Shown here: positions 1-64,000 of the stretch, piece by piece
Position numbering within the stretch: the stretch's first letter is position 1
Layout: every line of letters begins with the position of its first letter
IMG/VR virus record: IMGVR_UViG_3300038809_000036
DNA: 64,000 nucleotides
Source of the DNA: a virus
Reading direction: 5' to 3' (one strand)
Position numbers and translations under genes: made by a program
The notes under the pieces: generated by a model
The model's input: the letters and a program-made list of their open reading frames with translations, nothing else
Databases searched by the model: none
What the model was told of the DNA's origin: nothing

Positions 1-345
1 GGCGAGCGCCGCGGCGGGCGTCAGAAGGGTACGCCGAACAAGCGGACGGAGGCGCGGGCAGCTTTCCAGGCAGGTCGCCTCGATGTCTCCGGCGCATCTC
101 CCCTCGACATCATCCTGGGCGCGGCCCGGGCGGCTTGGGCGGAGGCCCACCGCACAGATGGCGTGATTGACCTGCGCATGGCCAGGGTCGCTGCCGACAT
201 CGCCAAGGACGCCGCGCCTTACCTGCACTCGAAGCTCATGCCAGCCTCGCAGCCCGGCGGCGACGACGACATGGCGAAGGCCCGGCGCATCAAGGGCATG
301 CTCGACGAGATCGAGGGCGCGATTGACCAGCCCGACACCGAGTAG
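1..345 (+). CDS. terS: Terminase small subunit, 5'-truncated copy (complete copy at 56312-56680)
   Basis: Same sequence as the 3' part of 56312-56680; lies directly before terL. Confidence 0.8.
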   Translation, partial: GERRGGRQKGTPNKRTEARAAFQAGRLDVSGASPLDIILGAARAAWAEAHRTDGVIDLRMARVAADIAKDAAPYLHSKLMPASQPGGDDDMAKARRIKGMLDEIEGAIDQPDTE

Positions 346-1675
346 CGCACTCACCCCGCGCTGGACGCGCCTACGGTTCCACCCGACGCAGCGGGCCTAC
401 TGGACCAGCCCGCACCGCTTCAACACCGTCCCGGCCGGCCGCCGATCCGGTAAGACCGAGCAGGCCAAACGCAAGCTGATCAAGGCGGCGCTCCGCGGCA
501 CGGCGTTCGAGCGGCCCCGATTCTTCGCTGGAGCACCGACCCGGGACCAGGCGAAGCGGATCTACTGGGACGACCTGAAGGCGATGATCCCGGCCGAGCT
601 GCTGCTGGGGCGCCCATCCGAGACCGACCTGTCGATCCGGCTGGTGAACGGGTCCGAGCTCGTGGTCGTCGGCCTCGACAAGCCGGAGCGCATCGAGGGC
701 CAGCCCTGGGACGGCGGCGTGCTCGACGAGTTCGCGAACATGAAGGCCCATGCCTGGGCGGCGAACGTCCGCCCGGCGCTCTCGGATCGGCAAGGGTGGT
801 GCGACCTGATCGGCGTGCCCGAAGGCCGGAACCACTACTACGACCTCGACCGCATGGCGCGGGCCGAGATGCAGGCGAAGGGTGCCGGCTCCGAGTGGGG
901 CGCCTTCACCTGGACCTCCGCCGAGATCCTGCCCGCGGAGGAGATCGCCTCCGCCCGCCGCGACCTCGACGAGCTGACGTTCCAGCAGGAATACGAGGCC
1001 TCCTTCGTCAACTTCGAGGGTCGGGCCTACTACCCGTTCACCGAGGCGGTGCATTGCCAGCGCCTCACCTACGACCCGGCCCGGCCGCTCGCCCTGTGCT
1101 TCGACTTCAACGTCGATCCGGGCGTCGCGGTCATCGCGCAGGAGCAGCGCCTACCGAACGGCCAGGACGGCACCGGCATCATCGGTGAGGTCCACATCCC
1201 GCGGAACTCGAACACCCCCGCGGTATGCCGTCGGATCATCCAGGACTGGGGCCGGCACGCGGGCCGCGTGGTGTGCTTCGGCGATGCGTCGGGCGGCGCC
1301 CGGGGCTCGGCCAAGGTGGCGGGCTCGGACTGGGACCTGATCCGGCGCGAGCTCGGCGGCACGTTCGGCCAGCGGCTCTTCTTCGAGGTGCCAGCGGCGA
1401 ACCCCGCGGTGCGCGCCCGGGTCAACGCGGTGAACACCCGGCTGAAGGCCGGCGACGGCACGGTCCGCATGATGGTCGACCCCGCCCGGGCGCCGAACGT
1501 CGTGAAAGACCTCGAAGGCGTCCGGCTGCTGGCCGGTGGCTCTGGTGAGATCGACAAACGGGCCGACCCGGCGCTGTCGCATATAAGTGACGGCCTAGGC
1601 TATTTCATAGCGAGAGTTTTTCCGATTGCAGAGACCGGCAAGGTAGCTACCGGGACGACTGTCGGAATGTATTGA
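323..1675 (+). CDS. terL: Terminase large subunit
   Basis: Walker A (AGRRSGKT), Walker B (GGVLDE), C-terminal nuclease (FDFN...D, HISDGLGY). Probable TTG start at 323 after GAGG, overlapping the end of terS; the ORF-track start at 167 looks spurious. Confidence 0.93.
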   Translation: MTSPTPSSALTPRWTRLRFHPTQRAYWTSPHRFNTVPAGRRSGKTEQAKRKLIKAALRGTAFERPRFFAGAPTRDQAKRIYWDDLKAMIPAELLLGRPSETDLSIRLVNGSELVVVGLDKPERIEGQPWDGGVLDEFANMKAHAWAANVRPALSDRQGWCDLIGVPEGRNHYYDLDRMARAEMQAKGAGSEWGAFTWTSAEILPAEEIASARRDLDELTFQQEYEASFVNFEGRAYYPFTEAVHCQRLTYDPARPLALCFDFNVDPGVAVIAQEQRLPNGQDGTGIIGEVHIPRNSNTPAVCRRIIQDWGRHAGRVVCFGDASGGARGSAKVAGSDWDLIRRELGGTFGQRLFFEVPAANPAVRARVNAVNTRLKAGDGTVRMMVDPARAPNVVKDLEGVRLLAGGSGEIDKRADPALSHISDGLGYFIARVFPIAETGKVATGTTVGMY

Positions 1676-1742
1676 TGTTGTAGCCTATCGCATCTGGCTA
1701 TTGGATATGGTATGCTTCTCTCGATTAGGCGAGAGAATTGCC

Positions 1743-2372
1743 GTGACTGACCCGATTGCTATCAGCGAGACTGCCCAAGACTATGAAGGAGAGCGGTTTT
1801 ATCGCCACGACGGCCCAAAGCGTTATTTCCGTCGGCCGCAGCGGTCTGGTGAAACGTACCTTCACCGCGTTGTGTGGTCCCGGCATAACGGCGCCATTCC
1901 GACAGGTGGTCACGTCCACCACAAGGACGGCGATCGCGGCAACAATGGCATCGGCAATCTCGAACTGCTGACGCCGAGGCAGCACGTTCAGCACCATCGC
2001 GATCAGGACCCCGAAAGGTGGAAGGCTGATCGGGCGCGCGGACTGGAAGCCGCACGAGAACGCGCAAAAGAATGGCACGCTAGCCCTGAGGGCCGAGCAT
2101 GGCACCGCGCGCATAGGGCAACGCATGCCAGTGCGGTTGAGGCCAGAACCATTGCCTGCACCTGCGAGGCATGCGGAACGGCTTTCATGGCCACGAGAAA
2201 AGCTCAGTTCTGCTGCCGAGCATGCAAAGCCGAAGGACGGCGCCGATCGGGCGTGGATGACGAGACCCGCACGTGCGCTCACTGCGCCGAGCCGTTCAAG
2301 GTGAACCGCTATGTCGCCAAACGATTCTGCTCTCGCTCATGCTCGTCGCGTTCTAGGTCTGTGACGGCCTGA
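1743..2372 (+). CDS. Free-standing HNH endonuclease with C-terminal Cys-rich zinc fingers
   Basis: HVHHKDGDRGNNGIGNLELL motif; CxxC clusters; lower GC than neighbours; likely GTG start at 1743. Confidence 0.85.
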   Translation: MTDPIAISETAQDYEGERFYRHDGPKRYFRRPQRSGETYLHRVVWSRHNGAIPTGGHVHHKDGDRGNNGIGNLELLTPRQHVQHHRDQDPERWKADRARGLEAARERAKEWHASPEGRAWHRAHRATHASAVEARTIACTCEACGTAFMATRKAQFCCRACKAEGRRRSGVDDETRTCAHCAEPFKVNRYVAKRFCSRSCSSRSRSVTA

Positions 2373-4021
2373 TGCCGCTCTCGTCGAAGCATCCGAAATA
2401 CGCGGAGGCCGCGCCCGACTGGAAGGTGGTTCGCGACACCCACGCCGGTGAGCGCCGGGTGAAGGAGCTCGGCACCGAGTACCTGCCGGCGACTTCCGGC
2501 ATGATCGCGGCCGGGTTCATGAGCGGCGTCAGCAGCCATGCCCTGATCGGCCGGCAGCGCGAGGATGGCCAGGTAGAGGCCCGCGTCGGCGGCTCATACC
2601 TCAACGAGGGCCAGGCCCAGTACGACGCCTACCGCTGCCGGGCGGTGTTCCACCCGCTGGTCGCCGCCTCCGCCGAGGCGCTGATCGGCATCATGCATCG
2701 CAAGCCGCCGACGATCGAGCTGCCCAAAAAGCTGGAATCGCTGCGGGAGGACTGCACCCAGGACCGCGAGGGCCTGGCGACGCTGCTGCGGCGCATCAAC
2801 GAGGAGCAGCTGCAAACCGGACGGCTCGGCCTGCTGCTCGACGTGCGCGGCGATCTCGGGCCAGGGGCGCTGCCCTACCTCTCGACCTACACCGCCGAGA
2901 GCATCCTGAACTGGGGCGTGGACCGGGTCACCTCGCCCGGTAAGCTCCTGTTCGCGGTGCTCGACGAGAGCGGCGACCAGCTGCAGGACGATCTGAGCTA
3001 CGCGCACCAGCGGCGCTACCTTGTGCTGGGCGACGCCGCCACGGAGTTCGTGAGGCGGGCCGCCGGCGCGGACGCCGAGATGCCGGCCGAGGGCTACGTC
3101 GCTGCTGCGGTGACCGACACGGACGAGGCTGCGGCTCTGCCGTTCAAGGCGCCGCAGATCGCCGGCCAGGGTCTCCCCGAGATCCCGTTCGTGACGATCG
3201 GCGCCAAGGACCTGCAATGGGATCCGGACGCGCCGCCGCTGCTGCGGGTCGCCTCCATGGCGCTGGCGATCTACCGAGGCGAGGCCGACTACAGGCACGC
3301 GCTGTTCATGCAGGGGCAGGAGACGCTGGTCGTCATCGGCGCCAAGAGCGGGAGCGCCTACGCGGAGCCGGGCGAGGCCGTGAAGGGCCAGCCGCTACAG
3401 CTCGGTGCCAACGGCCGTATCGACCTCGAGGTGGACGGCGACGCCAAGTTCATCGGCGTCTCGTCCACGGGCCTCTCGGCCATGCGGGATGCGATCCGGG
3501 ACGACAAGACCGCAGCCGCGGAGATGGGTGCCCAGATCATCGGCGACCGGTCCGGCGGCGCGGAATCGGGCGACGCCCTGGAGATCCGCGTCGCGGCCCG
3601 GACCGCCACTCTGTCGAGCGTCGCGCTCGCCGGCGCGCAGGGTCTTGAGCGCATCCTGAAGATGGCCGCCACCTGGGTCGGGGCGGACCCGGACGAGGTG
3701 AAGGTCACCCCGAACCTCGACTTCGCCGGAACGCCGATCACCGGCTCCGACATCCTGCAGATCACCCAGGCCAAGAGCATGGGCCTGCCGCTCTCCTGGG
3801 AGAGCATCCACGACTGGCTGGCCCGGAAGGGCTTCACCTCCAAGACCTACGAGGAGGAGGAGGACCAGATCGAGGGCGAGGGGCCAGCCCTCTCCGGTTC
3901 GGGAGAGGGTGGCAGCAGCCTCGACGACGGCGACGACGAAGCCACGGACGACGACGCGGCCGCGGTCACGGATGACGACCTGAAGGGCCTGTTCGCGCCC
4001 GAGACTCTGGCCCAGGCCTGA
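2372..4021 (+). CDS. Portal protein (DUF4055-like)
   Basis: 549 aa downstream of terL; N-terminal HPxY...W motif, acidic tail, typical position. Confidence 0.85.
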   Translation: MPLSSKHPKYAEAAPDWKVVRDTHAGERRVKELGTEYLPATSGMIAAGFMSGVSSHALIGRQREDGQVEARVGGSYLNEGQAQYDAYRCRAVFHPLVAASAEALIGIMHRKPPTIELPKKLESLREDCTQDREGLATLLRRINEEQLQTGRLGLLLDVRGDLGPGALPYLSTYTAESILNWGVDRVTSPGKLLFAVLDESGDQLQDDLSYAHQRRYLVLGDAATEFVRRAAGADAEMPAEGYVAAAVTDTDEAAALPFKAPQIAGQGLPEIPFVTIGAKDLQWDPDAPPLLRVASMALAIYRGEADYRHALFMQGQETLVVIGAKSGSAYAEPGEAVKGQPLQLGANGRIDLEVDGDAKFIGVSSTGLSAMRDAIRDDKTAAAEMGAQIIGDRSGGAESGDALEIRVAARTATLSSVALAGAQGLERILKMAATWVGADPDEVKVTPNLDFAGTPITGSDILQITQAKSMGLPLSWESIHDWLARKGFTSKTYEEEEDQIEGEGPALSGSGEGGSSLDDGDDEATDDDAAAVTDDDLKGLFAPETLAQA

Positions 4022-5286
4022 TGCCCGCCGCCCGGAAATCGGGCCCGAGCAACCCGGGCTTCGACGCCAAGCATCCCCGCGCGGCCGGCGGCCGGTTCGG
4101 CAGCAAGGGCGGGACCGAGAAGCCGGGCCGCAAGCTGATCGGCGAGGAGCGGCTCAAGACCTCTGGCGTGACGGTTGACGACGCGATCGAGGTCCTGTCC
4201 AGCCGGGTCCGCGCCTACCAAGGCGCCAAGACGGTTCGGGACTTCGTCGAGGACCACCCCAAGGGTCGCGCCTACGCGCTGCGCAAGCTGGCGGCAGACC
4301 ACAAGGCCGGGCGGATCGGGTTCAAGGGCGCCGCACAGGCGCCGAAGCAGGCTGCGGGCTCCGGGGCGGCCATCGACCCGAAGCTGTCCGACGGCTCGTT
4401 CCGGGCCAACACCGAGCGGGTCACCGAGGGGCTGAAGGGCGACGACTTCCTGATCTCGCTCAACGGCAGCAAGCGCTACCTGATGGGCATCACGGTCGAT
4501 CAGGCCGCAGCGAACCACCCGAAGGGCCGCGCGGCCGGACTCAAGCAGATCGCCGCCGACCTGAAGGCCGGGCGGCTGCAGGCGGAGCGGACCAAGGGGG
4601 CGAAGGCCAAGGCGCCAGCCAGGAACGCGGATATCGAGCCCGGCGAGGGTATGCGCCCCTCCATGCTGCCGGGTGAGGAATCGTTCTCGTGGGGCTCGGG
4701 CACGACCCGCACGTTCCGCGACCAGGTTCGGAAGGGTTACGACGCGGTCCCGGCCAAGATCCGGACCATGCTCCGTGAGAAGGGTGTGACGATCAGCGGG
4801 CCGAAGAGCGCGTCGCAGTTCGACAGCAGTTTCGCCGGTAGCGACGCCCGAGGCCACACCGCTGGCTCGACGCTGGAGCACGCCCCGGGATTTTACCGGC
4901 CGACCTTCAAGCAGGTGGTCGTCAGCGAGCAGCACCTCGACGTGTACGCGCCGGGCAAGGGGTATCGGAAGGCCGACGATCCTGCCGGCATCATCCGGCA
5001 CGAGATCGGGCACGCCGTCGATTGGAGCCAGGGGCGGCTGAGCAACAAGCCCGAGTTCGCCAAGGCCTTCAATGAAGACCTTCGCGCGTTCGAGCGGGGC
5101 GGTGGCAAGCGTACCGATCCGCGGTATGCCTACTACCTGCAGCGGGATGATGCCGGGCCGTCCGAGATGTTCGCGGAGCAGTTCAACCAGCACCTGGGCG
5201 GTTCGGGCGACCCCGGCAGCGACCTGCGGGCGACGTTCCCCAGGACGGCCGGCTACATCGCGGATCTCGTGAAGAGGCTGTCGTGA
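4021..5286 (+). CDS. Head-module protein with C-terminal zinc metallopeptidase domain (anthrax-LF/gluzincin-like)
   Basis: IIRHEIGHAVD (HExxH) plus downstream SEMFAEQF; N-terminal HPRAAGGRF motif. Confidence 0.7.
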   Translation: MPAARKSGPSNPGFDAKHPRAAGGRFGSKGGTEKPGRKLIGEERLKTSGVTVDDAIEVLSSRVRAYQGAKTVRDFVEDHPKGRAYALRKLAADHKAGRIGFKGAAQAPKQAAGSGAAIDPKLSDGSFRANTERVTEGLKGDDFLISLNGSKRYLMGITVDQAAANHPKGRAAGLKQIAADLKAGRLQAERTKGAKAKAPARNADIEPGEGMRPSMLPGEESFSWGSGTTRTFRDQVRKGYDAVPAKIRTMLREKGVTISGPKSASQFDSSFAGSDARGHTAGSTLEHAPGFYRPTFKQVVVSEQHLDVYAPGKGYRKADDPAGIIRHEIGHAVDWSQGRLSNKPEFAKAFNEDLRAFERGGGKRTDPRYAYYLQRDDAGPSEMFAEQFNQHLGGSGDPGSDLRATFPRTAGYIADLVKRLS

Positions 5287-5510
5287 AGCAGCGGTGGTTC
5301 TTCCAGATCGTCGACGGCGCCGTGCTCATGCGGGCCCGGGTCGAGGTAGACGGCGCGATTGCGGACGCTCAGTCCCGCATCGAGCCGGGCGATGACAGCG
5401 GAATCAAGGGCCTGACCTATGAAGCCCTGGCCGAGGCCGGCGGCGGGGTCCTTGAGATCGACGATGACGGCTCCTTCACGATCACGTCGGCGGACGACGA
5501 GCAGGACTGA
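5283..5510 (+). CDS. Small acidic hypothetical protein (candidate peptidase inhibitor)
   Basis: 75 aa; GTGA overlap with the peptidase stop; D/E-rich. Confidence 0.6.
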   Translation: MKQRWFFQIVDGAVLMRARVEVDGAIADAQSRIEPGDDSGIKGLTYEALAEAGGGVLEIDDDGSFTITSADDEQD

Positions 5511-5518
5511 ACCACGGC

Positions 5519-6610
5519 ATGCCGGCGACGCTCAACGAGACGCTGCTCGACGCCCAGGTCTCGCACCTGATCGGCCTTCAGCGCCTCGGCTCGGGCATCC
5601 TGCGTAAGATCCTGGCCCTGTTGAACCGCACGGACAGCGACATCGCCGACACGATCCGCGAGCGCCTCGCCGACGTCGAGCCCGGGACGATCGAGACCAC
5701 CTTCACCACCGAGCGGCTGAACCTGCTGCTCGACGCCATCCGAGCCATCGGCGACAGGGTGGGTGACGAGATCCAGGCCCGGCTGCTGAAGGAAGCGCTC
5801 GGCCTGGCCGAATACGAGGCCGAGTTTCAGGTCAGCACGATCACCGAGCACCTGCCGGTGCGCTTCGACGTGGTGCAGCCCACCATCGAGCAGCTGCAGG
5901 CCGTGGTGACCAAGCGACCGTTCCAGGGTCGGCTGCTGCGGGAATGGGCCAAGGGCCTCGGCAGCGACCGCAGCCGCCGCGTCCATGATGCCATCCGGAT
6001 CGGGATGGTGGAGGGCGAGACCACCGACCAGATCGTCCAGCGCGTGCGTGGGCGCCGGTCAATGGACTACAAGGACGGGGTGCTCGAAATCAGCCGCCGG
6101 GACGCCGAGGCGGTCGTCCGGACGGCGGTGACCCACATCGCCAGCGGCGCCCAGCAGGCGACCTACGCGGCGAACGCCGACCTGGTGAAATCCTGGCGCT
6201 TCGTGGCGACGCTGGACATGCGCACAACAGTTTCGTGTGCATCCCTTGACGGCAAGGTCTTCCCGGTGGGCAAGGGGCCGATGCCTCCCCGGCATTTCCG
6301 GTGCCGCAGTTCCTCGGTTCCCGTCACCGCATCGTTCCGAGACCTCGGCATCGACCTCGACGAGGTCCCCGAGGGCATGCGGGCATCCATGGATGGGGCG
6401 GTCCCGGCGAGCCTGACCTACGGCGACTGGCTGAAGAAGCAGCCGGCCTCCGTGCAGGACGACATCCTCGGCTCGACACGCGGCAAGCTGTTTCGGGCGG
6501 GCGACCTGCCCATTGACCGATTTACCGACCGGGCCGGCGCCGAGTACACGCTGGACCAGCTGCGGCGGCGCGAGGCGGGGGCTTTCAGGAAGGCGGGGTT
6601 GGCGGCATGA
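5519..6610 (+). CDS. Head morphogenesis protein (MuF / SPP1 gp7 family)
   Basis: ATLDMRTTVSCASLDG...PPRHFRCRS motif. Confidence 0.9.
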   Translation: MPATLNETLLDAQVSHLIGLQRLGSGILRKILALLNRTDSDIADTIRERLADVEPGTIETTFTTERLNLLLDAIRAIGDRVGDEIQARLLKEALGLAEYEAEFQVSTITEHLPVRFDVVQPTIEQLQAVVTKRPFQGRLLREWAKGLGSDRSRRVHDAIRIGMVEGETTDQIVQRVRGRRSMDYKDGVLEISRRDAEAVVRTAVTHIASGAQQATYAANADLVKSWRFVATLDMRTTVSCASLDGKVFPVGKGPMPPRHFRCRSSSVPVTASFRDLGIDLDEVPEGMRASMDGAVPASLTYGDWLKKQPASVQDDILGSTRGKLFRAGDLPIDRFTDRAGAEYTLDQLRRREAGAFRKAGLAA

Positions 6611-6888
6611 AGGGAATGAGCATGGGCGTGAAATCCACCGCTGCAGGTCGCAAACCTCCCGCTAGAGACGACTTCAACGCCGCTGATGCTAGGTTCATGC
6701 AAGACATGCTGGCTCATCACGAAATGGCAATCGCCATGTCAGAAAATATTATTAAAGACGGCAAGAATTCGAGCGTTTTAAAGCTTGCAAGGTCGATCAA
6801 GTCAGCGCAGTTGGATGAGATTTTGTTGATGCGTAAGTGGCTTTATAGCCGGGATCTTCCGGAAGATTCTTCGAAGGTGAAAATGTGA
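6607..6888 (+). CDS. DUF305 ferritin-like protein (moron)
   Basis: DARFMQDMLAHHEMAIAMS...LARSIKSAQLDEI..MRKWL pattern; markedly AT-rich. Confidence 0.75.
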   Translation: MKGMSMGVKSTAAGRKPPARDDFNAADARFMQDMLAHHEMAIAMSENIIKDGKNSSVLKLARSIKSAQLDEILLMRKWLYSRDLPEDSSKVKM

Positions 6889-6940
6889 GCGCTAAGCAAG
6901 GCCCTACGTATGAAACCTTTAAAAAGGTTGGAGGCACGCA

Positions 6941-7045
6941 ATGAAGACTATGAGTATGGGTGGCAAGCCGAAGCTGACAAAGAACCCAGGTGGCGGGCAG
7001 AGGAAGACAAAATCTGCAAAGGGTGCGACGAAGGGCAAGAAGTAG
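6941..7045 (+). CDS. 34-aa Lys/Gly-rich peptide MKTMSMGGKPKLTKNPGGGQRKTKSAKGATKGKK (not in ORF track)
   Basis: GGAGG RBS at 6930-6934, ATG 6941, TAG 7043-7045. Confidence 0.55.
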   Translation: MKTMSMGGKPKLTKNPGGGQRKTKSAKGATKGKK

Positions 7046-7061
7046 GCTACGCTCCTCGCTG

Positions 7062-7289
7062 ATGGCCGACACCCGTCGCACTGAGAAGCCCGAACGCCCG
7101 ATCCCGCACATCCAATGGACATGCGGGACGTGCGAGCGTGAGGCTGGTGTGGCGAGCAATGCCACGACCCGGATCCGCAAGGGCGGCTACGTCAACCTGA
7201 AGACCGGCAAGCTTACGGGCGGCACGTTCTACGAGGTCTGCGCCATGTGCTTGGCGCGCGGGCGGACGACGATCGTCTGCCGGGCCTGA
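7062..7289 (+). CDS. Small zinc-ribbon protein
   Basis: CGTC...CAMC pairs; ATG 7062. Confidence 0.55.
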   Translation: MADTRRTEKPERPIPHIQWTCGTCEREAGVASNATTRIRKGGYVNLKTGKLTGGTFYEVCAMCLARGRTTIVCRA

Positions 7290-7330
7290 ACACCGAAATC
7301 TGAGATCCGCGCCCCGAGCGTGGTCACCCG

Positions 7331-7375
7331 CCGGCAGCCATGGCGCTGACCGGCCTCTCCCGCCATGGGGCGGGA
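7331..7375 (+). promoter_or_regulatory. Two ATGG-loop hairpins in the leader of the 7391 gene
   Basis: CCGGCAGCC-ATGG-CGCTGACCGG (imperfect) and TCCCGCC-ATGG-GGCGGGA (perfect 7 bp). Confidence 0.7.
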
Positions 7376-7390
7376 CGACGGAGCCCCACC

Positions 7391-7831
7391 ATGTCGAACC
7401 TGACCGACTTCGCACGGAGTGAACTCGCGCGCCTGCGCACGCCCAGCGACGAGCCCGACAAGATGCAGGACGCCATCGAGGCGAACGTGCTCAAGATCGT
7501 GGAGGTGTTCGCCGAGGCGGGCCACAGCGGCTCGTCCGCGCCCTACACCCTTGGCATCCTCGAAAAGGTGCTGCGCTTCGAGCCCCTGACGCCGCTCACC
7601 GGCGAAGACGATGAGTGGTTCGTCCATGATCACGACGACGAGTGCTACGCGCAGAACAAGCGCTGCGGCCGCGTCTTCAAGCGGCGGAACGGTACCGCTT
7701 ACGACATTGAGGCGGCCGTTTTCCGCGATCCCGATGGCTCGTGCTGGACCGGCAAGGAGAGCCGCCGCGACGTGACGTTCCCCTACGTGCCGAAGACCGA
7801 GATTGTCGACCGGCCAGCCACCGTCGCCTGA
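7391..7831 (+). CDS. Hypothetical phage protein
   Basis: GGAG RBS, ATG 7391, phage-typical codon usage. Confidence 0.7.
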   Translation: MSNLTDFARSELARLRTPSDEPDKMQDAIEANVLKIVEVFAEAGHSGSSAPYTLGILEKVLRFEPLTPLTGEDDEWFVHDHDDECYAQNKRCGRVFKRRNGTAYDIEAAVFRDPDGSCWTGKESRRDVTFPYVPKTEIVDRPATVA

Positions 7832-7852
7832 CCCCACCTCTTCTCGACTTTT

Positions 7853-7896
7853 CCGGCCGCGATGGCGCGCGCCGGGCCCTGCGTCATGGGACGCAG
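7853..7896 (+). promoter_or_regulatory. Two ATGG-loop hairpins in the scaffold leader
   Basis: CCGGCCGCG-ATGG-CGCGCGCCGG and CTGCGTC-ATGG-GACGCAG. Confidence 0.75.
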
Positions 7897-7914
7897 CCAT
7901 AGGAGCCCACCACC

Positions 7915-8739
7915 ATGAAGCTCAAAAAGGTCTACGACACCGAAGCCGACATTCCCGCCGACGTCCTCTCGTTCTACGAGGAGCGCGACGGCAAGTGGCA
8001 TCTCACCTTGGAGATCGAGGGTAGCGCCAACCAAGACGACGTGACCCGGCTGAACGGCGCTCTCACGAAGGAGCGCAACGACCACAAGGCGACCAAGGAC
8101 AAGCTGCGCGCGTTCGATGGCCTCGACCCGCAGGAAACCCGCGATCGCCTCGACAAGCTGACCGACATCGAGGCCAACCCGGACGCGACGGTCGAGCAGC
8201 GCGTGACCAGCGAAGTCGAGCGGCGCCTGAAAGCCAAGACCGCGCCACTGGAACGGCAGATCGCCCAGGCCAACGAGGCGAAGGCCGCCGCAGAACGCGA
8301 GCGTGACGAGACCCGCGGCACCCTGCGCGGCCGCACCATTTCCGACGAGGTCCGCGCCGCGGCCTCGAAGGCCAAGATCATCGATTCCGCCGTCGACGAC
8401 GTGCTGATGTACGGCACCAGCGTGTTCGAGGTCGGCGAGGACGGCCAGGTCGTCACCAAGGACGGCGTCGGCGTCACCCCGGGCCTGAAGCCCGAAGCGT
8501 GGCTCTCCGACATGAAGGAGCGCCGCCCGCACTGGTGGCCCGCCTCGCAGGGCGCCGGCTCGCTCGGCGGCCGCGGCGGTTCGGCCGGCGGCGACAACCC
8601 GTTCACGGCCGAGGCCTGGAACGTCACCGAGCAGGGCAAGATCGCCGCGGCCGACCTGGCGAAGGCCGAGCGTCTCGCGAAGCTCGCCGGCACCACGCTC
8701 GGCGGCGCCAAGCCGGCCCCGCGCAACCGCGCGGCCTGA
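7915..8739 (+). CDS. Capsid scaffolding protein
   Basis: Charged coiled coil, HWWPASQGAGS/NPF C-terminal motifs, upstream of the capsid gene. Confidence 0.8.
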   Translation: MKLKKVYDTEADIPADVLSFYEERDGKWHLTLEIEGSANQDDVTRLNGALTKERNDHKATKDKLRAFDGLDPQETRDRLDKLTDIEANPDATVEQRVTSEVERRLKAKTAPLERQIAQANEAKAAAERERDETRGTLRGRTISDEVRAAASKAKIIDSAVDDVLMYGTSVFEVGEDGQVVTKDGVGVTPGLKPEAWLSDMKERRPHWWPASQGAGSLGGRGGSAGGDNPFTAEAWNVTEQGKIAAADLAKAERLAKLAGTTLGGAKPAPRNRAA

Positions 8740-8750
8740 AGGAGGTCGCT

Positions 8751-9227
8751 ATGGCTGAGAAGACCACGCCGACCAACGAGCAGGCGGTCTCCGACAAGGT
8801 GGATCCGCCGCGGCTGCGCGGCCGCCTGCCGATCCTCTGCCTCGACTTCGACGGTGTCCTTCACGGATATCAGAGCGGCTGGCAGGGGGCGGCGATCATC
8901 CCCGATCCGCCGGTGCCGGGCGCAGTTGAGTTCCTCCACGCCGCCGTCGAGCGGTTCCGCGTGGTGATCTACAGCAGCCGGTCAGGTCAGCCCGGCGGTA
9001 TCGATGCCATGCGCGGCTGGCTGCACATGCAGGTTCGCGCGGTGATCGAGGATCGCGGTGAGGCCGAGCATGTGCTCGGGCGCCTTGAGTTCGCGACCGA
9101 GAAGCCCGCGGCCTTCGTCACTATCGACGACCGCGCCATCACGTTCACGGGCACGTGGCCGAGCCTCGACGAGGTCGCCGCTTTCCAGCCCTGGAACAAA
9201 AAGCCGCCGATCGCTGGCGCGGCCTGA
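8751..9227 (+). CDS. HAD-superfamily phosphatase/nucleotidase-like protein
   Basis: ILCLDFDGVLH (DxD motif I), SSR (motif II), IDDR (motif IV); GGAGG RBS. Confidence 0.75.
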   Translation: MAEKTTPTNEQAVSDKVDPPRLRGRLPILCLDFDGVLHGYQSGWQGAAIIPDPPVPGAVEFLHAAVERFRVVIYSSRSGQPGGIDAMRGWLHMQVRAVIEDRGEAEHVLGRLEFATEKPAAFVTIDDRAITFTGTWPSLDEVAAFQPWNKKPPIAGAA

Positions 9228-9235
9228 CCCTTTCC

Positions 9236-9348
9236 GGCGGCCCATGGGGGCTGCCAACACCATCACCGGCCGCCGCCATGGGGCGCGCGGCCACCCTTCC
9301 TCGACCAAGAGCCCGAACACGACCGGCCGGCCATGGGGCCCGGCTTGG
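9236..9348 (+). promoter_or_regulatory. Three ATGG-loop hairpins in the major capsid leader
   Basis: 9236-9255, 9268-9292 and 9323-9348, each a GC stem closing C-ATGG-G. Confidence 0.75.
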
Positions 9349-9392
9349 CGGTGCTGACGGATCAGACCCTCAAGCCTCCATAGGAGCCCACC

Positions 9393-10421
9393 ATGGCAAC
9401 CGGCGTTCTCCGCCTTTCCGACGTCATCGTCCCGTCCATCTTCGTCCCGATGGTCCGCCGCCTGGCGGTGGAGAAGACGGCGCTCATCACCTCCGGTGCG
9501 ATGGTCGCCGACCCGCTGCTCGACCGCTTCCTGGCCGGCCCGGGCCTGACCATCGATATGCCGCGCCTGAACTCGATCGACCGGCAGGACGTCGAGAACG
9601 TTTCCTCCGACGATCCGACCGTGTTCTCGACCCCGAACAAGCCGTCGACCGGCGACGAGATCGCGGTGCGCCTGTCGCGCAACAACTCGTGGTCGCAGAT
9701 GGATCTCGTGCGGGCGCTGCTGGCCGCCGATCCGCTGGCGCAGCTGGCCAACGACATCGCGCAGTACTGGGCCTACCGCCGCCAGCGCGCGGTGATCGCC
9801 CACCTCGCCGGCGTCTTCGCCGCCAACGCGGCCGCGACCGACGCGAGCCACGTGCAGAACGACATGACCCGGGACATCTCGGGTGCGAGCTACACGGCGG
9901 GCGTGACCGACTTCAACGGTGCCGCCTTCATCCAGGCGCTGCTCACCATGGGCGACGCCATGGGCGGCATCGCGCTCGTCGCCATGCACTCGGTGGTCTA
10001 CGCGAGCGCACTGACCAAGAACCTGATCCAGTTCCGGCTGGACAGCGAGGCCAACCCGACCATCCCGACCTACATGGGCAAGGATGTCACCCTCGACGAT
10101 TCCATGCCCAACAACGCGGGCGTGTTCGAGACCTGGCTGTTCGGCCGCGGCTCGGTGACCTACGGCACCGGCTCGCCCGACGTCCCCAACGAGGTGCTGC
10201 GCGTCCCGGGCGCCGGCAACGGCGGCGGTCAGGAGACCATGTGGGACCGCGTCGAGTGGGCCCACCACGTGCCGGGCACGGCCTACGTCGGCACCCCGCC
10301 CAAGGGCGGCCCGACCAACGCCGCCACCACCAACAACCTCGCCGCGGCGACGTCCTGGGCCCGTATCGCGAAGGACCGCCGGTCCATCCCGATCGCTCGC
10401 ATCGTCACCCGCGAGTTCTGA
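9393..10421 (+). CDS. Major capsid protein
   Basis: 342 aa, strong codon bias, follows scaffold; RLSDVIVPxIF N-terminus typical of this head type. Confidence 0.88.
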   Translation: MATGVLRLSDVIVPSIFVPMVRRLAVEKTALITSGAMVADPLLDRFLAGPGLTIDMPRLNSIDRQDVENVSSDDPTVFSTPNKPSTGDEIAVRLSRNNSWSQMDLVRALLAADPLAQLANDIAQYWAYRRQRAVIAHLAGVFAANAAATDASHVQNDMTRDISGASYTAGVTDFNGAAFIQALLTMGDAMGGIALVAMHSVVYASALTKNLIQFRLDSEANPTIPTYMGKDVTLDDSMPNNAGVFETWLFGRGSVTYGTGSPDVPNEVLRVPGAGNGGGQETMWDRVEWAHHVPGTAYVGTPPKGGPTNAATTNNLAAATSWARIAKDRRSIPIARIVTREF

Positions 10422-10430
10422 CGCTCGCTC

Positions 10431-10452
10431 CGAGGCGCGTTCGCGCGCCTCG
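10431..10452 (+). terminator. Perfect 9-bp hairpin after the capsid gene (no U-tract; terminator or stabiliser)
   Basis: CGAGGCGCG-TTCG-CGCGCCTCG. Confidence 0.45.
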
Positions 10453-10488
10453 CCGCCCGCCCCGTAGCTCGATCACAGGAGGGCTGCC

Positions 10489-11007
10489 ATGCCCCCGCGC
10501 AAGAACGACGACCAGACCGACGGCCAGGACGACGTGGCCGGCCGCAACGCCGCTTCCGCCGAGGCCAACCGCGGCCAGTCCGCCGAGGGCGAGGCCCCGG
10601 CCGGCACGCAGATGGAGGCCAAGCTCAAGACCGCCGCCGACAGCTCGGTCTCACCGAAATCCTCGACCCTGCAGAACCCCGATGCCGAGATCCGAGCCGA
10701 CCTGACCCAGGACGTGCTCACGGCCAATCGCGAGGCCATGCAGGCCGAGGTGCGCTCCGGCAAGGGCTCGTCCCAGGGGCTGAGCAAGCTCCAGGAGCTG
10801 CATCAGGCGGTGGCCGACGCCCAGGGCGCGGTCGACGCCGCGATCGAGAAGCGCAACACGGCCCGGGACGCCTATGACCGCGAGGTCGAGGCGCAGGCCG
10901 TCGGGTCGGCGCAGCCGTTCGGCGAGCTCGTCGCGGCCGCCCACGCCGCCGCCGACAAGCGGGCCGCCGAGGAGGCGGAACTCCGCAAGCGGCAGCTGGC
11001 TCGGTAG
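10489..11007 (+). CDS. Hypothetical coiled-coil protein
   Basis: AGGAG RBS; 172 aa, Ala/Glu-rich. Confidence 0.7.
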   Translation: MPPRKNDDQTDGQDDVAGRNAASAEANRGQSAEGEAPAGTQMEAKLKTAADSSVSPKSSTLQNPDAEIRADLTQDVLTANREAMQAEVRSGKGSSQGLSKLQELHQAVADAQGAVDAAIEKRNTARDAYDREVEAQAVGSAQPFGELVAAAHAAADKRAAEEAELRKRQLAR

Positions 11008-11013
11008 TCCGCC

Positions 11014-11526
11014 ATGGCTCTCGACGTCGAAACTGGCGTGGGCCTGCCCGACGCCGAGAGCTACGCCAGCGTCGAGACCGCCGACGCCTACCACCAGGCG
11101 CGCGGCAACGCTGCTTGGACGGGCGACGACGCGGCCAAGGAAGCCGCCCTGCGTCGTAGCACCGAATATCTCGACGGCCTGTACCGCACGCGCTGGCTGG
11201 GCCAACCCGCCACGCCTGGCCAGGGCCTCGCATGGCCGCGGGCCTCCGTCCGGGCGCCGGGCGGCTTCCTGCCCTCCGACGCGCTGCCCAAGGCGCTGGT
11301 GCGGGCCTGCTGTGAGGTGGCGTTGCGCGAATTGCAGACCCCGGGCGGTCTGACCCCCGACATCTTCCCGGGCGAGCGCGTCGTGTCCGAGACCGTGGAC
11401 GTGCTGGAGGTCCAGTACGCCGAGGGCGGCGCGCCGACCGACGTGCTGCCGGTCATCGTGACGGTCGAGCGCATCGTGGCGCCGCTGCTGCGGTCGGCAT
11501 CGGGCTCGCTGGTGATGAGGGCGTGA
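11014..11526 (+). CDS. Head-tail connector (DnaT-like family)
   Basis: AESYASV..AD.Y...RG, QGLAWPR motifs; position after capsid. Confidence 0.8.
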   Translation: MALDVETGVGLPDAESYASVETADAYHQARGNAAWTGDDAAKEAALRRSTEYLDGLYRTRWLGQPATPGQGLAWPRASVRAPGGFLPSDALPKALVRACCEVALRELQTPGGLTPDIFPGERVVSETVDVLEVQYAEGGAPTDVLPVIVTVERIVAPLLRSASGSLVMRA

Positions 11527-11527
11527 T

Positions 11528-11971
11528 ATGACGACGATCGCCTACAGGAACGGCTGCATCGCCGCCGACAGCGCCTCCTTCGCGGGATGGTCGCGCAATG
11601 GGACTTGCCGCAAGATCGCCCGCAACGCCGCCGGGGATCTGGCTGGCGTGTGCGGCTCGGCCACGTACATGGGCGAGTTCTTGCGGTGGTTCGAGGGTAA
11701 CGAAGACGGACCGCCGCCCGAGGCGCGTGTCGACGACGGGTGCACCGACTGTGCCCTGATCATCCGTCGCGATGGTCGAGCGATGCAGTTCGAGAAGGGT
11801 GGCAGCTTCAGCCTGTCGGGTGACTGGTTCGCGCTTGGCTCCGGAGGTCCGGAGGCGCGAGGCGCGATGCACGCGGGCGCCGACGCCCCCCGCGCCGTGA
11901 TGGCAGGGATCGATCTTGACGCATTTAGCGCTGGCCCGATCGCGTTCCTGTTCGCGTCCGACGCGCTCTGA
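11528..11971 (+). CDS. Ntn-hydrolase (HslV/proteasome-beta-like) protein
   Basis: M-TTIAY...AADS N-terminus and ALGSGG motif. Confidence 0.65.
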   Translation: MTTIAYRNGCIAADSASFAGWSRNGTCRKIARNAAGDLAGVCGSATYMGEFLRWFEGNEDGPPPEARVDDGCTDCALIIRRDGRAMQFEKGGSFSLSGDWFALGSGGPEARGAMHAGADAPRAVMAGIDLDAFSAGPIAFLFASDAL

Positions 11972-12357
11972 TGCCCGGCGCCTTCAACTACGCGCGGTCA
12001 GTCTCGGTAGCGAATCGCCTGATCGCTCGTTTCGGCCAGGCCGGCGCGATCCGGCGCGGCTCGGACACCTCCGGCGGGGACAGCACGAACAGCCAGGCCT
12101 CGACGCCCGGTGCAGCGGCCGAGCCCACCGACCACCCCTGCACCCTCGTCGTGCTCGACTACAGCGAGCAGGAGCGGGCGAGCAGCCTTATCGAGCAGAC
12201 CGACCGCAAGGTGCTGATCGCCCGGGCCGGCCTCGACATCGATCCGACCAACGACGATGCGCTCGTGATCGGCGGCGAGGAGTATCAGATCGTCTCCGTC
12301 ATGCCGCTGGCCCCCGGGCCGGTCACCGTTCTCTGGACCGCCCAGGCTCGACGCTGA
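11971..12357 (+). CDS. Head closure / head-tail adaptor
   Basis: Size, position, TGATG coupling. Confidence 0.7.
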   Translation: MPGAFNYARSVSVANRLIARFGQAGAIRRGSDTSGGDSTNSQASTPGAAAEPTDHPCTLVVLDYSEQERASSLIEQTDRKVLIARAGLDIDPTNDDALVIGGEEYQIVSVMPLAPGPVTVLWTAQARR

Positions 12358-12770
12358 TGGCTCAGACGTTCAGCCTCGACATTTCAGCCTGGATCGAGAA
12401 GGCCAAGGACCGCGGCGACCTCGTCGTGCGGAAGGTGGCGCTCGACATCGGGTCTCGGGTGGTAATGCGCTCGCCCGTGGATCGAGGGCAATTCCGGAAT
12501 AATTGGTTCGCGGGAGTCGGCCAGCCCGTCGTCAAGACGACCGAGGCCGTCGACAAGTCGGGCGCGGCGGCGATCGCCGGCATCGGCACCGTCGTCGCCA
12601 CGGCCCGCCTCGGTGACGTGGTCTACGTCTCGAACAGCCTGCCCTACGCCCTCCGGCTTGAGAACGGCTGGTCCAAGAAGGCGCCCGCCGGCATGGTCGG
12701 AATCACGGTGACCGAGTTCCAGGCCGCCGTGGATCGTTCGGTAGCGGCAGCCAAGGCCGAGGTGCCGTGA
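12357..12770 (+). CDS. HK97 gp10-like neck protein
   Basis: SPVDRGQFRNNW, NSLPYALRLENGWSKKAPAGMV motifs. Confidence 0.8.
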   Translation: MAQTFSLDISAWIEKAKDRGDLVVRKVALDIGSRVVMRSPVDRGQFRNNWFAGVGQPVVKTTEAVDKSGAAAIAGIGTVVATARLGDVVYVSNSLPYALRLENGWSKKAPAGMVGITVTEFQAAVDRSVAAAKAEVP

Positions 12771-13198
12771 TGGCGATCGAAGTCGCGATCCAGGCCGCGC
12801 TCTACGACCACCTGAAGGGCACGACCCTGCCGACGGCGCTGCCGATCGCGCCCGAGGGCAAGAACTTCGACCCCAAGGGCAAGGCCTATCTGCGGCCGAC
12901 CTTCATGCCGGCGGACACCACCGGATTCGGCACCGAGAGCGACGGGGACAACGTCTACGCCGGCCTGTTCCAGATCGACGTGTTCTGGCCGGTGAACCGA
13001 GACATCGCCGAGCCGCTCGCGGTCGCCGCGGCGCTCGCCGCCCGGTTCTGCCGGGGCACGAAGCTCGCCGCCGACGCCTTCCAGGTCCGGATCGACCTGC
13101 CGGCATCGGTGCTGCCCTCGCTCCAAGAGGCGAGCTGGTTCCAGATCCCCGTGCGCGCCCGCTGGGCCGCCTACGCGGCCGCGCCCGTCGCCGCTTAA
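12767..13198 (+). CDS. Tail terminator protein
   Basis: GLFQIDVFWP motif; directly before the tail tube gene. Confidence 0.7.
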   Translation: MMAIEVAIQAALYDHLKGTTLPTALPIAPEGKNFDPKGKAYLRPTFMPADTTGFGTESDGDNVYAGLFQIDVFWPVNRDIAEPLAVAAALAARFCRGTKLAADAFQVRIDLPASVLPSLQEASWFQIPVRARWAAYAAAPVAA

Positions 13199-13264
13199 CT
13201 CAATCGGGCCACCGCCCGTCCTTGCCGCACCTGTGCGGTCTCTAGCCTTGCCCGAGAGGACATC

Positions 13265-13747
13265 ATGGCCGCTACCACGCAAGTTCAGCCGACCGCCGGC
13301 GCCACCCTCTACATCGGTCCCGCCTCCGACGAGCAGCCGGCAGATGCCGCCGCCGCCGCGGCTCTGAACTGGACCCGCATCCGCAAGACCGAGACGTTCG
13401 GTGCGTTCGGCGATGCGGCCCAGTCCGTGACCTTCGACGCCACCGACGACGATCGCCGGTTCAAGGCCAAGGGCACGAAGGACGCGGGCGACTGGTCGTT
13501 CACCTGTGGCTTCGTCGCGGCGGACGCCGGTCAGCAGGCGCTCATGGACGCCGTCGACTCCGAGCAGAACTTCAACTTCAAGCTGGTCATGGACGACGAG
13601 CCGATCAACGGCACGACCCCGACGACCTTCTTCCTCTACGGCCTCGTCATGTCGGCCCGGCCGAACCCGGGCGGCGCCAACAACGTGGTGCGCCTGGAGG
13701 CCTCCGTCGGCCTCAACGGCAAGCCGCTGATGATCCCGGCCGCCTGA
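13265..13747 (+). CDS. Major tail tube protein
   Basis: 160 aa, GAGGA RBS, KGTKDAG motif, position. Confidence 0.8.
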   Translation: MAATTQVQPTAGATLYIGPASDEQPADAAAAAALNWTRIRKTETFGAFGDAAQSVTFDATDDDRRFKAKGTKDAGDWSFTCGFVAADAGQQALMDAVDSEQNFNFKLVMDDEPINGTTPTTFFLYGLVMSARPNPGGANNVVRLEASVGLNGKPLMIPAA

Positions 13748-13759
13748 GGACGGTGAAGC

Positions 13760-14194
13760 ATGGCCCCCCGTACCGCCGCCCAGAAGTCCGACGCCCCCGC
13801 CGGCCTCGATCTCGCGAGCCTCGACCTGGCCCCGAGCGCCGAGGCCGGCGCCACGATGCAGCTCCTGCACCCGGTCTCGGCCGAGCCGCTTGGGATCACG
13901 ATGGAGGTCATGGGCCAGGACGCCCCGACCTACCGGAAGAACCTCCGGAAGCTCCGCGACATGCTCGCCAAGCAGGGTGAGGACGACGAAGACGAGGACC
14001 CCGACAAGCGCGACCTGACCCGCATCGCCCGGCTGTCAGCCTGTGCGGTGCGCGGTTGGGCGGGCGTCCAGTGGAAGGGCCAGGACCTGCCCTACAGCTT
14101 CGAGAACGCCGTGATGGTGTTCGCCGCGCTCCCGTGGATCTCCGAACAGGTCGGGTTCTTCCGCGATCGGCGGGCCAATTTTTTCAAGGACTGA
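13760..14194 (+). CDS. Tail assembly chaperone (gpG-like)
   Basis: Ends ...RDRRANFFKD over slippery TTTTTTC. Confidence 0.8.
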   Translation: MAPRTAAQKSDAPAGLDLASLDLAPSAEAGATMQLLHPVSAEPLGITMEVMGQDAPTYRKNLRKLRDMLAKQGEDDEDEDPDKRDLTRIARLSACAVRGWAGVQWKGQDLPYSFENAVMVFAALPWISEQVGFFRDRRANFFKD

Positions 14195-14562
14195 CGACGC
14201 GGCTCACCTGGGCCGTCCGCGTCGTCACGCGCAATCAGCACGCCGGGGTCGCTTCCGATCAGGACCGGCTCCGGATCCCACCCGCAGCCGAGCACGTCTG
14301 GGCGTGGTTCTGGGATCTGGAGCAGGGCCGGCGGGCCGGGTTCTCCCCCGAGCCCTTCGGCTACACCGACATCGAGGCCTGGGCCCGGCTCTGCTGTGAG
14401 GAGCCGAGGCCCTGGGAGGTGAAAGCCCTCATGGCGATGGACGGCGCCCGCCGCGGCGAGCACCGGCGCCTTACAGATCCGGCCAACGCCGGCAAGGTGA
14501 AGGCCTCCGACACCGCCGGAATGATGCAGCTGATGCAGATGCTGCGGATGCGGGGCGGCTGA
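14179..14562 (+). CDS. gpGT-like -1 frameshift extension of the chaperone
   Basis: -1 frame open from the slippery site to 14562; VWAWFWDL...YTDIEAW motifs. Confidence 0.75.
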   Translation, partial: FFQGLTTRLTWAVRVVTRNQHAGVASDQDRLRIPPAAEHVWAWFWDLEQGRRAGFSPEPFGYTDIEAWARLCCEEPRPWEVKALMAMDGARRGEHRRLTDPANAGKVKASDTAGMMQLMQMLRMRGG

Positions 14563-14781
14563 TCACTTCGGGACGCGGCTTTCGCAAAGCTTTCGCGCCT
14601 CGCTAGCATTCTGTCCAAATGACGTCGCTGATCTTTGGCACTCCGAAAGAGACATTCCGTTCTTGCGAGCAAACGTCTGATCAGAAGCCATGTCGTCTGA
14701 AACGATTTGATACACAGCAAAAGCCGCAATTGCTGCAACTGGAACCCCAACAACCCAACCCAGGACCTTCACCAGCTTCAT
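14563..14781 (-). CDS. 72-aa single-TM protein, antisense moron (candidate superinfection exclusion)
   Basis: MKLVKVLGWVVGVPVAAIAAFAVYQ...; GAGGT RBS; lower GC. Confidence 0.65.
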   Translation of the reverse strand: MKLVKVLGWVVGVPVAAIAAFAVYQIVSDDMASDQTFARKNGMSLSECQRSATSFGQNASEARKLCESRVPK

Positions 14782-17700
14782 GACCGACCTCGCAACCCTT
14801 GGCCTCGCGATTGACTCGCGCCCGGCGACCGACGCCTCGGCGGCGCTCGACCGGCTCGTGCAGTCGTCGCGCGGAGCCGAGCAGGCGACAGATGCGCTCG
14901 CGACGTCCTCCGGCAAGTCCGGGGCGGCTCTGGCCGCCGAAGCGAGCGCCGCCGCGCGGGCCGCTGTCGGCTTCGGGGACTACGGGCGGGCGACCCGGGA
15001 CGCTGGCGCGGCGGCAACCACGTTCTCGACCGGCGCTTCCACGGTCACCCGTGGCCTGGAGCAGATGCTGGCCGCTCAGCGCGCCGCGTCGCAGGGGTGG
15101 CGTGATCTCTCAGCCCAGGGGCGCACCGCGCTCGACGAGCTCTCCGCCGCTCAGGCTCGCACGGCTGCCAACATGGCCGCGTCGCAGCGGATCGGCACGC
15201 TCGGCATGGCCGCGACGCCCCAGGCGGCGAACCAGAACGGCCGCCTTAATGCCTTCCAAGCGCAGAACCTGTTCTACCAGGGCAGCGACGTCGTCAGCTC
15301 GCTCGGATCCGGCATCTCCCCCCTGACGACCTTGCTGCAGCAGGGACCGCAGATCGCCGCCACCTTCACCGGGCCAGGCGCAGCGAGCCTGCGGGGGGCC
15401 TTCGCCACGGTCAGCGACGGCGCGGCATCGCTCGCGGCCCGGATCGGTGTGGTCGGCGGCGCGCTCGGCACGGTGGCCGTTGCCGGCGCAGCCGCCATCG
15501 CGGCGCAGATGTCCTATGCTGACACCCAGCGGCAGCTCGCCCAGGACCTGGCCGGCGTCGGGCGCGCTTCTGGCGTCACCGCTGGCCAGATCAACGCTAT
15601 CGCCCCGGCCGCGGCCACGGCTGCCGGTGTTTCGGTGCGCCAGGCCCGGTCAATGGCGGGCGAATTCGCTGCCACCGGTAAGATCGGCGCCGAGATGTAC
15701 ATCGGGCTGATCGCGTCGGCGAAGGACTATGCTGCGACCACTGGGCAGGACCTCGGCGACGCCAACCGCTCACTGGCTTCGGCTTTCGCAGACCCCGCGC
15801 GCGGCGCCGATGCGCTCGACAAGCAGTTGCTGATCCTGAACGACACGACGCGCGAGAATATCCAGCGCCTCGCCGCGCAGGGCGATCGGCTGGGCGCCCA
15901 GCGGGCCTTGCTCGAAGCCTACAAGACCGGACTGACCAGCGCGACCGAACTGACCAGCGCATGGGGCCGGACCACCGCGGCCGTCGGCAACATCGTCTCG
16001 GATATCTGGAACAAGATCGGCGAAACGGTGGATCGGGTCGCCACCGGCGGCGACCTCGAGACCCGCCTGGCAACCGCCCAGCGCGTGCTGGCGAACTCGC
16101 AGGCGCGCCAGAGCTATCTACCGTTCGGCATCGGCTCAGGCGACACCGCGAAGGCCCAGGCCGAGGTGGATCGCCTGCAGGCCGAGGTGCAGCGCCAGCA
16201 GCAGAGCGCCACGCAGCGGCAGCAGAACCGCACGTCGATCGAGATTGGCGACGTGACGCGGTCGCTCAACCCTCTCGGCGAGCGCCTGAAGCTGGCCGAG
16301 GACACCGCGACCAAGATCCGAAACAATCTCTCGTCGCTGCCGCTCGACCAGCAGGGCGAGGCCCGGCGCGCGATGGAGGGGCTGGAGATCTCGGCCCGGC
16401 GCATCCGCGAAGACCTCGCGCAGGGCGGCTCCGAGATGGCGGCCAGCCTGCGCCGGACCAACTTCGAGAGCCAGCAGGTTGGCAGCGTGGGCCTCGGTCG
16501 GACCGCCGCCCAGATCAATTTCGAGTACGCCGAGCGTCAGCGCCAGATCGAGGCGCAGAACCCGGAGCCGAATGCGCGCAACGCGGCGCTGCAGAGCCTT
16601 GAGATGGAGCGCGTTACGCAGCTCCAGACGGCGGAGCGGCAGTCGACGATCAGCGAGAACGCCACCGGCGGCGCCTTCTCCCGCATGTCGGCGGGCGTGC
16701 AGCAGCAGATCCAGGCCGCGGCGCAGCAGTTCTCCCGGATCCCGGCCGGAATCATCGCTGGCATCGCCGATAAGGAATCGAGCGGCAATCCGAACATCGG
16801 CCCGACACGGGTGCTGAACGCACAGGGTCAGCCGAGCACGTCGGCTTATGGCCTGGGCCAGATCACCACCGGCACTGCACGCGACGCGATCCGCGGCGGC
16901 TACCTGCCGTCCACCTTCGACCGCACCGACCCAAGCCAGGGCGCTGCTGGCATCGCCGGCGTGCTGTCCATGAAGCTGGATCAGGCCGGCGGCGACATCA
17001 ACAAGGCGATCGCGAACTACTACGGCAGCAAGAACCCGGTCGCGAACCAGGCCTACGCCGCCGATGTGCTCCGGCGAGCTGGGCAGATGGGCGACGCCAC
17101 CCCGCTCGGTCAGATCCGCGAGCAGGACCAGCGCAGCCGCGCCCTCGACGACGAGCGGGCGAAGCTCGCCATCGTGAACCAGTATCTGGACACGAACGGC
17201 GAGAAGCTCGACGCAGCGACGCGGGCGCAGCAGATCCTTAGCGAGGCGCAGGCCCGGGGCATCCCGATCACCGACAGCCTGCGCCAGGAGGCCGAGCGCC
17301 TCGCCGGAGGCATGGCGTCCACGGCGCGCGAGCTCGCGACCACCCGTGCCGGCCGGGATCTCGGCTTCGACCGCGATCAGCTCGGGCGCGACCGCTACGA
17401 GCAGCAGGCCTATAGCCGGGCCCGGTCCATCTACGGGGACACCACCACGCCGGCTGCGCAAGCGTACATCGGCCAATCCAAGGACAACCAGTACCTCTCG
17501 GACGCCCGGTCGACCCTGACCGATGCCGCGACCGGCTTCGCCACGGCACTTTCGCACGGCACGAACGCGGCCTCGGCCTTCAGTAGCGCCTTGTCCCGCA
17601 TCGGCGACAAGCTTCTCGGCGGTGTGATCGATTCCCTGATCGGCTCGGCCTTCAAGGGTGGCGGCGGCGGCCTGCTCAGCATGTTCGGCTTCGCCGATGG

Positions 17701-18109
17701 CGGCTTCACCGGCTACGGCGGCCGCAACCAGCCGGCCGGCATCGTGCATGCGGGCGAGGTCGTGTTCAGCCAGAGCGACGTCGCCCGCTTCGGCGGCCCG
17801 CACGTCGTGAACGCGATGCGGCTGGGCTACCCGGGTTATGCCGACGGCGGCCCGGTCCTGCCGATGATGCCGAACCTGGCGACGCTGCCGACCATGCCGG
17901 CGGCGCCCGCCAACATGAACGGAGCCCCGGGCGGCCCGCAGGCAATGACCATCGCCGTGGACGCCCGCGGCGCGCAGGGCAACTCTGAGGTCTCGGCGGC
18001 CATCCAGCGCGGCGTCGCCGCCGGCATGCAGCAGGTCCAGCAGAACATCGGCCGGAACATCAACGGCATCGTCGCCCAGGGGCAGCGGCGCTACCAGCGA
18101 GCCGGCTGA
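14780..18109 (+). CDS. Tape measure protein with lytic transglycosylase (SLT) domain
   Basis: 1109 aa, Ala-rich; KESSGNP...AYGLGQI...YYG at about 16690-17070; FADGGFTG...AGIVHAGE C-terminus. Confidence 0.93.
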   Translation: MTDLATLGLAIDSRPATDASAALDRLVQSSRGAEQATDALATSSGKSGAALAAEASAAARAAVGFGDYGRATRDAGAAATTFSTGASTVTRGLEQMLAAQRAASQGWRDLSAQGRTALDELSAAQARTAANMAASQRIGTLGMAATPQAANQNGRLNAFQAQNLFYQGSDVVSSLGSGISPLTTLLQQGPQIAATFTGPGAASLRGAFATVSDGAASLAARIGVVGGALGTVAVAGAAAIAAQMSYADTQRQLAQDLAGVGRASGVTAGQINAIAPAAATAAGVSVRQARSMAGEFAATGKIGAEMYIGLIASAKDYAATTGQDLGDANRSLASAFADPARGADALDKQLLILNDTTRENIQRLAAQGDRLGAQRALLEAYKTGLTSATELTSAWGRTTAAVGNIVSDIWNKIGETVDRVATGGDLETRLATAQRVLANSQARQSYLPFGIGSGDTAKAQAEVDRLQAEVQRQQQSATQRQQNRTSIEIGDVTRSLNPLGERLKLAEDTATKIRNNLSSLPLDQQGEARRAMEGLEISARRIREDLAQGGSEMAASLRRTNFESQQVGSVGLGRTAAQINFEYAERQRQIEAQNPEPNARNAALQSLEMERVTQLQTAERQSTISENATGGAFSRMSAGVQQQIQAAAQQFSRIPAGIIAGIADKESSGNPNIGPTRVLNAQGQPSTSAYGLGQITTGTARDAIRGGYLPSTFDRTDPSQGAAGIAGVLSMKLDQAGGDINKAIANYYGSKNPVANQAYAADVLRRAGQMGDATPLGQIREQDQRSRALDDERAKLAIVNQYLDTNGEKLDAATRAQQILSEAQARGIPITDSLRQEAERLAGGMASTARELATTRAGRDLGFDRDQLGRDRYEQQAYSRARSIYGDTTTPAAQAYIGQSKDNQYLSDARSTLTDAATGFATALSHGTNAASAFSSALSRIGDKLLGGVIDSLIGSAFKGGGGGLLSMFGFADGGFTGYGGRNQPAGIVHAGEVVFSQSDVARFGGPHVVNAMRLGYPGYADGGPVLPMMPNLATLPTMPAAPANMNGAPGGPQAMTIAVDARGAQGNSEVSAAIQRGVAAGMQQVQQNIGRNINGIVAQGQRRYQRAG

Positions 18110-18696
18110 TGGGCATCTTTGACGCCGCCGGTGCCGCCGCCCTCCGTGGCGACACGATCACGGCCGAGATCCTCGCGTTCTTCGATTTCCGGAGCAGCCC
18201 CCAGCGGGTGCACGCTGGCTACGGACCGCTCCTGGCCGGCGGCTTCATCTGGCAGGGCATGGGCGGCCTCGGCTCGGTTTCGGACATCGAGAGCGCGGTC
18301 GGGGGCATCGCACCGCTGGTGACCTTCACGCTGGCCGGCGTCGGTCCCGAGATCGCCAACGACGTCGTGAACGCCAAGACCGAGGTGAAGGGCCGCGACT
18401 GCTACGTCTACCTGCAACTCTACGGCCCCGACCTCGCCCCGCTCAGCGGCCTCTACACCCTCTACCGCGGCGTGATGGATCGGCTGGTCCACACCGCCAG
18501 CGGCCCCGACACCTGGACCGCGCAACTCACGGCCGAGACCAAGTTCTCCCGCCGCGGCCTGCCACCCTTCGGCAACCTCACGAACGCCGACCAGCAGCGC
18601 CGCTATCCCGGCGACAACGGCCTGTTCGACATCGCCCAGATGATCAACCGGAGACGGCCTTGGAATCCCGAGATCCCGGAAAAGAGCAGCACCTGA
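18109..18696 (+). CDS. Minor tail protein
   Basis: Coupled to TMP; DQQRRYPGD motif. Confidence 0.7.
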   Translation: MGIFDAAGAAALRGDTITAEILAFFDFRSSPQRVHAGYGPLLAGGFIWQGMGGLGSVSDIESAVGGIAPLVTFTLAGVGPEIANDVVNAKTEVKGRDCYVYLQLYGPDLAPLSGLYTLYRGVMDRLVHTASGPDTWTAQLTAETKFSRRGLPPFGNLTNADQQRRYPGDNGLFDIAQMINRRRPWNPEIPEKSST

Positions 18697-19070
18697 GCGC
18701 GTTCCTGCGCGCCGGCGCCCGGTCCACCTTCGTGTGGGGCGAAATCGATTGCTCGCTGTTCATGGCGGACTGGTGCCGGGCCATGCGCGGCGTCGATCCG
18801 GCGGCGAGCCTGCGCGGGCGCTACCGCACGGCACTCGGCGCGATGCGGCATGTCCGGCGTCTCGGCGGTTTTGAGGCCATGGCGCGCTCGCTCATGGCGG
18901 GCTGCGGCTTCACGACGACCGAGGCGCCCCAGCCCGGGGACGTCGGCCTCGTGACGCACCCGGTGGTCGGACCGGTCTTCGCGATCCGCTGCGCGCTCGG
19001 CTGGGCGGTGAAGAGCCCCGAGGGCGTCGCCGTCGACGAGTACCCCGTCGCCGTGGCCTGGGCCGTCTGA
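18660..19070 (+). CDS. NlpC/P60-like tail assembly protein
   Basis: FVWGEIDCSLF...PQPGDVG motif; start uncertain. Confidence 0.7.
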   Translation: MESRDPGKEQHLSAFLRAGARSTFVWGEIDCSLFMADWCRAMRGVDPAASLRGRYRTALGAMRHVRRLGGFEAMARSLMAGCGFTTTEAPQPGDVGLVTHPVVGPVFAIRCALGWAVKSPEGVAVDEYPVAVAWAV

Positions 19071-20545
19071 TGCCGGCAGCGGTCGGCATCGCGGTCCTGG
19101 GCGAGGTGGGGCTCGGCTCGGTGATCGGCACGACGATCGCCGGCGTCGCGGCCGAGACGCTCGTCGGCTACGCCACGCTCGTCGGCGGTGCGGCGGCGCT
19201 CCAGTACGGCGCGCAGCTCCTCCAGCCGGGGCAGAAGCGGGCCGATTCCCAGGTCACCGTGCGCCAGGCGATCGCTCCGCGCCGCCGTGTGCTCGGCCAG
19301 GGCATGATGGGCGGCGTGATCTTCGCCCTGGAGACGATGGATCTCGACGACCCGGACGACGACAAGGCCCGGATCCTGTACCGCGGAGCCATCCACTGCG
19401 TCGGGCCGGTCCAGATCCTCCAGTACTGGCTCGGCGACGTGAAGACCGGCTTGGGATCCGGTGGCGGCGGCATCGTCCCGGACAGCGCCTATCAGGGCAA
19501 GGTCGCGATTGAGGGGCACACGGGCGAGGACAGCCAGCCTGCGTCGGCCGCGCTGCTGAAGCTGCCCTACTGGAACGACAGCATGCAGCTCAACGGGCTC
19601 TGCTACTCGGTGGTCGTGGCTACGCCCCTTAAGAAGGGGAGCCAGGTCTTCCCGGAGGGCGCCCCCGACGTTCGGCTGCTGGTCACCGGCGCCCCATCAT
19701 ACGACCCGCGGTCCGGCGGCTACGCCTACACCGACAACGCTGCGATCCTGCTGCTCGACTACCTCACCCACGACAGCGGCTATGGACTGGCCCTATCCGA
19801 TATCAACCTGCAGACCTTCCGCGATCTCGCGAACGTCTGCGACCAGCCGGTGGCCCTGATTACCCCGGACCCGAACGGCGACACCGTCGAGCTGCGCTAC
19901 CGGTCCTGGGGCAGCTACGATTTCACCGAGCAGCGGGCCGACGTGCTGGGCCGCCTGCTCGCGGCCTGCGATGGCGAGCTCTACCAGGATGCCGATGGCC
20001 TCGTGGCGGTGCGCGGTGGGCGCTGGCAGCCCCCGACCTTCACCATCGACGAGAGCATGATCCAAGGCTGGGAGCAGCTCGAGGAAGGCGACGAGGCCTA
20101 CAACACCTTCACCCGGATCAAGCACACCTACACCTCGCCCTGGCACGACTATCAGCCGACCGAGGGCGACTCGTGGGACGACCTCGCGTCTCAAGCCGTC
20201 CAGGGCGTGATCGAGACCGAGAAGAGCTTCGTCCGGGCGCCGTCGCACAGCCAGTCCCGACGCCTCGCCAAGATCGCGATGGCCAAGGGCAACGCGCGGT
20301 TCCGGTTCTCCGGGATGCGGCTCTCTCCGGCGGCGATCCCCGCCTACGGTGAGCCCACCGTTCGGCTGATCCTGCCGTCTTTCGGGATCGACACGACTTT
20401 CGCGGTCATGCGCGGGACGCTGGCGATGGCCGGCAACGCCCTGACCAGCGTGAACCTCGACCTGATCAGCCTCGACGCCTCCGCCTACGCCTGGGATCCG
20501 TCCGAGGAAGGCGCCCGGCCGCCGCTGCCCGACACCTACAACTGA
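19070..20545 (+). CDS. Tail tip / central tail hub protein (gpJ-like, short)
   Basis: YTDNAAILLLDYL, CD, GRWQPPT motifs. Confidence 0.75.
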   Translation: MPAAVGIAVLGEVGLGSVIGTTIAGVAAETLVGYATLVGGAAALQYGAQLLQPGQKRADSQVTVRQAIAPRRRVLGQGMMGGVIFALETMDLDDPDDDKARILYRGAIHCVGPVQILQYWLGDVKTGLGSGGGGIVPDSAYQGKVAIEGHTGEDSQPASAALLKLPYWNDSMQLNGLCYSVVVATPLKKGSQVFPEGAPDVRLLVTGAPSYDPRSGGYAYTDNAAILLLDYLTHDSGYGLALSDINLQTFRDLANVCDQPVALITPDPNGDTVELRYRSWGSYDFTEQRADVLGRLLAACDGELYQDADGLVAVRGGRWQPPTFTIDESMIQGWEQLEEGDEAYNTFTRIKHTYTSPWHDYQPTEGDSWDDLASQAVQGVIETEKSFVRAPSHSQSRRLAKIAMAKGNARFRFSGMRLSPAAIPAYGEPTVRLILPSFGIDTTFAVMRGTLAMAGNALTSVNLDLISLDASAYAWDPSEEGARPPLPDTYN

Positions 20546-20555
20546 GGCGGCACGC

Positions 20556-20726
20556 ATGCTGTGGCCCAAGGCGATCACCCCGACGACGGGGCGCTGGCGC
20601 CTGCTCGGAGGTACGCGCGCCGGCGGCCGCACACTGACTGGGGCAGAGCAGTTCGTGGCGCTCCCGGGCGCGACGTGGCGGCCGCTGATGCTGGCGCCGT
20701 ATCCGCGCTCCAACCAGAAGAACTGA
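20556..20726 (+). pseudogene. Truncated 56-aa paralog of the N-terminus of the next tail gene (not in ORF track)
   Basis: WPKAITPTTGRWRLLGGTRAGGRTLTGAEQFVALPGATWR aligns ungapped with WPSVLMPSSEDWSLRGGTRSGGQTFQGNEQIVASPTARWK. Confidence 0.7.
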
Positions 20727-20733
20727 GGCCGGC

Positions 20734-21408
20734 ATGGCAGATCCGCTACCCTGGCCGAGCGTGCTGATGCCGTCTTCGGAGGACTGGTCGCTGCGCGGAG
20801 GCACGCGCTCCGGCGGTCAGACCTTCCAAGGCAACGAACAGATCGTCGCCTCGCCGACCGCGCGCTGGAAGGCAAGCCTGACGATCCCGTGCTTCAAGCG
20901 GGCCCAGATCCTGGAGATGCGCCGGGTGATCGCCCTCGGCCGCTCGCAGGTCTGGTACGTCGGCCCCTACGAGCGCGGGCGGGCGCCTTGGCCCTACGAG
21001 CCGATCATCGGCGGGCTGATCTCCGACCGCACCCCGGGGTTATCGCAGCCGCCCATCCAGATCTCGCTCGGCGCCGAGTCGCCCGTGAACACGGCAGTGC
21101 TGACCCCGAACCGCGCCTCGGGCGGCCTGCTCGTCCCTGGCATGCTGTTTTCCATCAATGGCCGGCTTCACATGATCACGAAGCTGAACTCCGGCAATCC
21201 GGTCGCCGCTGGCTCGGGGCTCGCTGCACCCGGTCTGATCGAGGTCGAGATCCGCCCGTGGCTTCGGGAGGGTTGGCCCGAGGGCACCCCGATGGAATTT
21301 GCCACCCCGCTTTCGACGATGCGCCTCGCCTCCGACGACACGGGCGCGATGGAGCTTCAGCTCTCACGGTACGGCACCGTGACCCTGGAACTCGTCGAAG
21401 CCTTCTAA
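20734..21408 (+). CDS. Tail protein (distal-tail-like)
   Basis: 224 aa in the tail module; assignment by position only. Confidence 0.6.
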   Translation: MADPLPWPSVLMPSSEDWSLRGGTRSGGQTFQGNEQIVASPTARWKASLTIPCFKRAQILEMRRVIALGRSQVWYVGPYERGRAPWPYEPIIGGLISDRTPGLSQPPIQISLGAESPVNTAVLTPNRASGGLLVPGMLFSINGRLHMITKLNSGNPVAAGSGLAAPGLIEVEIRPWLREGWPEGTPMEFATPLSTMRLASDDTGAMELQLSRYGTVTLELVEAF

Positions 21409-21433
21409 CCCCTCCGTACATCGCGAGTTTGGC

Positions 21434-24400
21434 ATGGCTCTTCCCAAGCCTGGGATCTCTCTTGATCCGGCGACGAATGCTGCGCGTATCAGTGCGGCCC
21501 TCGATGCCATTGATGCCAATGCGGCAGCGATCGCCGGGGAGTCGCAGGAGCGCGCAAGCAATTTTGGCTCGTTGCAGATGCTGGTGCAGCAGCTCAACGC
21601 AAATGAGGTCGCGGCCCGCAATGCGGCGATTGTAGCGGCCGTTACTGCCGAAGGTTCGGAGCGCGCGGCGAATGTCTTCGCGGAGGCTCAGCAACGGGTC
21701 ATTGGCGATAATTCAGAGGCGGCGGCGCGTATTGCCGCCGACATTTTGGAGAGAAATCAGCGGATCGCCGCAGACGCGGTTGAGCAGGCTTTCCGAGTCG
21801 CTGGCGACGCCGCGCTGCAGGCCCAGGTTGACGACACGAAGAAGAAGGCGCTGCCGGTTTCCTCGCGCCCGGGCGACGGCGCATCGGCCTTCACCACCAG
21901 CCTTGCCGGTGGCCCCGCCTACCTCCTGCCCGATCTGCCCGACAGCCTGCTTGCTTTCGGCGATAACGGCCACGTGGCGCGGGTCATCGGCACAGGGCTG
22001 GTCGCAATGCGGCGCCACGAGGCCGTGGAACTCGGGCGCGCGTACCGGGCCCGCTTCGTCGTCCAGCGCCGCTCGACCCCGAGTGATCCATCCAACGACG
22101 CCGTCGAGTGCGGAATCCAGTGGTACGACCAGACCGGCAATCCGACTGGCGGTGTCACGATCGTCGCGCAGTTAACGAGCCTGCGTAGCGCCGACGGGCG
22201 CAAGATCGTCTCGCTGGTCTACAGCCGCTCATCCGGCGCCGGCATCGATGTCCAGCCGCCCGCAGGTGCCCGCTACGCCGCAGCCTACGTGCGGACATAC
22301 GGCACCGACGGCCTGACGGACGTCGAGGTCGTCGAGATCGAGGACGTTACGGACGAGGAGATCCTTCCCGCCCCGACGCAGGACATGCTGGCGCGGCTCA
22401 GCGCGCTGGAGAGCGGCGATTTCGGCGCCCGGGTGAGCGCCCTGGAGCAGGACAATCAGACCCCGCACGCCCGTGCCTACCTGACGCAATCGGAGGCTGC
22501 CTCCGACAGCCCGCCGACCAGTTCGCAAATCGCTCAACTGTTCGGGTCGCTGGCGGCCGGGGATTCGCTTGGCGGCCAGTACATGCGCGTGCAGGCGCTC
22601 GCTGAGGGCGCCGAGGGCTACACGGCCGCGGATGGCTCGATCTGGCAGCGCGTCAACGGCTCGATCAACGATCGCGACCTGTCTGCGAGCCTGAAGGCTG
22701 AAGTCGATGCCAAGCTCCTGGTCCGCAATTCACGCGAGGAGCTCGCGAGCCTCGGTGTCGGCCGAGCCCGCTGCGTGCATTGCGTGCGCTTCCATGCGGA
22801 CGGACCGGTCGCGAACGTACTCTACGAGATCGTGGACACGCCGCCCACGGGGCGCGATGCCATCACCTCGATGTCCGTCCCGGCTCAGGACGCCAGCGGC
22901 CATGCGGTGACCCGCTACACGCGCATCGCCACGCGCGGCCCGACGTGGAAGCAGTTCGGTGCCTACGGCGATGCATCACCCATGAGCTTCACGCTCAACG
23001 ACTCGTACTACGTCACGCAGAAGGCCAAGGAGCACGACGACACGGCCGCCATTCAGGCCAGCATCGACTACCTGCAAGACGGCGATGTGTGGAGTTCCGG
23101 CGCCGATAACGCCTTCTACGCCGTCTCCAGCATGCTGACCTTCTACCGTCATCGGTGCGTGATCGATGTCGGCACGCTGGTGCCGTATGGCAGCTACAAC
23201 GACTTCCTGCTGTTGATTGCGCAGGGTCCGCTCACGGGCGATGCGGCCGCACCGGGCGGCTCCGACCCGACGATGTCCAACGTATCGATCATGTGCACCG
23301 CGCGCCGTCTACGGGTGTGCGGTCGGTGGCAGTCGCGTGGCGTGTGGTTCCGCGACCTCTACTTGAGCAACATGGCCGGGTTCTGGGCCTCCCACACCTA
23401 CGGCACGGCCTGGCGCATGGGCGACAGCTACGAGTGCTCGTGGTTCGACCCGCAGTTCACGCTCTGCAAGGACCGGGTCAGCACGGACCTCTCGGGCGCC
23501 GTCGCCTGGGCCAACGCCTCGATCTACGAGGTCGGTGCGATTGTGAAGCCGAACTACGCCACCTATGACGGAGCGCACACCTACGGGATCAACGACCTCG
23601 TGCTCTATAGCGGCGGTGTGTTCCGCTCGCTCAAAAGCAGCAACACCGGCAATCCGCCTACTCCGAATGGGCCGTGGTGGGTCCGTGACGAGATCGAATA
23701 CTATCAGGCGCAGATCCGAAATCAGGGCGTCTACCCGCTCTCGGCCAGCCCGAACTACACCACGGCACAGGATCCGCCTGCGCCTGGCGCGCAGGATCTG
23801 CGCATCTGGAGGCGTGTCTTCGCCAGCGAGCCGCTGATCGACTTCACGAATGCCGTGTCGCCCACGGTGGTCGATCACCAGTACCTGATCGGCGGCGGCA
23901 TCCGCGACTCGTCCAATCTCGAATTTATCCGGATAGACCAGGCGGCATCCGGCAGGCCGATCATCGCGATTGAGGGGCACGGCTTCCACATCGAGGGACT
24001 CACGCCTGGGATCACGGCGGCCACCGGCAACGCGATCGCGGTGTCCGATACCGCGGCTCGCGCCAATGCCACTTACATCCGCATGAGCCGGAGCAGCCGA
24101 TGCAAGCTCATCGGCTGCACCATTCGCGTCGGCGGCGCCGGCTCCACGGCCATTCGCCTGGGCGGCCAGCACCCGCTTGATGTCGTGAGTGAGATCCACA
24201 TCGATCAGACCGACATCAACGGCGAGGACCAATTCCAAATTGGCATCTACACGGGCGTGTCGGTCGGCACGTTGGCGGAGGCGCGGCAGGCCGTCGGTGT
24301 CGTCAACATTGCGCTTGCCGACCCGACCTCTCTGGAAGTGGTCGACCCGGCGGCTCGGCTCAACAATGCCGGCTGGGTAACGCAACAGCGGTTCGCAGAC

Positions 24401-24625
24401 GGGACGCAAGGGCGACCCGCGTTGGCCTACCGTTCCGAAGGCACGCTCGGCTTTTACCGCAAGGCCGTGCGCACACAGGCTCTGGCCAACGGGCGCCTCT
24501 TCCTGGAGGCAACGTGGCAGGATCCGCTGCAATTGGCGGGCGCCTACCTCTGGTTCGATGGCACGAACATGCGCGGCAAGATCGGCGCTCCGACGAGCGC
24601 CGCAGACGGCTCCGTGCTTCTCTAA
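21434..24625 (+). CDS. Tail spike / receptor-binding protein 1
   Basis: 1063 aa; FGAYGD...DDTAAIQA spike entry motif; aromatic CBM5/12-like inserts. Confidence 0.8.
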   Translation: MALPKPGISLDPATNAARISAALDAIDANAAAIAGESQERASNFGSLQMLVQQLNANEVAARNAAIVAAVTAEGSERAANVFAEAQQRVIGDNSEAAARIAADILERNQRIAADAVEQAFRVAGDAALQAQVDDTKKKALPVSSRPGDGASAFTTSLAGGPAYLLPDLPDSLLAFGDNGHVARVIGTGLVAMRRHEAVELGRAYRARFVVQRRSTPSDPSNDAVECGIQWYDQTGNPTGGVTIVAQLTSLRSADGRKIVSLVYSRSSGAGIDVQPPAGARYAAAYVRTYGTDGLTDVEVVEIEDVTDEEILPAPTQDMLARLSALESGDFGARVSALEQDNQTPHARAYLTQSEAASDSPPTSSQIAQLFGSLAAGDSLGGQYMRVQALAEGAEGYTAADGSIWQRVNGSINDRDLSASLKAEVDAKLLVRNSREELASLGVGRARCVHCVRFHADGPVANVLYEIVDTPPTGRDAITSMSVPAQDASGHAVTRYTRIATRGPTWKQFGAYGDASPMSFTLNDSYYVTQKAKEHDDTAAIQASIDYLQDGDVWSSGADNAFYAVSSMLTFYRHRCVIDVGTLVPYGSYNDFLLLIAQGPLTGDAAAPGGSDPTMSNVSIMCTARRLRVCGRWQSRGVWFRDLYLSNMAGFWASHTYGTAWRMGDSYECSWFDPQFTLCKDRVSTDLSGAVAWANASIYEVGAIVKPNYATYDGAHTYGINDLVLYSGGVFRSLKSSNTGNPPTPNGPWWVRDEIEYYQAQIRNQGVYPLSASPNYTTAQDPPAPGAQDLRIWRRVFASEPLIDFTNAVSPTVVDHQYLIGGGIRDSSNLEFIRIDQAASGRPIIAIEGHGFHIEGLTPGITAATGNAIAVSDTAARANATYIRMSRSSRCKLIGCTIRVGGAGSTAIRLGGQHPLDVVSEIHIDQTDINGEDQFQIGIYTGVSVGTLAEARQAVGVVNIALADPTSLEVVDPAARLNNAGWVTQQRFADGTQGRPALAYRSEGTLGFYRKAVRTQALANGRLFLEATWQDPLQLAGAYLWFDGTNMRGKIGAPTSAADGSVLL

Positions 24626-24634
24626 GGCGTCCCG

Positions 24635-24991
24635 ATGCAGCCTGCACAGTACGACTTCCCGCCGCTCACGCGGGGGGACAGCGAAAAGCTGTCCCTCATC
24701 CTGAAGCAGCGAGATCTGTTCACGCAGCAGATCTCGCTGCTGCCGGTTGCTGGCGCCACGGTCACGTGGACCATCAAGAAGTCGGGCGGCCAGGATCTCG
24801 TCAAATCGACCGGGATGAACGGCGGCCTGACGCTGACTGCGAATGCCTCGCGCCTTGATTGGGTGCTGACGGCCCTCGATTGGACGGCGCTGCCGGGCGG
24901 CTCCTATCCCTACCGCATTCGGATCGCGTTCTCTGACGGGACGGTCGTCACGTACATGAAGGGCACGCTCACGGTGGTGGACCTGTCATGA
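24635..24991 (+). CDS. BppU-N-like adaptor protein
   Basis: RGDS...ATVTWTIK, beta-rich 118 aa between the two spikes. Confidence 0.55.
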   Translation: MQPAQYDFPPLTRGDSEKLSLILKQRDLFTQQISLLPVAGATVTWTIKKSGGQDLVKSTGMNGGLTLTANASRLDWVLTALDWTALPGGSYPYRIRIAFSDGTVVTYMKGTLTVVDLS

Positions 24992-27900
24992 GCAGTGCCG
25001 CCTCGATCGAGGTCATCAACGGGCCCCTGCAGCCGATCGTGCAGGTCGTGCCCACTGCCAGCGACAAGGCGGTGGAAATCACCGAACTGCCGCGTCAGCC
25101 GATCCTAGAGGTCGTGCCGGCCGATGCTGGTCGCGTCATCGAGATCATTATCCCCGTCCTGGCTCAGGGCGGGGCTGATGGCTTGCTCGATCAGGTGCTG
25201 GCAGCGCTGGCGGCCGAGGGCAAGAACGCTCTCGGCCTCGGCAACGTCGACAATACGGCGGACATCAATAAGCCGGTCTCGACGGCTCAGGCGGCGGCCG
25301 ATGCGGCGGTGAAATCCGCTGCGGCCACGGACGCCAGCACGAAGGCCAACGCGGCCCAGGCCAACGCGATCGCCGCGCTCAACAGCGCGATCAGCAGCCT
25401 CAAGGGCGGCGCCTCGACGTCCGGCGACACGCTCGGCAAGCTAGAGGCGCTGGTGGCTGCCGCGCAGCAGCTCGCCAGCTCCAACGCGACGACGCTGTCC
25501 AACATCATGGCCGGCGCGAACGCGAACGTAGACACCTTCATCGAGGTCTATAACCGCTTCGTCACGGACGAGAGCGCCGCGGCGGCCCTCAACACGCAGA
25601 TCGCCGGCAAGCAGGACGCCAACGGGCTCGCGGATGGTCTGAAGGTCACGGTAGCCGGCGCTGCGACGGCGCTGCCGACCGCGATCTCCAATGCCGCGCA
25701 GCGTGCGGCGAACCTCTCCGACCTGGCGAGCGCGGCGACTGCCCGCACGAACCTCGGGCTTGGCTCGCTTGCCACTCAGGCGGCGTCTGGCGTCGCGATC
25801 ACGGGCGGCGCCATCGACGGCACGCCCATCGGCGCGACCACGCCGGCTGCCGCCACGTTCACGAACATCACGGTCTCCGGCACCATCTCCGGGTCGATCG
25901 CCTCCGCGAACAAGCTAACCACCCCGCGCACGCTCAGCCTGACCGGCGATGCCACGGGCTCAATGTCGTTCGACGGGTCCGCGAACGCCAGCGCCCCCGT
26001 GACCCTGGCCAACTCCGGGGTGTCTGCGGGCAGCTACGGCTCAGGCACGGCAGTCCCGGTGCTCAGCGTGGATGCCAAGGGGCGCGTGACCGCGGCCAGC
26101 ATGGCCGCGATCTCCTTCCCCGTAACGTCAGTGGCTGGCCGTACCGGCGCCGTGGCTATCGCCTCAGCCGACATCACCGATGCGGCGTCGATCAACACGG
26201 CCTCGACGGTCGTGCGGCGGGATGCGTCCGGGAATTTCTCCGCTGGCACCATCACCGCCAGCCTCTCGGGCAATGCCACCAGCGCCACGACCGCCGGCAG
26301 CGCCACGACAGCGACGACTGCCACCAAGGCGGGCGCGCTCTCGACCGCGCGCATCCTGTCGCTCACGGGCGACGCGACCGGCTCGATGTCGTTCGATGGC
26401 AGCGCAAATGTCTCGGCGGCCCTGACGCTCGCGAGCACCACCGTGGTCGCTGGCAGCTACGGCTCCGCGACCGCGGTGGGCACCTTTACGGTAGACGCGA
26501 AGGGCCGGCTGACTGCGGCCGGATCTACCGCCATCGCATTCCCGGTGACCACGGTCGCCGGTCGCACGGGCTCCGTCACCATCGCCTCGGCGGATGTGAC
26601 CGACGCCACAAGCGCGAACACTGCCTCGACCATCGTGGAGCGTGATGCGTCCGGTGGATTCTCTGCAGGGACGATCACTGCATCCCTGAGCGGGAATGCA
26701 TCGAGTGCCACCACCGCCACCAACGCCACCAACGCCACCAAGCTGGCGACGGCCAGAACCCTGTCCTACACGGGCGACGCCACGGGCTCGCTCTCGTTTG
26801 ACGGAAGCACCAATGCCTCTGCTGCCCTGACGCTTGCCAACACCGCGGTCACGGCTGGGGCATACGGTTCCAGCACCTCGGTCGGCACCTTCACGGTCGA
26901 CAGCAAGGGGCGGCTCACCGCGGCGGCCTCGACGGCCATTGCTTTCCCTGTCTCATCCGTGGCGGGGCGCACGGGAGCCGTCACGCTGACCTCCACGGAC
27001 GTCGGCCTGGGCAGTGTCAGTAACACGTCTGATGCCGCCAAGGCTCTGCCGAACAATCCGGTCGGCGCCGCCATCGCCAACCGCTGGATCGTTTTCTCAA
27101 GCCGTGCCGCGATGATCGCAGGCAACGTGGGCACGGCGACCCACGTCTACTGCCTGCGGTACTATCCGACCGGTCCGATTGCGAACATCGTCTACGAGGT
27201 GCTGTCGGCCGCGCCGACCGGGCGCGATGCGATCACCTCGCCGGCCCAGGTCGCGCAACAGGTTGCCGGCACAGACGGGAATGGCGCCGTCGTCACGAGG
27301 TACATCCGGCTGGCGGTGAACTGCCCGACGCCTGAGATGTTCGGGGCCTATGGCGATGCGCCCCCGATGGCCAACACGCTCACGGACAACACCTACACGA
27401 CCGCCAAGGCCGCCGAGCACGACGACACAGCGGCGCTGCAGGCGCACATCAACTATCTCAACGACGGTGACACGTGGGTCTCGGGCGGACAGGGTCGGCA
27501 CTACGCCGTCTCCAGCACGCTCAACTTCCAGAAGTTCCGGTGCGCGATCGACTTCGGCACGCTGGTCCCGTTCGGCAGCTTCAGCGACTACCTGATTTCC
27601 CTCTCGGCCTCGAGCCGGGGCGGCGACCCGACTATGCCTAACGTGGCGCTGACCATGGAAGCGCAGCGGCTTCGCATCTGCGGCCGCTGGCAGTCGCGGG
27701 GCGCGAAATTCTCCAATCTCTACATGTCGACCGTCAATGGGTTCTTTGCGACCCACTGCTTCGGCACAGCGTTGGCGATGGATGATTCCTATGAGAGCAC
27801 CTGGATCAAGCCAGTTTTCGCGCTCAATAAGAACCGCGTATCTGTCGACGTGTCTGGCTGCGTCGGGGCGGACGGAAGCGGAAATCTTAATGGCTTTTGG

Positions 27901-30147
27901 CACTCCGACTACAATTATGCGGTCGGTGCCATTGTCCGACCGCAGTTGGTCAACTCGGTTGGCAATCAGGTTTACAGCAGCAGCGCGACCTATGCGCAGA
28001 ACGATCTCGTCTATAGCGCGGACGGCAATGGCTGCTACCGCTCGATGCACGACGGCAATGTCGGGAACCCGCTCACCGCCAACGGCACCCACTGGGTCCG
28101 TGATGAGATCGAGTTCTATCAGTGCAAGATCGCGCAGACGGCTAACCAGAACCCGGCCCCGAACCCGATGGCGGGGACCACCGATTACACCACGGCCAGC
28201 CCCGTCGCTGCGAACCGCTATTGGGATCGCGTCTTTCCGAATGAGCCCCTGATCGACCTGACCAACCGCGTCGGTGCGGTGGTTGACCACCAGTACTTCT
28301 GGGGCATGGATGTCCGAGACAACTCCAACTTGGAGTTCATGCGGGTAGACCAGGCTGGCGCAGGCCAGGGTGGCGGCTTCCGGACCATGGTCGCCATTGA
28401 GCTTTATGGCTGCCATTTTGAGAGCATGACGCCGGGCGTGCCAGCGGCTTCCGGCGGTCAGCTTGGCTCTTCTGACAGCGTCGCCCGCGCCAATGCAACA
28501 TACCTGCGGCTCAGCCACTCGCAGCGTTGCAAGCTGGTAGGCACTACAATCCGCATCGGCGGCTCTGGCTCGACGGCGATCCGTTTGGGCGGCCAGCAGC
28601 CAAATAACTCAGTCTCCGAGTTGCACATCCAGAATTGCGACATCAACGGAGAGGACCCTTATCTAATCGGCGTCTACACCGGCATCTCGGTGCAGGAGGT
28701 CACGCAAGCCATAGGCGCGATCAATTTCGCCCTGACCGACTCTTCTTCGATTGAACTGGTCGACCCGGCGCAGCGGCTGAACAGCAACGCGACTGTCGTC
28801 CCGCAGAGGTTCCCGGACGGCTCGGCGATCCGCCCGTCCTTTACCTTCCGCTCAGATCAAACCACTGGCTTCTGGCACACGCCGGGCATCAACCTCGTTC
28901 AGGCGCGCACCGCCCCTGCTGGCAATGCGACCACCGCCGTTGCCACAACGGGCTTTGTTGCGACTGCCGTAGCGACCGCGGTGTCTGGAGCTACGTCAAC
29001 GGCTCTCCAGAAAGCCAGCAACCTCTCGGACGTGGCTAACGCGGCCACGGCGCTGTCCAACATTGGGGGCGCCCCGCTCTCGAACCCGTCCTTCACGGGG
29101 AGCATCACCACACCCGGCGCGGTAGTTAGCAGTGCAGCTGACGCCATTGTGCAGATCGAGAGCACGGCAGCGCCGACCACCAGTTACCGCCGCAAGCTAA
29201 TCTACTCCACCAACAACATTGCCGGCGGAGGCAATGACTGGCTGTTCCGCGCCATCAGGCCGTCCGATGGTGCGACGCAAAACTGGTATCTCGCCAACGG
29301 CACCTCCGGCACGATCTGGACAAGCGGCAACTTCACGCCGGCAAGCTATGCGACCCTTGCTGGCAACCCGACCTTCACGGCTGGCATAACTGTTACTGGC
29401 TCGCTGCGGGCAATCGTGCCAGCTAGTTCCGTGAACTTCGCGGACATACAGGGCGGCGCGACCGGCAGCGGCGTGCAGATGTTCGCCAACGGCTCCGATG
29501 CCAACGTCCCGTTGCTCATCAGCAGCAAAGGGGCTGCGGACGTGCAGGTCCGGAACAGCTACGGCGGCAAGATCCTGGCTCGCTTTGCGGACATCGCCAA
29601 CTCCGTCAACTACTGGGCGTTCTACCCGTCCGCGACTGGAACTGCGCTTATTGTCCAGCCCGAGGGCGTGGACACCAACGTCGACCTCAACATCCGGGGC
29701 AAGGGCACCGGCGTCGTCCGCACCACCACGCCGGCCATTTCGGACAACTCGACGGCCGTGGCGACTACGGCGCACGTGCAGGCGGTCTCTGGAACAGCGG
29801 CCTGGTCGTCTGCAACAGTCGGCGTTTCGGCCGGCTCCGGCGCCTACACCACTGCGTCGGGCGCGGCTCGCTATCGCGCGGTCGGCAAGACGCTGGACCT
29901 GTCGATCACCGCAACCATCACCACAGTCGGCACCGGCGCCAGCGTGACGTATGTGGCGCTGCCAGCCGGCTTCACCAGCGCTGCATACCGTCAGGTTCTC
30001 ACCGGCATCTCCAATAGCAACGTCGCCCTGATGGGCGTCGTCGAGGCGGGCGCAACGTCGATGACCATCATCCAGTATGACGGGACGGCTTTCGCGGCCG
30101 CCAGCGGCACGACGCTCGTCGTCAACGGCACGCTCCAAACCGCCTGA
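24988..30147 (+). CDS. Tail fiber/spike 2
   Basis: 1719 aa; three ~140-aa shaft repeats; central domain paralogous to spike 1. Confidence 0.82.
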   Translation: MSSAASIEVINGPLQPIVQVVPTASDKAVEITELPRQPILEVVPADAGRVIEIIIPVLAQGGADGLLDQVLAALAAEGKNALGLGNVDNTADINKPVSTAQAAADAAVKSAAATDASTKANAAQANAIAALNSAISSLKGGASTSGDTLGKLEALVAAAQQLASSNATTLSNIMAGANANVDTFIEVYNRFVTDESAAAALNTQIAGKQDANGLADGLKVTVAGAATALPTAISNAAQRAANLSDLASAATARTNLGLGSLATQAASGVAITGGAIDGTPIGATTPAAATFTNITVSGTISGSIASANKLTTPRTLSLTGDATGSMSFDGSANASAPVTLANSGVSAGSYGSGTAVPVLSVDAKGRVTAASMAAISFPVTSVAGRTGAVAIASADITDAASINTASTVVRRDASGNFSAGTITASLSGNATSATTAGSATTATTATKAGALSTARILSLTGDATGSMSFDGSANVSAALTLASTTVVAGSYGSATAVGTFTVDAKGRLTAAGSTAIAFPVTTVAGRTGSVTIASADVTDATSANTASTIVERDASGGFSAGTITASLSGNASSATTATNATNATKLATARTLSYTGDATGSLSFDGSTNASAALTLANTAVTAGAYGSSTSVGTFTVDSKGRLTAAASTAIAFPVSSVAGRTGAVTLTSTDVGLGSVSNTSDAAKALPNNPVGAAIANRWIVFSSRAAMIAGNVGTATHVYCLRYYPTGPIANIVYEVLSAAPTGRDAITSPAQVAQQVAGTDGNGAVVTRYIRLAVNCPTPEMFGAYGDAPPMANTLTDNTYTTAKAAEHDDTAALQAHINYLNDGDTWVSGGQGRHYAVSSTLNFQKFRCAIDFGTLVPFGSFSDYLISLSASSRGGDPTMPNVALTMEAQRLRICGRWQSRGAKFSNLYMSTVNGFFATHCFGTALAMDDSYESTWIKPVFALNKNRVSVDVSGCVGADGSGNLNGFWHSDYNYAVGAIVRPQLVNSVGNQVYSSSATYAQNDLVYSADGNGCYRSMHDGNVGNPLTANGTHWVRDEIEFYQCKIAQTANQNPAPNPMAGTTDYTTASPVAANRYWDRVFPNEPLIDLTNRVGAVVDHQYFWGMDVRDNSNLEFMRVDQAGAGQGGGFRTMVAIELYGCHFESMTPGVPAASGGQLGSSDSVARANATYLRLSHSQRCKLVGTTIRIGGSGSTAIRLGGQQPNNSVSELHIQNCDINGEDPYLIGVYTGISVQEVTQAIGAINFALTDSSSIELVDPAQRLNSNATVVPQRFPDGSAIRPSFTFRSDQTTGFWHTPGINLVQARTAPAGNATTAVATTGFVATAVATAVSGATSTALQKASNLSDVANAATALSNIGGAPLSNPSFTGSITTPGAVVSSAADAIVQIESTAAPTTSYRRKLIYSTNNIAGGGNDWLFRAIRPSDGATQNWYLANGTSGTIWTSGNFTPASYATLAGNPTFTAGITVTGSLRAIVPASSVNFADIQGGATGSGVQMFANGSDANVPLLISSKGAADVQVRNSYGGKILARFADIANSVNYWAFYPSATGTALIVQPEGVDTNVDLNIRGKGTGVVRTTTPAISDNSTAVATTAHVQAVSGTAAWSSATVGVSAGSGAYTTASGAARYRAVGKTLDLSITATITTVGTGASVTYVALPAGFTSAAYRQVLTGISNSNVALMGVVEAGATSMTIIQYDGTAFAAASGTTLVVNGTLQTA
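25912..27030 (+). repeat. Three tandem ~400-bp fiber repeats
   Basis: RTLSLTGDATGSMSFDGSAN...GSYGS...VDAKGR.TAA...FPVxxVAGRTG units starting near 25912, 26335 and 26740. Confidence 0.85.
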
Positions 30148-30179
30148 TTCCAGGCCACCCCTGACATCGTGAGGACGAC

Positions 30180-31001
30180 ATGACCGCTGCCCTCGACCGG
30201 GCGACGTTCTTCGCGGCTGCGCGCTTGAACCCTTTCCCTGGCTCGCTCTCCGCCAGCCAGGTGAGCGGCATGGAGGCGATCCTCGATGCCTGCCCGCTTG
30301 ATACGCCCCTCGAGCACCTGGCCTACGATCTCGGCACCTGCCCGATCGAGACAGCCTGGACGATGCTGCCGATCAAGGAGAAGGGCGGCACGGCCTACCT
30401 CGCCAAGATGTACGACATACGCGGCGATCGGCCGGCCAAAGCACGCGAGCTCGGCAACGTGAACCCTGGCGATGGCGTGGCCTTCAGTGGCCGGGGCTAT
30501 GTTCAGCTCACCGGCCGGGCGAACTATCGCAAGGCGACCCAGCGCCTGCGCGCACTCGGCCTCATCGGCGCTGATCAGGACCTGGAGACCAACCCCGACC
30601 TGGCGATGCATCCCGACGTGGCGGCCGCCATTCTGTTCGTTGGCACGCGCGAGGGCTGGTTCACGGGCAAGAAGCTGTCTGACTATCTTGGCGCCGGCAG
30701 GATCGACTGGATCGGCGCGCGCCGCATCATCAACGGCCAAGACAGGGCGGCCGAGATCGCGCTTCACGCGCAGGCCTTCGCCGCAGCGCTGAAGAGGGCC
30801 GGCTACGTGCCCGGCGCCGTCGTGACGAAGATCCCAACGCGGCCGATTGAAGTGACGCCCCTACCACCGCCCGTGTTCGCGCCGGCGCCGCGCAATAGCG
30901 GGTCGCCCGTGCCACCGCCTCCGCCCGACCGGCTCGGCCCCACCGTCCAGACCGGCAGCTTCTGGGCCGGCCTGAAATCCCTCTTCAAGAAGGCATCGTG
31001 A
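30180..31001 (+). CDS. Endolysin, glycoside hydrolase family 19
   Basis: IET, GDG..F.GRGYVQLTGRANY motifs; Pro-rich tail. Confidence 0.88.
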   Translation: MTAALDRATFFAAARLNPFPGSLSASQVSGMEAILDACPLDTPLEHLAYDLGTCPIETAWTMLPIKEKGGTAYLAKMYDIRGDRPAKARELGNVNPGDGVAFSGRGYVQLTGRANYRKATQRLRALGLIGADQDLETNPDLAMHPDVAAAILFVGTREGWFTGKKLSDYLGAGRIDWIGARRIINGQDRAAEIALHAQAFAAALKRAGYVPGAVVTKIPTRPIEVTPLPPPVFAPAPRNSGSPVPPPPPDRLGPTVQTGSFWAGLKSLFKKAS

Positions 31002-31543
31002 TCATGGACGGATGGGCATCAATAGCGGGGCAGCTCGCGCAGATCGGTCTCCCGGCGCTGGGTAGCCTATTCGGCGGGCCGCTAGGCGGCACCATCGGCG
31101 GCCTCGTCGGCAAGGGCGTGGCGGCGGCGCTCGGCGTCGAGCCCACGCCGCAGGCCGTGGCCACCGCCATTGCAGCGGACCCGAACGCCGCGGCCGTGAA
31201 GCTGGCAGCGATCGAGGCGGACACCAAGCGGCAGGAAGCCGAACTGGCCGACATGGCGAATGCCCGGGCGATGCAGCTCGGCCTCGTGCAGAGCCATTCG
31301 TGGGTGCAGAACATGCCCGCGATCGTGACCCTGCTCATCTTCACGGCTTGGATCACGCTGACGATCGCGCTCTACTTCGTGCAGGCCGAGATCCCCGAGC
31401 GGGTCTACCAGCTTCTGAGCCAGGCCTACGGCGCCGCGAACCTCGCGCTCGGCACGGCGATCGCGTTCTGGCTCGGGTCGTCCCGGTCCTCGCAGATCAA
31501 AGACAACCAGATCACGGCCCTACTGCCAGCAACGCGGCGCTGA
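30998..31543 (+). CDS. Holin-like membrane protein
   Basis: Gly-rich N-terminus, two TM helices, FWLGSSRSS motif. Confidence 0.72.
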   Translation: MIMDGWASIAGQLAQIGLPALGSLFGGPLGGTIGGLVGKGVAAALGVEPTPQAVATAIAADPNAAAVKLAAIEADTKRQEAELADMANARAMQLGLVQSHSWVQNMPAIVTLLIFTAWITLTIALYFVQAEIPERVYQLLSQAYGAANLALGTAIAFWLGSSRSSQIKDNQITALLPATRR

Positions 31544-31546
31544 TCC

Positions 31547-31951
31547 ATGACGCCACTCGATTGGGCCAATCTGCTCAAAGACTACGGCGGGTGGGGCCTC
31601 TCCGCGATCCTGATGGGGGTGATCGTCTACCTGGATCGCGACCGGCAGGCCTCCCGCACGTCGCAGATCGCGCTCGTCAAGGAGTTGGTCACGGCCATGG
31701 CCGCGTCCACGAACGCGATGACGCGATTTCAGGAGGCGCTCGAGGCTCTACGGGTGATGCTCGATGCCCGAGGTCAAACGGTCGGCGACCTCTCTCACCG
31801 GATCGATATCGTGGTGGAGAAAATCCAGCACGGTCTCGGCAATCTGGGCGGCTCAATGCAGGCCATCGCCAACTGGATCGAGAAGGAAAGAGATCGGGAC
31901 CGCAACCGCGCCAGAGAGCGTGAAGAAGATCGCGAACGGGGGCGCCCCTGA
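31547..31951 (+). CDS. Lysis-region membrane-anchored protein
   Basis: One N-terminal TM helix plus coiled coil. Confidence 0.6.
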   Translation: MTPLDWANLLKDYGGWGLSAILMGVIVYLDRDRQASRTSQIALVKELVTAMAASTNAMTRFQEALEALRVMLDARGQTVGDLSHRIDIVVEKIQHGLGNLGGSMQAIANWIEKERDRDRNRAREREEDRERGRP

Positions 31952-32259
31952 TGTGGAGGCGTATCGTGTCCCTATTCAATCGCAGGCCGGATCCGGCCCA
32001 GACCGAGGCCGTCGACGCGATGTTTGCGGCGAATTTGTCCGCGCACGAGCGTGCCGGGCAGGCAGCTGATCACGTCGCTCGCTCATCTGACCGCACGCGC
32101 AACCACCTCGAACGCCTACGCCAAGAGATCGCTGAGCGCACCGACCAGGATAGCCGGGCTCGCCCCTCGCCGCCGACCAGTGATGTGCGGCGGCTTGTCA
32201 ATGACGTCCTGACCAATCCCGGCCTTCGCGGCCTGCCGCACACCAGGGACAGATCGTGA
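31951..32259 (+). CDS. Hypothetical protein
   Basis: TGATG-coupled, 102 aa. Confidence 0.55.
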   Translation: MWRRIVSLFNRRPDPAQTEAVDAMFAANLSAHERAGQAADHVARSSDRTRNHLERLRQEIAERTDQDSRARPSPPTSDVRRLVNDVLTNPGLRGLPHTRDRS

Positions 32260-32837
32260 TTTACAACGACGACAGCCCCAAGCGCATCCGCGGGACCATC
32301 TACCTCTCAGCCCTTCTTCTCCTCGCCGGCTACCAGACCATCAATGCCTTCGTGCCCAACGCCGATCTGATCTTGGCGACCCGCACCCTAGCCGTTGGCT
32401 TCTACACGACGGTCTTGTACGTCTACGGGCCCGACGCATGGCGGGCACTCACTGCGCCGTGGCCGAAGCGATCCGACTTCCTGATCGTCGGCATCTGGGT
32501 GAGCTTCGCCTCGCACGACGCTCAGACCCTCTACTCGATCCTCTATCGGCTCGCGCCATCGGAATGGCTGCTAAATTCTGAGGTGGTGTCGCCGATCGTG
32601 CTCTTGGCGGTCATTGGAGCGATCCTGCACATCAGCGCCCCCGGGGCGGTAGACGGCACCGTGCCACGACGAAATCGGATGGCACTCGGCGTTGGCATCG
32701 GCGCTGCTACTATCATGGTCGCGGTGCTGCTGGTCACGCGGCCGGACATCGGACCGCTACTCGAGCGGACGCGCCCCTGGATCGGAGATTGGTGGTCGAC
32801 TGGGGCACTGATCCTATCAGGCCGCGGACACGCCTGA
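32256..32837 (+). CDS. Multi-pass membrane protein
   Basis: About five hydrophobic segments. Confidence 0.65.
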   Translation: MIYNDDSPKRIRGTIYLSALLLLAGYQTINAFVPNADLILATRTLAVGFYTTVLYVYGPDAWRALTAPWPKRSDFLIVGIWVSFASHDAQTLYSILYRLAPSEWLLNSEVVSPIVLLAVIGAILHISAPGAVDGTVPRRNRMALGVGIGAATIMVAVLLVTRPDIGPLLERTRPWIGDWWSTGALILSGRGHA

Positions 32838-32861
32838 TCCTTCAGCCCCTGCTCCACCTTC

Positions 32862-32899
32862 AGCCCCGCCGGCAGCCGCCGCGCGGGGCTTTTTCGTTT
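32862..32899 (+). terminator. Rho-independent terminator ending the late operon
   Basis: AGCCCCGC...GCGGGGCT stem followed by TTTTCGTTT. Confidence 0.75.
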
Positions 32900-32921
32900 C
32901 AGCGATCTCGATCCGGTCAGA

Positions 32922-33116
32922 CTATAGAAGCCAGTACGGCCGCCTGGGTGCGGCGTCAGTCGGGGGATTGGGTGCCTGCGTGATTTTGGGCAGCAGCCGA
33001 TCCGTTTGGTTGAATGGCGTTACACTGGGTAGTTGTGCCAGTTCGCGAGCCGCATTCAAAAGCTCCGCCGTGCTCGACGGCTTGGTGGCCGCCCGCGTTT
33101 TTTCGGATCCAGTCAT
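32922..33116 (-). CDS. 64-aa hypothetical protein (moron)
   Basis: GGAGG RBS 5 nt before ATG; lower GC. Confidence 0.5.
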   Translation of the reverse strand: MTGSEKTRAATKPSSTAELLNAARELAQLPSVTPFNQTDRLLPKITQAPNPPTDAAPRRPYWLL

Positions 33117-33262
33117 CGTTTCCTCCGAGGGCAGAATACCTCTGCCAAATCACGGTGAAAAGCGGCGCGCCTTTCATTCTCGGGCTTTCCGGATTTGAGT
33201 GTTGAAACTGCCATCGGCTGTGCCAAAGTCAATCAGGATTTCGGTGTGGATTGGACGTCAGC

Positions 33263-33709
33263 ATGAACCGGTATCAGTATCGCGAAATCGGCGAAGGCGA
33301 GGACTGGCGGGATTGTTCGGAGGAGGCCTACGAGGCTTACGGGCGCGATCCCGTCATGGATACGCGCATCGCTTCCGAAGCTATTGATTACATGCGTCGC
33401 TGTGACATCCAACGGATGACCGACACGGAGCGGCTCATTGCAAACGCAATGGCGGCTGTCGAGAAAATGCCGGGCGACGTGCGCCTTACCGATGCCGTCA
33501 GTCTGCTGTTCGCCGCTCGGACTCGCCTCGCTGATTATGTGGATCAGACGCCGGGGAACCGAGCCTTCCCTTCGCAAGAGCACACCCCGCGCGAGATCGT
33601 AGAGTGCCTTGGGTTCTTCGCGTCGTGTATCCGGTCGGGCGAAAGCTGGACAACAACCTGTGATGACATGCTCGCGAAAGCGCAAGCCGCGATGAAGCCT
33701 TTCGGCTGA
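33263..33709 (+). CDS. Hypothetical protein (moron)
   Basis: MNRYQYREIGEGEDWRDC..., 148 aa, lower GC. Confidence 0.6.
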   Translation: MNRYQYREIGEGEDWRDCSEEAYEAYGRDPVMDTRIASEAIDYMRRCDIQRMTDTERLIANAMAAVEKMPGDVRLTDAVSLLFAARTRLADYVDQTPGNRAFPSQEHTPREIVECLGFFASCIRSGESWTTTCDDMLAKAQAAMKPFG

Positions 33710-34066
33710 TAACGATATCCCGGTGCAAGTCGCAAAGCCATTGAAGCCGAGGGCAAAGGCCACGCTCGAAGCTGAGGCCGAACAGGAGGCGCGCGCTCCT
33801 CGACCAGCCCCTGCTCCTGTAGCACCCGCATCGTTTTGCGATGAGCCTCGTGACGCATGCCTTTGCGGTGATGCCCGCACGCGCGGAGGGCCATGATCTG
33901 TGTCAGGGGAGGACGCTTAGAGGGCATGGCGGCCGTGTAGCGCGGCTGACCGAGAGCGTCGATCCGCCCATGACTAGCCCACGAATTGAGATGCACTGTG
34001 AAGGACAATACGTGGGCGATCCGCACGCCAACCCCATAAATCTCAGCGACTTAGAAAGGCCGCACG

Positions 34067-34114
34067 ACGTTCGGGACGTGGGGGTCGCAGGTTCAAATCC
34101 TGCCACTCCGACCA
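34067..34114 (+). mobile_element. attP core: 3' half of tRNA-Pro(CGG)
   Basis: ACG-TTCGGGA-CGTGG anticodon arm, GGTTCAAATCC T-arm, ends CCGACCA; 5' half/D-arm absent; 85 bp from the integrase stop. Confidence 0.88.
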
Positions 34115-34199
34115 AATTTCCCGAGTAGTTACAAGCCTCTACGCGGGGCAGGGGGTGGTGGCCAAATTGGCCCGCCCACGGAATGGCCCAGGAAAAGGG

Positions 34200-35420
34200 T
34201 CACTTCCGCCGACCGCTGAAAGCCTGGGCCGCGCCAGCCTGGTGATCCGGCGAGTGGTGCGCATAGACGTTCTCAATCGTCTCCAGCGTCATCCCGAGCA
34301 TGCCAGCGGCCTCCCACGGCTCGACGCCCGCCTGCATCATCCAGGTCGCCGCGGTGTGGCGCATCGTGTGCGGCACCACCTTCGCGTCGAGCCCAGCGTC
34401 AGCGAGGCATCCCTCCCACCCGGTCCGGATCGGCGTCGAGAGCGAATCGCCTGTCGTGGTGTGGATCACGTGCAAGACACCGCCGTCCTCGCGGTCGATC
34501 GCGGCCCAGCGGCGGAGGTGCGGCATCAGCCGGTCGGCGACCTTCGCCGGCGGCCGGCGCTTCTTCGTCTCCCGCTCCCCCTCGCCGCGACGGTAGATCC
34601 GGCCGCGATCTAGGTCGAACCAGCCGCCGGTTGTGTTCGGGTGCCACTGCAGAAGCTGGATCGCTTCATGCCGGGTGCCTGTGTAGATGCCGATCAGGAT
34701 GAAGCGCCGGATGTGCCGGCGGCGCGTGCGGGTGACCTTATCGCGCAGCTTCAGCCGGCCGTCCGGGTGCTTCGCCCAGGATTTGGCCCAGGGATCCCAG
34801 ATCAGGCCCATCGACGCGCCGAGCAGCCGGGCGGCTTCGGACCGGGTGAGCCAGCGCTCCCGCGCCTGAGCTTTCTCCGGCAGGGTCACCTTCGGCACCG
34901 CCGTCAGCGTGTGCTCGCCATGGTAGAGGTTGATCGCGGCCCGGAGAACCTCGAGGTCGCGGCGCGCGGTGGCAGTCGTGACCCGCTTCTTCAGGGCAGG
35001 GCCGGATTTGGCGGCCTTCAGGCCCTGACTGGTGCGCCACTCGACGTAGTCGCGGCAGGTCTGGCCCTTAATCTCCGAGACGCGCCTCTCGCCCCAGAAC
35101 TCCAGCAGCTTCGCGATGTAGGCGAGCATCTCATCGTAGCGCGACAGGGTCCGCGCATCGACGGGCTCCTGGGGCTTCTTGGCCTGGGCGTAGAAGGTCA
35201 GGACGTCCGTGACGTCGAGTTGATGGGGAGCACTCGCGCCGACCGTCGAGACGTGTTGTTGCCCGATGAAGGCCGCAAGGAAGCGCGCAGCGCCGCTATG
35301 GTCATCAGGCCCGCATTCCGTGCTGATTTCCTTGCCTCGGTAGAGGACGACCCAGACAGGATCGCGGCCGGCGCGCTCTCGGAGCCAGAGTCGGGGCGGC
35401 TTGGTTTTGCGGCCCGGCAT
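34200..35420 (-). CDS. int: Tyrosine integrase
   Basis: TGTRHEA (R), K, HTMRHTAATW (HxxR), YAH (Y). Confidence 0.93.
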   Translation of the reverse strand: MPGRKTKPPRLWLRERAGRDPVWVVLYRGKEISTECGPDDHSGAARFLAAFIGQQHVSTVGASAPHQLDVTDVLTFYAQAKKPQEPVDARTLSRYDEMLAYIAKLLEFWGERRVSEIKGQTCRDYVEWRTSQGLKAAKSGPALKKRVTTATARRDLEVLRAAINLYHGEHTLTAVPKVTLPEKAQARERWLTRSEAARLLGASMGLIWDPWAKSWAKHPDGRLKLRDKVTRTRRRHIRRFILIGIYTGTRHEAIQLLQWHPNTTGGWFDLDRGRIYRRGEGERETKKRRPPAKVADRLMPHLRRWAAIDREDGGVLHVIHTTTGDSLSTPIRTGWEGCLADAGLDAKVVPHTMRHTAATWMMQAGVEPWEAAGMLGMTLETIENVYAHHSPDHQAGAAQAFSGRRK

Positions 35421-35641
35421 GGTTTCGTCATCTCCTTGATCGCCCGAGGCGTGGTCAGGATCTTCCCGGCCACGCGCTTCGTGTCTAGCTCTCCGTTCCG
35501 AATCGCCGTCCGGAGCGAGGCCAGCGTAAGCGGGCCGTTCGGAAAAAATACAGCGGCCGCCTCGGCGAGCGTCATTGGCTCGTCAGGGTCCCATAGCTCA
35601 GGCAATGGCCGCTGAGAGATACGCACGCAGCTACGCGGCAC
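35198..35641 (-). CDS. Excisionase-like HTH protein overlapping the 5' end of int
   Basis: MTLAEAA...SLRTAIRNGEL..KRVAGKILTTPRAI pattern. Confidence 0.65.
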   Translation of the reverse strand: MPRSCVRISQRPLPELWDPDEPMTLAEAAAVFFPNGPLTLASLRTAIRNGELDTKRVAGKILTTPRAIKEMTKPCRAAKPSRPDSGSESAPAAILSGSSSTEARKSARNAGLMTIAALRASLRPSSGNNTSRRSARVLPINSTSRTS

Positions 35642-36485
35642 TGCCCCCTCCCTGCTCCTTCAGCCCCGCGTCCGGCAGCGGCAGCAATCGGATCGCGAAC
35701 CAGGCATCCCGAGCACCGTTGTCGTGCCACGCGGCCTGATCTGGCGTCGGCTTCTGATCCGGCCCCCAGCAGGGCGGATGCTTCCAGCCCTTCGGGTAAT
35801 CACCGGGCCACATAGACGGCGGCCCGTAGGAAGCGCTGATCGCCGCCTTGAGGCACATCTCACGCGCTGTGGCCGCTCCGCGCTCCTCGGCCGCCTTAAC
35901 GTCCGGCCACTCCTGCGGGTCGGCGGTGATCGCACGAAGCGTCGCCAGGACCGCGTCGTGCGCCTTGCTCACCCGCTCATAGGCCTCGTCGAGGCGGCCC
36001 TGCGCTTCCTCTGGCACATCGTCGTCCTCGTGGATGGTAAGATCGGCCATAGCGATGCTGAGCGCCTGAACGCATTCGGCTACATCCCCACGGCGGCGCT
36101 CCCGTTCTGTCGGAGTCGACGGCCCCCAGCCGCGCCGCATTCGGTCGAGTTCCTGCCGCTCGGTGTGCGAGGCCGGGTCCCACATGCGGATTAGTTCGGA
36201 GACGCGGGCGTTCGCTTGGCTGACCTGCTGCCGAAGCTCCTGCACGAACCGCAGGGGCACGCCAGGCTTGTCGACGCATCCGAGCTCGCGGCAGATATCA
36301 GCGCGCTCGGCCTGCGCCTCTGCGGTCGCGGCAACGACGGGCGCTCGACAAGTTGCTGCCACGCGCCGCCAGATCGCCTTCACCTCCGGCGACAGGCTGT
36401 CCCACGGGTCGAAGTCGCGGGGGCGGGCGTCGGCGAAGCGGGCTTCGTAGGCCGTGCGGCCCGGGTCGATCGCGGGTGACGTCAC
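35631..36485 (-). CDS. Hypothetical early protein
   Basis: GTG start coupled to the upstream stop. Confidence 0.6.
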   Translation of the reverse strand: MTSPAIDPGRTAYEARFADARPRDFDPWDSLSPEVKAIWRRVAATCRAPVVAATAEAQAERADICRELGCVDKPGVPLRFVQELRQQVSQANARVSELIRMWDPASHTERQELDRMRRGWGPSTPTERERRRGDVAECVQALSIAMADLTIHEDDDVPEEAQGRLDEAYERVSKAHDAVLATLRAITADPQEWPDVKAAEERGAATAREMCLKAAISASYGPPSMWPGDYPKGWKHPPCWGPDQKPTPDQAAWHDNGARDAWFAIRLLPLPDAGLKEQGGGSAA

Positions 36486-36748
36486 AGCCAGCCCTCCTGA
36501 TCCAGGGCGTCGGCAGCGCACAGTGCACGCTTCTCGACCGCCTCGGCGTTGTCGCCATAGTCGCAATCGCCGCACCGGCTGCAGACGTAGACGGGCACGC
36601 TGCAACAGCCGCCCTCACAGCCGCAGTTCCGGCCACCGGCATGCTGCATGTCGCAGCCGACCTCGCGGCACGTGGCGGTGGCCGCGATGCGCTCCAGTCG
36701 AGCGACCTCGGCGCGCGCGTCTGCCAGGGCCTCGCTGAGCGCGTTCAT
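36482..36748 (-). CDS. Cys-rich putative Zn-binding protein
   Basis: Nine Cys in CREVGC...CGCEGGCC...CSRCGDC. Confidence 0.6.
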   Translation of the reverse strand: MNALSEALADARAEVARLERIAATATCREVGCDMQHAGGRNCGCEGGCCSVPVYVCSRCGDCDYGDNAEAVEKRALCAADALDQEGWL

Positions 36749-36993
36749 GCGGCACCTGCCTGGGCGGCCGAGGCCACCTTCACGCTGACGACGTAGTCCC
36801 AGTTCTCGGCGATGATCTTCTTGAGGTCAGACGGCAACGAGTCGGCGAAGGTATCCGCCGCTGGCCGATCATCCGAGGCGAACGCGATGGCGCTGGCCAG
36901 GGCGTCGCACATGGCGCCGATCACGTCCTCGACCGGATGGCCGGCGGCGACCATCATCAGGTCCTGCATCAGCTTGGTTCGGTTCGCGCTCAT
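36745..36993 (-). CDS. Hypothetical protein (82 aa)
   Basis: ATGA-coupled on both sides. Confidence 0.55.
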   Translation of the reverse strand: MSANRTKLMQDLMMVAAGHPVEDVIGAMCDALASAIAFASDDRPAADTFADSLPSDLKKIIAENWDYVVSVKVASAAQAGAA

Positions 36994-37577
36994 GCCGCCC
37001 CCGCGATGTCGAGCGCGTCGTGGGACCGTTCGGCAGCGCCCAGGGAACTCGCGTTCCAGACGTGGTAGCCGGGCCGATCCTCCTTCAGCGCCCGCCGGAT
37101 CCAGTAGATCAGCGCCTCGCGCGACATCCGGCAGGTGATGGGGAACTCGGGCAGCGGGTACGCCCCGAACCGGAGAGACACCCCGACCCGGCCCCCGCCC
37201 TGCTTGGCCCAGGCTTGCGTGAACGCTTCGCCGGTCCGCTTCGTCGCCGTGTAGTAATTGTGATAGCTGAGGTCGTTCTCTTCCGGCGCCGCCGCGAGCG
37301 AGCTTGCGTAGATCAGCCGGCGCACGCCGCACTCGTCGCAGATGCGGATCACATTCAACAGCATGGCGATTGCGTCGCCGGATGCGCCTAGGTCTGCATG
37401 AATTGAGCCGGCGAGATGCAGGATCGTGCAGTCTTCCCTATGGTTGGTGATCAATTTCAGCAAATCTGTTGATGTCCTCAGGTCCTCACTCTTTAGATCG
37501 TGCCCGCGGAAAGAAATGTAGGGCCGCAGAACACTGCCAATTCTGCCGGACGCTCCGGTGACGATCAGATCGCTCAT
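36990..37577 (-). CDS. NAD(P)-dependent epimerase/dehydratase (extended SDR)
   Basis: IVTGASGRIG, HLAG, YASS, YTATK (YxxxK); lower GC. Confidence 0.8.
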   Translation of the reverse strand: MSDLIVTGASGRIGSVLRPYISFRGHDLKSEDLRTSTDLLKLITNHREDCTILHLAGSIHADLGASGDAIAMLLNVIRICDECGVRRLIYASSLAAAPEENDLSYHNYYTATKRTGEAFTQAWAKQGGGRVGVSLRFGAYPLPEFPITCRMSREALIYWIRRALKEDRPGYHVWNASSLGAAERSHDALDIAGAA

Positions 37578-38023
37578 CTCTCAACTCTACTTTCAAGGGG
37601 ATTGGGCGCGGTGTGCGCGATGTCGTGCGCGTCGGAGGGGGCGAGCGGCGGTACGAAGAAGCCGAGCGCGCCCCTGCATGGCTGAAAGGGCAGCGGACGC
37701 GCGTCCCGCATCAGGATGCCCCAGCGCCCGACGAACCACGGGCTGGCGGACTGCGCCACGCATCCTGCGATCGTAGCCTCGCCGATAATGCCGCCGGTCT
37801 CGAACACCTCCGGCAGGTCGAGCCGTAACGGCTCGCCCGTCACCGGATGCCGGCCGGTGAGCAGATCCTGCATCGCGTCTCGGTCGACCTTCTTGCCGGC
37901 GTGGATGAGGACCCGGCCGCGGCGGTGGCACCGCCAATCCCGGTTCTCGATGTCCTTGTGGCCGTTGACGATCAGCCAAGCCCACGGCTGCATGATGGAA
38001 AGAGCTTTCATCGGTTCGGCCAT
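37574..38023 (-). CDS. ASCH domain protein
   Basis: ALSIMQPWAWLIVNGHKDIENRDW motif. Confidence 0.88.
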   Translation of the reverse strand: MAEPMKALSIMQPWAWLIVNGHKDIENRDWRCHRRGRVLIHAGKKVDRDAMQDLLTGRHPVTGEPLRLDLPEVFETGGIIGEATIAGCVAQSASPWFVGRWGILMRDARPLPFQPCRGALGFFVPPLAPSDAHDIAHTAPNPLESRVER

Positions 38024-38025
38024 GA

Positions 38026-38319
38026 TCAGGCGCTCCCCTTCTTGCCGCCCCAGTATTCGGTCGGCATCTCGAGCCGCCGGTCGATCGCGCGCTTCAGGGC
38101 GTCGGCTGCGAGCTCGTCGCCGTAGTTCGCCCGCCAGAGATCCACGGCGGTCACGACCATGACGTGCGCGGCGACATCGGCCTGGAATCCCTCGGCGAAG
38201 GGCTTCTCCAGCAGATCCATGATCCCGCGGGCGAACTCGGTGACGTGCCGGCCCGAGACGTTCGCCATGCCCTCGGGCGGGACGTGCCCGGCGGCTGCGC
38301 GGCGCTTCTGCTCGCCCAT
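38026..38319 (-). CDS. Hypothetical protein starting MGEQKRR
   Basis: 97 aa in the leftward operon. Confidence 0.55.
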   Translation of the reverse strand: MGEQKRRAAAGHVPPEGMANVSGRHVTEFARGIMDLLEKPFAEGFQADVAAHVMVVTAVDLWRANYGDELAADALKRAIDRRLEMPTEYWGGKKGSA

Positions 38320-38321
38320 CG

Positions 38322-38648
38322 TCAGACCCCCACCTTCTCGGTGGTCCCATCCCAGACAAACTCGCCGTCGTCGCCGACCGGGAAGTGCGCGCGGCAGCCA
38401 GCGCAGAAAGTGCCCGAGTAGAAGAGCGGGTCGCGGGCATAGGTCTCGGCGAGCGCCTGGCCCATCGTAGTCAGGGTCCCGCACGTCTCGTGGACGTAGG
38501 ATCGGCGCACAGGTCGCACGAAGCCCTTGGCGCGCTCCTCGGCGCTCAAGACGACGTAGCCCTTCTGCATGCCGGTTTGCGGGTTGATCTCGCGATGGTC
38601 GTCCGTGACTGGCGAGCCGTCGGTGAGGGTGGTGGCGGGACCGCTCAT
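38322..38648 (-). CDS. Zn-binding phage hypothetical protein
   Basis: HETCG...FCAGC. Confidence 0.65.
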   Translation of the reverse strand: MSGPATTLTDGSPVTDDHREINPQTGMQKGYVVLSAEERAKGFVRPVRRSYVHETCGTLTTMGQALAETYARDPLFYSGTFCAGCRAHFPVGDDGEFVWDGTTEKVGV

Positions 38649-38872
38649 CGCTGCTTCTCCTGAACCGTGAAGGTGAAGGTGCGCGCGTCGGGATCGACCG
38701 ACATCGCGAGGTTGAAGGCGCCCGTGCTGTCCACCTCATCGACCGGGATCGTGAGGGAGCCGCCGAGGCGGTTGACGAAGGCGATGAGCAACTGGCTCTT
38801 CATCGCCTCGACCATCTGCTGGTGTGGGTAGGACAGGTCGGCAATGCTCGACCGGCGCTTCTGCTCACCCAT
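38645..38872 (-). CDS. Hypothetical protein starting MGEQKRR
   Basis: 75 aa, coupled. Confidence 0.55.
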   Translation of the reverse strand: MGEQKRRSSIADLSYPHQQMVEAMKSQLLIAFVNRLGGSLTIPVDEVDSTGAFNLAMSVDPDARTFTFTVQEKQR

Positions 38873-39815
38873 GACGCACCTCCGGGAAACCGTTGTGCTC
38901 GACGCCGTCGAGGAGCCGGCCGGCGGCCTTCTTGCCGACGCGCGAGACGAATGCGGCTCCGGCCTCGGGATAGAGCTCGTCGCGCCGCGCTCTACCGTCC
39001 GTGTGGGCTCGATACGCACGCCACCCGTTGGGGAAGCCGGTGGGGCTCCAAGCATCGTCGGCGATCCATTCGCCGTTCTGCTTATGGTGGTAGGGCACGC
39101 CCGCAGCGGCACAGGCATCGCGGATCTTGCGGAACCAAGCCGGGTGCGTCGACCGGGCCCGGTGCGCCCCCTGATCGGTCTCCCCACCCGTGATCACCCA
39201 GTCGATCCGCTCGATGTCGGATGCCTTCAGGGCATCGCGCACGACTTCCCAACCGTCGGACGTCCCGTAGCTGATCCGGGTGAAATCGATCGGCCCAAGC
39301 AGGGGCTCTGCCGAAACGAAGCTGAAGGCCGGGCGCAAGTCTCGGGCGGCGTCGAGCAGGTGCCGAACATTCCGGTTCGCGACCTCCTGGTTCTCGCACG
39401 TGGCACCGAGCGCAGCGTTTTCCGGCAGGCCGCCGGCAGCTTCCGCCATCGCCACTGCGTTCTGCGGGCGCTTCGACAGCAGCAGGTGCAGAAGGTGCGG
39501 CGTCTCCCGCATCACGGCGAACCACTCGCGCCGGATGCCCGGGTCGGCGGCGTTGTCCCAAGGGTCGCACAGCGACGGGAACACGCTGATCACGCGGCCC
39601 GCTGCCTTCGCCTCCCGGTCCCATTTCGCGAGGTTGCGCCAGTAGGACTCGCTGGTCCGCTTGCGCTCGCCGTGCGGGCCCCACTCGACCCGGCCGAGGC
39701 GGGTGTCCATCAGGTGCGCGGCGTAGCAGCCATCGCACGCGGGGCTGACCTTGGTGCAGCCGATCCAGGGCGACCAAGTCCGGTCGCACCAAGAGATGCC
39801 GGTTTCATCACCCAT
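38865..39815 (-). CDS. DUF5131 (Gp37/Gp68) radical-SAM-like protein
   Basis: ISWCDRTWSPWIGCTKVSPACDGCYA (Cx6Cx2C); SAEPLLG, WVITGGE. Confidence 0.88.
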   Translation of the reverse strand: MGDETGISWCDRTWSPWIGCTKVSPACDGCYAAHLMDTRLGRVEWGPHGERKRTSESYWRNLAKWDREAKAAGRVISVFPSLCDPWDNAADPGIRREWFAVMRETPHLLHLLLSKRPQNAVAMAEAAGGLPENAALGATCENQEVANRNVRHLLDAARDLRPAFSFVSAEPLLGPIDFTRISYGTSDGWEVVRDALKASDIERIDWVITGGETDQGAHRARSTHPAWFRKIRDACAAAGVPYHHKQNGEWIADDAWSPTGFPNGWRAYRAHTDGRARRDELYPEAGAAFVSRVGKKAAGRLLDGVEHNGFPEVRHG

Positions 39816-39868
39816 GGCTCACAGGTCTCCCTTGATCGGTTCGGGCGCGGGGATTGGGTGGGGAGGGG

Positions 39869-40660
39869 TCATGCGGCGGCACTCGGATCCGCGAACAGCG
39901 GACCGTGATCGGGCGGCGCGAGGGCATTTCGGATCCGGCGCTCGGCTATCGCGCAGTACGCCGGGTCTTTCTCAATCCCGACGAAGCGGCGACCCGTGTT
40001 CATGCACGCGACGCCAGTGGACCCAGAGCCCATGGTCGCGTCGAGAACCGTTGCGCCATCATCCGAGTAGGTTCGAAGCAGGTACTCAAGCCAAGAAGTC
40101 GGTTTTTGGTTGGGGTGCGACTTGTCCGGGTCGTCGTTGTTGACGATGTCGAAGCGCTGAACGGAACGCGGATATCGAAGTGTCGAGCCGCCGTATTCGG
40201 TGGATTTGAACGCGCCGTACACGCGCTGCTCTGCGTCCTTGCGAGTAGCCTTATTCCCAGGCCTATGGCCCTCGGTCATCTGCGGCCGGTAGAACGAAGC
40301 GTCGCCGAACACTAAGACGCTCTCGTGCGCCTGCATTGGACGCCGCTTAGCGTTCAGGTGCCCGCTGGCCTTGTTCTTCTCCCAAATCCACTCGTGCCGA
40401 AATGCGCGTGGGTTGCTCATGACCAGCGCGGACGTGAAGGGCTGAGCGGCGAACAGAACAATGGCGCCCTTGCAGAGCCGGTTGAACTGCTCCCAGAGAG
40501 GGGCGAACGGGATCACTGCATCCCAAGGGCTCTGCGTCGTGCCGTAGGGCAGATCGCACAGCACCATGTCGATGCCGCCAGCCTCAAGCGCGGGCATGAC
40601 TTCGAGGCAGTCGCCCAGCCATAGGCTGGCGCTGTTGGTCTGATAGATCGGCCCACTCAT
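39869..40660 (-). CDS. Orphan DNA amino-methyltransferase (N6A/N4C, beta class)
   Basis: DLPYG motif IV precedes HPNQKP and DATMGSGSTG motif I. Confidence 0.9.
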   Translation of the reverse strand: MSGPIYQTNSASLWLGDCLEVMPALEAGGIDMVLCDLPYGTTQSPWDAVIPFAPLWEQFNRLCKGAIVLFAAQPFTSALVMSNPRAFRHEWIWEKNKASGHLNAKRRPMQAHESVLVFGDASFYRPQMTEGHRPGNKATRKDAEQRVYGAFKSTEYGGSTLRYPRSVQRFDIVNNDDPDKSHPNQKPTSWLEYLLRTYSDDGATVLDATMGSGSTGVACMNTGRRFVGIEKDPAYCAIAERRIRNALAPPDHGPLFADPSAAA

Positions 40661-40911
40661 CTCGCCCGCCCCCTATCCGCTGAAGACGGAGTGGAGCGGG
40701 AAGCTTCAGCGAGGATCGTCTGGCGTCGGTCGCCACACAGCCGGCAATTGAGGGTGATGTCGGTCCGGGTTATCGTGATGGCGCCGCAGCAGCGGTGGGC
40801 CTCGCCCTTCCGCGCGCAGTGGGAGCGGATCAGCGTGTCGCGGATGCTCCGGTAGATCTCGGCCTCAGAGCGCGGGGCGGGCTCGGGCATCTCGCAGCAG
40901 TTCGGCTTCAT
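40657..40911 (-). CDS. Hypothetical Cys-containing protein
   Basis: 84 aa, coupled. Confidence 0.5.
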   Translation of the reverse strand: MKPNCCEMPEPAPRSEAEIYRSIRDTLIRSHCARKGEAHRCCGAITITRTDITLNCRLCGDRRQTILAEASRSTPSSADRGRAR

Positions 40912-41252
40912 GCCACCACCTCATCACCGCTCGCCGGAAGCGGCTTCGGGCCACGCGCCCGAAGCCGGACGCACAGGCTCCAGCCGCGGCGCAGCGGGAC
41001 GAGTTCATCACGGCACAGAAGCGCGTGGACCGTGTGGATCGGGAGACTGCGGCCGGCGCATTCGGCGCGATAGGCAGTCGGCTCGTCGCTGAGCTGGGGC
41101 CGAGCCATCCGCCACCGGCCATGGGAGTCGGGGCGGCGCTGGGTCTTACGCACGGCGATCCGGCACACGCCCGCCTCGCGGATGACTGCGAGCACCGCCT
41201 GCATCTTTGAGGTCAGCTCTTTGTGCGGAATCCTCGTCGACCGATCAGACAT
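40908..41252 (-). CDS. Hypothetical basic protein
   Basis: MSDRSTRIPHKELT...; coupled. Confidence 0.45.
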   Translation of the reverse strand: MSDRSTRIPHKELTSKMQAVLAVIREAGVCRIAVRKTQRRPDSHGRWRMARPQLSDEPTAYRAECAGRSLPIHTVHALLCRDELVPLRRGWSLCVRLRARGPKPLPASGDEVVA

Positions 41253-41511
41253 CGAGCCACCCCGCAACATCCGGATCGACAGGCAGGCCCATGGCCCGGT
41301 TGAGCGAAGCCTCGATCACGAGATCGGCCATGCTCGGTTCGGGGTCGCGGCCCTGACGCCGCGCGCGGCGCTCAGCCTCGCGGGCGAAGACCGGATGCTC
41401 CGGCACGCATGCCCGGGCCGCCTTCAGCCCGTGCTTCGCCTTCACGTGCGAGAACAGCGCCTCGGTGTCGGCGAGCGTGCGGGTGCAGTGGGGGCAGCGG
41501 AGCGCGCTCAT
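41245..41511 (-). CDS. C2H2 zinc-finger protein
   Basis: CPHC-x12-H-x4-H. Confidence 0.7.
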   Translation of the reverse strand: MSALRCPHCTRTLADTEALFSHVKAKHGLKAARACVPEHPVFAREAERRARRQGRDPEPSMADLVIEASLNRAMGLPVDPDVAGWLDV

Positions 41512-41891
41512 ATCCGCGCCTCCACCACCGGCAGCCCGGCGGCGCGCGCCTTGCGCACCATGTCGGCCGTGCCCGCGCCGGCTGGGTACAAGGCGATCAC
41601 GACGTCTGGCCGGCCTTCCGCCAGCATCTGCGTGTTCCGCAGGGGTCCCGCCTGCCGGCCGTAGCGGTCCCAGTCAGCCGGGAAGCACGACTGCGGGATC
41701 TCGCTGGAGCGCGCCCAGGCGGCTGCTCCGGAATCCGCGCCCGTTGCGCCGCCTTGGATCACATGCTCAATCCGGACATGCTGGGCGCGCCCGAGCGCGT
41801 CGGCGCATTCCTCGGTCGCGTGCGCCTCGAGCCAGTTCCACACCAGCTCCGGGTCGAGGTCGCGGCCTCCGCAGATGAGCACGCGCATCAC
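41508..41891 (-). CDS. SLOG superfamily (DUF2493/YspA-like) protein
   Basis: RVLICGGRD...IQGGATGAD...AGPLRNTQM...GT.DMV. Confidence 0.85.
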   Translation of the reverse strand: MMRVLICGGRDLDPELVWNWLEAHATEECADALGRAQHVRIEHVIQGGATGADSGAAAWARSSEIPQSCFPADWDRYGRQAGPLRNTQMLAEGRPDVVIALYPAGAGTADMVRKARAAGLPVVEARI

Positions 41892-42046
41892 GCCACCTCG
41901 CTCGCGTGGCCGGTCGCGGCGTCGGTGAACACGAAGGCCGCAGCATCCGCGCCGTCGATCGCGAGCGACGTCAGGGTCCAGGCGAGGAGCCCGATCAGGC
42001 TGGCGCTGCCGAAGCCGATGAAGAATCCGAGGACGAACGCCATCAC
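41888..42046 (-). CDS. 52-aa membrane peptide (not in ORF track)
   Basis: MAFVLGFFIGFGSASLIGLLAW; GTGA overlaps at both ends. Confidence 0.6.
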   Translation of the reverse strand: MMAFVLGFFIGFGSASLIGLLAWTLTSLAIDGADAAAFVFTDAATGHASEVA

Positions 42047-42360
42047 GCGGCCTCGCTGGTCCGGCCGCCGACAGCCCGGATCGCCTTGTCCAGGGTGTCG
42101 AAGGCGATCTCGGTGGGGATGGCGACCATGCCGCCGTGCCGGGTCATGTCGCTGTGCAGGTCGCGCGCGGCGGCCCGGGCGGCGATCAGCAGTTGCTCGT
42201 CGGCAGGCTTGTGACCCGCCTCCGCCAGTTCGATCTCCCGCTGTGCCGTCCGAAGCGCCTCCAGGGTCTCGTCGACCACCAGCCCGCCGGCGGCCATGTC
42301 GACCTTGAAGAAGCGGTTGAGGCGGTGCGCCGCCGTGAGCAGGGTCTCGGCGCTCATCAC
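42043..42360 (-). CDS. Hypothetical protein
   Basis: 105 aa, coupled. Confidence 0.55.
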   Translation of the reverse strand: MMSAETLLTAAHRLNRFFKVDMAAGGLVVDETLEALRTAQREIELAEAGHKPADEQLLIAARAAARDLHSDMTRHGGMVAIPTEIAFDTLDKAIRAVGGRTSEAA

Positions 42361-42791
42361 GCAGCCCCCCGCTCAGGATCCCAGCGCGCCTGGTCGGCCG
42401 CCACGATGGCGTCGAACCGCGCGCAGCTCTCCGGCGACATCCGCCAGCCCCGGCCCCAGACAGTCTCGATCGTGATCTGCGCCTGCGCGTGCCGGAGCTT
42501 CTGCCGGACCTTGCAGATCAGGACGTCGAGGATCTTCTGGTTGGGGGCGTCATCCAACATGCCGTAGAGCACGATCATGCCGCGCTCGTGGTGCAGGACG
42601 TTCGGCCCGACCGCACGGATGGCACGGAGCAGGCACTCCTCGCTCGTGCTGAGCCGCCAAGCCCGCGGCAGCACCACGGTCGGCGCCAGCGCCTCCTCGA
42701 GCTGGCGCACGTGCTCGCGCAGGGTGTCCCGCTCCTCCAGGAGGGCGATGACCTGCTCGCGGGTGAGGTGGTGGGCGCAGTCGGCCATCAC
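42357..42791 (-). CDS. CtrA-like winged-helix DNA-binding protein without receiver domain
   Basis: PNQKILDVLICKVRQKL...IETVWGRGW resembles CtrA PELKIIDVFICKLRKKL...IETVWGRGY. Confidence 0.8.
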   Translation of the reverse strand: MMADCAHHLTREQVIALLEERDTLREHVRQLEEALAPTVVLPRAWRLSTSEECLLRAIRAVGPNVLHHERGMIVLYGMLDDAPNQKILDVLICKVRQKLRHAQAQITIETVWGRGWRMSPESCARFDAIVAADQARWDPERGAA

Positions 42792-43441
42792 GCGGTCTCC
42801 TCGTTGGCGGGGGTGAAGCCGGGGAAGTCATCATCAGGGGCGACGCTTTCGCGCCGACGCTCGTCGGCCTCGTCGAGAAGCCGGTCGATGTCGTCCTGGA
42901 GGTCGGCCAACTGCTCGACCTGGGTGGGCTTCAGGCGGGCGACCCACTCATCGTAGGCATCCTGCCCGGCCCGGGCCTTCTCGCGCGCCACGTCCGCCAA
43001 GGTGCGCAGAGGCGTCTGCTGCTGATCCGCCTCGCGCTTAGGGGCCTGCTCGGCCGGCAGCGGCTTCACCGTGTACGGCTTGCGCTGCGCCCGGGTGGCG
43101 GTGAGCGCCATGGTAACGGGCTTGGTGATGTCCGACACGTGGCTGATGCGGATGCCACCCACGGCCATCCCGCCGAACGCCACCGTGTCGTCGCGGTAGA
43201 GCGTCATCCGGCGGCCGGCGTAGGCGTGCCCATCCGGGCCCCAGACGTTGACCAGCACGCGCCGCATCGACTTGCAGGGCTTGTACGGCTTGCCGCCATC
43301 GCCCTCGAAGTTGATCGCCACGGGCTGCTCCCCGTCGGCCTTCGAGACCTTGGAGATCCTGATCGTCATGGTCCGGCCGATCAGATCGTCAGCATTCAGC
43401 TGGTCGCTTTTTGGGGCGATGGTCTGCGAGAGGTCGGTCAC
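42788..43441 (-). CDS. Recombination-module protein (putative annealing partner of the exonuclease)
   Basis: DLSQTIAPKSDQLNADDL...KSMRRVL...W; GTG start coupled to the exonuclease. Confidence 0.6.
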   Translation of the reverse strand: MTDLSQTIAPKSDQLNADDLIGRTMTIRISKVSKADGEQPVAINFEGDGGKPYKPCKSMRRVLVNVWGPDGHAYAGRRMTLYRDDTVAFGGMAVGGIRISHVSDITKPVTMALTATRAQRKPYTVKPLPAEQAPKREADQQQTPLRTLADVAREKARAGQDAYDEWVARLKPTQVEQLADLQDDIDRLLDEADERRRESVAPDDDFPGFTPANEETA

Positions 43442-44169
43442 AGCTGGATCTCCAGGGCGCGCCGCTTGGTCTGGATCGAGCCGGCCTTGGCGGTGGCGTT
43501 GCGGTAGCGGGTCAGGGCCTCGCCCAGCCTCGCCTCGAAATCCCCGGCGGCGGACACGATCGCGTCCTGAATCACCGGGTCGGGGAAGGTGCGGATCACG
43601 GCGAGCGGCAGACCGCCGGAATACGAGACGAAGTCGCACCAGGAGCGTTCGGCCACGAGGAGGCCGGTCTGGATCTGGATCGCGAAGTCGGCCGGGATCG
43701 TGCCATCGGCCACGTGGACGACGAAGGTCTCGATCTGGAACTTCTGCCGGCGCGACTTGACCTCGACCAGACCATCCTCCCCGACGAGCCCGTCCGGCGA
43801 GTAGCCGAGCGTGAAGCCCCACCGGTCGTTGGTGATGAAGCCGACACGCTCGGTGGTCGCGAAGTGCTCGTCGTACAGGGCGAGGGCCTCGACCTCGTCG
43901 TCCTGCCCGCGCAGCATGTCGTCGCTGATGTAGTGGGGCTCGACGTAGCGGCTGATCCGCTGGGCAAGGAGCTCGTAGAGGTGCGCGCGCTCCTTCTCGT
44001 TGCGCGCAGCCTTCAGGGTCGGCGTGACGATCAGCTTCATCTCGCTCGCGGTAAGCAGGCCGCACCGCAGCCCGAGCCATTCGTCAGAGCCTTGGAAGAC
44101 GTCCGCGTGCATGCGCACCGTGGACTGGCGCTCGATGGTGTCGGGAGCGAGCAGGGCCATGGCGCTCAC
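43438..44169 (-). CDS. YqaJ/lambda-exonuclease family nuclease
   Basis: QGSDEWLGLRCG.LTASE, YSPDGL...VEVK, QIQTGL. Confidence 0.9.
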   Translation of the reverse strand: MSAMALLAPDTIERQSTVRMHADVFQGSDEWLGLRCGLLTASEMKLIVTPTLKAARNEKERAHLYELLAQRISRYVEPHYISDDMLRGQDDEVEALALYDEHFATTERVGFITNDRWGFTLGYSPDGLVGEDGLVEVKSRRQKFQIETFVVHVADGTIPADFAIQIQTGLLVAERSWCDFVSYSGGLPLAVIRTFPDPVIQDAIVSAAGDFEARLGEALTRYRNATAKAGSIQTKRRALEIQL

Positions 44170-45455
44170 TCCGCAGCCTGCGCGACCTGGACGGCGCCCT
44201 TTACAGAGCCATCCTCGATCACGATGGCGACGCCGCCCGAGACGCCAACCCGCTCGATCCAGACCTGATAGTCGGCAGCCTGGGCCATCTCGGCGAGGAT
44301 CCGCATGGCCTCCTCGTCGAGCAGCGAGCCGTCCTGCACGCGAATGACGCGCAGCTTCGGGTTGGCCGCCATAGCGATCGCCACCGACGTGCGGAGCTGC
44401 TCGGCACTCGACGCCTGGTCGAACGGCACGCCGCCCAGCAGGATCTCGTCCTCGCCGAACCCAAGTCCCGGAACCGGCAGGTCGGCCTTGGCGATCGCGT
44501 CGCGCTTAGCTGCGGTGCGCTCCTCCATGGCCTTCGTGAGGGCGGCCGACCGCGCCTCCACCTCGGCGGCCTGCGCTTCGATCCGGGCCCGCTCCTCGCG
44601 CCGGGCGATCGCGGCGTTGGCACGGCTGGCGTCGGCGATGCGCTCACGCAGGGCGGCGGTGTCGATCGGCGTCGGCAAGGTCTCCGCGTTGGCGAGCTGC
44701 CCGCGCTTCTGGTCGGCAGAGCCCTCCGCGTCGCGCAAGCGGTCGGTCAGCACCGCGATCTCGCCGCGGATCCGCTCGGCCTCCGCGTCCAGCCGCTTCA
44801 CCTCGGCGGCGGCAGCCTCACGGTTGGCCCGGCGCCGCTCAATGAGCGCATTCTGCTCACCTGCCTGCTCCATCTCGGCGACGAGCGCGGCATCGTCGAT
44901 CCGCTCGGCCGGCGCATCCGCGGGGACCACGATGCCGGAGGCTTGGGCGCGAAGGGCCTTCGACTGCCGGTTCACGTCGGTGCGGCGGTCGAAATCCGCC
45001 TTGTTCGCCTTCTCGATCGCGGCGAAGTCGACGCCCGGGACGAAGCGCTTCAGCGCCTCCATCTGCGCCTTGCCGTCCATGCGGGTGAAGGCGAGCGGGT
45101 CGAACGACAGGGCGCCGAGCAGCCCGTCGAGCATCCGCTGCGGGGACGGATACCGCGCGCCATCGGTGCTCTCGACGGCGATCGACGTGGTGAAGGTCTG
45201 GTCCTCCCGCTTCCGGAAGGTGCGCACGACCTTGATCTCGCCGAGGTCGAGGCGGATGCGCGCCTCGTTCTCGCCCTTGCGGATCGGGACCGCCTGGATG
45301 TGCGTGGTGCCGGCGAGCGCCCACCAGATCGCGTCGAGGACGGAGCTTTTGCCCTGCCCGTTCCGCCCGGTGATCTCGACGATGTGGCCCTCGGGCGAGA
45401 TCTCGACGGCCTTGAGCCGCTTCACGTTCTCGGCCTGCAACTGGACGATCTTCAT
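44166..45455 (-). CDS. SMC/SbcC-like AAA ATPase
   Basis: MKIVQLQAENVKR, GRNGQGKSS Walker A, coiled coil, SSAEQ, QDGSLLD. Confidence 0.85.
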   Translation of the reverse strand: MKIVQLQAENVKRLKAVEISPEGHIVEITGRNGQGKSSVLDAIWWALAGTTHIQAVPIRKGENEARIRLDLGEIKVVRTFRKREDQTFTTSIAVESTDGARYPSPQRMLDGLLGALSFDPLAFTRMDGKAQMEALKRFVPGVDFAAIEKANKADFDRRTDVNRQSKALRAQASGIVVPADAPAERIDDAALVAEMEQAGEQNALIERRRANREAAAAEVKRLDAEAERIRGEIAVLTDRLRDAEGSADQKRGQLANAETLPTPIDTAALRERIADASRANAAIARREERARIEAQAAEVEARSAALTKAMEERTAAKRDAIAKADLPVPGLGFGEDEILLGGVPFDQASSAEQLRTSVAIAMAANPKLRVIRVQDGSLLDEEAMRILAEMAQAADYQVWIERVGVSGGVAIVIEDGSVKGAVQVAQAAE

Positions 45456-45460
45456 GGTGC

Positions 45461-45847
45461 TCACTCCTTCGTCAGCCGGTCGGCCTGGCGAGCGAGCCAT
45501 GCCGCGACCTCGTTCCGGTCGGTCTCGATCAGCAGGGACGCCTCGCCGGGCCGGTCGATCGACAGGCCGAAGCCCGCGGAGCGCGCCGAGAGCGTGAGGC
45601 AGATGCGGGTCGCGGTGCGCATGGCCTCGCGGACCCGCTGGCGGCTCCAGCGGTCGCGCTGGATGCCGATGACGTGCACGACGTCGCCGGCTGGCAGCAG
45701 GCGACCCGCCTCGTGTGCGGTAAGGCGCAGCTCCTCCGGTGCGGTGACGGGCGCGAGGGCGCGGGCGGGTGCGGCCACGGGCTGCTCCTGGATGCGAAGC
45801 GCTGCGATCGGCGCGAAGGCGGAGAGATCGAAGGGCGAGAGGATCAC
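45461..45847 (-). CDS. Hypothetical protein
   Basis: GTG start coupled. Confidence 0.5.
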   Translation of the reverse strand: MILSPFDLSAFAPIAALRIQEQPVAAPARALAPVTAPEELRLTAHEAGRLLPAGDVVHVIGIQRDRWSRQRVREAMRTATRICLTLSARSAGFGLSIDRPGEASLLIETDRNEVAAWLARQADRLTKE

Positions 45848-46260
45848 GCGCGCCTCCCGGCAGCGCGCAGGCGGACGCTCGCCTCGGCCAGCACGATCAC
45901 GTCGGTGCGGTCGTCGAGGTCGACGCGCATCTCCGCGGAGTAGAGGGCGATGCCGGCCGCTCCGTAGGCGGCGGACACGCGCTCCACGATCTCCTCGAGC
46001 AGCCGGTCCAGAACCTCGGGGTCCTGACCGCAGCCGGTCTTCATCAGGTCGCGTTGGGCGACCGCGATGTGTCCGGCGGTTTCGCGCAGGCCGGCATAGA
46101 GGTCGGCAGCCTTGCGCTCGGCCATCTCGTGAGCGGCCACGTGGTCCGGCAGGGCGCGGGCGATCTCGCTGTAGGCGGGAATGCCGATGTCGATGCAGAA
46201 GCCATCGACCATGTCGATGAAGGCCTGCCGGTCCAGCGCGGGGCGATTGGCGAGGCTCAC
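45844..46260 (-). CDS. Hypothetical protein
   Basis: 138 aa, coupled. Confidence 0.6.
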   Translation of the reverse strand: MSLANRPALDRQAFIDMVDGFCIDIGIPAYSEIARALPDHVAAHEMAERKAADLYAGLRETAGHIAVAQRDLMKTGCGQDPEVLDRLLEEIVERVSAAYGAAGIALYSAEMRVDLDDRTDVIVLAEASVRLRAAGRRA

Positions 46261-46520
46261 GAGCGACCCCCATCCTGCATGTTGCTGACGAGGGCGCGAT
46301 CGGCGCGGTAGGCGGCGAGCTGCTCGCGCATGTCGGTGATCCAGGCGCTGTCCTGGTCCCCGCAGCGCCCGAACGAGCCGAGGTGGCCGCGGTCGAAGGC
46401 GCGCAGGAAGCTGGCGACGGACTCGGCCAGGGCGGCGCCGTCTGGGAAGCGGACTGGCCCCAGCGCGTCGAGCTTCTGGCCCGGCAGGACGTGCCGGTGC
46501 GCTTCACGGAAGGCGTTCAC
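46257..46520 (-). CDS. Hypothetical protein
   Basis: 87 aa, coupled. Confidence 0.5.
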   Translation of the reverse strand: MNAFREAHRHVLPGQKLDALGPVRFPDGAALAESVASFLRAFDRGHLGSFGRCGDQDSAWITDMREQLAAYRADRALVSNMQDGGRS

Positions 46521-46798
46521 AGCAGGGCTCCGGTCGGCGACCGCGTGGCGGCGGGTGCGAGGGACAGGTCGAGGCGGGTGTCGCGGGCTGGCGGCTCGGT
46601 GCGACCGAGTTCGCGGTTGGTCTCGACGCGGGCAGCGACCCAGCGGCGGGCGTGATCTTCGACGGCGGTGATCGCGGCCTGCATGGCCGGGCCCGGGGGC
46701 TTCGGCTCTGGGCGCTCGATGGCGGCGAAGGAGGCCTTCACCCGAGCGCAGAACCGGGCCGTGTCGGCGGCTCGGGCCTTGGCGGAGAGGCTCGCCAT
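46517..46798 (-). CDS. Hypothetical protein
   Basis: MASLSAKARAAD... Confidence 0.5.
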   Translation of the reverse strand: MASLSAKARAADTARFCARVKASFAAIERPEPKPPGPAMQAAITAVEDHARRWVAARVETNRELGRTEPPARDTRLDLSLAPAATRSPTGALL

Positions 46799-46800
46799 GA

Positions 46801-47103
46801 TCAGCACGCCTCCCGAACTATGGCGCCGAGCCGGCAGCCGGCCTCGTGGCCGATCCGCTTCGGGCCGCCGCAGCGCGGGCAGCCCGGCTCGGTGCCGCCG
46901 GCCTCGCGGTCGATGTCCGCCGACCATTCCAGGGCGGCGAGTTCGACACGGCTGCGAGCTACCTCGCAGAGGAGAGCGGCCTGAAAGTGCGCGCGATCTG
47001 CAGCATTGCAGGCGGCGGCATTGGCTTTGTGGATCAGCGCCTCAAGCGCTTCGCGGAGCTTCTGCTCGTCGTGCAGATCAAACCCGGCTGCGGCGGCGGC
47101 CAT
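46801..47103 (-). CDS. Hypothetical protein with C-terminal CxxC...H...C
   Basis: 100 aa. Confidence 0.5.
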   Translation of the reverse strand: MAAAAAGFDLHDEQKLREALEALIHKANAAACNAADRAHFQAALLCEVARSRVELAALEWSADIDREAGGTEPGCPRCGGPKRIGHEAGCRLGAIVREAC

Positions 47104-47264
47104 CAGCGGACGCCCTGCGAGATGCGGCGGGCGATAAAGACATGGTCGATCAGGTTGGCGACCGCGAACGGGCCCAGTCCGATGGTGATCGCGCCGAGCG
47201 TCGCGTAGGCGACCATCTCGGTGCAGGAGGCGGTGGAGAGGTAGAGGTCGAGGGCGGTGAGCAT
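47103..47264 (-). CDS. Small membrane protein, first gene of the leftward operon
   Basis: MLTALDLY...TLGAITIGLGPFAVANLI; GGAG RBS. Confidence 0.5.
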   Translation of the reverse strand: MLTALDLYLSTASCTEMVAYATLGAITIGLGPFAVANLIDHVFIARRISQGVR

Positions 47265-47301
47265 CGGGGGCTCCATCGGCTCGGTGAGCGGCGATGGGCC
47301 T

Positions 47302-47353
47302 AGAATATACACAGTTTGGGGATACGCAAGCCCAAACTTCACAAACTGTGTAT
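47302..47353 (-). promoter_or_regulatory. PL-like promoter with two inverted operator copies
   Basis: Minus strand TTGCGT-N16-TATTCT; CAAACTGTGTAT at 47307-47318 (-) and 47342-47353 (+). Confidence 0.7.
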
Positions 47354-47442
47354 TTTGCTCGCGAAGCTATCCCCAGGCCGGGCGATCAACCCTTGCGCGA
47401 ATGTTGCCAGGATGTTCTCATCGGGGGACCGGGAGAGCAAGC

Positions 47443-47649
47443 GTGCCAGTAGACGATCCGCCTAACGTGGACCTGAGCGACAGGGACCTTCGCTCGCTGG
47501 CGATGGAGCTGGCAATGCAGCTGCCGCGCAACGAGCGTGACGCGCACTACGTCATCGAGCTGATGCGAGTCGGCTACGACTTCTTTCTGTGCAACGCAGG
47601 GAAGGCCGAGAAAAAGGTCGAGGCTTTCCGACCTAAGATCGCACGCTAA
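47443..47649 (+). CDS. 68-aa hypothetical protein convergent with the repressor
   Basis: GGGAGAG RBS, GTG start. Confidence 0.45.
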   Translation: MPVDDPPNVDLSDRDLRSLAMELAMQLPRNERDAHYVIELMRVGYDFFLCNAGKAEKKVEAFRPKIAR

Positions 47650-47957
47650 GCACGCTTCTTGTGGACGCGATACTCGGGCGGATTGGCCTTATCCAGTCGC
47701 TCGACCAGATCAACGGGCATGCCAGCGAGGCTCCCGTCCATGAACCAGTCTCGCGTGACGCCGTGTAAGCGCTTCAGCTTCGCGCAGACAGGCTGGCTCG
47801 GAGGGCTGCGGCCCTTCTCGTAGTGGTTCCAGGCGTTCGTCGAGATGCCGATGCGGTCGCATAGCTCCCTCTGTGAGGACGCTACGACGGACCGGAAAAG
47901 CCGCACGCGAGCGGCGACTTCATCGAGATATCCAGGCGGATACGAGACCTGCGGCAT
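47646..47957 (-). CDS. CI-like XRE-family repressor (no peptidase domain)
   Basis: SQRELCDRIGISTNAWNHYEKGRSPP HTH; divergent from cro; start could be further upstream (48038). Confidence 0.8.
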   Translation of the reverse strand: MPQVSYPPGYLDEVAARVRLFRSVVASSQRELCDRIGISTNAWNHYEKGRSPPSQPVCAKLKRLHGVTRDWFMDGSLAGMPVDLVERLDKANPPEYRVHKKRA

Positions 47958-47977
47958 GTACGCATTCTCGCACCTCA

Positions 47978-48038
47978 CAATCTGTGTATCCATGAAGGCG
48001 TTCTGCATCTTGTCATATACCCAATCTGTGTATATCAC
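47978..48038 (+). promoter_or_regulatory. OR/PR-like region with two operator copies
   Basis: CAATCTGTGTAT at 47978-47989 and 48022-48033; TTGTCA-N17-TATCAC. Confidence 0.7.
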
Positions 48039-48044
48039 TGAGGC

Positions 48045-48287
48045 ATGGAGCCGCTCGCGACCACCTCAGAAGTCATCGACGCCCTAGGCGGCACAGCCGC
48101 AGTCGCGCGTCTGACCGGCCGCTCCATGCAAGCGGTCTCCAACTGGCGGGAGCGCGGCCGTTTCACCGCCGCAGCCTATGATCCGATCACCAAGGCGTTG
48201 AGCGATATCGGTCGGCGGGCTCATCCTAGCGTCTGGAAGTCGCTTCCGCCGTCTGCCCTGATCCAGCTCGCGGCGAGCGCCGCCTGA
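48045..48287 (+). CDS. Cro-like HTH protein
   Basis: VIDALGGTAAVARLTGRSMQAVSNWRERG. Confidence 0.85.
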   Translation: MEPLATTSEVIDALGGTAAVARLTGRSMQAVSNWRERGRFTAAAYDPITKALSDIGRRAHPSVWKSLPPSALIQLAASAA

Positions 48288-48517
48288 TGCCGGCCGCCCG
48301 CGACCTCACCCTCGACGAGCACGGCGTGAAGCGTGGCGCCCGCTACGTCGTGACCTGCGGCGTGGCACCGGCGGGTGGCATCTTCATCGTCGCCGACATG
48401 TTCACGCGCCTCGACGCTGAGGCCGCCGATCACCTCGCCGACCTTCTGCGCGAGCACGCGCACAACGAGCGCATCGTCGAGACCGCCCGCTTGGTCTGCG
48501 CGGAGGCCACGCGATGA
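48287..48517 (+). CDS. Hypothetical protein
   Basis: TGATG-coupled to cro. Confidence 0.55.
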   Translation: MPAARDLTLDEHGVKRGARYVVTCGVAPAGGIFIVADMFTRLDAEAADHLADLLREHAHNERIVETARLVCAEATR

Positions 48518-48648
48518 TCTTCGCGCTGCTGACTGCTCCGGTTGTCGTGTCCGTCGCCGTTGGCGCCGCGGCTCTGCTGTGGTGCCGCGGGCTGTTCCCG
48601 CTGGTTGCTACTACGCTCGGCGCCGGTCTCATCTGGGCGCTCGTATGA
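48514..48648 (+). CDS. 44-aa hydrophobic peptide (not in ORF track)
   Basis: GGAGG RBS; MIFALLTAPVVVSVAVGAAALLW... Confidence 0.55.
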   Translation: MIFALLTAPVVVSVAVGAAALLWCRGLFPLVATTLGAGLIWALV

Positions 48649-48659
48649 GCCCCGCCCCC

Positions 48660-48950
48660 TCATTCCAGATCCGCGTCGGGTGCCTTTCCACGGGGGGCTC
48701 GCCGCGGCTGGTCGCTCGGTCCGTTTTCCCCAATAGCGGATCGAGCGCACCTCTTTCGCGCCATAGCGCGTCCGACCTCGACCGGGACGTCCGCAGGACC
48801 GTCCTGAGCGGAACCCGTTTGCCGGGCACGGGCCGAGACAAGCCCCGGCGTCTTTTCGCGCGCACGTCGCTCTACCGCCAAGTCGATGACGTTCGCGCCT
48901 CCGTAAATGCGGGTCTTTGTTCTGCGTACCGCATCCTCCTGTCGCTTCAT
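48660..48950 (-). CDS. Antisense 96-aa ORF inside the rightward operon
   Basis: GGAGGTTCAG-ATG; NVIDLAVERRAR segment. Confidence 0.45.
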   Translation of the reverse strand: MKRQEDAVRRTKTRIYGGANVIDLAVERRAREKTPGLVSARARQTGSAQDGPADVPVEVGRAMARKRCARSAIGENGPSDQPRRAPRGKAPDADLE

Positions 48951-49026
48951 CTGAACCTCCTCCGGTGTCCTCAAGACACCATGGGTCGGTTTGCAGATGT
49001 GCAAGAAGCTTTTGCGGGACGCGCAA

Positions 49027-49389
49027 ATGGCGACTGCTGAAGTAGTCCAGTCCAAAGCCCGGCTCAGCGACCTGCTGCGCTGGGAAAGCCGAGGTCCAGG
49101 TGACCTCGACAACGCGATGCGGCGCCTCTCGCGGCGCCATGGCGTCGAGTACGGCACGCTCTGGTCGCTGCGCTACCGCGCTCCGAAGCGGATCTGGGCC
49201 GACGTCTACACGGCGATCGCCGACGCCTACGCCAACGAAATCGAACGCCAGCGGGGAAAACTCGACGATGCCGCGACCGCCGCCGAACCACTCCTCGGGG
49301 CTGATCGCGCTTCTGTGCGCGCGGCTCGTACTCTTTCTGGACGTGCAGCGGGCGCGCCTGCTGCGCTGGTGGACGCGGACCGGCAATGA
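49027..49389 (+). CDS. HTH protein (CII-like position)
   Basis: AMRRLSRRHGVEYGTLWSLRYR; start could be 48991. Confidence 0.6.
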   Translation: MATAEVVQSKARLSDLLRWESRGPGDLDNAMRRLSRRHGVEYGTLWSLRYRAPKRIWADVYTAIADAYANEIERQRGKLDDAATAAEPLLGADRASVRAARTLSGRAAGAPAALVDADRQ

Positions 49390-49607
49390 CTAGCCCGGAC
49401 GCCTTCCTGTCGACGACCAGGGCCGCCGTCATCCGTCGCTGGAACCTCGGCTACGACACACTGACGGTCGGCCGGCACTACGGCATCGACGAAGCCGACG
49501 TCTGCCGGATCCTCGCTGCCAAGCAGGACCGCAAGCACTTCGTGAAGCTGGCCCTGGCGCGGCGCGCGCCGGCAGCTCGCTCCCCATCCGCCCAGTTCCC
49601 CGGCTGA
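49386..49607 (+). CDS. Small HTH protein
   Basis: GYDTLTVGRHYGIDEADVCRIL. Confidence 0.6.
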   Translation: MTSPDAFLSTTRAAVIRRWNLGYDTLTVGRHYGIDEADVCRILAAKQDRKHFVKLALARRAPAARSPSAQFPG

Positions 49608-49653
49608 AAGGCCCGCCTACGCGGGGCGCTCCCGCGCGACCTGGAGGCCCGCG

Positions 49654-50055
49654 ATGGCCGAGAAGCTCAAGAACACCAAGGCGAAGCCCGGGATCCACCC
49701 CGAGGTGCTGAAGTCGCTCATCTCGAAGTGCGACTCGATGAAAGCCGACATGGACGAGTCCCGCGGCGAGCTGGGCGCCGCCGTGAAGGATGCCGAGGAG
49801 GTCCACGGCATCAACCGCAAGGCGTTCAAGCTGGTCCTGTCGCTGAAGCGGATGGAGCAGGACAGGCGGGACGAGTTCCTGAAGTCGCTGACCGACTACG
49901 TCGAGAAGCTCGACCTCGGCCCGCAGGCGGACCTGTTCGACGAAGGCGACGAGGCCGGCCGCCGCGCTGATCAGGATGCTGCTGCGGCGACCGACGACCA
50001 GGCCGCCGAGAACGCCCGCCGCCTCAAGGGCGGCATCAAGCAGCTGGCGCACTGA
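49654..50055 (+). CDS. GapR/DUF2312 family DNA-binding protein
   Basis: LKSLI.K..., VKDAE..G..RKAFK.V.SLKRM...RDE...L..Y. Confidence 0.75.
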   Translation: MAEKLKNTKAKPGIHPEVLKSLISKCDSMKADMDESRGELGAAVKDAEEVHGINRKAFKLVLSLKRMEQDRRDEFLKSLTDYVEKLDLGPQADLFDEGDEAGRRADQDAAAATDDQAAENARRLKGGIKQLAH

Positions 50056-50058
50056 GCC

Positions 50059-50574
50059 ATGGCGCTGCCGAAGATCCTCTTCCTCGATCTCGCGACACGC
50101 GCCGGTTGGTGCGTGGGCGCGCCCGACGAGACCCCGCGGTACGGCACGAAGGTTCTGCCCTCCACGGGCGAGGACATCGGCCGCTTCGCTGCCGCCTACA
50201 ACGAATGGCTCCTCGACATGATCACCCTGGAGAGCCCGGGGTTGGTCGTGTTTGAGGCGCCGATCCTGGCCGGCCGCACGAACTTGACGACCGCTAGGAA
50301 GCTGACCGGGTTGGCCTGGCACACCGAGTTCGTCTGCAACCTGCGCCAGGTCAGGGTCCGCGAGCATCATCTGCAGAGCATCAAGAAGATGTTCGCCGGC
50401 AGCGGCCGCGCCGACAAGGACGCCATGATCGCCGCGGCGCGGCGCCTCGGGTTCGATCCGAAGGACGATAACCAAGCCGACGCCCTGGGCGGGTGGTGCT
50501 GCACCGTCCACGAGCGGGCTCCTCACCATTCCCGCTTGAAGATGGGCGCGCTCGGCGCCGCGAGGTTCGCATGA
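50059..50574 (+). CDS. RuvC-like Holliday junction resolvase
   Basis: ILFLDLATRAGW, VVFEAP, KKMFAGSGRADKDAM, DNQADA. Confidence 0.85.
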   Translation: MALPKILFLDLATRAGWCVGAPDETPRYGTKVLPSTGEDIGRFAAAYNEWLLDMITLESPGLVVFEAPILAGRTNLTTARKLTGLAWHTEFVCNLRQVRVREHHLQSIKKMFAGSGRADKDAMIAAARRLGFDPKDDNQADALGGWCCTVHERAPHHSRLKMGALGAARFA

Positions 50575-51161
50575 GCGAAGTATGGCGAGTTGCGCCGTCG
50601 GCGCCTGAATTCGACGTGTCGTCGCTGGGTCGTATCCGCCGTCGAGGCCGCATTTTGAACGGCAGCAGGTGGTCGACCGGCTACATCTACGTGCAGACTA
50701 CGATCGGCGCGACCGCTGCGTGCGGGAAGCGTGCGCTCGGTGTGCACGTCCTGGTCTGCGAGGCGTTCCACGGGCCACGGCCATTCGTCGGCGCCATTCC
50801 GCTTCACCGGGACGGAAGCAGGGACAACAACGCCTCCGACAATCTGCGGTGGGGCACGCATAAAGAGAACGCCGCCGACCGGCGCGCCCATGGCCGCGAT
50901 CGCCTCGGTGTGGACCATCACGCCGCGAAGCTGATCGACGAGCATGAGGTCCTGGCGATCTTCGCGCTCAGCCGCCGCGGCTTGATCGGTGATGAGATTG
51001 CCAGCTGCTTCGGCATCACGAAGGGCGAGGTCAACCGCATCTTGAGCCGGGAGATGTGGGCGCACGTCGACGTGCCCGCGGAGCTCTGCGCCGTCCACGA
51101 AAAAGCGCCGCAGCACGGCAAGCGGTTCGCCCTCGGCGCGCTCGGAGGCCGGGCGGCATGA
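50571..51161 (+). CDS. NUMOD4-HNH homing endonuclease
   Basis: EVWR...FDVSSLGRIR (NUMOD4); HVLVCEAF...HRDGSRDNN..DNLRW. Confidence 0.85.
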   Translation: MSEVWRVAPSAPEFDVSSLGRIRRRGRILNGSRWSTGYIYVQTTIGATAACGKRALGVHVLVCEAFHGPRPFVGAIPLHRDGSRDNNASDNLRWGTHKENAADRRAHGRDRLGVDHHAAKLIDEHEVLAIFALSRRGLIGDEIASCFGITKGEVNRILSREMWAHVDVPAELCAVHEKAPQHGKRFALGALGGRAA

Positions 51162-51844
51162 CCTGGCCATTCGGCGCTCTTCAGCTCGCCGCCCTGCGCC
51201 GGCTCGCATCCTCTCCCTCGTCGGCGCTTGAGATCGGCAAGGCCGCCGAGCACCTCGTGTGCGCTGACCTGATGCTGAGCGGATATCGGGCCTTTTTGAG
51301 CGATCAGGGCCTTCCTTACGACCTGCTAGTCGACCTTGATGGGCGCATTGTCCGAGTGCAGGTCAAGGCGACTTGTTTCGCTCGGAACATCAGCGCGGCT
51401 GGTCGCAACCAGCGCATCGCGTACACCTGGCACGTCCGAGCGCGGGGTAAGGCCCGGAAAGGCGAGCGTCTCGACGCCTCTCACTGCGACGTCGTCGCCC
51501 TGGTCGCTCTCGACCTGCGAGCCATCGCTTATCTGCCGATCAGCATTTGCGGCCAGACCGTGCAGCTGGCCCCGCCGAGCTCAGCGGCCGCCCCTGCATT
51601 CCGGTCCGGATCACGTTGGGCCCGGACCGTTGCAGACTTCCCCTTTGCGGAAGCGGTCGGCGGCGATTTGGCCTCCTACAAGGCGGCATTCGGCGACCTG
51701 ACCCGCTGCATTCGCGGGCACGAGTTCACGCCCGAAAACACCTCGATCGCGTCGAACGGCTCCCGAGTGTGCCGCGCCTGCCGCCGCGAGAGCGGCCTGC
51801 GCTATCAACAGTCCAAGGAGGCCGCTCGTGTCGCCGCTGAGTAG
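51158..51844 (+). CDS. PD-(D/E)XK endonuclease with C-terminal zinc finger
   Basis: GKAAEHLV...YDLL...VQVKAT; CIRGHEFTPENT...CRAC. Confidence 0.8.
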   Translation: MTWPFGALQLAALRRLASSPSSALEIGKAAEHLVCADLMLSGYRAFLSDQGLPYDLLVDLDGRIVRVQVKATCFARNISAAGRNQRIAYTWHVRARGKARKGERLDASHCDVVALVALDLRAIAYLPISICGQTVQLAPPSSAAAPAFRSGSRWARTVADFPFAEAVGGDLASYKAAFGDLTRCIRGHEFTPENTSIASNGSRVCRACRRESGLRYQQSKEAARVAAE

Positions 51845-52427
51845 CTGGCCGTTTGGGCGCCTCCCGCCTCTAGCCTTCGATCTGATCGTCGCAGACCCTC
51901 CGTGGTCCTTCACCCTTCGTTCGGCGAAGGGCGAGGCGAAGAGCCCGCAGGCGCAGTACGCCTGCATGCCGCTCGATGCGATCAAGGCCCTCCCGGTCGC
52001 GCAGCTTGCCCGCGGCGACGCCTTCCTCTGGCTCTGGGCCACGAACCCGATGCTGCCGCAGGCGCTCGAGGTGATGGCCGCATGGGGCTTCACGTTCACG
52101 ACCGCCGGCACCTGGGTGAAAACCACCTCGGGCGGCAAGCTCGCGTTCGGCACCGGCTATGTCCTGCGGAGCGCCTCCGAGCCCTTCCTGATCGGCAAGT
52201 TCGGCCGGCCGCGCGCTGGGCGGTCCGTGCGCAGCGTGATCATGGCGCCGGCTCGCGAACACAGCCGGAAGCCCGAAGAGGCTTACGCCGCGGCCGAGGC
52301 GCTACTGCCGGGTGCGCTGCGTCGAGCCGACCTGTTCTCGCGCGAGGGTCGCCCCGGCTGGGATGCCTGGGGCCACGAGGTCGGCAAGTTCGACCAGCCC
52401 GCGTCCGTCGCCATGGCAGCGGAGTGA
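51828..52427 (+). CDS. MT-A70 family adenine methyltransferase
   Basis: ADPPW, LWLWAT, WVKTT, REHSRKP. Confidence 0.9.
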   Translation: MSPLSSWPFGRLPPLAFDLIVADPPWSFTLRSAKGEAKSPQAQYACMPLDAIKALPVAQLARGDAFLWLWATNPMLPQALEVMAAWGFTFTTAGTWVKTTSGGKLAFGTGYVLRSASEPFLIGKFGRPRAGRSVRSVIMAPAREHSRKPEEAYAAAEALLPGALRRADLFSREGRPGWDAWGHEVGKFDQPASVAMAAE

Positions 52428-52432
52428 CGCCC

Positions 52433-52669
52433 ATGCGCTGGGTTCTCGCCCGATCCGGAACGGTCCTCTACCGCGGCAGCCGCGAAGACGTGCTGACCGC
52501 CGCCGAGCGCTACGGCCTCGTGTGTCACGTCGTGCCGGAGGTGCGGGGCCCGGTGCCCGGCCGCGGCTTCTACGACGACGGCGCCGAGATCCCGCCGCGC
52601 CTGATGCAGAACGCAGTGATCTTGCCGGAGGGCATGCTGCCGGCCCGGCTCCGGAGGCGCGCAGCATGA
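52433..52669 (+). CDS. Hypothetical protein
   Basis: 78 aa, coupled to the helicase. Confidence 0.55.
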   Translation: MRWVLARSGTVLYRGSREDVLTAAERYGLVCHVVPEVRGPVPGRGFYDDGAEIPPRLMQNAVILPEGMLPARLRRRAA

Positions 52670-54120
52670 GCCGAGACCCCGACAACGTCGTGGCGTTTCG
52701 CACGCCCGCCGACCAGGCCGCGCCGCCGCACAACATCGAGGTGGAGCAGGCGCTGCTCGGCCTGGCGATGATGCGGCCCGAGGTGGTGCCCGCGATCGCA
52801 CAGGTCGTGCGCCCGGAGCACTTCTACTTCGCCGACCACCAGGAGGTGTTCGCCTGTATCGAGTCGCTGGTGGCCGCCGGCTGCCCGCCTACGCCCATCG
52901 CGGTGAAGGGCTACCTGCAGCGGCCGCAGATCGGCGACCGGCCGGCCCTGGCCTACCTCGCGGCCTGTGCCGGCGACACGATGGGCCTTGATGCCACCGG
53001 CTACGCGGCGATCGTGCGGGACCTGGCCTCGAAGCGCTCGCTGCTCGCGGTGGCCGAGAAGCTGACCGAGATGGTCCGCACAGCGCCCCCCGGCACGGCC
53101 GCCCAGGCGATCATCGATGAGACCGAGCAGGCGCTGCTCGATGTCCGCGCCATCGTCCCGCAGGCGCACCTCGCAGGCCAGTCCGCGCCCGAGGCCAGCC
53201 GCTGGATGCTCGATCGCATCAACCAGCTGAGGACTGGCCAAATGGAATCCACCGCGATTTCGACGGGGCTGTCCGAGCTCGACCGGGTCACGAACGGCGG
53301 CTTCCAGCGCGGCCAGCTCTGGCTGCTCGCAGGCCGGCCCGGGATGGGCAAGACGGTCGCGATGACGACCCTGTCCCGGCTCGCCGCGCGCGAGGCCGGC
53401 GTGCTCGTCTACCAGTGCGAGGTGACCCGCGATCAGCAGATCGCCCGCTACCTGTCGGATCTGTCCTACGTCCACAATCGGCCGCTAACCTTCGGCAAGA
53501 TCATGGCCGGCGTCGAGATCGACGACGAGGAGGCCTGGAGGATCGAGCAGGCCGCGGCGAGCTTCGACAAGCTCCACCTGCGCCTGGAATGCGAGCCTGG
53601 CGTCACGGTCGCCCAGATCGCGTTCGGGGTGAAGGCGGAGAAGCGGCGCCTCGCGAAGATCGGGGTCCGCCTCGGCGTCGTGTTCGTCGACTACCTGAAA
53701 TTCATCAAGGTCTCGGACCGCTACCAGGGCCAGCGCGTGCTGGAGATCGGCGAGATCTCGGGCGCCCTGAAGCAGCTGGCGAAGGCCGAGGACATCTGCG
53801 TCGTCCTGCTCGCCCAGCTGAACCGCGGGGTCGAGAAGCAGGAGCGCGAGGATCGCCGGCCCACCCCGGCCGACCTCCGGGATTCGGGCGAGCTGGAGCA
53901 GGACGCCGACGCGGTCCTGCTGCTCTTCCGCGAGGCCGTCTACGTCGAGCGCAAGATGAAGGCGTCTCCCACGCCGGAGCTCGCTGACCGCATGATGCAG
54001 GTCCAGCACCGGCTCGAACTGATCCTCGGAAAGAACCGATCCGGGCCGCCCGTCACGCTGCCGCTTTGGTGCGACGTCGCCCATTCCGCCATCGCTCAGA
54101 CATCGAGAGGGGGGTTCTGA
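52666..54120 (+). CDS. DnaB-like replicative helicase
   Basis: PPHNIEVEQALLG, AGRPGMGKT, DYL, QLNR, DLRDSGELEQDAD, KNRSGP. Confidence 0.95.
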   Translation: MSRDPDNVVAFRTPADQAAPPHNIEVEQALLGLAMMRPEVVPAIAQVVRPEHFYFADHQEVFACIESLVAAGCPPTPIAVKGYLQRPQIGDRPALAYLAACAGDTMGLDATGYAAIVRDLASKRSLLAVAEKLTEMVRTAPPGTAAQAIIDETEQALLDVRAIVPQAHLAGQSAPEASRWMLDRINQLRTGQMESTAISTGLSELDRVTNGGFQRGQLWLLAGRPGMGKTVAMTTLSRLAAREAGVLVYQCEVTRDQQIARYLSDLSYVHNRPLTFGKIMAGVEIDDEEAWRIEQAAASFDKLHLRLECEPGVTVAQIAFGVKAEKRRLAKIGVRLGVVFVDYLKFIKVSDRYQGQRVLEIGEISGALKQLAKAEDICVVLLAQLNRGVEKQEREDRRPTPADLRDSGELEQDADAVLLLFREAVYVERKMKASPTPELADRMMQVQHRLELILGKNRSGPPVTLPLWCDVAHSAIAQTSRGGF

Positions 54121-55082
54121 TGGCCCGAATCCGCACGATCAAGCCGGAGTTCTGGACCTCCGAACAGGTGATGGAGTGTTCGACGAATGCTCGACTCCTG
54201 TTCATCGGGCTCTGGAATTTTTGCGACGATGCCGGCCGCATGGTCGCCTCGGAGAAGCGGATCAAGGCGAGCGTCTTTCCGTCCGACGACTTCACGGCCG
54301 AAAACGTTCGGCGAATGCTCGACGAATTGTCGTCGAATGGCCTGATCCTGCTCTATGTCATTGATGGCAAAGAGTATCTTCAGGTGACGGGCTGGCATCA
54401 CCAGAAGATCGACCGGCCTCAGAAGTCCAAAATCCCTGATCCTCCCGATCCTAATTCGCCGAACGGTCGTCGAACGATCGACGTAGGAAGGGAAGGGAAT
54501 GGAATGGAAGGGAAAGGAGATAAAACCCCCGCCGCCGTGGCTCACCCCGCGCGCCCGACCCTGAACCAGGCCGAGCCGGCAGCCGTCGCGACCGCCGAGG
54601 CGGCGGGGCCGGGCCTGGCCGAGGGCTGGAACACCCGGGCCAACTTCGACCGGGTCGAGGCCCGCGTCCGGTCCGCCCTCGGTGGCGGCCCGCAGGACCT
54701 CCGCATCGGTCCGATCGCCAAGCTGGAGGCCGATGGGCTCGACCTCGAAGCCGAGATCGTGCCGGCCCTGCTGGACATCGCCGCCTCGTCCCGGGTGCCG
54801 ATTCGGACCTGGACGATCTACGCCGACAGGGTCGCTGAGCGGGTAGCGGCGCAACGCCAGAGCCGCGTCGCTCAGGGCCTAGCCGCGGTGCCGGCAGCCC
54901 CGACACCCGCCGAGGAGCTCGTCGACCTCGGTGTCTCGGGACAGTGGCCCGAGCCGACCCTACGGAAGTGGATCGAGCGGTTCCGTCAGGACGCCGGCGC
55001 CTGGTCCGAGGCGGTGTTCGGGCCACCCCCCGGCCAGCCCGGATGCCGGATCCCGTCCCGGCTGCTGCTCGAGGCGGCGTGA
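54120..55082 (+). CDS. Replication initiator (lambda O-like N-terminus)
   Basis: MARIRTIKPEFWTSEQ...ARLLFIGLWNFCDDAGR. Confidence 0.8.
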   Translation: MARIRTIKPEFWTSEQVMECSTNARLLFIGLWNFCDDAGRMVASEKRIKASVFPSDDFTAENVRRMLDELSSNGLILLYVIDGKEYLQVTGWHHQKIDRPQKSKIPDPPDPNSPNGRRTIDVGREGNGMEGKGDKTPAAVAHPARPTLNQAEPAAVATAEAAGPGLAEGWNTRANFDRVEARVRSALGGGPQDLRIGPIAKLEADGLDLEAEIVPALLDIAASSRVPIRTWTIYADRVAERVAAQRQSRVAQGLAAVPAAPTPAEELVDLGVSGQWPEPTLRKWIERFRQDAGAWSEAVFGPPPGQPGCRIPSRLLLEAA

Positions 55083-55285
55083 TGGTCCGGCACCGGCGCA
55101 TCTCCGGCTCGGCCCTGCGCTGGGAGCGCATGCACCGAGATGCCGCGAAGGCGCTGGCCGCCCAGGCGGCGGAGGCCATGGCGGCTCGGTCAATGCCGGA
55201 GCCGAACCCTTCCCCAGCTGCGGGGGAGGTCGCACGACCGGACGCGCAAGCCGCGCGGACGGGTCAGGGGGCATCGGGAGCGTAG
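55082..55285 (+). CDS. Hypothetical protein
   Basis: TGATG-coupled, 67 aa. Confidence 0.45.
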
Positions 55286-55286
55286 C

Positions 55287-56126
55287 GTGAGCCAAAGGCT
55301 GACCCGGAAGCAGCGGCTGCGGTTGAAGCTGGAGCGGGAGCGAGCCCACAAGGCGTTCATGCGCCGAGGCGAGATCCTGCAGGACGAGCGGGCCGAACGC
55401 GACGAGGCGGACGCAGCGAAGGCGGACGAGCCCACGGAGAGCCCACGGGAGCGGCACGAACGGGAGCGCCGAGAGCGGGAGGCCGAGCGCATCGCCGCCC
55501 GCCGGGCCGAGCACGAGCTGCCGCCCGGCAAGCAATGGGCTATGGTGCAGGCCTGCGTCGGCCACACCGGCAAGTTGTGCGACAAGCTCCGGAACGCCGG
55601 CATCCCGTTCTTCCGGCCCCGGGACGAGATCGAGCAGCGGCTTGCCTCTGGCCGCATCCGCCGAATCCGGATGCCGCTATTCGACCACACCGTGTTCGTC
55701 GGTTTGGAGCAGCGGGGCCAACTGGAGCGCTTGGCCGTCGAGCATCCCTGGCTGATGGAGCGGCGGGTCTACGGCACCATGCCGTGCATGCGTCACGACC
55801 GGGCGTTCGCTTGGGACGTCGAGCGGATCGAGCGGCGGCAGACCGGAGTCGACGAGGCTGGCAACCCGGTGATCGATCCGGTGACCGTGCCCGACCAGGA
55901 GATGCGCTCGTTCGCGGAGGTGCTGATCAGGGCGGCGCCGATCCTTGATGACCTCGACAGGATCGAGATCGGCGAGACGGTGCGGGTGGTCGATGGCCCG
56001 TTCGCCAGCTTCGACGGGATCATCGAGGAGACCTACGAGAAGCTGAACCGATACAAGGTCTCGGTGAACATTTTCGGCCGAGCCACGCCGGTGGAGCTGG
56101 AGCGTCGGCAGGTTGAGCGGACGTGA
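55287..56126 (+). CDS. NusG-family antiterminator (NGN+KOW) with Arg-rich N-terminal extension
   Basis: [10 protein letters not shown] (NGN); [19 protein letters not shown]...[12 protein letters not shown] (KOW); last gene before the late operon. Confidence 0.88.
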
Positions 56127-56140
56127 TCCACACCCTGCAG

Positions 56141-56311
56141 TTGACTCGTCGTCCGGGCTCTGAATCTATGCGGCCCAGGACGACGCCCCTTGTACTCCCC
56201 GGCGACGGGTCGAAGGATGAGCTGGTGGCCCTGCCCCTGAGGCTTCTCAGGCGGCGAAAATGGCGGCTCGTGCCCGCCGAACACCCACCTCGAAATAGCG
56301 AGAACTAGCCA
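56141..56311 (+). promoter_or_regulatory. Candidate late promoter and leader
   Basis: TTGACT at 56141, AT-rich GAATCTAT at 56162; hairpin CCTGAG-GCTT-CTCAGG; GGCGGCGAAAATG. Confidence 0.45.
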
Positions 56312-56680
56312 ATGGCTCGTGGCGGATCGCTCCCGGGCGAGCGCCGCGGCGGGCGTCAGAAGGGTACGCCGAACAAGCGGACGGAGGCGCGGGCAGCTTT
56401 CCAGGCAGGTCGCCTCGATGTCTCCGGCGCATCTCCCCTCGACATCATCCTGGGCGCGGCCCGGGCGGCTTGGGCGGAGGCCCACCGCACAGATGGCGTG
56501 ATTGACCTGCGCATGGCCAGGGTCGCTGCCGACATCGCCAAGGACGCCGCGCCTTACCTGCACTCGAAGCTCATGCCAGCCTCGCAGCCCGGCGGCGACG
56601 ACGACATGGCGAAGGCCCGGCGCATCAAGGGCATGCTCGACGAGATCGAGGGCGCGATTGACCAGCCCGACACCGAGTAG
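56312..56680 (+). CDS. terS: Terminase small subunit
   Basis: GERRGGRQKGTPNK N-terminus, AAPYLHSKL motif, upstream of terL. Confidence 0.85.
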   Translation: MARGGSLPGERRGGRQKGTPNKRTEARAAFQAGRLDVSGASPLDIILGAARAAWAEAHRTDGVIDLRMARVAADIAKDAAPYLHSKLMPASQPGGDDDMAKARRIKGMLDEIEGAIDQPDTE

Positions 56681-58010
56681 CGCACTCACCCCGCGCTGGA
56701 CGCGCCTACGGTTCCACCCGACGCAGCGGGCCTACTGGACCAGCCCGCACCGCTTCAACACCGTCCCGGCCGGCCGCCGATCCGGTAAGACCGAGCAGGC
56801 CAAACGCAAGCTGATCAAGGCGGCGCTCCGCGGCACGGCGTTCGAGCGGCCCCGATTCTTCGCTGGAGCACCGACCCGGGACCAGGCGAAGCGGATCTAC
56901 TGGGACGACCTGAAGGCGATGATCCCGGCCGAGCTGCTGCTGGGGCGCCCATCCGAGACCGACCTGTCGATCCGGCTGGTGAACGGGTCCGAGCTCGTGG
57001 TCGTCGGCCTCGACAAGCCGGAGCGCATCGAGGGCCAGCCCTGGGACGGCGGCGTGCTCGACGAGTTCGCGAACATGAAGGCCCATGCCTGGGCGGCGAA
57101 CGTCCGCCCGGCGCTCTCGGATCGGCAAGGGTGGTGCGACCTGATCGGCGTGCCCGAAGGCCGGAACCACTACTACGACCTCGACCGCATGGCGCGGGCC
57201 GAGATGCAGGCGAAGGGTGCCGGCTCCGAGTGGGGCGCCTTCACCTGGACCTCCGCCGAGATCCTGCCCGCGGAGGAGATCGCCTCCGCCCGCCGCGACC
57301 TCGACGAGCTGACGTTCCAGCAGGAATACGAGGCCTCCTTCGTCAACTTCGAGGGTCGGGCCTACTACCCGTTCACCGAGGCGGTGCATTGCCAGCGCCT
57401 CACCTACGACCCGGCCCGGCCGCTCGCCCTGTGCTTCGACTTCAACGTCGATCCGGGCGTCGCGGTCATCGCGCAGGAGCAGCGCCTACCGAACGGCCAG
57501 GACGGCACCGGCATCATCGGTGAGGTCCACATCCCGCGGAACTCGAACACCCCCGCGGTATGCCGTCGGATCATCCAGGACTGGGGCCGGCACGCGGGCC
57601 GCGTGGTGTGCTTCGGCGATGCGTCGGGCGGCGCCCGGGGCTCGGCCAAGGTGGCGGGCTCGGACTGGGACCTGATCCGGCGCGAGCTCGGCGGCACGTT
57701 CGGCCAGCGGCTCTTCTTCGAGGTGCCAGCGGCGAACCCCGCGGTGCGCGCCCGGGTCAACGCGGTGAACACCCGGCTGAAGGCCGGCGACGGCACGGTC
57801 CGCATGATGGTCGACCCCGCCCGGGCGCCGAACGTCGTGAAAGACCTCGAAGGCGTCCGGCTGCTGGCCGGTGGCTCTGGTGAGATCGACAAACGGGCCG
57901 ACCCGGCGCTGTCGCATATAAGTGACGGCCTAGGCTATTTCATAGCGAGAGTTTTTCCGATTGCAGAGACCGGCAAGGTAGCTACCGGGACGACTGTCGG
58001 AATGTATTGA
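56658..58010 (+). CDS. terL: Terminase large subunit (repeat copy)
   Basis: Same as 323-1675. Confidence 0.93.
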   Translation: MTSPTPSSALTPRWTRLRFHPTQRAYWTSPHRFNTVPAGRRSGKTEQAKRKLIKAALRGTAFERPRFFAGAPTRDQAKRIYWDDLKAMIPAELLLGRPSETDLSIRLVNGSELVVVGLDKPERIEGQPWDGGVLDEFANMKAHAWAANVRPALSDRQGWCDLIGVPEGRNHYYDLDRMARAEMQAKGAGSEWGAFTWTSAEILPAEEIASARRDLDELTFQQEYEASFVNFEGRAYYPFTEAVHCQRLTYDPARPLALCFDFNVDPGVAVIAQEQRLPNGQDGTGIIGEVHIPRNSNTPAVCRRIIQDWGRHAGRVVCFGDASGGARGSAKVAGSDWDLIRRELGGTFGQRLFFEVPAANPAVRARVNAVNTRLKAGDGTVRMMVDPARAPNVVKDLEGVRLLAGGSGEIDKRADPALSHISDGLGYFIARVFPIAETGKVATGTTVGMY

Positions 58011-58077
58011 TGTTGTAGCCTATCGCATCTGGCTATTGGATATGGTATGCTTCTCTCGATTAGGCGAGAGAATTGCC

Positions 58078-58707
58078 GTGACTGACCCGATTGCTATCAG
58101 CGAGACTGCCCAAGACTATGAAGGAGAGCGGTTTTATCGCCACGACGGCCCAAAGCGTTATTTCCGTCGGCCGCAGCGGTCTGGTGAAACGTACCTTCAC
58201 CGCGTTGTGTGGTCCCGGCATAACGGCGCCATTCCGACAGGTGGTCACGTCCACCACAAGGACGGCGATCGCGGCAACAATGGCATCGGCAATCTCGAAC
58301 TGCTGACGCCGAGGCAGCACGTTCAGCACCATCGCGATCAGGACCCCGAAAGGTGGAAGGCTGATCGGGCGCGCGGACTGGAAGCCGCACGAGAACGCGC
58401 AAAAGAATGGCACGCTAGCCCTGAGGGCCGAGCATGGCACCGCGCGCATAGGGCAACGCATGCCAGTGCGGTTGAGGCCAGAACCATTGCCTGCACCTGC
58501 GAGGCATGCGGAACGGCTTTCATGGCCACGAGAAAAGCTCAGTTCTGCTGCCGAGCATGCAAAGCCGAAGGACGGCGCCGATCGGGCGTGGATGACGAGA
58601 CCCGCACGTGCGCTCACTGCGCCGAGCCGTTCAAGGTGAACCGCTATGTCGCCAAACGATTCTGCTCTCGCTCATGCTCGTCGCGTTCTAGGTCTGTGAC
58701 GGCCTGA
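58078..58707 (+). CDS. HNH endonuclease (repeat copy)
   Basis: Same as 1743-2372. Confidence 0.85.
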   Translation: MTDPIAISETAQDYEGERFYRHDGPKRYFRRPQRSGETYLHRVVWSRHNGAIPTGGHVHHKDGDRGNNGIGNLELLTPRQHVQHHRDQDPERWKADRARGLEAARERAKEWHASPEGRAWHRAHRATHASAVEARTIACTCEACGTAFMATRKAQFCCRACKAEGRRRSGVDDETRTCAHCAEPFKVNRYVAKRFCSRSCSSRSRSVTA

Positions 58708-60356
58708 TGCCGCTCTCGTCGAAGCATCCGAAATACGCGGAGGCCGCGCCCGACTGGAAGGTGGTTCGCGACACCCACGCCGGTGAGCGCCGGGTGAAGG
58801 AGCTCGGCACCGAGTACCTGCCGGCGACTTCCGGCATGATCGCGGCCGGGTTCATGAGCGGCGTCAGCAGCCATGCCCTGATCGGCCGGCAGCGCGAGGA
58901 TGGCCAGGTAGAGGCCCGCGTCGGCGGCTCATACCTCAACGAGGGCCAGGCCCAGTACGACGCCTACCGCTGCCGGGCGGTGTTCCACCCGCTGGTCGCC
59001 GCCTCCGCCGAGGCGCTGATCGGCATCATGCATCGCAAGCCGCCGACGATCGAGCTGCCCAAAAAGCTGGAATCGCTGCGGGAGGACTGCACCCAGGACC
59101 GCGAGGGCCTGGCGACGCTGCTGCGGCGCATCAACGAGGAGCAGCTGCAAACCGGACGGCTCGGCCTGCTGCTCGACGTGCGCGGCGATCTCGGGCCAGG
59201 GGCGCTGCCCTACCTCTCGACCTACACCGCCGAGAGCATCCTGAACTGGGGCGTGGACCGGGTCACCTCGCCCGGTAAGCTCCTGTTCGCGGTGCTCGAC
59301 GAGAGCGGCGACCAGCTGCAGGACGATCTGAGCTACGCGCACCAGCGGCGCTACCTTGTGCTGGGCGACGCCGCCACGGAGTTCGTGAGGCGGGCCGCCG
59401 GCGCGGACGCCGAGATGCCGGCCGAGGGCTACGTCGCTGCTGCGGTGACCGACACGGACGAGGCTGCGGCTCTGCCGTTCAAGGCGCCGCAGATCGCCGG
59501 CCAGGGTCTCCCCGAGATCCCGTTCGTGACGATCGGCGCCAAGGACCTGCAATGGGATCCGGACGCGCCGCCGCTGCTGCGGGTCGCCTCCATGGCGCTG
59601 GCGATCTACCGAGGCGAGGCCGACTACAGGCACGCGCTGTTCATGCAGGGGCAGGAGACGCTGGTCGTCATCGGCGCCAAGAGCGGGAGCGCCTACGCGG
59701 AGCCGGGCGAGGCCGTGAAGGGCCAGCCGCTACAGCTCGGTGCCAACGGCCGTATCGACCTCGAGGTGGACGGCGACGCCAAGTTCATCGGCGTCTCGTC
59801 CACGGGCCTCTCGGCCATGCGGGATGCGATCCGGGACGACAAGACCGCAGCCGCGGAGATGGGTGCCCAGATCATCGGCGACCGGTCCGGCGGCGCGGAA
59901 TCGGGCGACGCCCTGGAGATCCGCGTCGCGGCCCGGACCGCCACTCTGTCGAGCGTCGCGCTCGCCGGCGCGCAGGGTCTTGAGCGCATCCTGAAGATGG
60001 CCGCCACCTGGGTCGGGGCGGACCCGGACGAGGTGAAGGTCACCCCGAACCTCGACTTCGCCGGAACGCCGATCACCGGCTCCGACATCCTGCAGATCAC
60101 CCAGGCCAAGAGCATGGGCCTGCCGCTCTCCTGGGAGAGCATCCACGACTGGCTGGCCCGGAAGGGCTTCACCTCCAAGACCTACGAGGAGGAGGAGGAC
60201 CAGATCGAGGGCGAGGGGCCAGCCCTCTCCGGTTCGGGAGAGGGTGGCAGCAGCCTCGACGACGGCGACGACGAAGCCACGGACGACGACGCGGCCGCGG
60301 TCACGGATGACGACCTGAAGGGCCTGTTCGCGCCCGAGACTCTGGCCCAGGCCTGA
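58707..60356 (+). CDS. Portal protein (repeat copy)
   Basis: Same as 2372-4021. Confidence 0.85.
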   Translation: MPLSSKHPKYAEAAPDWKVVRDTHAGERRVKELGTEYLPATSGMIAAGFMSGVSSHALIGRQREDGQVEARVGGSYLNEGQAQYDAYRCRAVFHPLVAASAEALIGIMHRKPPTIELPKKLESLREDCTQDREGLATLLRRINEEQLQTGRLGLLLDVRGDLGPGALPYLSTYTAESILNWGVDRVTSPGKLLFAVLDESGDQLQDDLSYAHQRRYLVLGDAATEFVRRAAGADAEMPAEGYVAAAVTDTDEAAALPFKAPQIAGQGLPEIPFVTIGAKDLQWDPDAPPLLRVASMALAIYRGEADYRHALFMQGQETLVVIGAKSGSAYAEPGEAVKGQPLQLGANGRIDLEVDGDAKFIGVSSTGLSAMRDAIRDDKTAAAEMGAQIIGDRSGGAESGDALEIRVAARTATLSSVALAGAQGLERILKMAATWVGADPDEVKVTPNLDFAGTPITGSDILQITQAKSMGLPLSWESIHDWLARKGFTSKTYEEEEDQIEGEGPALSGSGEGGSSLDDGDDEATDDDAAAVTDDDLKGLFAPETLAQA

Positions 60357-61621
60357 TGCCCGCCGCCCGGAAATCGGGCCCGAGCAACCCGGGCTTCGAC
60401 GCCAAGCATCCCCGCGCGGCCGGCGGCCGGTTCGGCAGCAAGGGCGGGACCGAGAAGCCGGGCCGCAAGCTGATCGGCGAGGAGCGGCTCAAGACCTCTG
60501 GCGTGACGGTTGACGACGCGATCGAGGTCCTGTCCAGCCGGGTCCGCGCCTACCAAGGCGCCAAGACGGTTCGGGACTTCGTCGAGGACCACCCCAAGGG
60601 TCGCGCCTACGCGCTGCGCAAGCTGGCGGCAGACCACAAGGCCGGGCGGATCGGGTTCAAGGGCGCCGCACAGGCGCCGAAGCAGGCTGCGGGCTCCGGG
60701 GCGGCCATCGACCCGAAGCTGTCCGACGGCTCGTTCCGGGCCAACACCGAGCGGGTCACCGAGGGGCTGAAGGGCGACGACTTCCTGATCTCGCTCAACG
60801 GCAGCAAGCGCTACCTGATGGGCATCACGGTCGATCAGGCCGCAGCGAACCACCCGAAGGGCCGCGCGGCCGGACTCAAGCAGATCGCCGCCGACCTGAA
60901 GGCCGGGCGGCTGCAGGCGGAGCGGACCAAGGGGGCGAAGGCCAAGGCGCCAGCCAGGAACGCGGATATCGAGCCCGGCGAGGGTATGCGCCCCTCCATG
61001 CTGCCGGGTGAGGAATCGTTCTCGTGGGGCTCGGGCACGACCCGCACGTTCCGCGACCAGGTTCGGAAGGGTTACGACGCGGTCCCGGCCAAGATCCGGA
61101 CCATGCTCCGTGAGAAGGGTGTGACGATCAGCGGGCCGAAGAGCGCGTCGCAGTTCGACAGCAGTTTCGCCGGTAGCGACGCCCGAGGCCACACCGCTGG
61201 CTCGACGCTGGAGCACGCCCCGGGATTTTACCGGCCGACCTTCAAGCAGGTGGTCGTCAGCGAGCAGCACCTCGACGTGTACGCGCCGGGCAAGGGGTAT
61301 CGGAAGGCCGACGATCCTGCCGGCATCATCCGGCACGAGATCGGGCACGCCGTCGATTGGAGCCAGGGGCGGCTGAGCAACAAGCCCGAGTTCGCCAAGG
61401 CCTTCAATGAAGACCTTCGCGCGTTCGAGCGGGGCGGTGGCAAGCGTACCGATCCGCGGTATGCCTACTACCTGCAGCGGGATGATGCCGGGCCGTCCGA
61501 GATGTTCGCGGAGCAGTTCAACCAGCACCTGGGCGGTTCGGGCGACCCCGGCAGCGACCTGCGGGCGACGTTCCCCAGGACGGCCGGCTACATCGCGGAT
61601 CTCGTGAAGAGGCTGTCGTGA
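60356..61621 (+). CDS. Zinc metallopeptidase-domain protein (repeat copy)
   Basis: Same as 4021-5286. Confidence 0.7.
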   Translation: MPAARKSGPSNPGFDAKHPRAAGGRFGSKGGTEKPGRKLIGEERLKTSGVTVDDAIEVLSSRVRAYQGAKTVRDFVEDHPKGRAYALRKLAADHKAGRIGFKGAAQAPKQAAGSGAAIDPKLSDGSFRANTERVTEGLKGDDFLISLNGSKRYLMGITVDQAAANHPKGRAAGLKQIAADLKAGRLQAERTKGAKAKAPARNADIEPGEGMRPSMLPGEESFSWGSGTTRTFRDQVRKGYDAVPAKIRTMLREKGVTISGPKSASQFDSSFAGSDARGHTAGSTLEHAPGFYRPTFKQVVVSEQHLDVYAPGKGYRKADDPAGIIRHEIGHAVDWSQGRLSNKPEFAKAFNEDLRAFERGGGKRTDPRYAYYLQRDDAGPSEMFAEQFNQHLGGSGDPGSDLRATFPRTAGYIADLVKRLS

Positions 61622-61845
61622 AGCAGCGGTGGTTCTTCCAGATCGTCGACGGCGCCGTGCTCATGCGGGCCCGGGTCGAGGTAGACGGCGCGATTGCGGA
61701 CGCTCAGTCCCGCATCGAGCCGGGCGATGACAGCGGAATCAAGGGCCTGACCTATGAAGCCCTGGCCGAGGCCGGCGGCGGGGTCCTTGAGATCGACGAT
61801 GACGGCTCCTTCACGATCACGTCGGCGGACGACGAGCAGGACTGA
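61618..61845 (+). CDS. Small acidic protein (repeat copy)
   Basis: Same as 5283-5510. Confidence 0.6.
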   Translation: MKQRWFFQIVDGAVLMRARVEVDGAIADAQSRIEPGDDSGIKGLTYEALAEAGGGVLEIDDDGSFTITSADDEQD

Positions 61846-61853
61846 ACCACGGC

Positions 61854-62945
61854 ATGCCGGCGACGCTCAACGAGACGCTGCTCGACGCCCAGGTCTCGCA
61901 CCTGATCGGCCTTCAGCGCCTCGGCTCGGGCATCCTGCGTAAGATCCTGGCCCTGTTGAACCGCACGGACAGCGACATCGCCGACACGATCCGCGAGCGC
62001 CTCGCCGACGTCGAGCCCGGGACGATCGAGACCACCTTCACCACCGAGCGGCTGAACCTGCTGCTCGACGCCATCCGAGCCATCGGCGACAGGGTGGGTG
62101 ACGAGATCCAGGCCCGGCTGCTGAAGGAAGCGCTCGGCCTGGCCGAATACGAGGCCGAGTTTCAGGTCAGCACGATCACCGAGCACCTGCCGGTGCGCTT
62201 CGACGTGGTGCAGCCCACCATCGAGCAGCTGCAGGCCGTGGTGACCAAGCGACCGTTCCAGGGTCGGCTGCTGCGGGAATGGGCCAAGGGCCTCGGCAGC
62301 GACCGCAGCCGCCGCGTCCATGATGCCATCCGGATCGGGATGGTGGAGGGCGAGACCACCGACCAGATCGTCCAGCGCGTGCGTGGGCGCCGGTCAATGG
62401 ACTACAAGGACGGGGTGCTCGAAATCAGCCGCCGGGACGCCGAGGCGGTCGTCCGGACGGCGGTGACCCACATCGCCAGCGGCGCCCAGCAGGCGACCTA
62501 CGCGGCGAACGCCGACCTGGTGAAATCCTGGCGCTTCGTGGCGACGCTGGACATGCGCACAACAGTTTCGTGTGCATCCCTTGACGGCAAGGTCTTCCCG
62601 GTGGGCAAGGGGCCGATGCCTCCCCGGCATTTCCGGTGCCGCAGTTCCTCGGTTCCCGTCACCGCATCGTTCCGAGACCTCGGCATCGACCTCGACGAGG
62701 TCCCCGAGGGCATGCGGGCATCCATGGATGGGGCGGTCCCGGCGAGCCTGACCTACGGCGACTGGCTGAAGAAGCAGCCGGCCTCCGTGCAGGACGACAT
62801 CCTCGGCTCGACACGCGGCAAGCTGTTTCGGGCGGGCGACCTGCCCATTGACCGATTTACCGACCGGGCCGGCGCCGAGTACACGCTGGACCAGCTGCGG
62901 CGGCGCGAGGCGGGGGCTTTCAGGAAGGCGGGGTTGGCGGCATGA
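61854..62945 (+). CDS. MuF/gp7 head morphogenesis protein (repeat copy)
   Basis: Same as 5519-6610. Confidence 0.9.
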   Translation: MPATLNETLLDAQVSHLIGLQRLGSGILRKILALLNRTDSDIADTIRERLADVEPGTIETTFTTERLNLLLDAIRAIGDRVGDEIQARLLKEALGLAEYEAEFQVSTITEHLPVRFDVVQPTIEQLQAVVTKRPFQGRLLREWAKGLGSDRSRRVHDAIRIGMVEGETTDQIVQRVRGRRSMDYKDGVLEISRRDAEAVVRTAVTHIASGAQQATYAANADLVKSWRFVATLDMRTTVSCASLDGKVFPVGKGPMPPRHFRCRSSSVPVTASFRDLGIDLDEVPEGMRASMDGAVPASLTYGDWLKKQPASVQDDILGSTRGKLFRAGDLPIDRFTDRAGAEYTLDQLRRREAGAFRKAGLAA

Positions 62946-63223
62946 AGGGAATGAGCATGGGCGTGAAATCCACCGCTGCAGGTCGCAAACCTCCCGCTAG
63001 AGACGACTTCAACGCCGCTGATGCTAGGTTCATGCAAGACATGCTGGCTCATCACGAAATGGCAATCGCCATGTCAGAAAATATTATTAAAGACGGCAAG
63101 AATTCGAGCGTTTTAAAGCTTGCAAGGTCGATCAAGTCAGCGCAGTTGGATGAGATTTTGTTGATGCGTAAGTGGCTTTATAGCCGGGATCTTCCGGAAG
63201 ATTCTTCGAAGGTGAAAATGTGA
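62942..63223 (+). CDS. DUF305 protein (repeat copy)
   Basis: Same as 6607-6888. Confidence 0.75.
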   Translation: MKGMSMGVKSTAAGRKPPARDDFNAADARFMQDMLAHHEMAIAMSENIIKDGKNSSVLKLARSIKSAQLDEILLMRKWLYSRDLPEDSSKVKM

Positions 63224-63396
63224 GCGCTAAGCAAGGCCCTACGTATGAAACCTTTAAAAAGGTTGGAGGCACGCAATGAAGACTATGAGTATGGGTGGCA
63301 AGCCGAAGCTGACAAAGAACCCAGGTGGCGGGCAGAGGAAGACAAAATCTGCAAAGGGTGCGACGAAGGGCAAGAAGTAGGCTACGCTCCTCGCTG

Positions 63397-63624
63397 ATGG
63401 CCGACACCCGTCGCACTGAGAAGCCCGAACGCCCGATCCCGCACATCCAATGGACATGCGGGACGTGCGAGCGTGAGGCTGGTGTGGCGAGCAATGCCAC
63501 GACCCGGATCCGCAAGGGCGGCTACGTCAACCTGAAGACCGGCAAGCTTACGGGCGGCACGTTCTACGAGGTCTGCGCCATGTGCTTGGCGCGCGGGCGG
63601 ACGACGATCGTCTGCCGGGCCTGA
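63397..63624 (+). CDS. Zinc-ribbon protein (repeat copy)
   Basis: Same as 7062-7289. Confidence 0.55.
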   Translation: MADTRRTEKPERPIPHIQWTCGTCEREAGVASNATTRIRKGGYVNLKTGKLTGGTFYEVCAMCLARGRTTIVCRA

Positions 63625-63725
63625 ACACCGAAATCTGAGATCCGCGCCCCGAGCGTGGTCACCCGCCGGCAGCCATGGCGCTGACCGGCCTCTCCCGCCA
63701 TGGGGCGGGACGACGGAGCCCCACC

Positions 63726-64000
63726 ATGTCGAACCTGACCGACTTCGCACGGAGTGAACTCGCGCGCCTGCGCACGCCCAGCGACGAGCCCGACAAGATG
63801 CAGGACGCCATCGAGGCGAACGTGCTCAAGATCGTGGAGGTGTTCGCCGAGGCGGGCCACAGCGGCTCGTCCGCGCCCTACACCCTTGGCATCCTCGAAA
63901 AGGTGCTGCGCTTCGAGCCCCTGACGCCGCTCACCGGCGAAGACGATGAGTGGTTCGTCCATGATCACGACGACGAGTGCTACGCGCAGAACAAGCGCTG
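63726..64000 (+). CDS. Hypothetical protein (repeat copy, cut by the window end)
   Basis: Same as the 5' part of 7391-7831. Confidence 0.7.
   Translation, partial: MSNLTDFARSELARLRTPSDEPDKMQDAIEANVLKIVEVFAEAGHSGSSAPYTLGILEKVLRFEPLTPLTGEDDEWFVHDHDDECYAQNKR

What the first reader, a model, noticed from the sequence alone, without database searches (positions are those of the whole stretch)
7331..9395. Seven AUGG-loop hairpins in the leaders of three head-module genes: candidate protein-recognised RNA element
Seen: the three intergenic gaps before the 7391 gene, the scaffold gene and the major capsid gene hold 2, 2 and 3 GC-rich hairpins (7331-7353, 7358-7375, 7853-7875, 7879-7896, 9236-9255, 9268-9292, 9323-9348). 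The stem sequences differ but stay paired, while the loop is ATGG in all seven (closed by C-G in five, G-C in one, and an imperfect C/C in the first). Five are preceded by or start with CCGGC. Each cluster is followed by a near-identical GGAGCCC(C)ACC(ACC)ATG initiation region. Inference: a fixed loop on variable stems suggests recognition by a protein, for antitermination (boxB/nut-like), translational control of head stoichiometry, or RNA processing. I know of no described element like this.
Basis: partly seen in the sequence, partly recalled or inferred. Interest (0 to 1): 0.82.

Follow-up and report, generated by a model that had tools for sequence, protein, structure and literature searches.

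The report
Conserved AUGG-loop hairpins before phage head genes
Seven small RNA hairpins with the same four-letter loop (AUGG) sit in front of the scaffold and capsid genes of this Methylobacterium phage. The same kind of hairpin sits there in distant relatives that infect Pseudomonas, Vibrio, Klebsiella and E. coli, so it is probably an undescribed control element for making phage heads.

Summary
All seven ATGG-loop hairpins exist at the stated places. Dinucleotide shuffles of the three leaders give 0.04 on average, and the seven are the top seven hits of a hairpin model over the 56-kb genome.

In Methylobacterium phage relatives whose scaffold protein is 64-92% identical, the orthologous leaders keep the loop in all but one instance, while the stems change with compensating substitutions. 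The element is not in Rfam. It is not a host repeat, an intrinsic terminator or a canonical promoter.

The same architecture recurs in distant cultured relatives (Queuovirinae and allies). One or two A-Y-G-N tetraloop hairpins lie just 5' of the scaffold ribosome-binding site, and one to three lie in the capsid-gene leader. The loop is usually AUGG; it is ACGG in E. coli phages CAjan and BRET. ATGG loops are enriched in these leaders (Fisher p = 6e-9).

Best reading: a cis-acting 5'-UTR RNA element read by a trans-acting factor that controls translation or stability of scaffold and capsid mRNA. This is inferred, not shown.

The phage's NusG paralog does not co-vary with the hairpins, so a nut/LoaP-type role is disfavoured.

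The hairpin pairs also bound a slot that holds different accessory genes in different phages. Here the cargo is a Tad3 anti-Thoeris homologue, so the "7391 gene" is not a head gene.

The parts
7304..7325 (+). H0: conserved GC-rich hairpin with a variable loop, upstream of the first ATGG hairpin
   Evidence: MFE fold. Present with different loops in relatives.
7330..7354 (+). H1: outer stem GCCGG/CCGGC, inner stem CAGC/GCTG, loop C-ATGG-C (closing mismatch)
   Evidence: 22 bits. The inner stem covaries in L019/L020/L030.
7358..7375 (+). H2: 7-bp stem, ATGG tetraloop, ends 5 nt before the Shine-Dalgarno of the cargo gene
   Evidence: 29 bits. 5 of 7 pairs show compensatory changes across relatives.
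7381..7393 (+). Initiation region GGAGCCCCACC + ATG of the cargo gene
7391..7831 (+). Cargo gene in the slot between hairpin pair 1 and pair 2: Tad3-family (Thoeris inhibitor) homologue
   Evidence: Pfam PF25185, E 1.9e-40, 138 bits. The slot holds unrelated ORFs in L008 and L031 and is empty in L017/L019/L020/L029.
7852..7876 (+). H3: bulged 9-10 bp stem, ATGG loop closed by G-C
   Evidence: 23.9 bits. Identical in L008 and L031 apart from U.G to C-G at the base.
7879..7896 (+). H4: 7-bp stem, ATGG tetraloop, ends 5 nt before the scaffold Shine-Dalgarno
   Evidence: 26.8 bits.
7900..7917 (+). Initiation region TAGGAGCCCACCACC + ATG of the scaffold gene (7915-8739)
   Evidence: Scaffold assigned by phrog_206, E 5e-44.
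9236..9255 (+). H5: 8-bp stem with one G.U pair, ATGG tetraloop
   Evidence: 25.3 bits. In relatives the closing pair is C-G, C/U or C/C.
9268..9292 (+). H6: bulged 10-bp stem, ATGG tetraloop
   Evidence: 23.8 bits. Stem variants with U.G pairs in L019/L020/L030.
9320..9350 (+). H7: extended irregular hairpin with ATGG apical loop
   Evidence: Invariant except G.U to A-U at one pair. The same shape and GGCC-AUGG-GG core occur before the capsid gene of Pseudomonas phages NP1/PaMx25.
9320..9375 (+). Nearly invariant block (H7 plus about 25 nt downstream)
   Evidence: 91-100% nucleotide identity to relatives whose capsid gene is 77-84% identical. Also present in L024, whose capsid protein is only 62% identical.
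9380..9395 (+). Initiation region TAGGAGCCCACC + ATG of the major capsid gene (9393-10421)
   Evidence: Capsid assigned by phrog_247, E 5e-90.

Best explanation
The hairpins are cis-acting elements of the sense-strand mRNA, in the 5' untranslated leaders of the scaffold gene, the major capsid gene and any gene inserted just before the scaffold gene. Each presents a fixed tetraloop (AUGG here; A-Y-G-N across the wider phage group), usually closed by C-G, on a stem whose sequence is free to vary.

The most likely mechanism is that a trans-acting factor reads the loop. Binding at the hairpin that abuts the ribosome-binding site would then set how much scaffold and capsid protein is made, by blocking or helping 30S binding or by changing mRNA lifetime. 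That would tie the two most abundant head proteins to one control.

The element occurs in phages of both alpha- and gamma-proteobacteria. Within the head module the scaffold or capsid protein is the obvious candidate, by analogy with the autoregulation of P22 scaffolding protein (from my own knowledge; no paper was checked).

Shown: the structures, loop conservation, covariation, position, strand polarity and phylogenetic spread. Inferred: that the RNA rather than the DNA is the active form, that a factor binds, and the direction of the effect.
For: (1) Non-random and specific: 7 in 349 nt against 0.04 in shuffles; top seven model hits in the genome.

(2) Conservation with covariation in Methylobacterium phages: 8 of 17 pairs have double changes, with 90% of cells paired against at most 48% in slid controls. 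The capsid leader is 95% paired against at most 52% in slid controls. The loop is ATGG in all but one instance.

(3) Polarity: every instance has ATGG on the coding strand. One-sided stem changes are G.U rather than A.C, 13 against 4. All one-sided changes are G.U or U.G.

(4) Geometry: the last hairpin of the scaffold/cargo leaders ends 1-5 nt before the Shine-Dalgarno. In Klebsiella phage K4PH164 the 3' arm contains the Shine-Dalgarno.

(5) Deep conservation: in 12 distant phages the leaders (2345 nt) hold 58 tetraloop hairpins, of which 8 are ATGG, 7 ACGG and 5 ATGA. Outside the leaders 2693 hairpins include 14 ATGG (Fisher p 6e-9). In CAjan, 3 of the 5 ACGG hairpins with stems of 5 bp or more in 50 kb (both strands) lie in the two leaders; a fourth, with a 4-bp stem, lies in the capsid leader.

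(6) In AT-rich relatives a sigma-70-like promoter sits just upstream of the hairpins, which puts them near the 5' end of a transcript.

(7) The loop type is lineage-specific (AUGG against ACGG), as expected if it co-evolves with a reader.

(8) It is not a host repeat, not an intrinsic terminator or sigma-70 promoter, and not in Rfam.
Against: No RNA data were available. No RNA run was on record as holding the region, and the runs that could be laid were contigs only, so neither transcripts nor 5' ends could be mapped.

No reader was identified. The NusG paralog fails co-variation. The small CxxC...CxxC protein encoded just upstream has no informative homology.

H5-H7 show little covariation because they barely vary, so for them RNA pairing is compatible with the data but not demonstrated.

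One prophage hairpin has lost the loop (GTTG in L004) without obvious decay of the locus.

The G.U against A.C asymmetry is only marginal (p about 0.05), and the instances are not independent.

The A-Y-G-N generalisation was defined after seeing the data; only ATGG was specified beforehand.
Confidence: 0.45

Rival explanations
1. Factor-independent structural modules of the 5' UTR. Stable hairpins near the 5' end protect the scaffold and capsid mRNAs from 5'-end-dependent decay. They also insulate the ribosome-binding site from upstream sequence, as the 5' stem-loop of the T7 gene 10 leader or engineered insulator hairpins do (from my own knowledge). The loop would be conserved for an intrinsic structural reason.
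For: Position directly 5' of the Shine-Dalgarno. Predicted promoters immediately upstream in AT-rich relatives. Hairpins with other loops occupy the same leaders in lineages that lack AUGG (L021/L022). A UUCG-loop hairpin follows the capsid gene, so hairpin-bounded mRNA segments are plausible.
Against: AUGG and ACGG are not known extra-stable tetraloop classes. A pure stabiliser does not explain one loop kept across stems of unrelated sequence and across genomes with a wide range of G+C content, here from 45% (CAjan) to 68% (the window). It also does not explain a clean AUGG-to-ACGG switch between lineages.
Confidence: 0.25
2. Transcription-level element. The nascent hairpins recruit or modify an elongation factor, as boxB does for N, the UNCG hairpin does for LoaP, or put RNA does in HK022. 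RNA polymerase then reads through downstream stops in the long late operon.
For: The phage encodes a NusG paralog with an Arg-rich N-terminus just before the small-terminase gene (55287-56126). This lead came from earlier finding e1-5327916; the KOW motif is seen and the sequence. LoaP binds a small tetraloop hairpin in operon leaders (PMC12691694). In AT-rich relatives the hairpins are promoter-proximal.
Against: The closest NusG paralog (60% identity) is in a phage without AUGG hairpins (L050). Phages with near-identical hairpins have paralogs of only 27-47% identity. There are no AUGG hairpins near the NusG/terS region. tblastn at E 1e-3 finds no homologue of the paralog in any Queuovirinae record. 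No intrinsic terminators lie nearby. The loop is neither GNRA-like nor UNCG.
Confidence: 0.1
3. The selected function is recombinational. The repeated hairpin-plus-RBS cassettes act as portable boundaries at which accessory genes are swapped by homologous recombination, like the PeSL promoter/stem-loop cassettes of T4-type phages.
For: The slot between pair 1 and pair 2 holds three unrelated cargos (Tad3 homologue here, a 115-aa ORF in L008, a 70-aa ORF in L031). It is empty in L017/L019/L020/L029. Pair 2 is almost identical in the three cargo-bearing phages. The leader goes with the scaffold/portal lineage, not with the capsid gene, which places mosaic joints at the capsid leader (L024). PeSL precedent: PMC2839356, PMC4122927.
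Against: Recombination needs sequence identity, not a conserved loop on covarying stems. The element is kept where no cargo is present, and in very distant phages. This looks like a consequence of having repeated leaders, not the reason the loop is fixed.
Confidence: 0.08
4. A DNA-level site: a protein-binding inverted repeat, a cruciform, or part of a late promoter.
For: The 56-nt block around H7 is more conserved than coding DNA, as a promoter or operator could be. Hairpins in single-stranded DNA would have the same polarity.
Against: The conserved centre is asymmetric (ATGG) and always in the sense orientation. The stems vary freely while keeping complementarity and tolerate G.U, which is not how duplex operator half-sites behave. 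There is no sigma-70-like match here. In relatives the predicted promoters lie upstream of the hairpins, not over them.
Confidence: 0.07

Closest known systems
Translational operator hairpins of phages (MS2 and PP7 coat-protein operators, T4 translational repressor sites, phage Mu Com site on mom mRNA); from my own knowledge
   Same: A short hairpin at or beside the ribosome-binding site. Identity lies in the loop while the stem is free to vary. It couples synthesis of a phage protein to the level of another phage protein.
   Different: No binding protein is known here. The loop (AUGG/ACGG tetraloop) matches none of those operators. The hairpins come in clusters of 2-3 and serve two or three genes. 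The phages are dsDNA siphoviruses.
Autoregulation of P22 scaffolding protein synthesis (free scaffold lowers its own mRNA's output); from my own knowledge, not checked in a paper here
   Same: Post-transcriptional control of a scaffold gene tied to head assembly. It would explain why exactly the scaffold and capsid leaders carry the element.
   Different: To my knowledge no RNA operator has been defined for P22. The head modules are not the same family. Nothing here shows that scaffold protein binds RNA.
Start-associated sequences (SAS, 5'-GGGATAGGAGCCC) and extended SAS of Cluster K mycobacteriophages (PMC3203893)
   Same: A conserved motif that includes the Shine-Dalgarno and extends past it, 3-7 bp before ATG starts. 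Part of the sites have an inverted repeat just upstream. Function is unknown and was proposed to concern translation initiation. The window's scaffold and capsid starts carry ATAGGAGCCC, which is 10 of the 13 SAS bases.
   Different: SAS occur at 11-19 sites per genome and only in the non-structural half. The ESAS repeats are 17 bp, and their variation does not support RNA pairing, so the authors favoured DNA binding. Here there are three sites, in the head module, with covariation that supports pairing. The shared AGGAGCCC may be coincidence between two GC-rich systems.
PeSL (promoter-early stem-loop) cassettes of T4-type phages (PMC2839356, PMC4122927)
   Same: Repeated regulatory cassettes containing a stem-loop flank variable accessory genes and mark the joints of insertions and replacements.
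   Different: PeSLs are terminator/early-promoter composites in hyperplastic regions of myoviruses. Here no promoter or terminator consensus is present in this phage, and the loop rather than the whole cassette is the conserved part.
lambda boxB/nut and the LoaP UNCG hairpin (PMC12691694)
   Same: A small hairpin in a leader with a sequence-specific loop read by an elongation factor. This phage has a NusG paralog with an Arg-rich arm.
   Different: The loop class differs. The position in this phage is far from the start of the late operon. The paralog does not co-vary with the hairpins and was not detected in cultured relatives that carry them.

Membership tests
Any Rfam family | Match to a curated covariance model at its gathering score | tested here: not met
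   0 hits over the whole window and over 7 related loci. With E up to 10 on 6900-9500 there is only chance-level noise far below gathering scores.
lambda-type nut site (boxA + boxB) | boxB hairpin with a GNRA-like pentaloop (GAAAA/GAAGA type) | tested here: not met
   All loops are the tetraloop AUGG.
lambda-type nut site (boxA + boxB) | boxA sequence next to the hairpin, and a position just downstream of the operon's promoter | not tested
   boxA was not searched for. By position, the hairpins lie 7-9 kb downstream of the only promoter-like sequence I saw, which was found by eye at about 56141-56169.
LoaP-type antitermination leader | UNCG tetraloop hairpin in the leader | tested here: not met
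   The loop is AUGG. The LoaP definition is taken from PMC12691694.
LoaP-type antitermination leader | A specialised NusG paralog that goes together with the hairpin | tested here: not met
   A paralog is present in the window. A 60%-identical paralog occurs without hairpins (L050), and hairpins occur with paralogs of 27-47% identity. No homologue was found in Queuovirinae records.
LoaP-type antitermination leader | Intrinsic terminator downstream in the same leader | tested here: not met
   No terminator-like site on the + strand in 6800-10600.
REP/BIME-type host repeats | Many copies scattered through intergenic regions of the host chromosome | tested here: not met
   In the M. fujisawaense genome only the prophage leader and isolated hits inside genes were found. 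The first-look filter scored 150 of about 8000 candidates, so the search was not exhaustive. The conserved H7 block occurs in 1 of 301 genomes of the family.
Intrinsic (Rho-independent) terminator | GC-rich hairpin followed by a U run | tested here: not met
   None of the seven is followed by a T run.
PeSL mobile regulatory cassette | Repeated cassette flanking variable genes at indel joints | tested here: met
   Three different cargos, or none, lie between pair 1 and pair 2 in related phages.
PeSL mobile regulatory cassette | Composite of a terminator stem-loop and an early promoter | tested here: not met
   No promoter-like or terminator-like match in the window's leaders.
Cluster K SAS/ESAS | 13-bp GGGATAGGAGCCC with at most two deviations, 3-7 bp before the start codon | tested here: not met
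   The best window sites share 10 of 13 bases (CCATAGGAGCCC at 7897- and 9377-). The definition is from PMC3203893.
Cluster K SAS/ESAS | Many copies per genome, confined to non-structural genes | tested here: not met
   Only the three head-module sites resemble it.

The most novel reading that the evidence does not exclude
A-Y-G-G tetraloop hairpins are the RNA operators of a head-assembly feedback loop shared by a whole phage lineage (Queuovirinae and allies, from Methylobacterium to E. coli). Unassembled scaffold or capsid protein, or another head-module protein, binds them and throttles translation of both genes. The operator-plus-RBS cassette is portable, so inserted genes such as the Tad3 anti-defence gene inherit head-level expression. 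A more radical variant: the loops act as start-codon mimics (AUG, or near-cognate ACG, followed by a purine) that dock initiating 30S subunits next to the real start.
Probability: 0.2. Interest if true: 0.8.

Novelty: new variant of a known kind. Interest (0 to 1): 0.68.

Why it matters
How tailed phages set the ratio of scaffold to capsid protein is poorly understood outside a few model phages. To my knowledge no RNA operator for it has been defined in a dsDNA phage.

A short element that can be searched for now marks the scaffold and capsid leaders of a widespread siphovirus group. That group includes easily handled phages of E. coli, Klebsiella and Pseudomonas, so the question becomes directly testable.

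The element also marks an insertion slot used for accessory genes, including an anti-defence gene. That helps in finding such genes and suggests how they acquire strong late expression.

It would also be a candidate new family for RNA databases.

Tried and rejected
1. Host repeat (REP-like): rejected. The hairpin-model search of the M. fujisawaense genome gave only the prophage plus isolated hits inside genes. The H7 block was found in 1 of 301 family genomes, and the six weak extra hits are coding sequence.

3. Small CxxC...CxxC protein encoded just upstream (7062-7289) as a Com-like reader: no Pfam match and no informative Atlas neighbours. It also exists in the L021/L022 lineage, which has other loops. 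Left as an untested candidate.

4. Upstream ORFs starting at the loop AUGs: frames and lengths are not conserved among relatives, because a 1-nt indel falls inside the conserved block. Rejected.

5. Loop AUGG pairing with the CCAU that precedes the Shine-Dalgarno in two leaders: the CCAU is not conserved. Rejected.

6. Sigma-54 or sigma-70 promoter in the H7 block: matches seen by eye fail on spacing or consensus, and the scan finds none.

7. RNA evidence: no RNA run is on record as holding the region. Laying four runs gave contigs only, with no starts or ends.

8. Exact-pattern scans of IMG/VR returned only the four contigs already known.

9. RNAalifold on the capsid leader proposed pairing between H5 and H6 through the palindrome CCAUGG. 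There is no covariation for it, and I treat it as a by-product of similar GC-rich arms.

10. Sense against antisense folding energy was not decisive.


Full report
**What the window is.** Bases 1-7665 are identical to 56336-64000, so the window is a wrapped circular replicon of 56,335 bp with 67.7% G+C. No whole genome is held for it.

The + strand carries a siphovirus-type head module:
- large terminase, 167-1675
- portal, 2372-4021
- an unassigned gene, 4021-5286
- MuF-like protein, 5519-6610
- DUF305 protein, 6607-6888
- a small CxxC...CxxC protein, 7062-7289
- a Tad3-family protein, 7391-7831 (PF25185, E 2e-40)
- scaffold, 7915-8739 (phrog_206)
- a HAD-like protein, 8751-9227
- major capsid protein, 9393-10421 (phrog_247)

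The nearest capsid proteins come from Methylobacterium and Methylorubrum genomes. Cultured relatives at 43-57% capsid identity are Queuovirinae and allied genera.

All seven hairpins appear in the minimum-free-energy folds of the three leaders on the + strand and in direct scans.

They are far from chance. There are 7 in 349 nt, against a mean of 0.04 and a maximum of 2 in 5000 dinucleotide shuffles. The density in the rest of the genome is about 150-fold lower. A covariance model of a single hairpin ranks the seven first in the genome at 22-29 bits, and the next hit scores 18.8.

Whole-leader folding energy is not exceptional. The signal is the common loop.

**Orthologous leaders.** I collected relatives through the capsid protein from IMG/VR, GTDB genomes, metagenomes and public assemblies.

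Every relative whose scaffold is 64-92% identical to the window's carries the same arrangement. Two ATGG hairpins, preceded by a hairpin with a variable loop, lie before the scaffold gene. Three lie before the capsid gene. The stems differ. For the hairpin next to the scaffold ribosome-binding site they read tcccgcc/ggcggga, ctctgcc/ggcagag, ctgcgtc/gacgcag and ccccgtc/gatgggg.

On the alignment of scaffold and cargo leaders, 8 of 17 pairs have changes on both sides. 90% of cells pair, against at most 48% when partners are slid. The covariation score exceeds all 500 shuffles.

The capsid leader pairs in 95% of cells, against at most 52% slid. It varies too little for much covariation, and all its one-sided changes are G.U or U.G.

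Only one instance has lost the loop: GTTG in the M. fujisawaense prophage L004.

A 56-nt block comprising H7 and the sequence after it is 91-100% identical among phages whose capsid genes are 77-84% identical. It is even present in L024, whose capsid protein is only 62% identical.

**What it is not.**
- Rfam: no family matches.
- Terminator or promoter: no intrinsic-terminator-like or sigma-70-like site lies on the + strand here.
- Host repeat: the model finds only the prophage leader and isolated hits inside genes in the M. fujisawaense genome. The H7 block occurs in 1 of 301 genomes of the family.
- Elsewhere in these phages: within 13-21 kb stretches of related phages the hairpins occur only in these leaders, always on the coding strand.

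**Link to lineages and to inserted genes.** Presence of the hairpins follows the scaffold/portal/MuF lineage, not the capsid gene. L021 and L022 have capsid proteins 73-76% identical to the window's, but scaffold at most 29% and portal about 36% identical, and they have no ATGG hairpins. Their leaders carry hairpins with other loops.

The hairpin pairs also bound a variable slot:
- In L017, L019, L020, L029 and L030, pair 1 directly precedes the scaffold gene.
- In the window, L008 and L031, a second and almost identical pair precedes the scaffold gene. Three unrelated genes lie between the pairs: the Tad3 homologue here, a 115-aa ORF in L008 and a 70-aa ORF in L031.
- The HAD-like gene is a further insertion, absent from L008 and L009.
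- L019 and L020 carry reverse-strand accessory genes just upstream of pair 1: a HEPN_AbiU2 gene (weak Pfam hit) in L019 and a nucleotidyltransferase gene in L020.

**The wider family.** This was unexpected. Distant cultured relatives have the same architecture despite very different base composition and hosts.

| Phage (locus) | Before the scaffold gene | Capsid-gene leader |
|---|---|---|
| Pseudomonas NP1, PaMx25, Xanthomonas DoCa3 | cacaATGGtgtg and gccacATGAgtggc | an H7-like hairpin, gccaggccATGGggtgctgg |
| Vibrio 1.207.B | acagtcATGGgactgt | a weaker, interrupted ATGG hairpin (gtcgctccATGGggctgcga) and an ATGG at the apex of a terminator-like hairpin |
| Providencia PSTCR4 | gtaacgaaATGGttcgttac | two ATGG hairpins |
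| Klebsiella K4PH164 | an 11-bp ATGG hairpin whose 3' arm includes the Shine-Dalgarno | one ATGG hairpin |
| Alteromonas R7M, Roseobacter RDJL3 | ATGG or ATGA loops | ATGG loops |
| E. coli CAjan, BRET | ACGG loops | ACGG loops |

In CAjan, 3 of the only 5 ACGG hairpins with stems of 5 bp or more in 50 kb (both strands) lie in the two leaders. A fourth, with a 4-bp stem, lies in the capsid leader.

Pooled over 12 largely independent phages, the leaders (2345 nt) contain 58 tetraloop hairpins, of which 8 are ATGG, 7 ACGG and 5 ATGA. Outside the leaders, 2693 hairpins include 14 ATGG, 11 ACGG and 17 ATGA. The Fisher p for ATGG, the loop specified beforehand, is 6e-9.

In AT-rich members, sigma-70-like promoters lie immediately upstream of the hairpins. 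That places the hairpins near the 5' end of scaffold and capsid transcripts. A Jerseyvirus with a related capsid protein has no intergenic gap and no such element.

**Mechanism.** The facts point to an element of the sense RNA:
- strict polarity
- stems that vary while staying paired
- tolerance of G.U but hardly of A.C (13 against 4; marginal)
- a position 17-27 nt before the start codon, at the 5' edge of the ribosome-binding site
- promoter-proximal placement in relatives

A loop kept on unrelated stems, across alpha- and gamma-proteobacterial hosts and across a wide range of G+C, and switched cleanly from AUGG to ACGG in one lineage, is best explained by a reader that recognises it.

I therefore favour a translational or mRNA-stability operator for the two most abundant head proteins. 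This step is inferred. No binding partner was identified.

Candidates and rivals I tested or weighed:
Its closest homologue (60% identity) is in a phage without the hairpins, phages with identical hairpins have paralogs of 27-47% identity, and cultured carriers have no detectable homologue.
- A factor-independent stabiliser or insulator role remains a serious rival.
- Recombination at the repeated leaders is well supported as a consequence (cassette exchange). It does not explain the fixed loop.

**Comparison with known systems.** Functionally the closest are phage translational operators, and also the Cluster K mycobacteriophage start-associated sequences. The SAS consensus GGGATAGGAGCCC shares ATAGGAGCCC with the window's scaffold and capsid starts (PMC3203893). 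The element fails the defining features of nut sites, LoaP leaders, REP elements, intrinsic terminators and SAS/ESAS. It shares only the behaviour of flanking variable genes with PeSL cassettes (PMC4122927). I found no description of it in the paper library, but those searches were narrow.

**Limits.**
- No transcript data were available.
- The A-Y-G-N generalisation was formed after seeing the data.
- Sampling of distant phages was by hand (14 loci), and NP1, PaMx25 and DoCa3 are near-duplicates. They were counted once.
- The host-genome model search scored only part of its candidates.
- Promoter calls are consensus matches only.

Noticed in passing
window 1-7665 and 56336-64000: The two stretches are identical (0 mismatches). 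The window is a circular or terminally redundant 56,335-bp phage genome wrapped around, so the hairpin at 63700 is the same one as at 7365.
   Followed up: yes
window 7391-7831: A Tad3-family (type I Thoeris inhibitor) homologue, PF25185 at E 2e-40. It is inserted in the head module with its own copy of the hairpin-plus-RBS leader. The same slot holds unrelated ORFs in L008 (4584-4931) and L031 (2735-2947), neither with a Pfam match.
   Followed up: partly
window 8751-9227: A HAD-like gene (weak PF18143, phrog_23773) sits 11 nt after the scaffold stop with its own AGGAGG. It is absent from the 96-98% related phages L008/L009, so it is a recent insertion.
   Followed up: partly
window 10431-10452: A 9-bp GC hairpin with a UUCG tetraloop and no T run lies right after the capsid gene. 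It may act as a 3' stabiliser or a non-canonical stop for the capsid mRNA.
   Followed up: no
window 55287-56126 and 56127-56312: A NusG paralog (NGN plus KOW) with an Arg-rich N-terminal arm. It is followed by a 185-nt gap with a promoter-like TTGACT-17-ATCTAT (seen by eye, about 56141-56169) before the small terminase gene. Homologues of 27-60% identity occupy the same place in L048, L049 and L050, often after a GcrA-like gene.
   Followed up: partly
window 9320-9375: The 3' arm of H7 overlaps the 5' arm of an alternative hairpin (GGCUUGG...UCAAGCC). All stem bases of the alternative are invariant, and its apical part is the only variable stretch among relatives. It may be a two-state switch, but there is no covariation to test it.
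   Followed up: partly
L004 4935-4960 (M. fujisawaense prophage): This is the only orthologous hairpin with a changed loop: tcccgccGTTGggcggga, with the stem intact.
   Followed up: no
L019 4176-4865 and L020 4607-4921: Reverse-strand accessory genes (HEPN_AbiU2, a weak Pfam hit; nucleotidyltransferase) are inserted between the small CxxC protein gene and the first hairpin cluster. This marks the site as a hotspot for defence-related cargo.
   Followed up: no
window 6889-7060: An AT-rich stretch in a 68% G+C genome, with a promoter-like and a terminator-like site on the - strand. It may hold a small - strand gene or RNA.
   Followed up: no
L031 511-2412: The MuF-like gene is 633 aa instead of 361, with a weak intein-splicing Pfam hit. 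It may be an intein in a head morphogenesis gene.
   Followed up: no
L069 1455-1511 (Sphingomonas phage MMDA13): The leader segment ccatgggacagg is complementary to cctgtcccatg at the capsid start codon. The predicted fold sequesters the start.
   Followed up: no
L070, L071, L064 capsid leaders: In the enterobacterial phages the capsid-leader hairpin arms are CCUUCC and GGAAAGG (anti-SD-like and SD-like). A CCUUUCC repeat precedes the real Shine-Dalgarno, which allows alternative pairings with the ribosome-binding site.
   Followed up: no

Follow-up and report, generated by a model that had tools for sequence, protein, structure and literature searches.

A NusG paralog with a conserved basic N-terminal arm, probably a late-operon antitermination factor, in a temperate Methylobacterium phage

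A phage-specialised paralog of NusG, encoded at the end of the early operon of a temperate phage, probably acts as the processivity or antitermination factor of the late operon. In the reading that we favor, the paralog would be loaded at the leader of the late transcript and would correspond in function to lambda Q while using a NusG scaffold. What is new here, as judged from comparisons of related phage sequences, is the conserved N-terminal arm of the paralog and a gene–promoter–leader cassette that recurs in mosaic prophages with unrelated terminase modules. The cassette is compact and has three parts, namely the NusG paralog with its basic arm, a late promoter that is invariant and bears GANTC methylation sites, and a leader that differs between two protein subtypes. 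To our knowledge, the switching of late genes in temperate phages of Alphaproteobacteria is largely unknown. Phage paralogs with N-terminal arms are not described in reviews of the NusG family (PMC7819879, PMC7593976), and our searches of the open-access literature turned up no experimental work on the regulation of late genes by phage NusG paralogs and no account of the arm or of the leader cassette. A NusG paralog annotation is mentioned in passing for Helicobacter prophages (PMC11321410).

Results

Organization of the phage genome

The stretch of viral DNA that was analyzed (the window) is 64,000 nucleotides long and derives from the IMG/VR record IMGVR_UViG_3300038809_000036. Its last 7,665 bases are identical to its first 7,665, and this exact end repeat shows that the window represents a phage genome of 56,335 bp, circular or terminally redundant, that was read past its end. 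An integrase gene adjoins the 3′ end of a tRNA, and a leftward block contains recombination genes, a methyltransferase gene and a repressor-like gene. The early block is transcribed rightward and comprises the genes of RuvC, an HNH protein, an MT-A70 methyltransferase, DnaB and a replication initiator, followed by a 67-aa ORF and the NusG paralog. The late block, which is also rightward and about 33 kb long, begins at the position of terS, continues with terL, an HNH gene, and portal, head and tail genes, and ends at a strong terminator consisting of a hairpin and a T-run (32866-32900). As all close homologues of the NusG paralog come from Methylobacterium and Methylorubrum genomes and metagenomes, we assign the phage to Methylobacterium; by its gene content and homologues, the source is a temperate Methylobacterium phage.

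The gene of the NusG paralog is flanked by two small ORFs. The upstream 67-aa ORF (55082..55285, + strand) lies between the paralog gene and that of the replication initiator. Relatives have a small, unrelated-looking ORF at the same place, and no GcrA-like or other recognizable family was found for the 67-aa ORF or for these counterparts. On the downstream side, a gap of 185 nt separates the paralog gene from the first late gene, a 122-aa ORF (56312..56680, + strand) that overlaps the terL ORF. It is assigned to phrog_15261, which is of unknown function, has no Pfam or NCBIfam match, and is probably the small terminase gene, by position only. With terS identified in this manner, the first-pass annotation of this DNA, made from the sequence without database searches, had correctly placed the NusG paralog last before terS. 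Its statement that no homologue of Q or N was recognized elsewhere in the genome also agrees with our results: a scan of ~47 ORFs of the phage genome against PHROGs revealed no member of the Q or N families.

The NusG paralog has a conserved KOW domain and a divergent NGN domain

The paralog gene (55287..56126, + strand, on which all features of the gene, promoter and leader described below are located) has a GTG start codon, a TGA stop codon and a product of 279 amino acids, and is recognized as an ORF as well as by its PHROG and hhalign matches and its homologues. Three observations point to the GTG at 55287 as the start: a GGGAG Shine-Dalgarno sequence at 55276-55280, 6 nt 5′ of the start codon, the coding composition of the arm (GC3 of 0.90, with a GC2 of 0.49), and the N-termini of the homologues, MSQRLTRKQ or MTRRLTRKQ, which match this start. 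A longer form initiated from an ATG at 55140 is possible, but the homologues give it no support.

Residues 78-278 of the product match phrog_6386, annotated as ‘transcription antiterminator’, with an E value of 1.8e-21, and alignment of the family profile to NusG with hhalign gave a collinear match of residues 82-279 with a probability of 99.9%. In the AlphaFold2 model (pLDDT 87), two helices formed by residues 7-47 and 53-75 are followed by an NGN domain with an inserted β-hairpin and by a KOW barrel. A Foldseek search with this model returned NusG chains with E values of 1e-12, and RfaH ranked lower. The product is a member of the NusG/Spt5 superfamily with an NGN and a KOW domain, and this relationship is solid. 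It is also a member of PHROG 6386, and its close homologues are already deposited in NCBI as ‘NusG’. The PHROG 6386 profile spans residues 78-278 only and leaves out the arm.

The two domains have diverged to a different extent, with the KOW domain remaining close to that of housekeeping NusG and the NGN domain being strongly diverged. The NGN domain (residues 82-215, 55530..55931), identified by the hhalign match and by the Foldseek matches to NusG and RfaH, contains an insertion of ~35 residues at about residues 160-195, lacks the usual NusG FPGY motif and has no match to the Pfam NusG_N model even at an E value of 10. The missing FPGY motif argues against the late antiterminator reading, since binding of the paralog to RNA polymerase can only be assumed.

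The KOW domain (residues 225-279, 55959..56123) is of the NusG type, as evidenced by its identity to NusG CTDs and by its PDB profile match to E. coli NusG (E value of 6e-29). It is 67% identical to the CTD of the alphaproteobacterial NusG of Brevundimonas and 60% identical to the CTD of E. coli NusG (2jvv), with an rmsd of 0.9 Å in the latter case, and its score with the Pfam KOW model (21.0 bits) is slightly below the cut-off of 22.3. The domain retains a GPFASF sequence and a second conserved segment of 10 residues. The equivalent segments of E. coli NusG form the loops that bind S10 and Rho. A KOW domain of this type could also bind Rho and favor termination, which is a further point against the late antiterminator reading.

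As the protein misses all curated cut-offs, those of NusG, RfaH, LoaP and UpxY, by a wide margin, it is not a housekeeping factor. Its score with the housekeeping NusG equivalog TIGR00922, for example, is 60.3 bits compared to a cut-off of 135.7. Furthermore, its gene is found in the context of a phage replication operon and not in that of secE-nusG-rplK.

The N-terminal arm is basic and conserved

The first-pass annotation had described ~80 extra residues preceding the NGN and KOW domains. The translation of 55287-56126 is exactly as quoted there, and the N-terminal arm, for which there is no counterpart in NusG, is 81 residues long. In total, 83 residues precede the NGN tryptophan, 24 of them being K or R, compared to the 4-14 residues that housekeeping NusGs have in this place. 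The arm comprises a head, a linker and a second helix. The head (residues 1-30, 55287..55376), defined by alignment, composition and a predicted helix that starts at residue 7, is strongly basic, with 11 K+R and a pI of 12, and its conserved motif begins with RLTRKQRL..K. The linker (residues 31-50, 55377..55436) is acidic, and both its length and its sequence vary among homologues (alignment columns 35-62). The second helix (residues 51-81, 55437..55529) is conserved and rich in E and R, this mixture being neutral overall (pI 7.0). The structure prediction that had been suggested for the arm is provided by the AlphaFold2 model, in which the arm is made up of the two helices given above (7-47 and 53-75).

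This plan is conserved in ~50 Methylobacterium and Methylorubrum homologues, the identity of which ranges from 45 to 90%. More distant full-length relatives, retrieved from a library of 1.8 billion proteins, have 40-90 residues before the NGN tryptophan, of which 17-27 are K+R; their basic arms are shorter and often start with a T.KQR-like sequence. Since the plan is kept in ~50 homologues and basic arms are present in distant relatives, these comparisons show that the arm is genuine and under selection in a broader set of NusG-like proteins. On its own, the arm matches no Pfam family and has no convincing neighbor in the ESM Atlas (best score 0.75). All arm-bearing members whose surroundings were examined are located in prophages or viral contigs.

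Most likely, the arm, with its basic head positioned on a helical stalk, holds nucleic acid and thereby would give the paralog specificity or extra grip. Alternatively, the paralog could be the same antiterminator with an arm that binds protein: NusA, Rho, the ribosome, another part of RNA polymerase, or the NGN domain of the paralog itself, in which case the arm would serve as an autoinhibitory mask. The KOW domain of RfaH, which has a helical state, offers an analogy for such a mask. A protein-binding role would agree with the two long helices that AlphaFold2 predicts with high confidence, with the neutral E/R mixture of the second helix and with the leader hairpin described below, the loop of which is not conserved, arguing against a boxB-like reading. 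It is at odds with the charge and pI of the conserved head (residues 1-30) and with the presence of a very basic segment before the NGN domain in every relative, no matter how short the arm, which is typical of nucleic acid binding. We consider a protein-binding arm unlikely.

The paralog gene belongs to the early regulatory module

In the phage and in the relatives to which it was compared, the rightward replication operon invariably ends with the gene of the NusG paralog. Seven relatives and two more distant ones share the order repressor, cro-like gene, methyltransferase, DnaB or other helicase, initiator, small ORF and NusG paralog. Cargo genes are sometimes inserted after the paralog, and the terminase and head genes come next. 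The late modules of these relatives differ in family, being of the GpA-type, Terminase_6 or TerL_ATPase. Such constancy of the early gene order in combination with unrelated terminase modules shows, on comparative grounds, that the paralog belongs to the early regulatory module, where it occupies the slot of lambdoid Q. One part of the first-pass annotation, that of a specialised NusG paralog with an Arg-rich arm in the place of lambda Q, is thus upheld in a phage that is temperate and for an arm whose basic character is conserved.

The probable late promoter is invariant but not specific to the paralog

Alignments of the relatives delineate a conserved element, the probable late promoter (56140..56172), located 15 nt after the stop codon of the paralog. 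It is composed of a −35 element, which is GTTGAC in this phage and CTTGAC in relatives, a variable spacer of 13 nt and an invariant 14-mer, TCTGAATCTATGCG. The TTGAC of the −35 element is invariant across the aligned relatives and is usually found inside CTTGACTC. We read this element as a promoter of the σ70 type, in which TTGACT is separated by 17 nt from ATCTAT and a TGn makes up an extended −10, and infer that transcription starts near 56176-56178. A scan of the window for consensus promoters did not list the late promoter. There are two GANTC sites in the promoter, at 56143 and 56162, and GANTC is depleted three- to four-fold in the phage genome. The stop codon of the paralog is 15 nt away from the −35 element, adjoins it or is located inside it in the window as well as in L089, L093, L097, L103 and L104.

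The promoter pattern alone, when searched for in two public collections, was found in 22 contigs. All 12 contigs that have a phage-type leader and enough upstream DNA carry a NusG-like gene upstream. The same promoter core is found in other settings in four contigs, three of which have it before a transposase-like ORF. As the 14-mer is present away from any NusG paralog, the promoter is not part of a specific recognition process, and this distribution identifies its core as a signal that is read by the host and is not specific to the paralog.

These data bear on the idea that the paralog is an activator of the late promoter whose arm binds promoter DNA, aiding initiation and not elongation. 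The invariance of the promoter and its location 15 nt from the stop codon are what would be expected of such an activator. However, a promoter with a consensus −35 and an extended −10 should need no activator, the promoter is identical for two very different protein subtypes (see below) and also serves contexts from which the protein is absent, and the NusG fold is that of an elongation factor. Activation of the late promoter by the paralog is thus very unlikely.

The proximal leader is better conserved than the paralog gene and contains a small hairpin

The proximal leader of this phage (56178..56222), which we call type A, was delineated by blastn and alignments and consists of GGACGAC..CCCCTTGTACTCCCC, a hairpin and then GGGTCGAAGGATGAGC. 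In blastn searches, 50-90 nt of the window stretch 56136-56231 were 87-91% identical to non-coding DNA in L084, L085, L086 and L087, where the match is found after inserted cargo genes, directly upstream of the packaging genes, and not beside the NusG-like gene. The NusG-like genes of these four relatives are less conserved than the leader, their DNA being only 65-73% identical to the paralog gene. The conserved core of the leader consists of G.ACTCCCC, a small hairpin, GGGT.GA and, mostly, AGGATGAGC, and is separated from the promoter by a variable stretch with an extra hairpin in half of the cases. The leader motifs are present in a single copy in the phage genome. A leader peptide starting from the ATG in GGATGAGC was rejected, as this ATG is missing from L086 and L097. 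A long hairpin at 56148-56184, which overlaps the promoter and is not conserved in relatives, was rejected as well.

The leader hairpin (56198..56209) has a CCCG/CGGG stem and a GCGA loop. In a pairing test performed on 12 related sequences, 88% of the cells were paired, compared to 18-56% when the partner was slid. Three of the five pairs are invariant C-G pairs, the inner pairs change from GC to AU or GU or the stem is lengthened, and pair 89-96 is GC in eight, GU in two and AU in one case. The loop varies freely among relatives. There is modest support for a stem that is kept by compensatory or wobble changes, given 12 related sequences in which three of five pairs never vary. G-U pairs can form on the sense strand alone, which would place the hairpin in RNA or non-template DNA. 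Folding of the whole leader is not remarkable (z of −1.1), and Rfam returned no match in 55900-56500 at E values up to 1.

The distal leader (56223..56311) is specific to this phage and contains small hairpins, but neither a U-tract terminator nor a C-over-G (rut-like) skew was found in it. In the distal leader of some relatives, CTCTTTGCT comes after a GC-rich hairpin, a combination that is absent from this phage and that could be either a terminator or a boxA-like element. The interval between the late promoter and terS of this phage contains no terminator that we could find, which weighs against a discrete Q-like switch, and a terminator scan showed no enrichment of canonical terminators inside the late operon. 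The absence of both an intrinsic terminator and a rut-like C-rich stretch from the promoter-to-terS interval counts against the late antiterminator reading.

The proximal leader differs between two protein subtypes

A different proximal leader, which we call type B, comes after the same promoter in the independent contigs L093, L095 and L098. The NusG-like proteins encoded by these contigs have only ~25 residues before the NGN domain and keep the FPGY motif. The promoter is thus constant across long-arm and short-arm proteins, and the transcribed leader changes with the protein, as expected if the leader carries a protein-specific recruitment signal. As the link between arm length and leader type is found in two clades only, shared descent could explain it.

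The paralog might also be an untargeted mimic of NusG, which would compete with host NusG or titrate Rho or S10 via its KOW domain, damping Rho-dependent termination everywhere and needing no loading site. The effect of the P4 Psu protein is likened to such general damping. The KOW domain, with its 60-67% identity to housekeeping NusG and its preserved S10 and Rho contact loops, is compatible with a mimic, as is the fact that no terminator or ops-like site is proven in the leader. A mimic does not account for the tight linkage of the gene to a leader that is conserved better than the gene itself, nor for the change of this leader with the protein subtype, and the strong divergence of the NGN domain is typical of specialised paralogs. 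We regard an untargeted mimic as quite improbable and continue with a late antitermination factor that is loaded at the leader.

The first-pass annotation had named two possible targets of the paralog, the late leader and a set of AUGG hairpins. The former stands as a conserved element that is linked to the gene family; the latter does not. The head genes of this phage (7358-9345) are indeed interspersed with five or six GC-rich hairpins that have ATGG loops, all confined to one 2 kb stretch of the head module. When the co-occurrence of the arm with such hairpins was checked, seven relatives with the paralog gene had none of them in their late regions, which leaves the proposed link unsupported. 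It is therefore hardly credible that the arm reads AUGG-loop hairpins scattered in the late operon. Their distribution indicates that these hairpins are part of the head module of this phage and are not the target of the paralog family.

Discussion

The late antitermination factor that we favor could function as follows. The paralog, whose gene closes the early (replication) operon, would be a late product of that operon. Host RNA polymerase would start at the late promoter unaided, as suggested by the near-consensus −35 and the extended −10. The paralog would join the elongation complex at the proximal leader, where the hairpin and the flanking conserved bases (~56189-56222) would be read as nascent RNA or non-template DNA by the divergent NGN domain, the arm, or both. 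By means of its variable linker, the arm could reach nascent RNA or upstream DNA. The GGGTCGAAGGAT that comes after the hairpin, together with the G that follows it, would fit the pause consensus G(−10), Y(−1), G(+1), with the foot of the hairpin ~10 nt upstream and a candidate pause at 56218/56219 (GGAT|G). The paralog would then replace host NusG on the polymerase, stay on and suppress pausing, and its NusG-type KOW domain, in keeping the S10 contact surface, would couple the lead ribosome and exclude Rho. In this manner, transcription would run through the ~33 kb late operon to the terminator at 32866-32900.

By analogy with lambda, this model can be extended to a single-polypeptide antitermination module, in which a NusG scaffold carries an arginine-rich arm similar to N. 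At a programmed pause, this arm would bind either the hairpin of the nascent leader or the non-template strand and tether the paralog permanently to RNA polymerase, replacing the combination of lambda N and host NusG. The specificity of arm and leader would then evolve jointly, the long arm being paired with the type A leader and the short arm with type B. We offer this extension tentatively and consider it doubtful in its full form. If the leader-loading model itself is true, it would represent a new route to the operon specificity of NusG proteins, via an N-terminal extension that binds nucleic acid. The cassette could also serve as an orthogonal antitermination part for the engineering of Methylobacterium.

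RfaH of Proteobacteria is a specialised NusG paralog that is recruited by the ops non-template DNA hairpin. Similar to RfaH, the phage paralog consists of an NGN and a KOW domain, is associated with one long, horizontally mobile operon and, as proposed here, would have a single loading element in the leader. The ops element, GGCGGTAGnnTG, has no match in the leader, and its three one-mismatch matches elsewhere compare to 4.6 expected by chance. Unlike RfaH, the phage paralog scores only 26.1 with TIGR01955 (cut-off 144.5), has a KOW domain that is NusG-like in sequence and is modeled as a β-barrel instead of the switchable helix of RfaH, and carries the 81-residue N-terminal arm that RfaH lacks.

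LoaP of Firmicutes, which recognizes a UNCG hairpin, is described as the single bacterial NusG-like protein for which binding to a specific RNA is known (PMC12691694). The phage leader resembles the LoaP system in having a small hairpin near the promoter, and the leaders of some relatives carry a hairpin with a UUCG loop. The leader hairpin of the window, in contrast, has a GCGA loop, the loop is not conserved in relatives, and the NF033641 score of the paralog is 23.8 compared to a cut-off of 125. Furthermore, LoaP binds RNA via its NGN and KOW domains, has no arm and is not encoded by a phage but regulates a host gene cluster.

In the UpxY/opsX system of Bacteroides, the recruitment site is multipartite, with a nascent RNA hairpin preceding a pause (PMC11685472). 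UpxY proteins are likewise locus-specific NusG paralogs with recruitment sites that co-vary with the protein class, and GGGTCGAAGGAT with its following G, downstream of the hairpin, would fit the pause geometry of UpxY recruitment. The phage system differs from this one in its NF033644 score (45.8 compared to a cut-off of 100), in that no UpxZ-like partner was recognized, the neighboring small ORF belonging to no family, and in the arm, which UpxY does not have.

The arrangement of genes resembles that of lambda Q and its pR'-qut site: the regulator is the last early rightward gene, a constitutive-looking late promoter follows at once, and among mosaic phages the regulator travels with its site. 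The paralog has no relation to Q in sequence or fold, the variable part is the transcribed leader and not the promoter spacer, and this phage has no tR'-like terminator. As for lambda N and boxB, the similarity is one of composition, in that the short basic N-terminal helix is rich in T, R, K and Q, and the GCGA of the leader hairpin is a GNRA loop. In contrast to lambda N, which acts together with NusG, the arm is part of the NusG paralog itself, the stem of the hairpin is conserved and its loop is not, and the leader of this phage contains no boxA. If the proposed loading at the leader is true, RfaH, LoaP and UpxY, the few specialised NusG paralogs with a known recruitment signal, would be joined by a class that is borne by phages.

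Variation around a constant late promoter

A second type of cassette was found in four contigs (L093, L095, L098 and L111), in which the late promoter is unchanged but the proximal leader is different, reading GGACG.CC.GA.G.G followed by a tetraloop hairpin. The NusG-like protein encoded by these cassettes is about 200 amino acids long, its basic N-terminus is short, and the FPGY motif of the NGN domain, missing from the window's NusG paralog, is intact.

The distal leader varies as well. In six relatives (L085, L088, L091, L096, L098 and L110), it contains a GC-rich hairpin and then a conserved CTCTTTGCT..G..TCTGCC element about 80-110 nt downstream of the promoter, and this combination accompanies both leader types. 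The hairpin and the element that follows it may act as a boxA-like site or terminate transcription intrinsically. The remaining relatives carry an alternative distal module, GTCAGGCCAACCCGATCGGGACCGCCTGAC. The combination of GC-rich hairpin and CTCTTTGCT..G..TCTGCC is absent from the window.

In relatives, AT-rich cargo genes, among them ones for an ABC substrate-binding protein and an acyltransferase, have been inserted exactly at the junction of the NusG-like gene with the late promoter (L082, 8838-9528; L084, 8871-12423; L085, 8841-10412; L086, 8826-9500; L087, 8826-9538). Cargo seems to enter preferentially at this position. In the window, MuF is separated from the following head gene by an AT-rich, low-GC segment (6605-7340) that looks like inserted cargo itself; nowhere else in the late region are there promoter-like matches to the sigma-70 consensus.

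GANTC sites within the late promoter

The late promoter of the window contains two GANTC (CcrM-type) sites, GACTC at 56143-56147, which overlaps the −35 element, and GAATC at 56162-56166, which lies within the invariant 14-mer. Many relatives have a third site in the promoter spacer (CCGAATCGG). Genome-wide, GANTC is depleted, with 62 sites observed vs 168-267 expected, and the phage encodes two DNA methyltransferases (39869-40657, minus strand; 51828-52427, plus strand). The late promoter may be controlled by methylation.

Genome layout and head-module hairpins

The window represents a 56,335-bp genome read beyond its end: positions 1-7665 and 56336-64000 are identical base for base, and coordinates from 56336 onwards therefore duplicate 1-7665. 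The genes of the duplicated part include terS, terL, HNH, portal, a 421-aa ORF and MuF. Next to the integrase gene (34200-35420, minus strand) lies the 3′-terminal part of a tRNA gene, comprising its T-arm and acceptor stem (~34080-34125), which is presumably the attachment site core. GC-rich ATGG-loop hairpins cluster in non-coding gaps flanking the genes for scaffold and capsid (7358-7375, 7855-7896 and 9236-9345); none were found in relatives, and a role as transcript processing or stability signals is possible.

The promoter core outside NusG cassettes

The promoter core, TTGAC-N13-TCTGAATCTATGCG, also occurs immediately 5′ of a transposase-like ORF, beginning with MNRDDLKRLSKDELIEMV, in three metagenome contigs (L108, L112 and L117), and in a different setting in a further contig, L109. 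No NusG-like gene was found near the core in L117 or L109, the two with sufficient upstream DNA. The promoter core looks like a host-read promoter type common to mobile elements.
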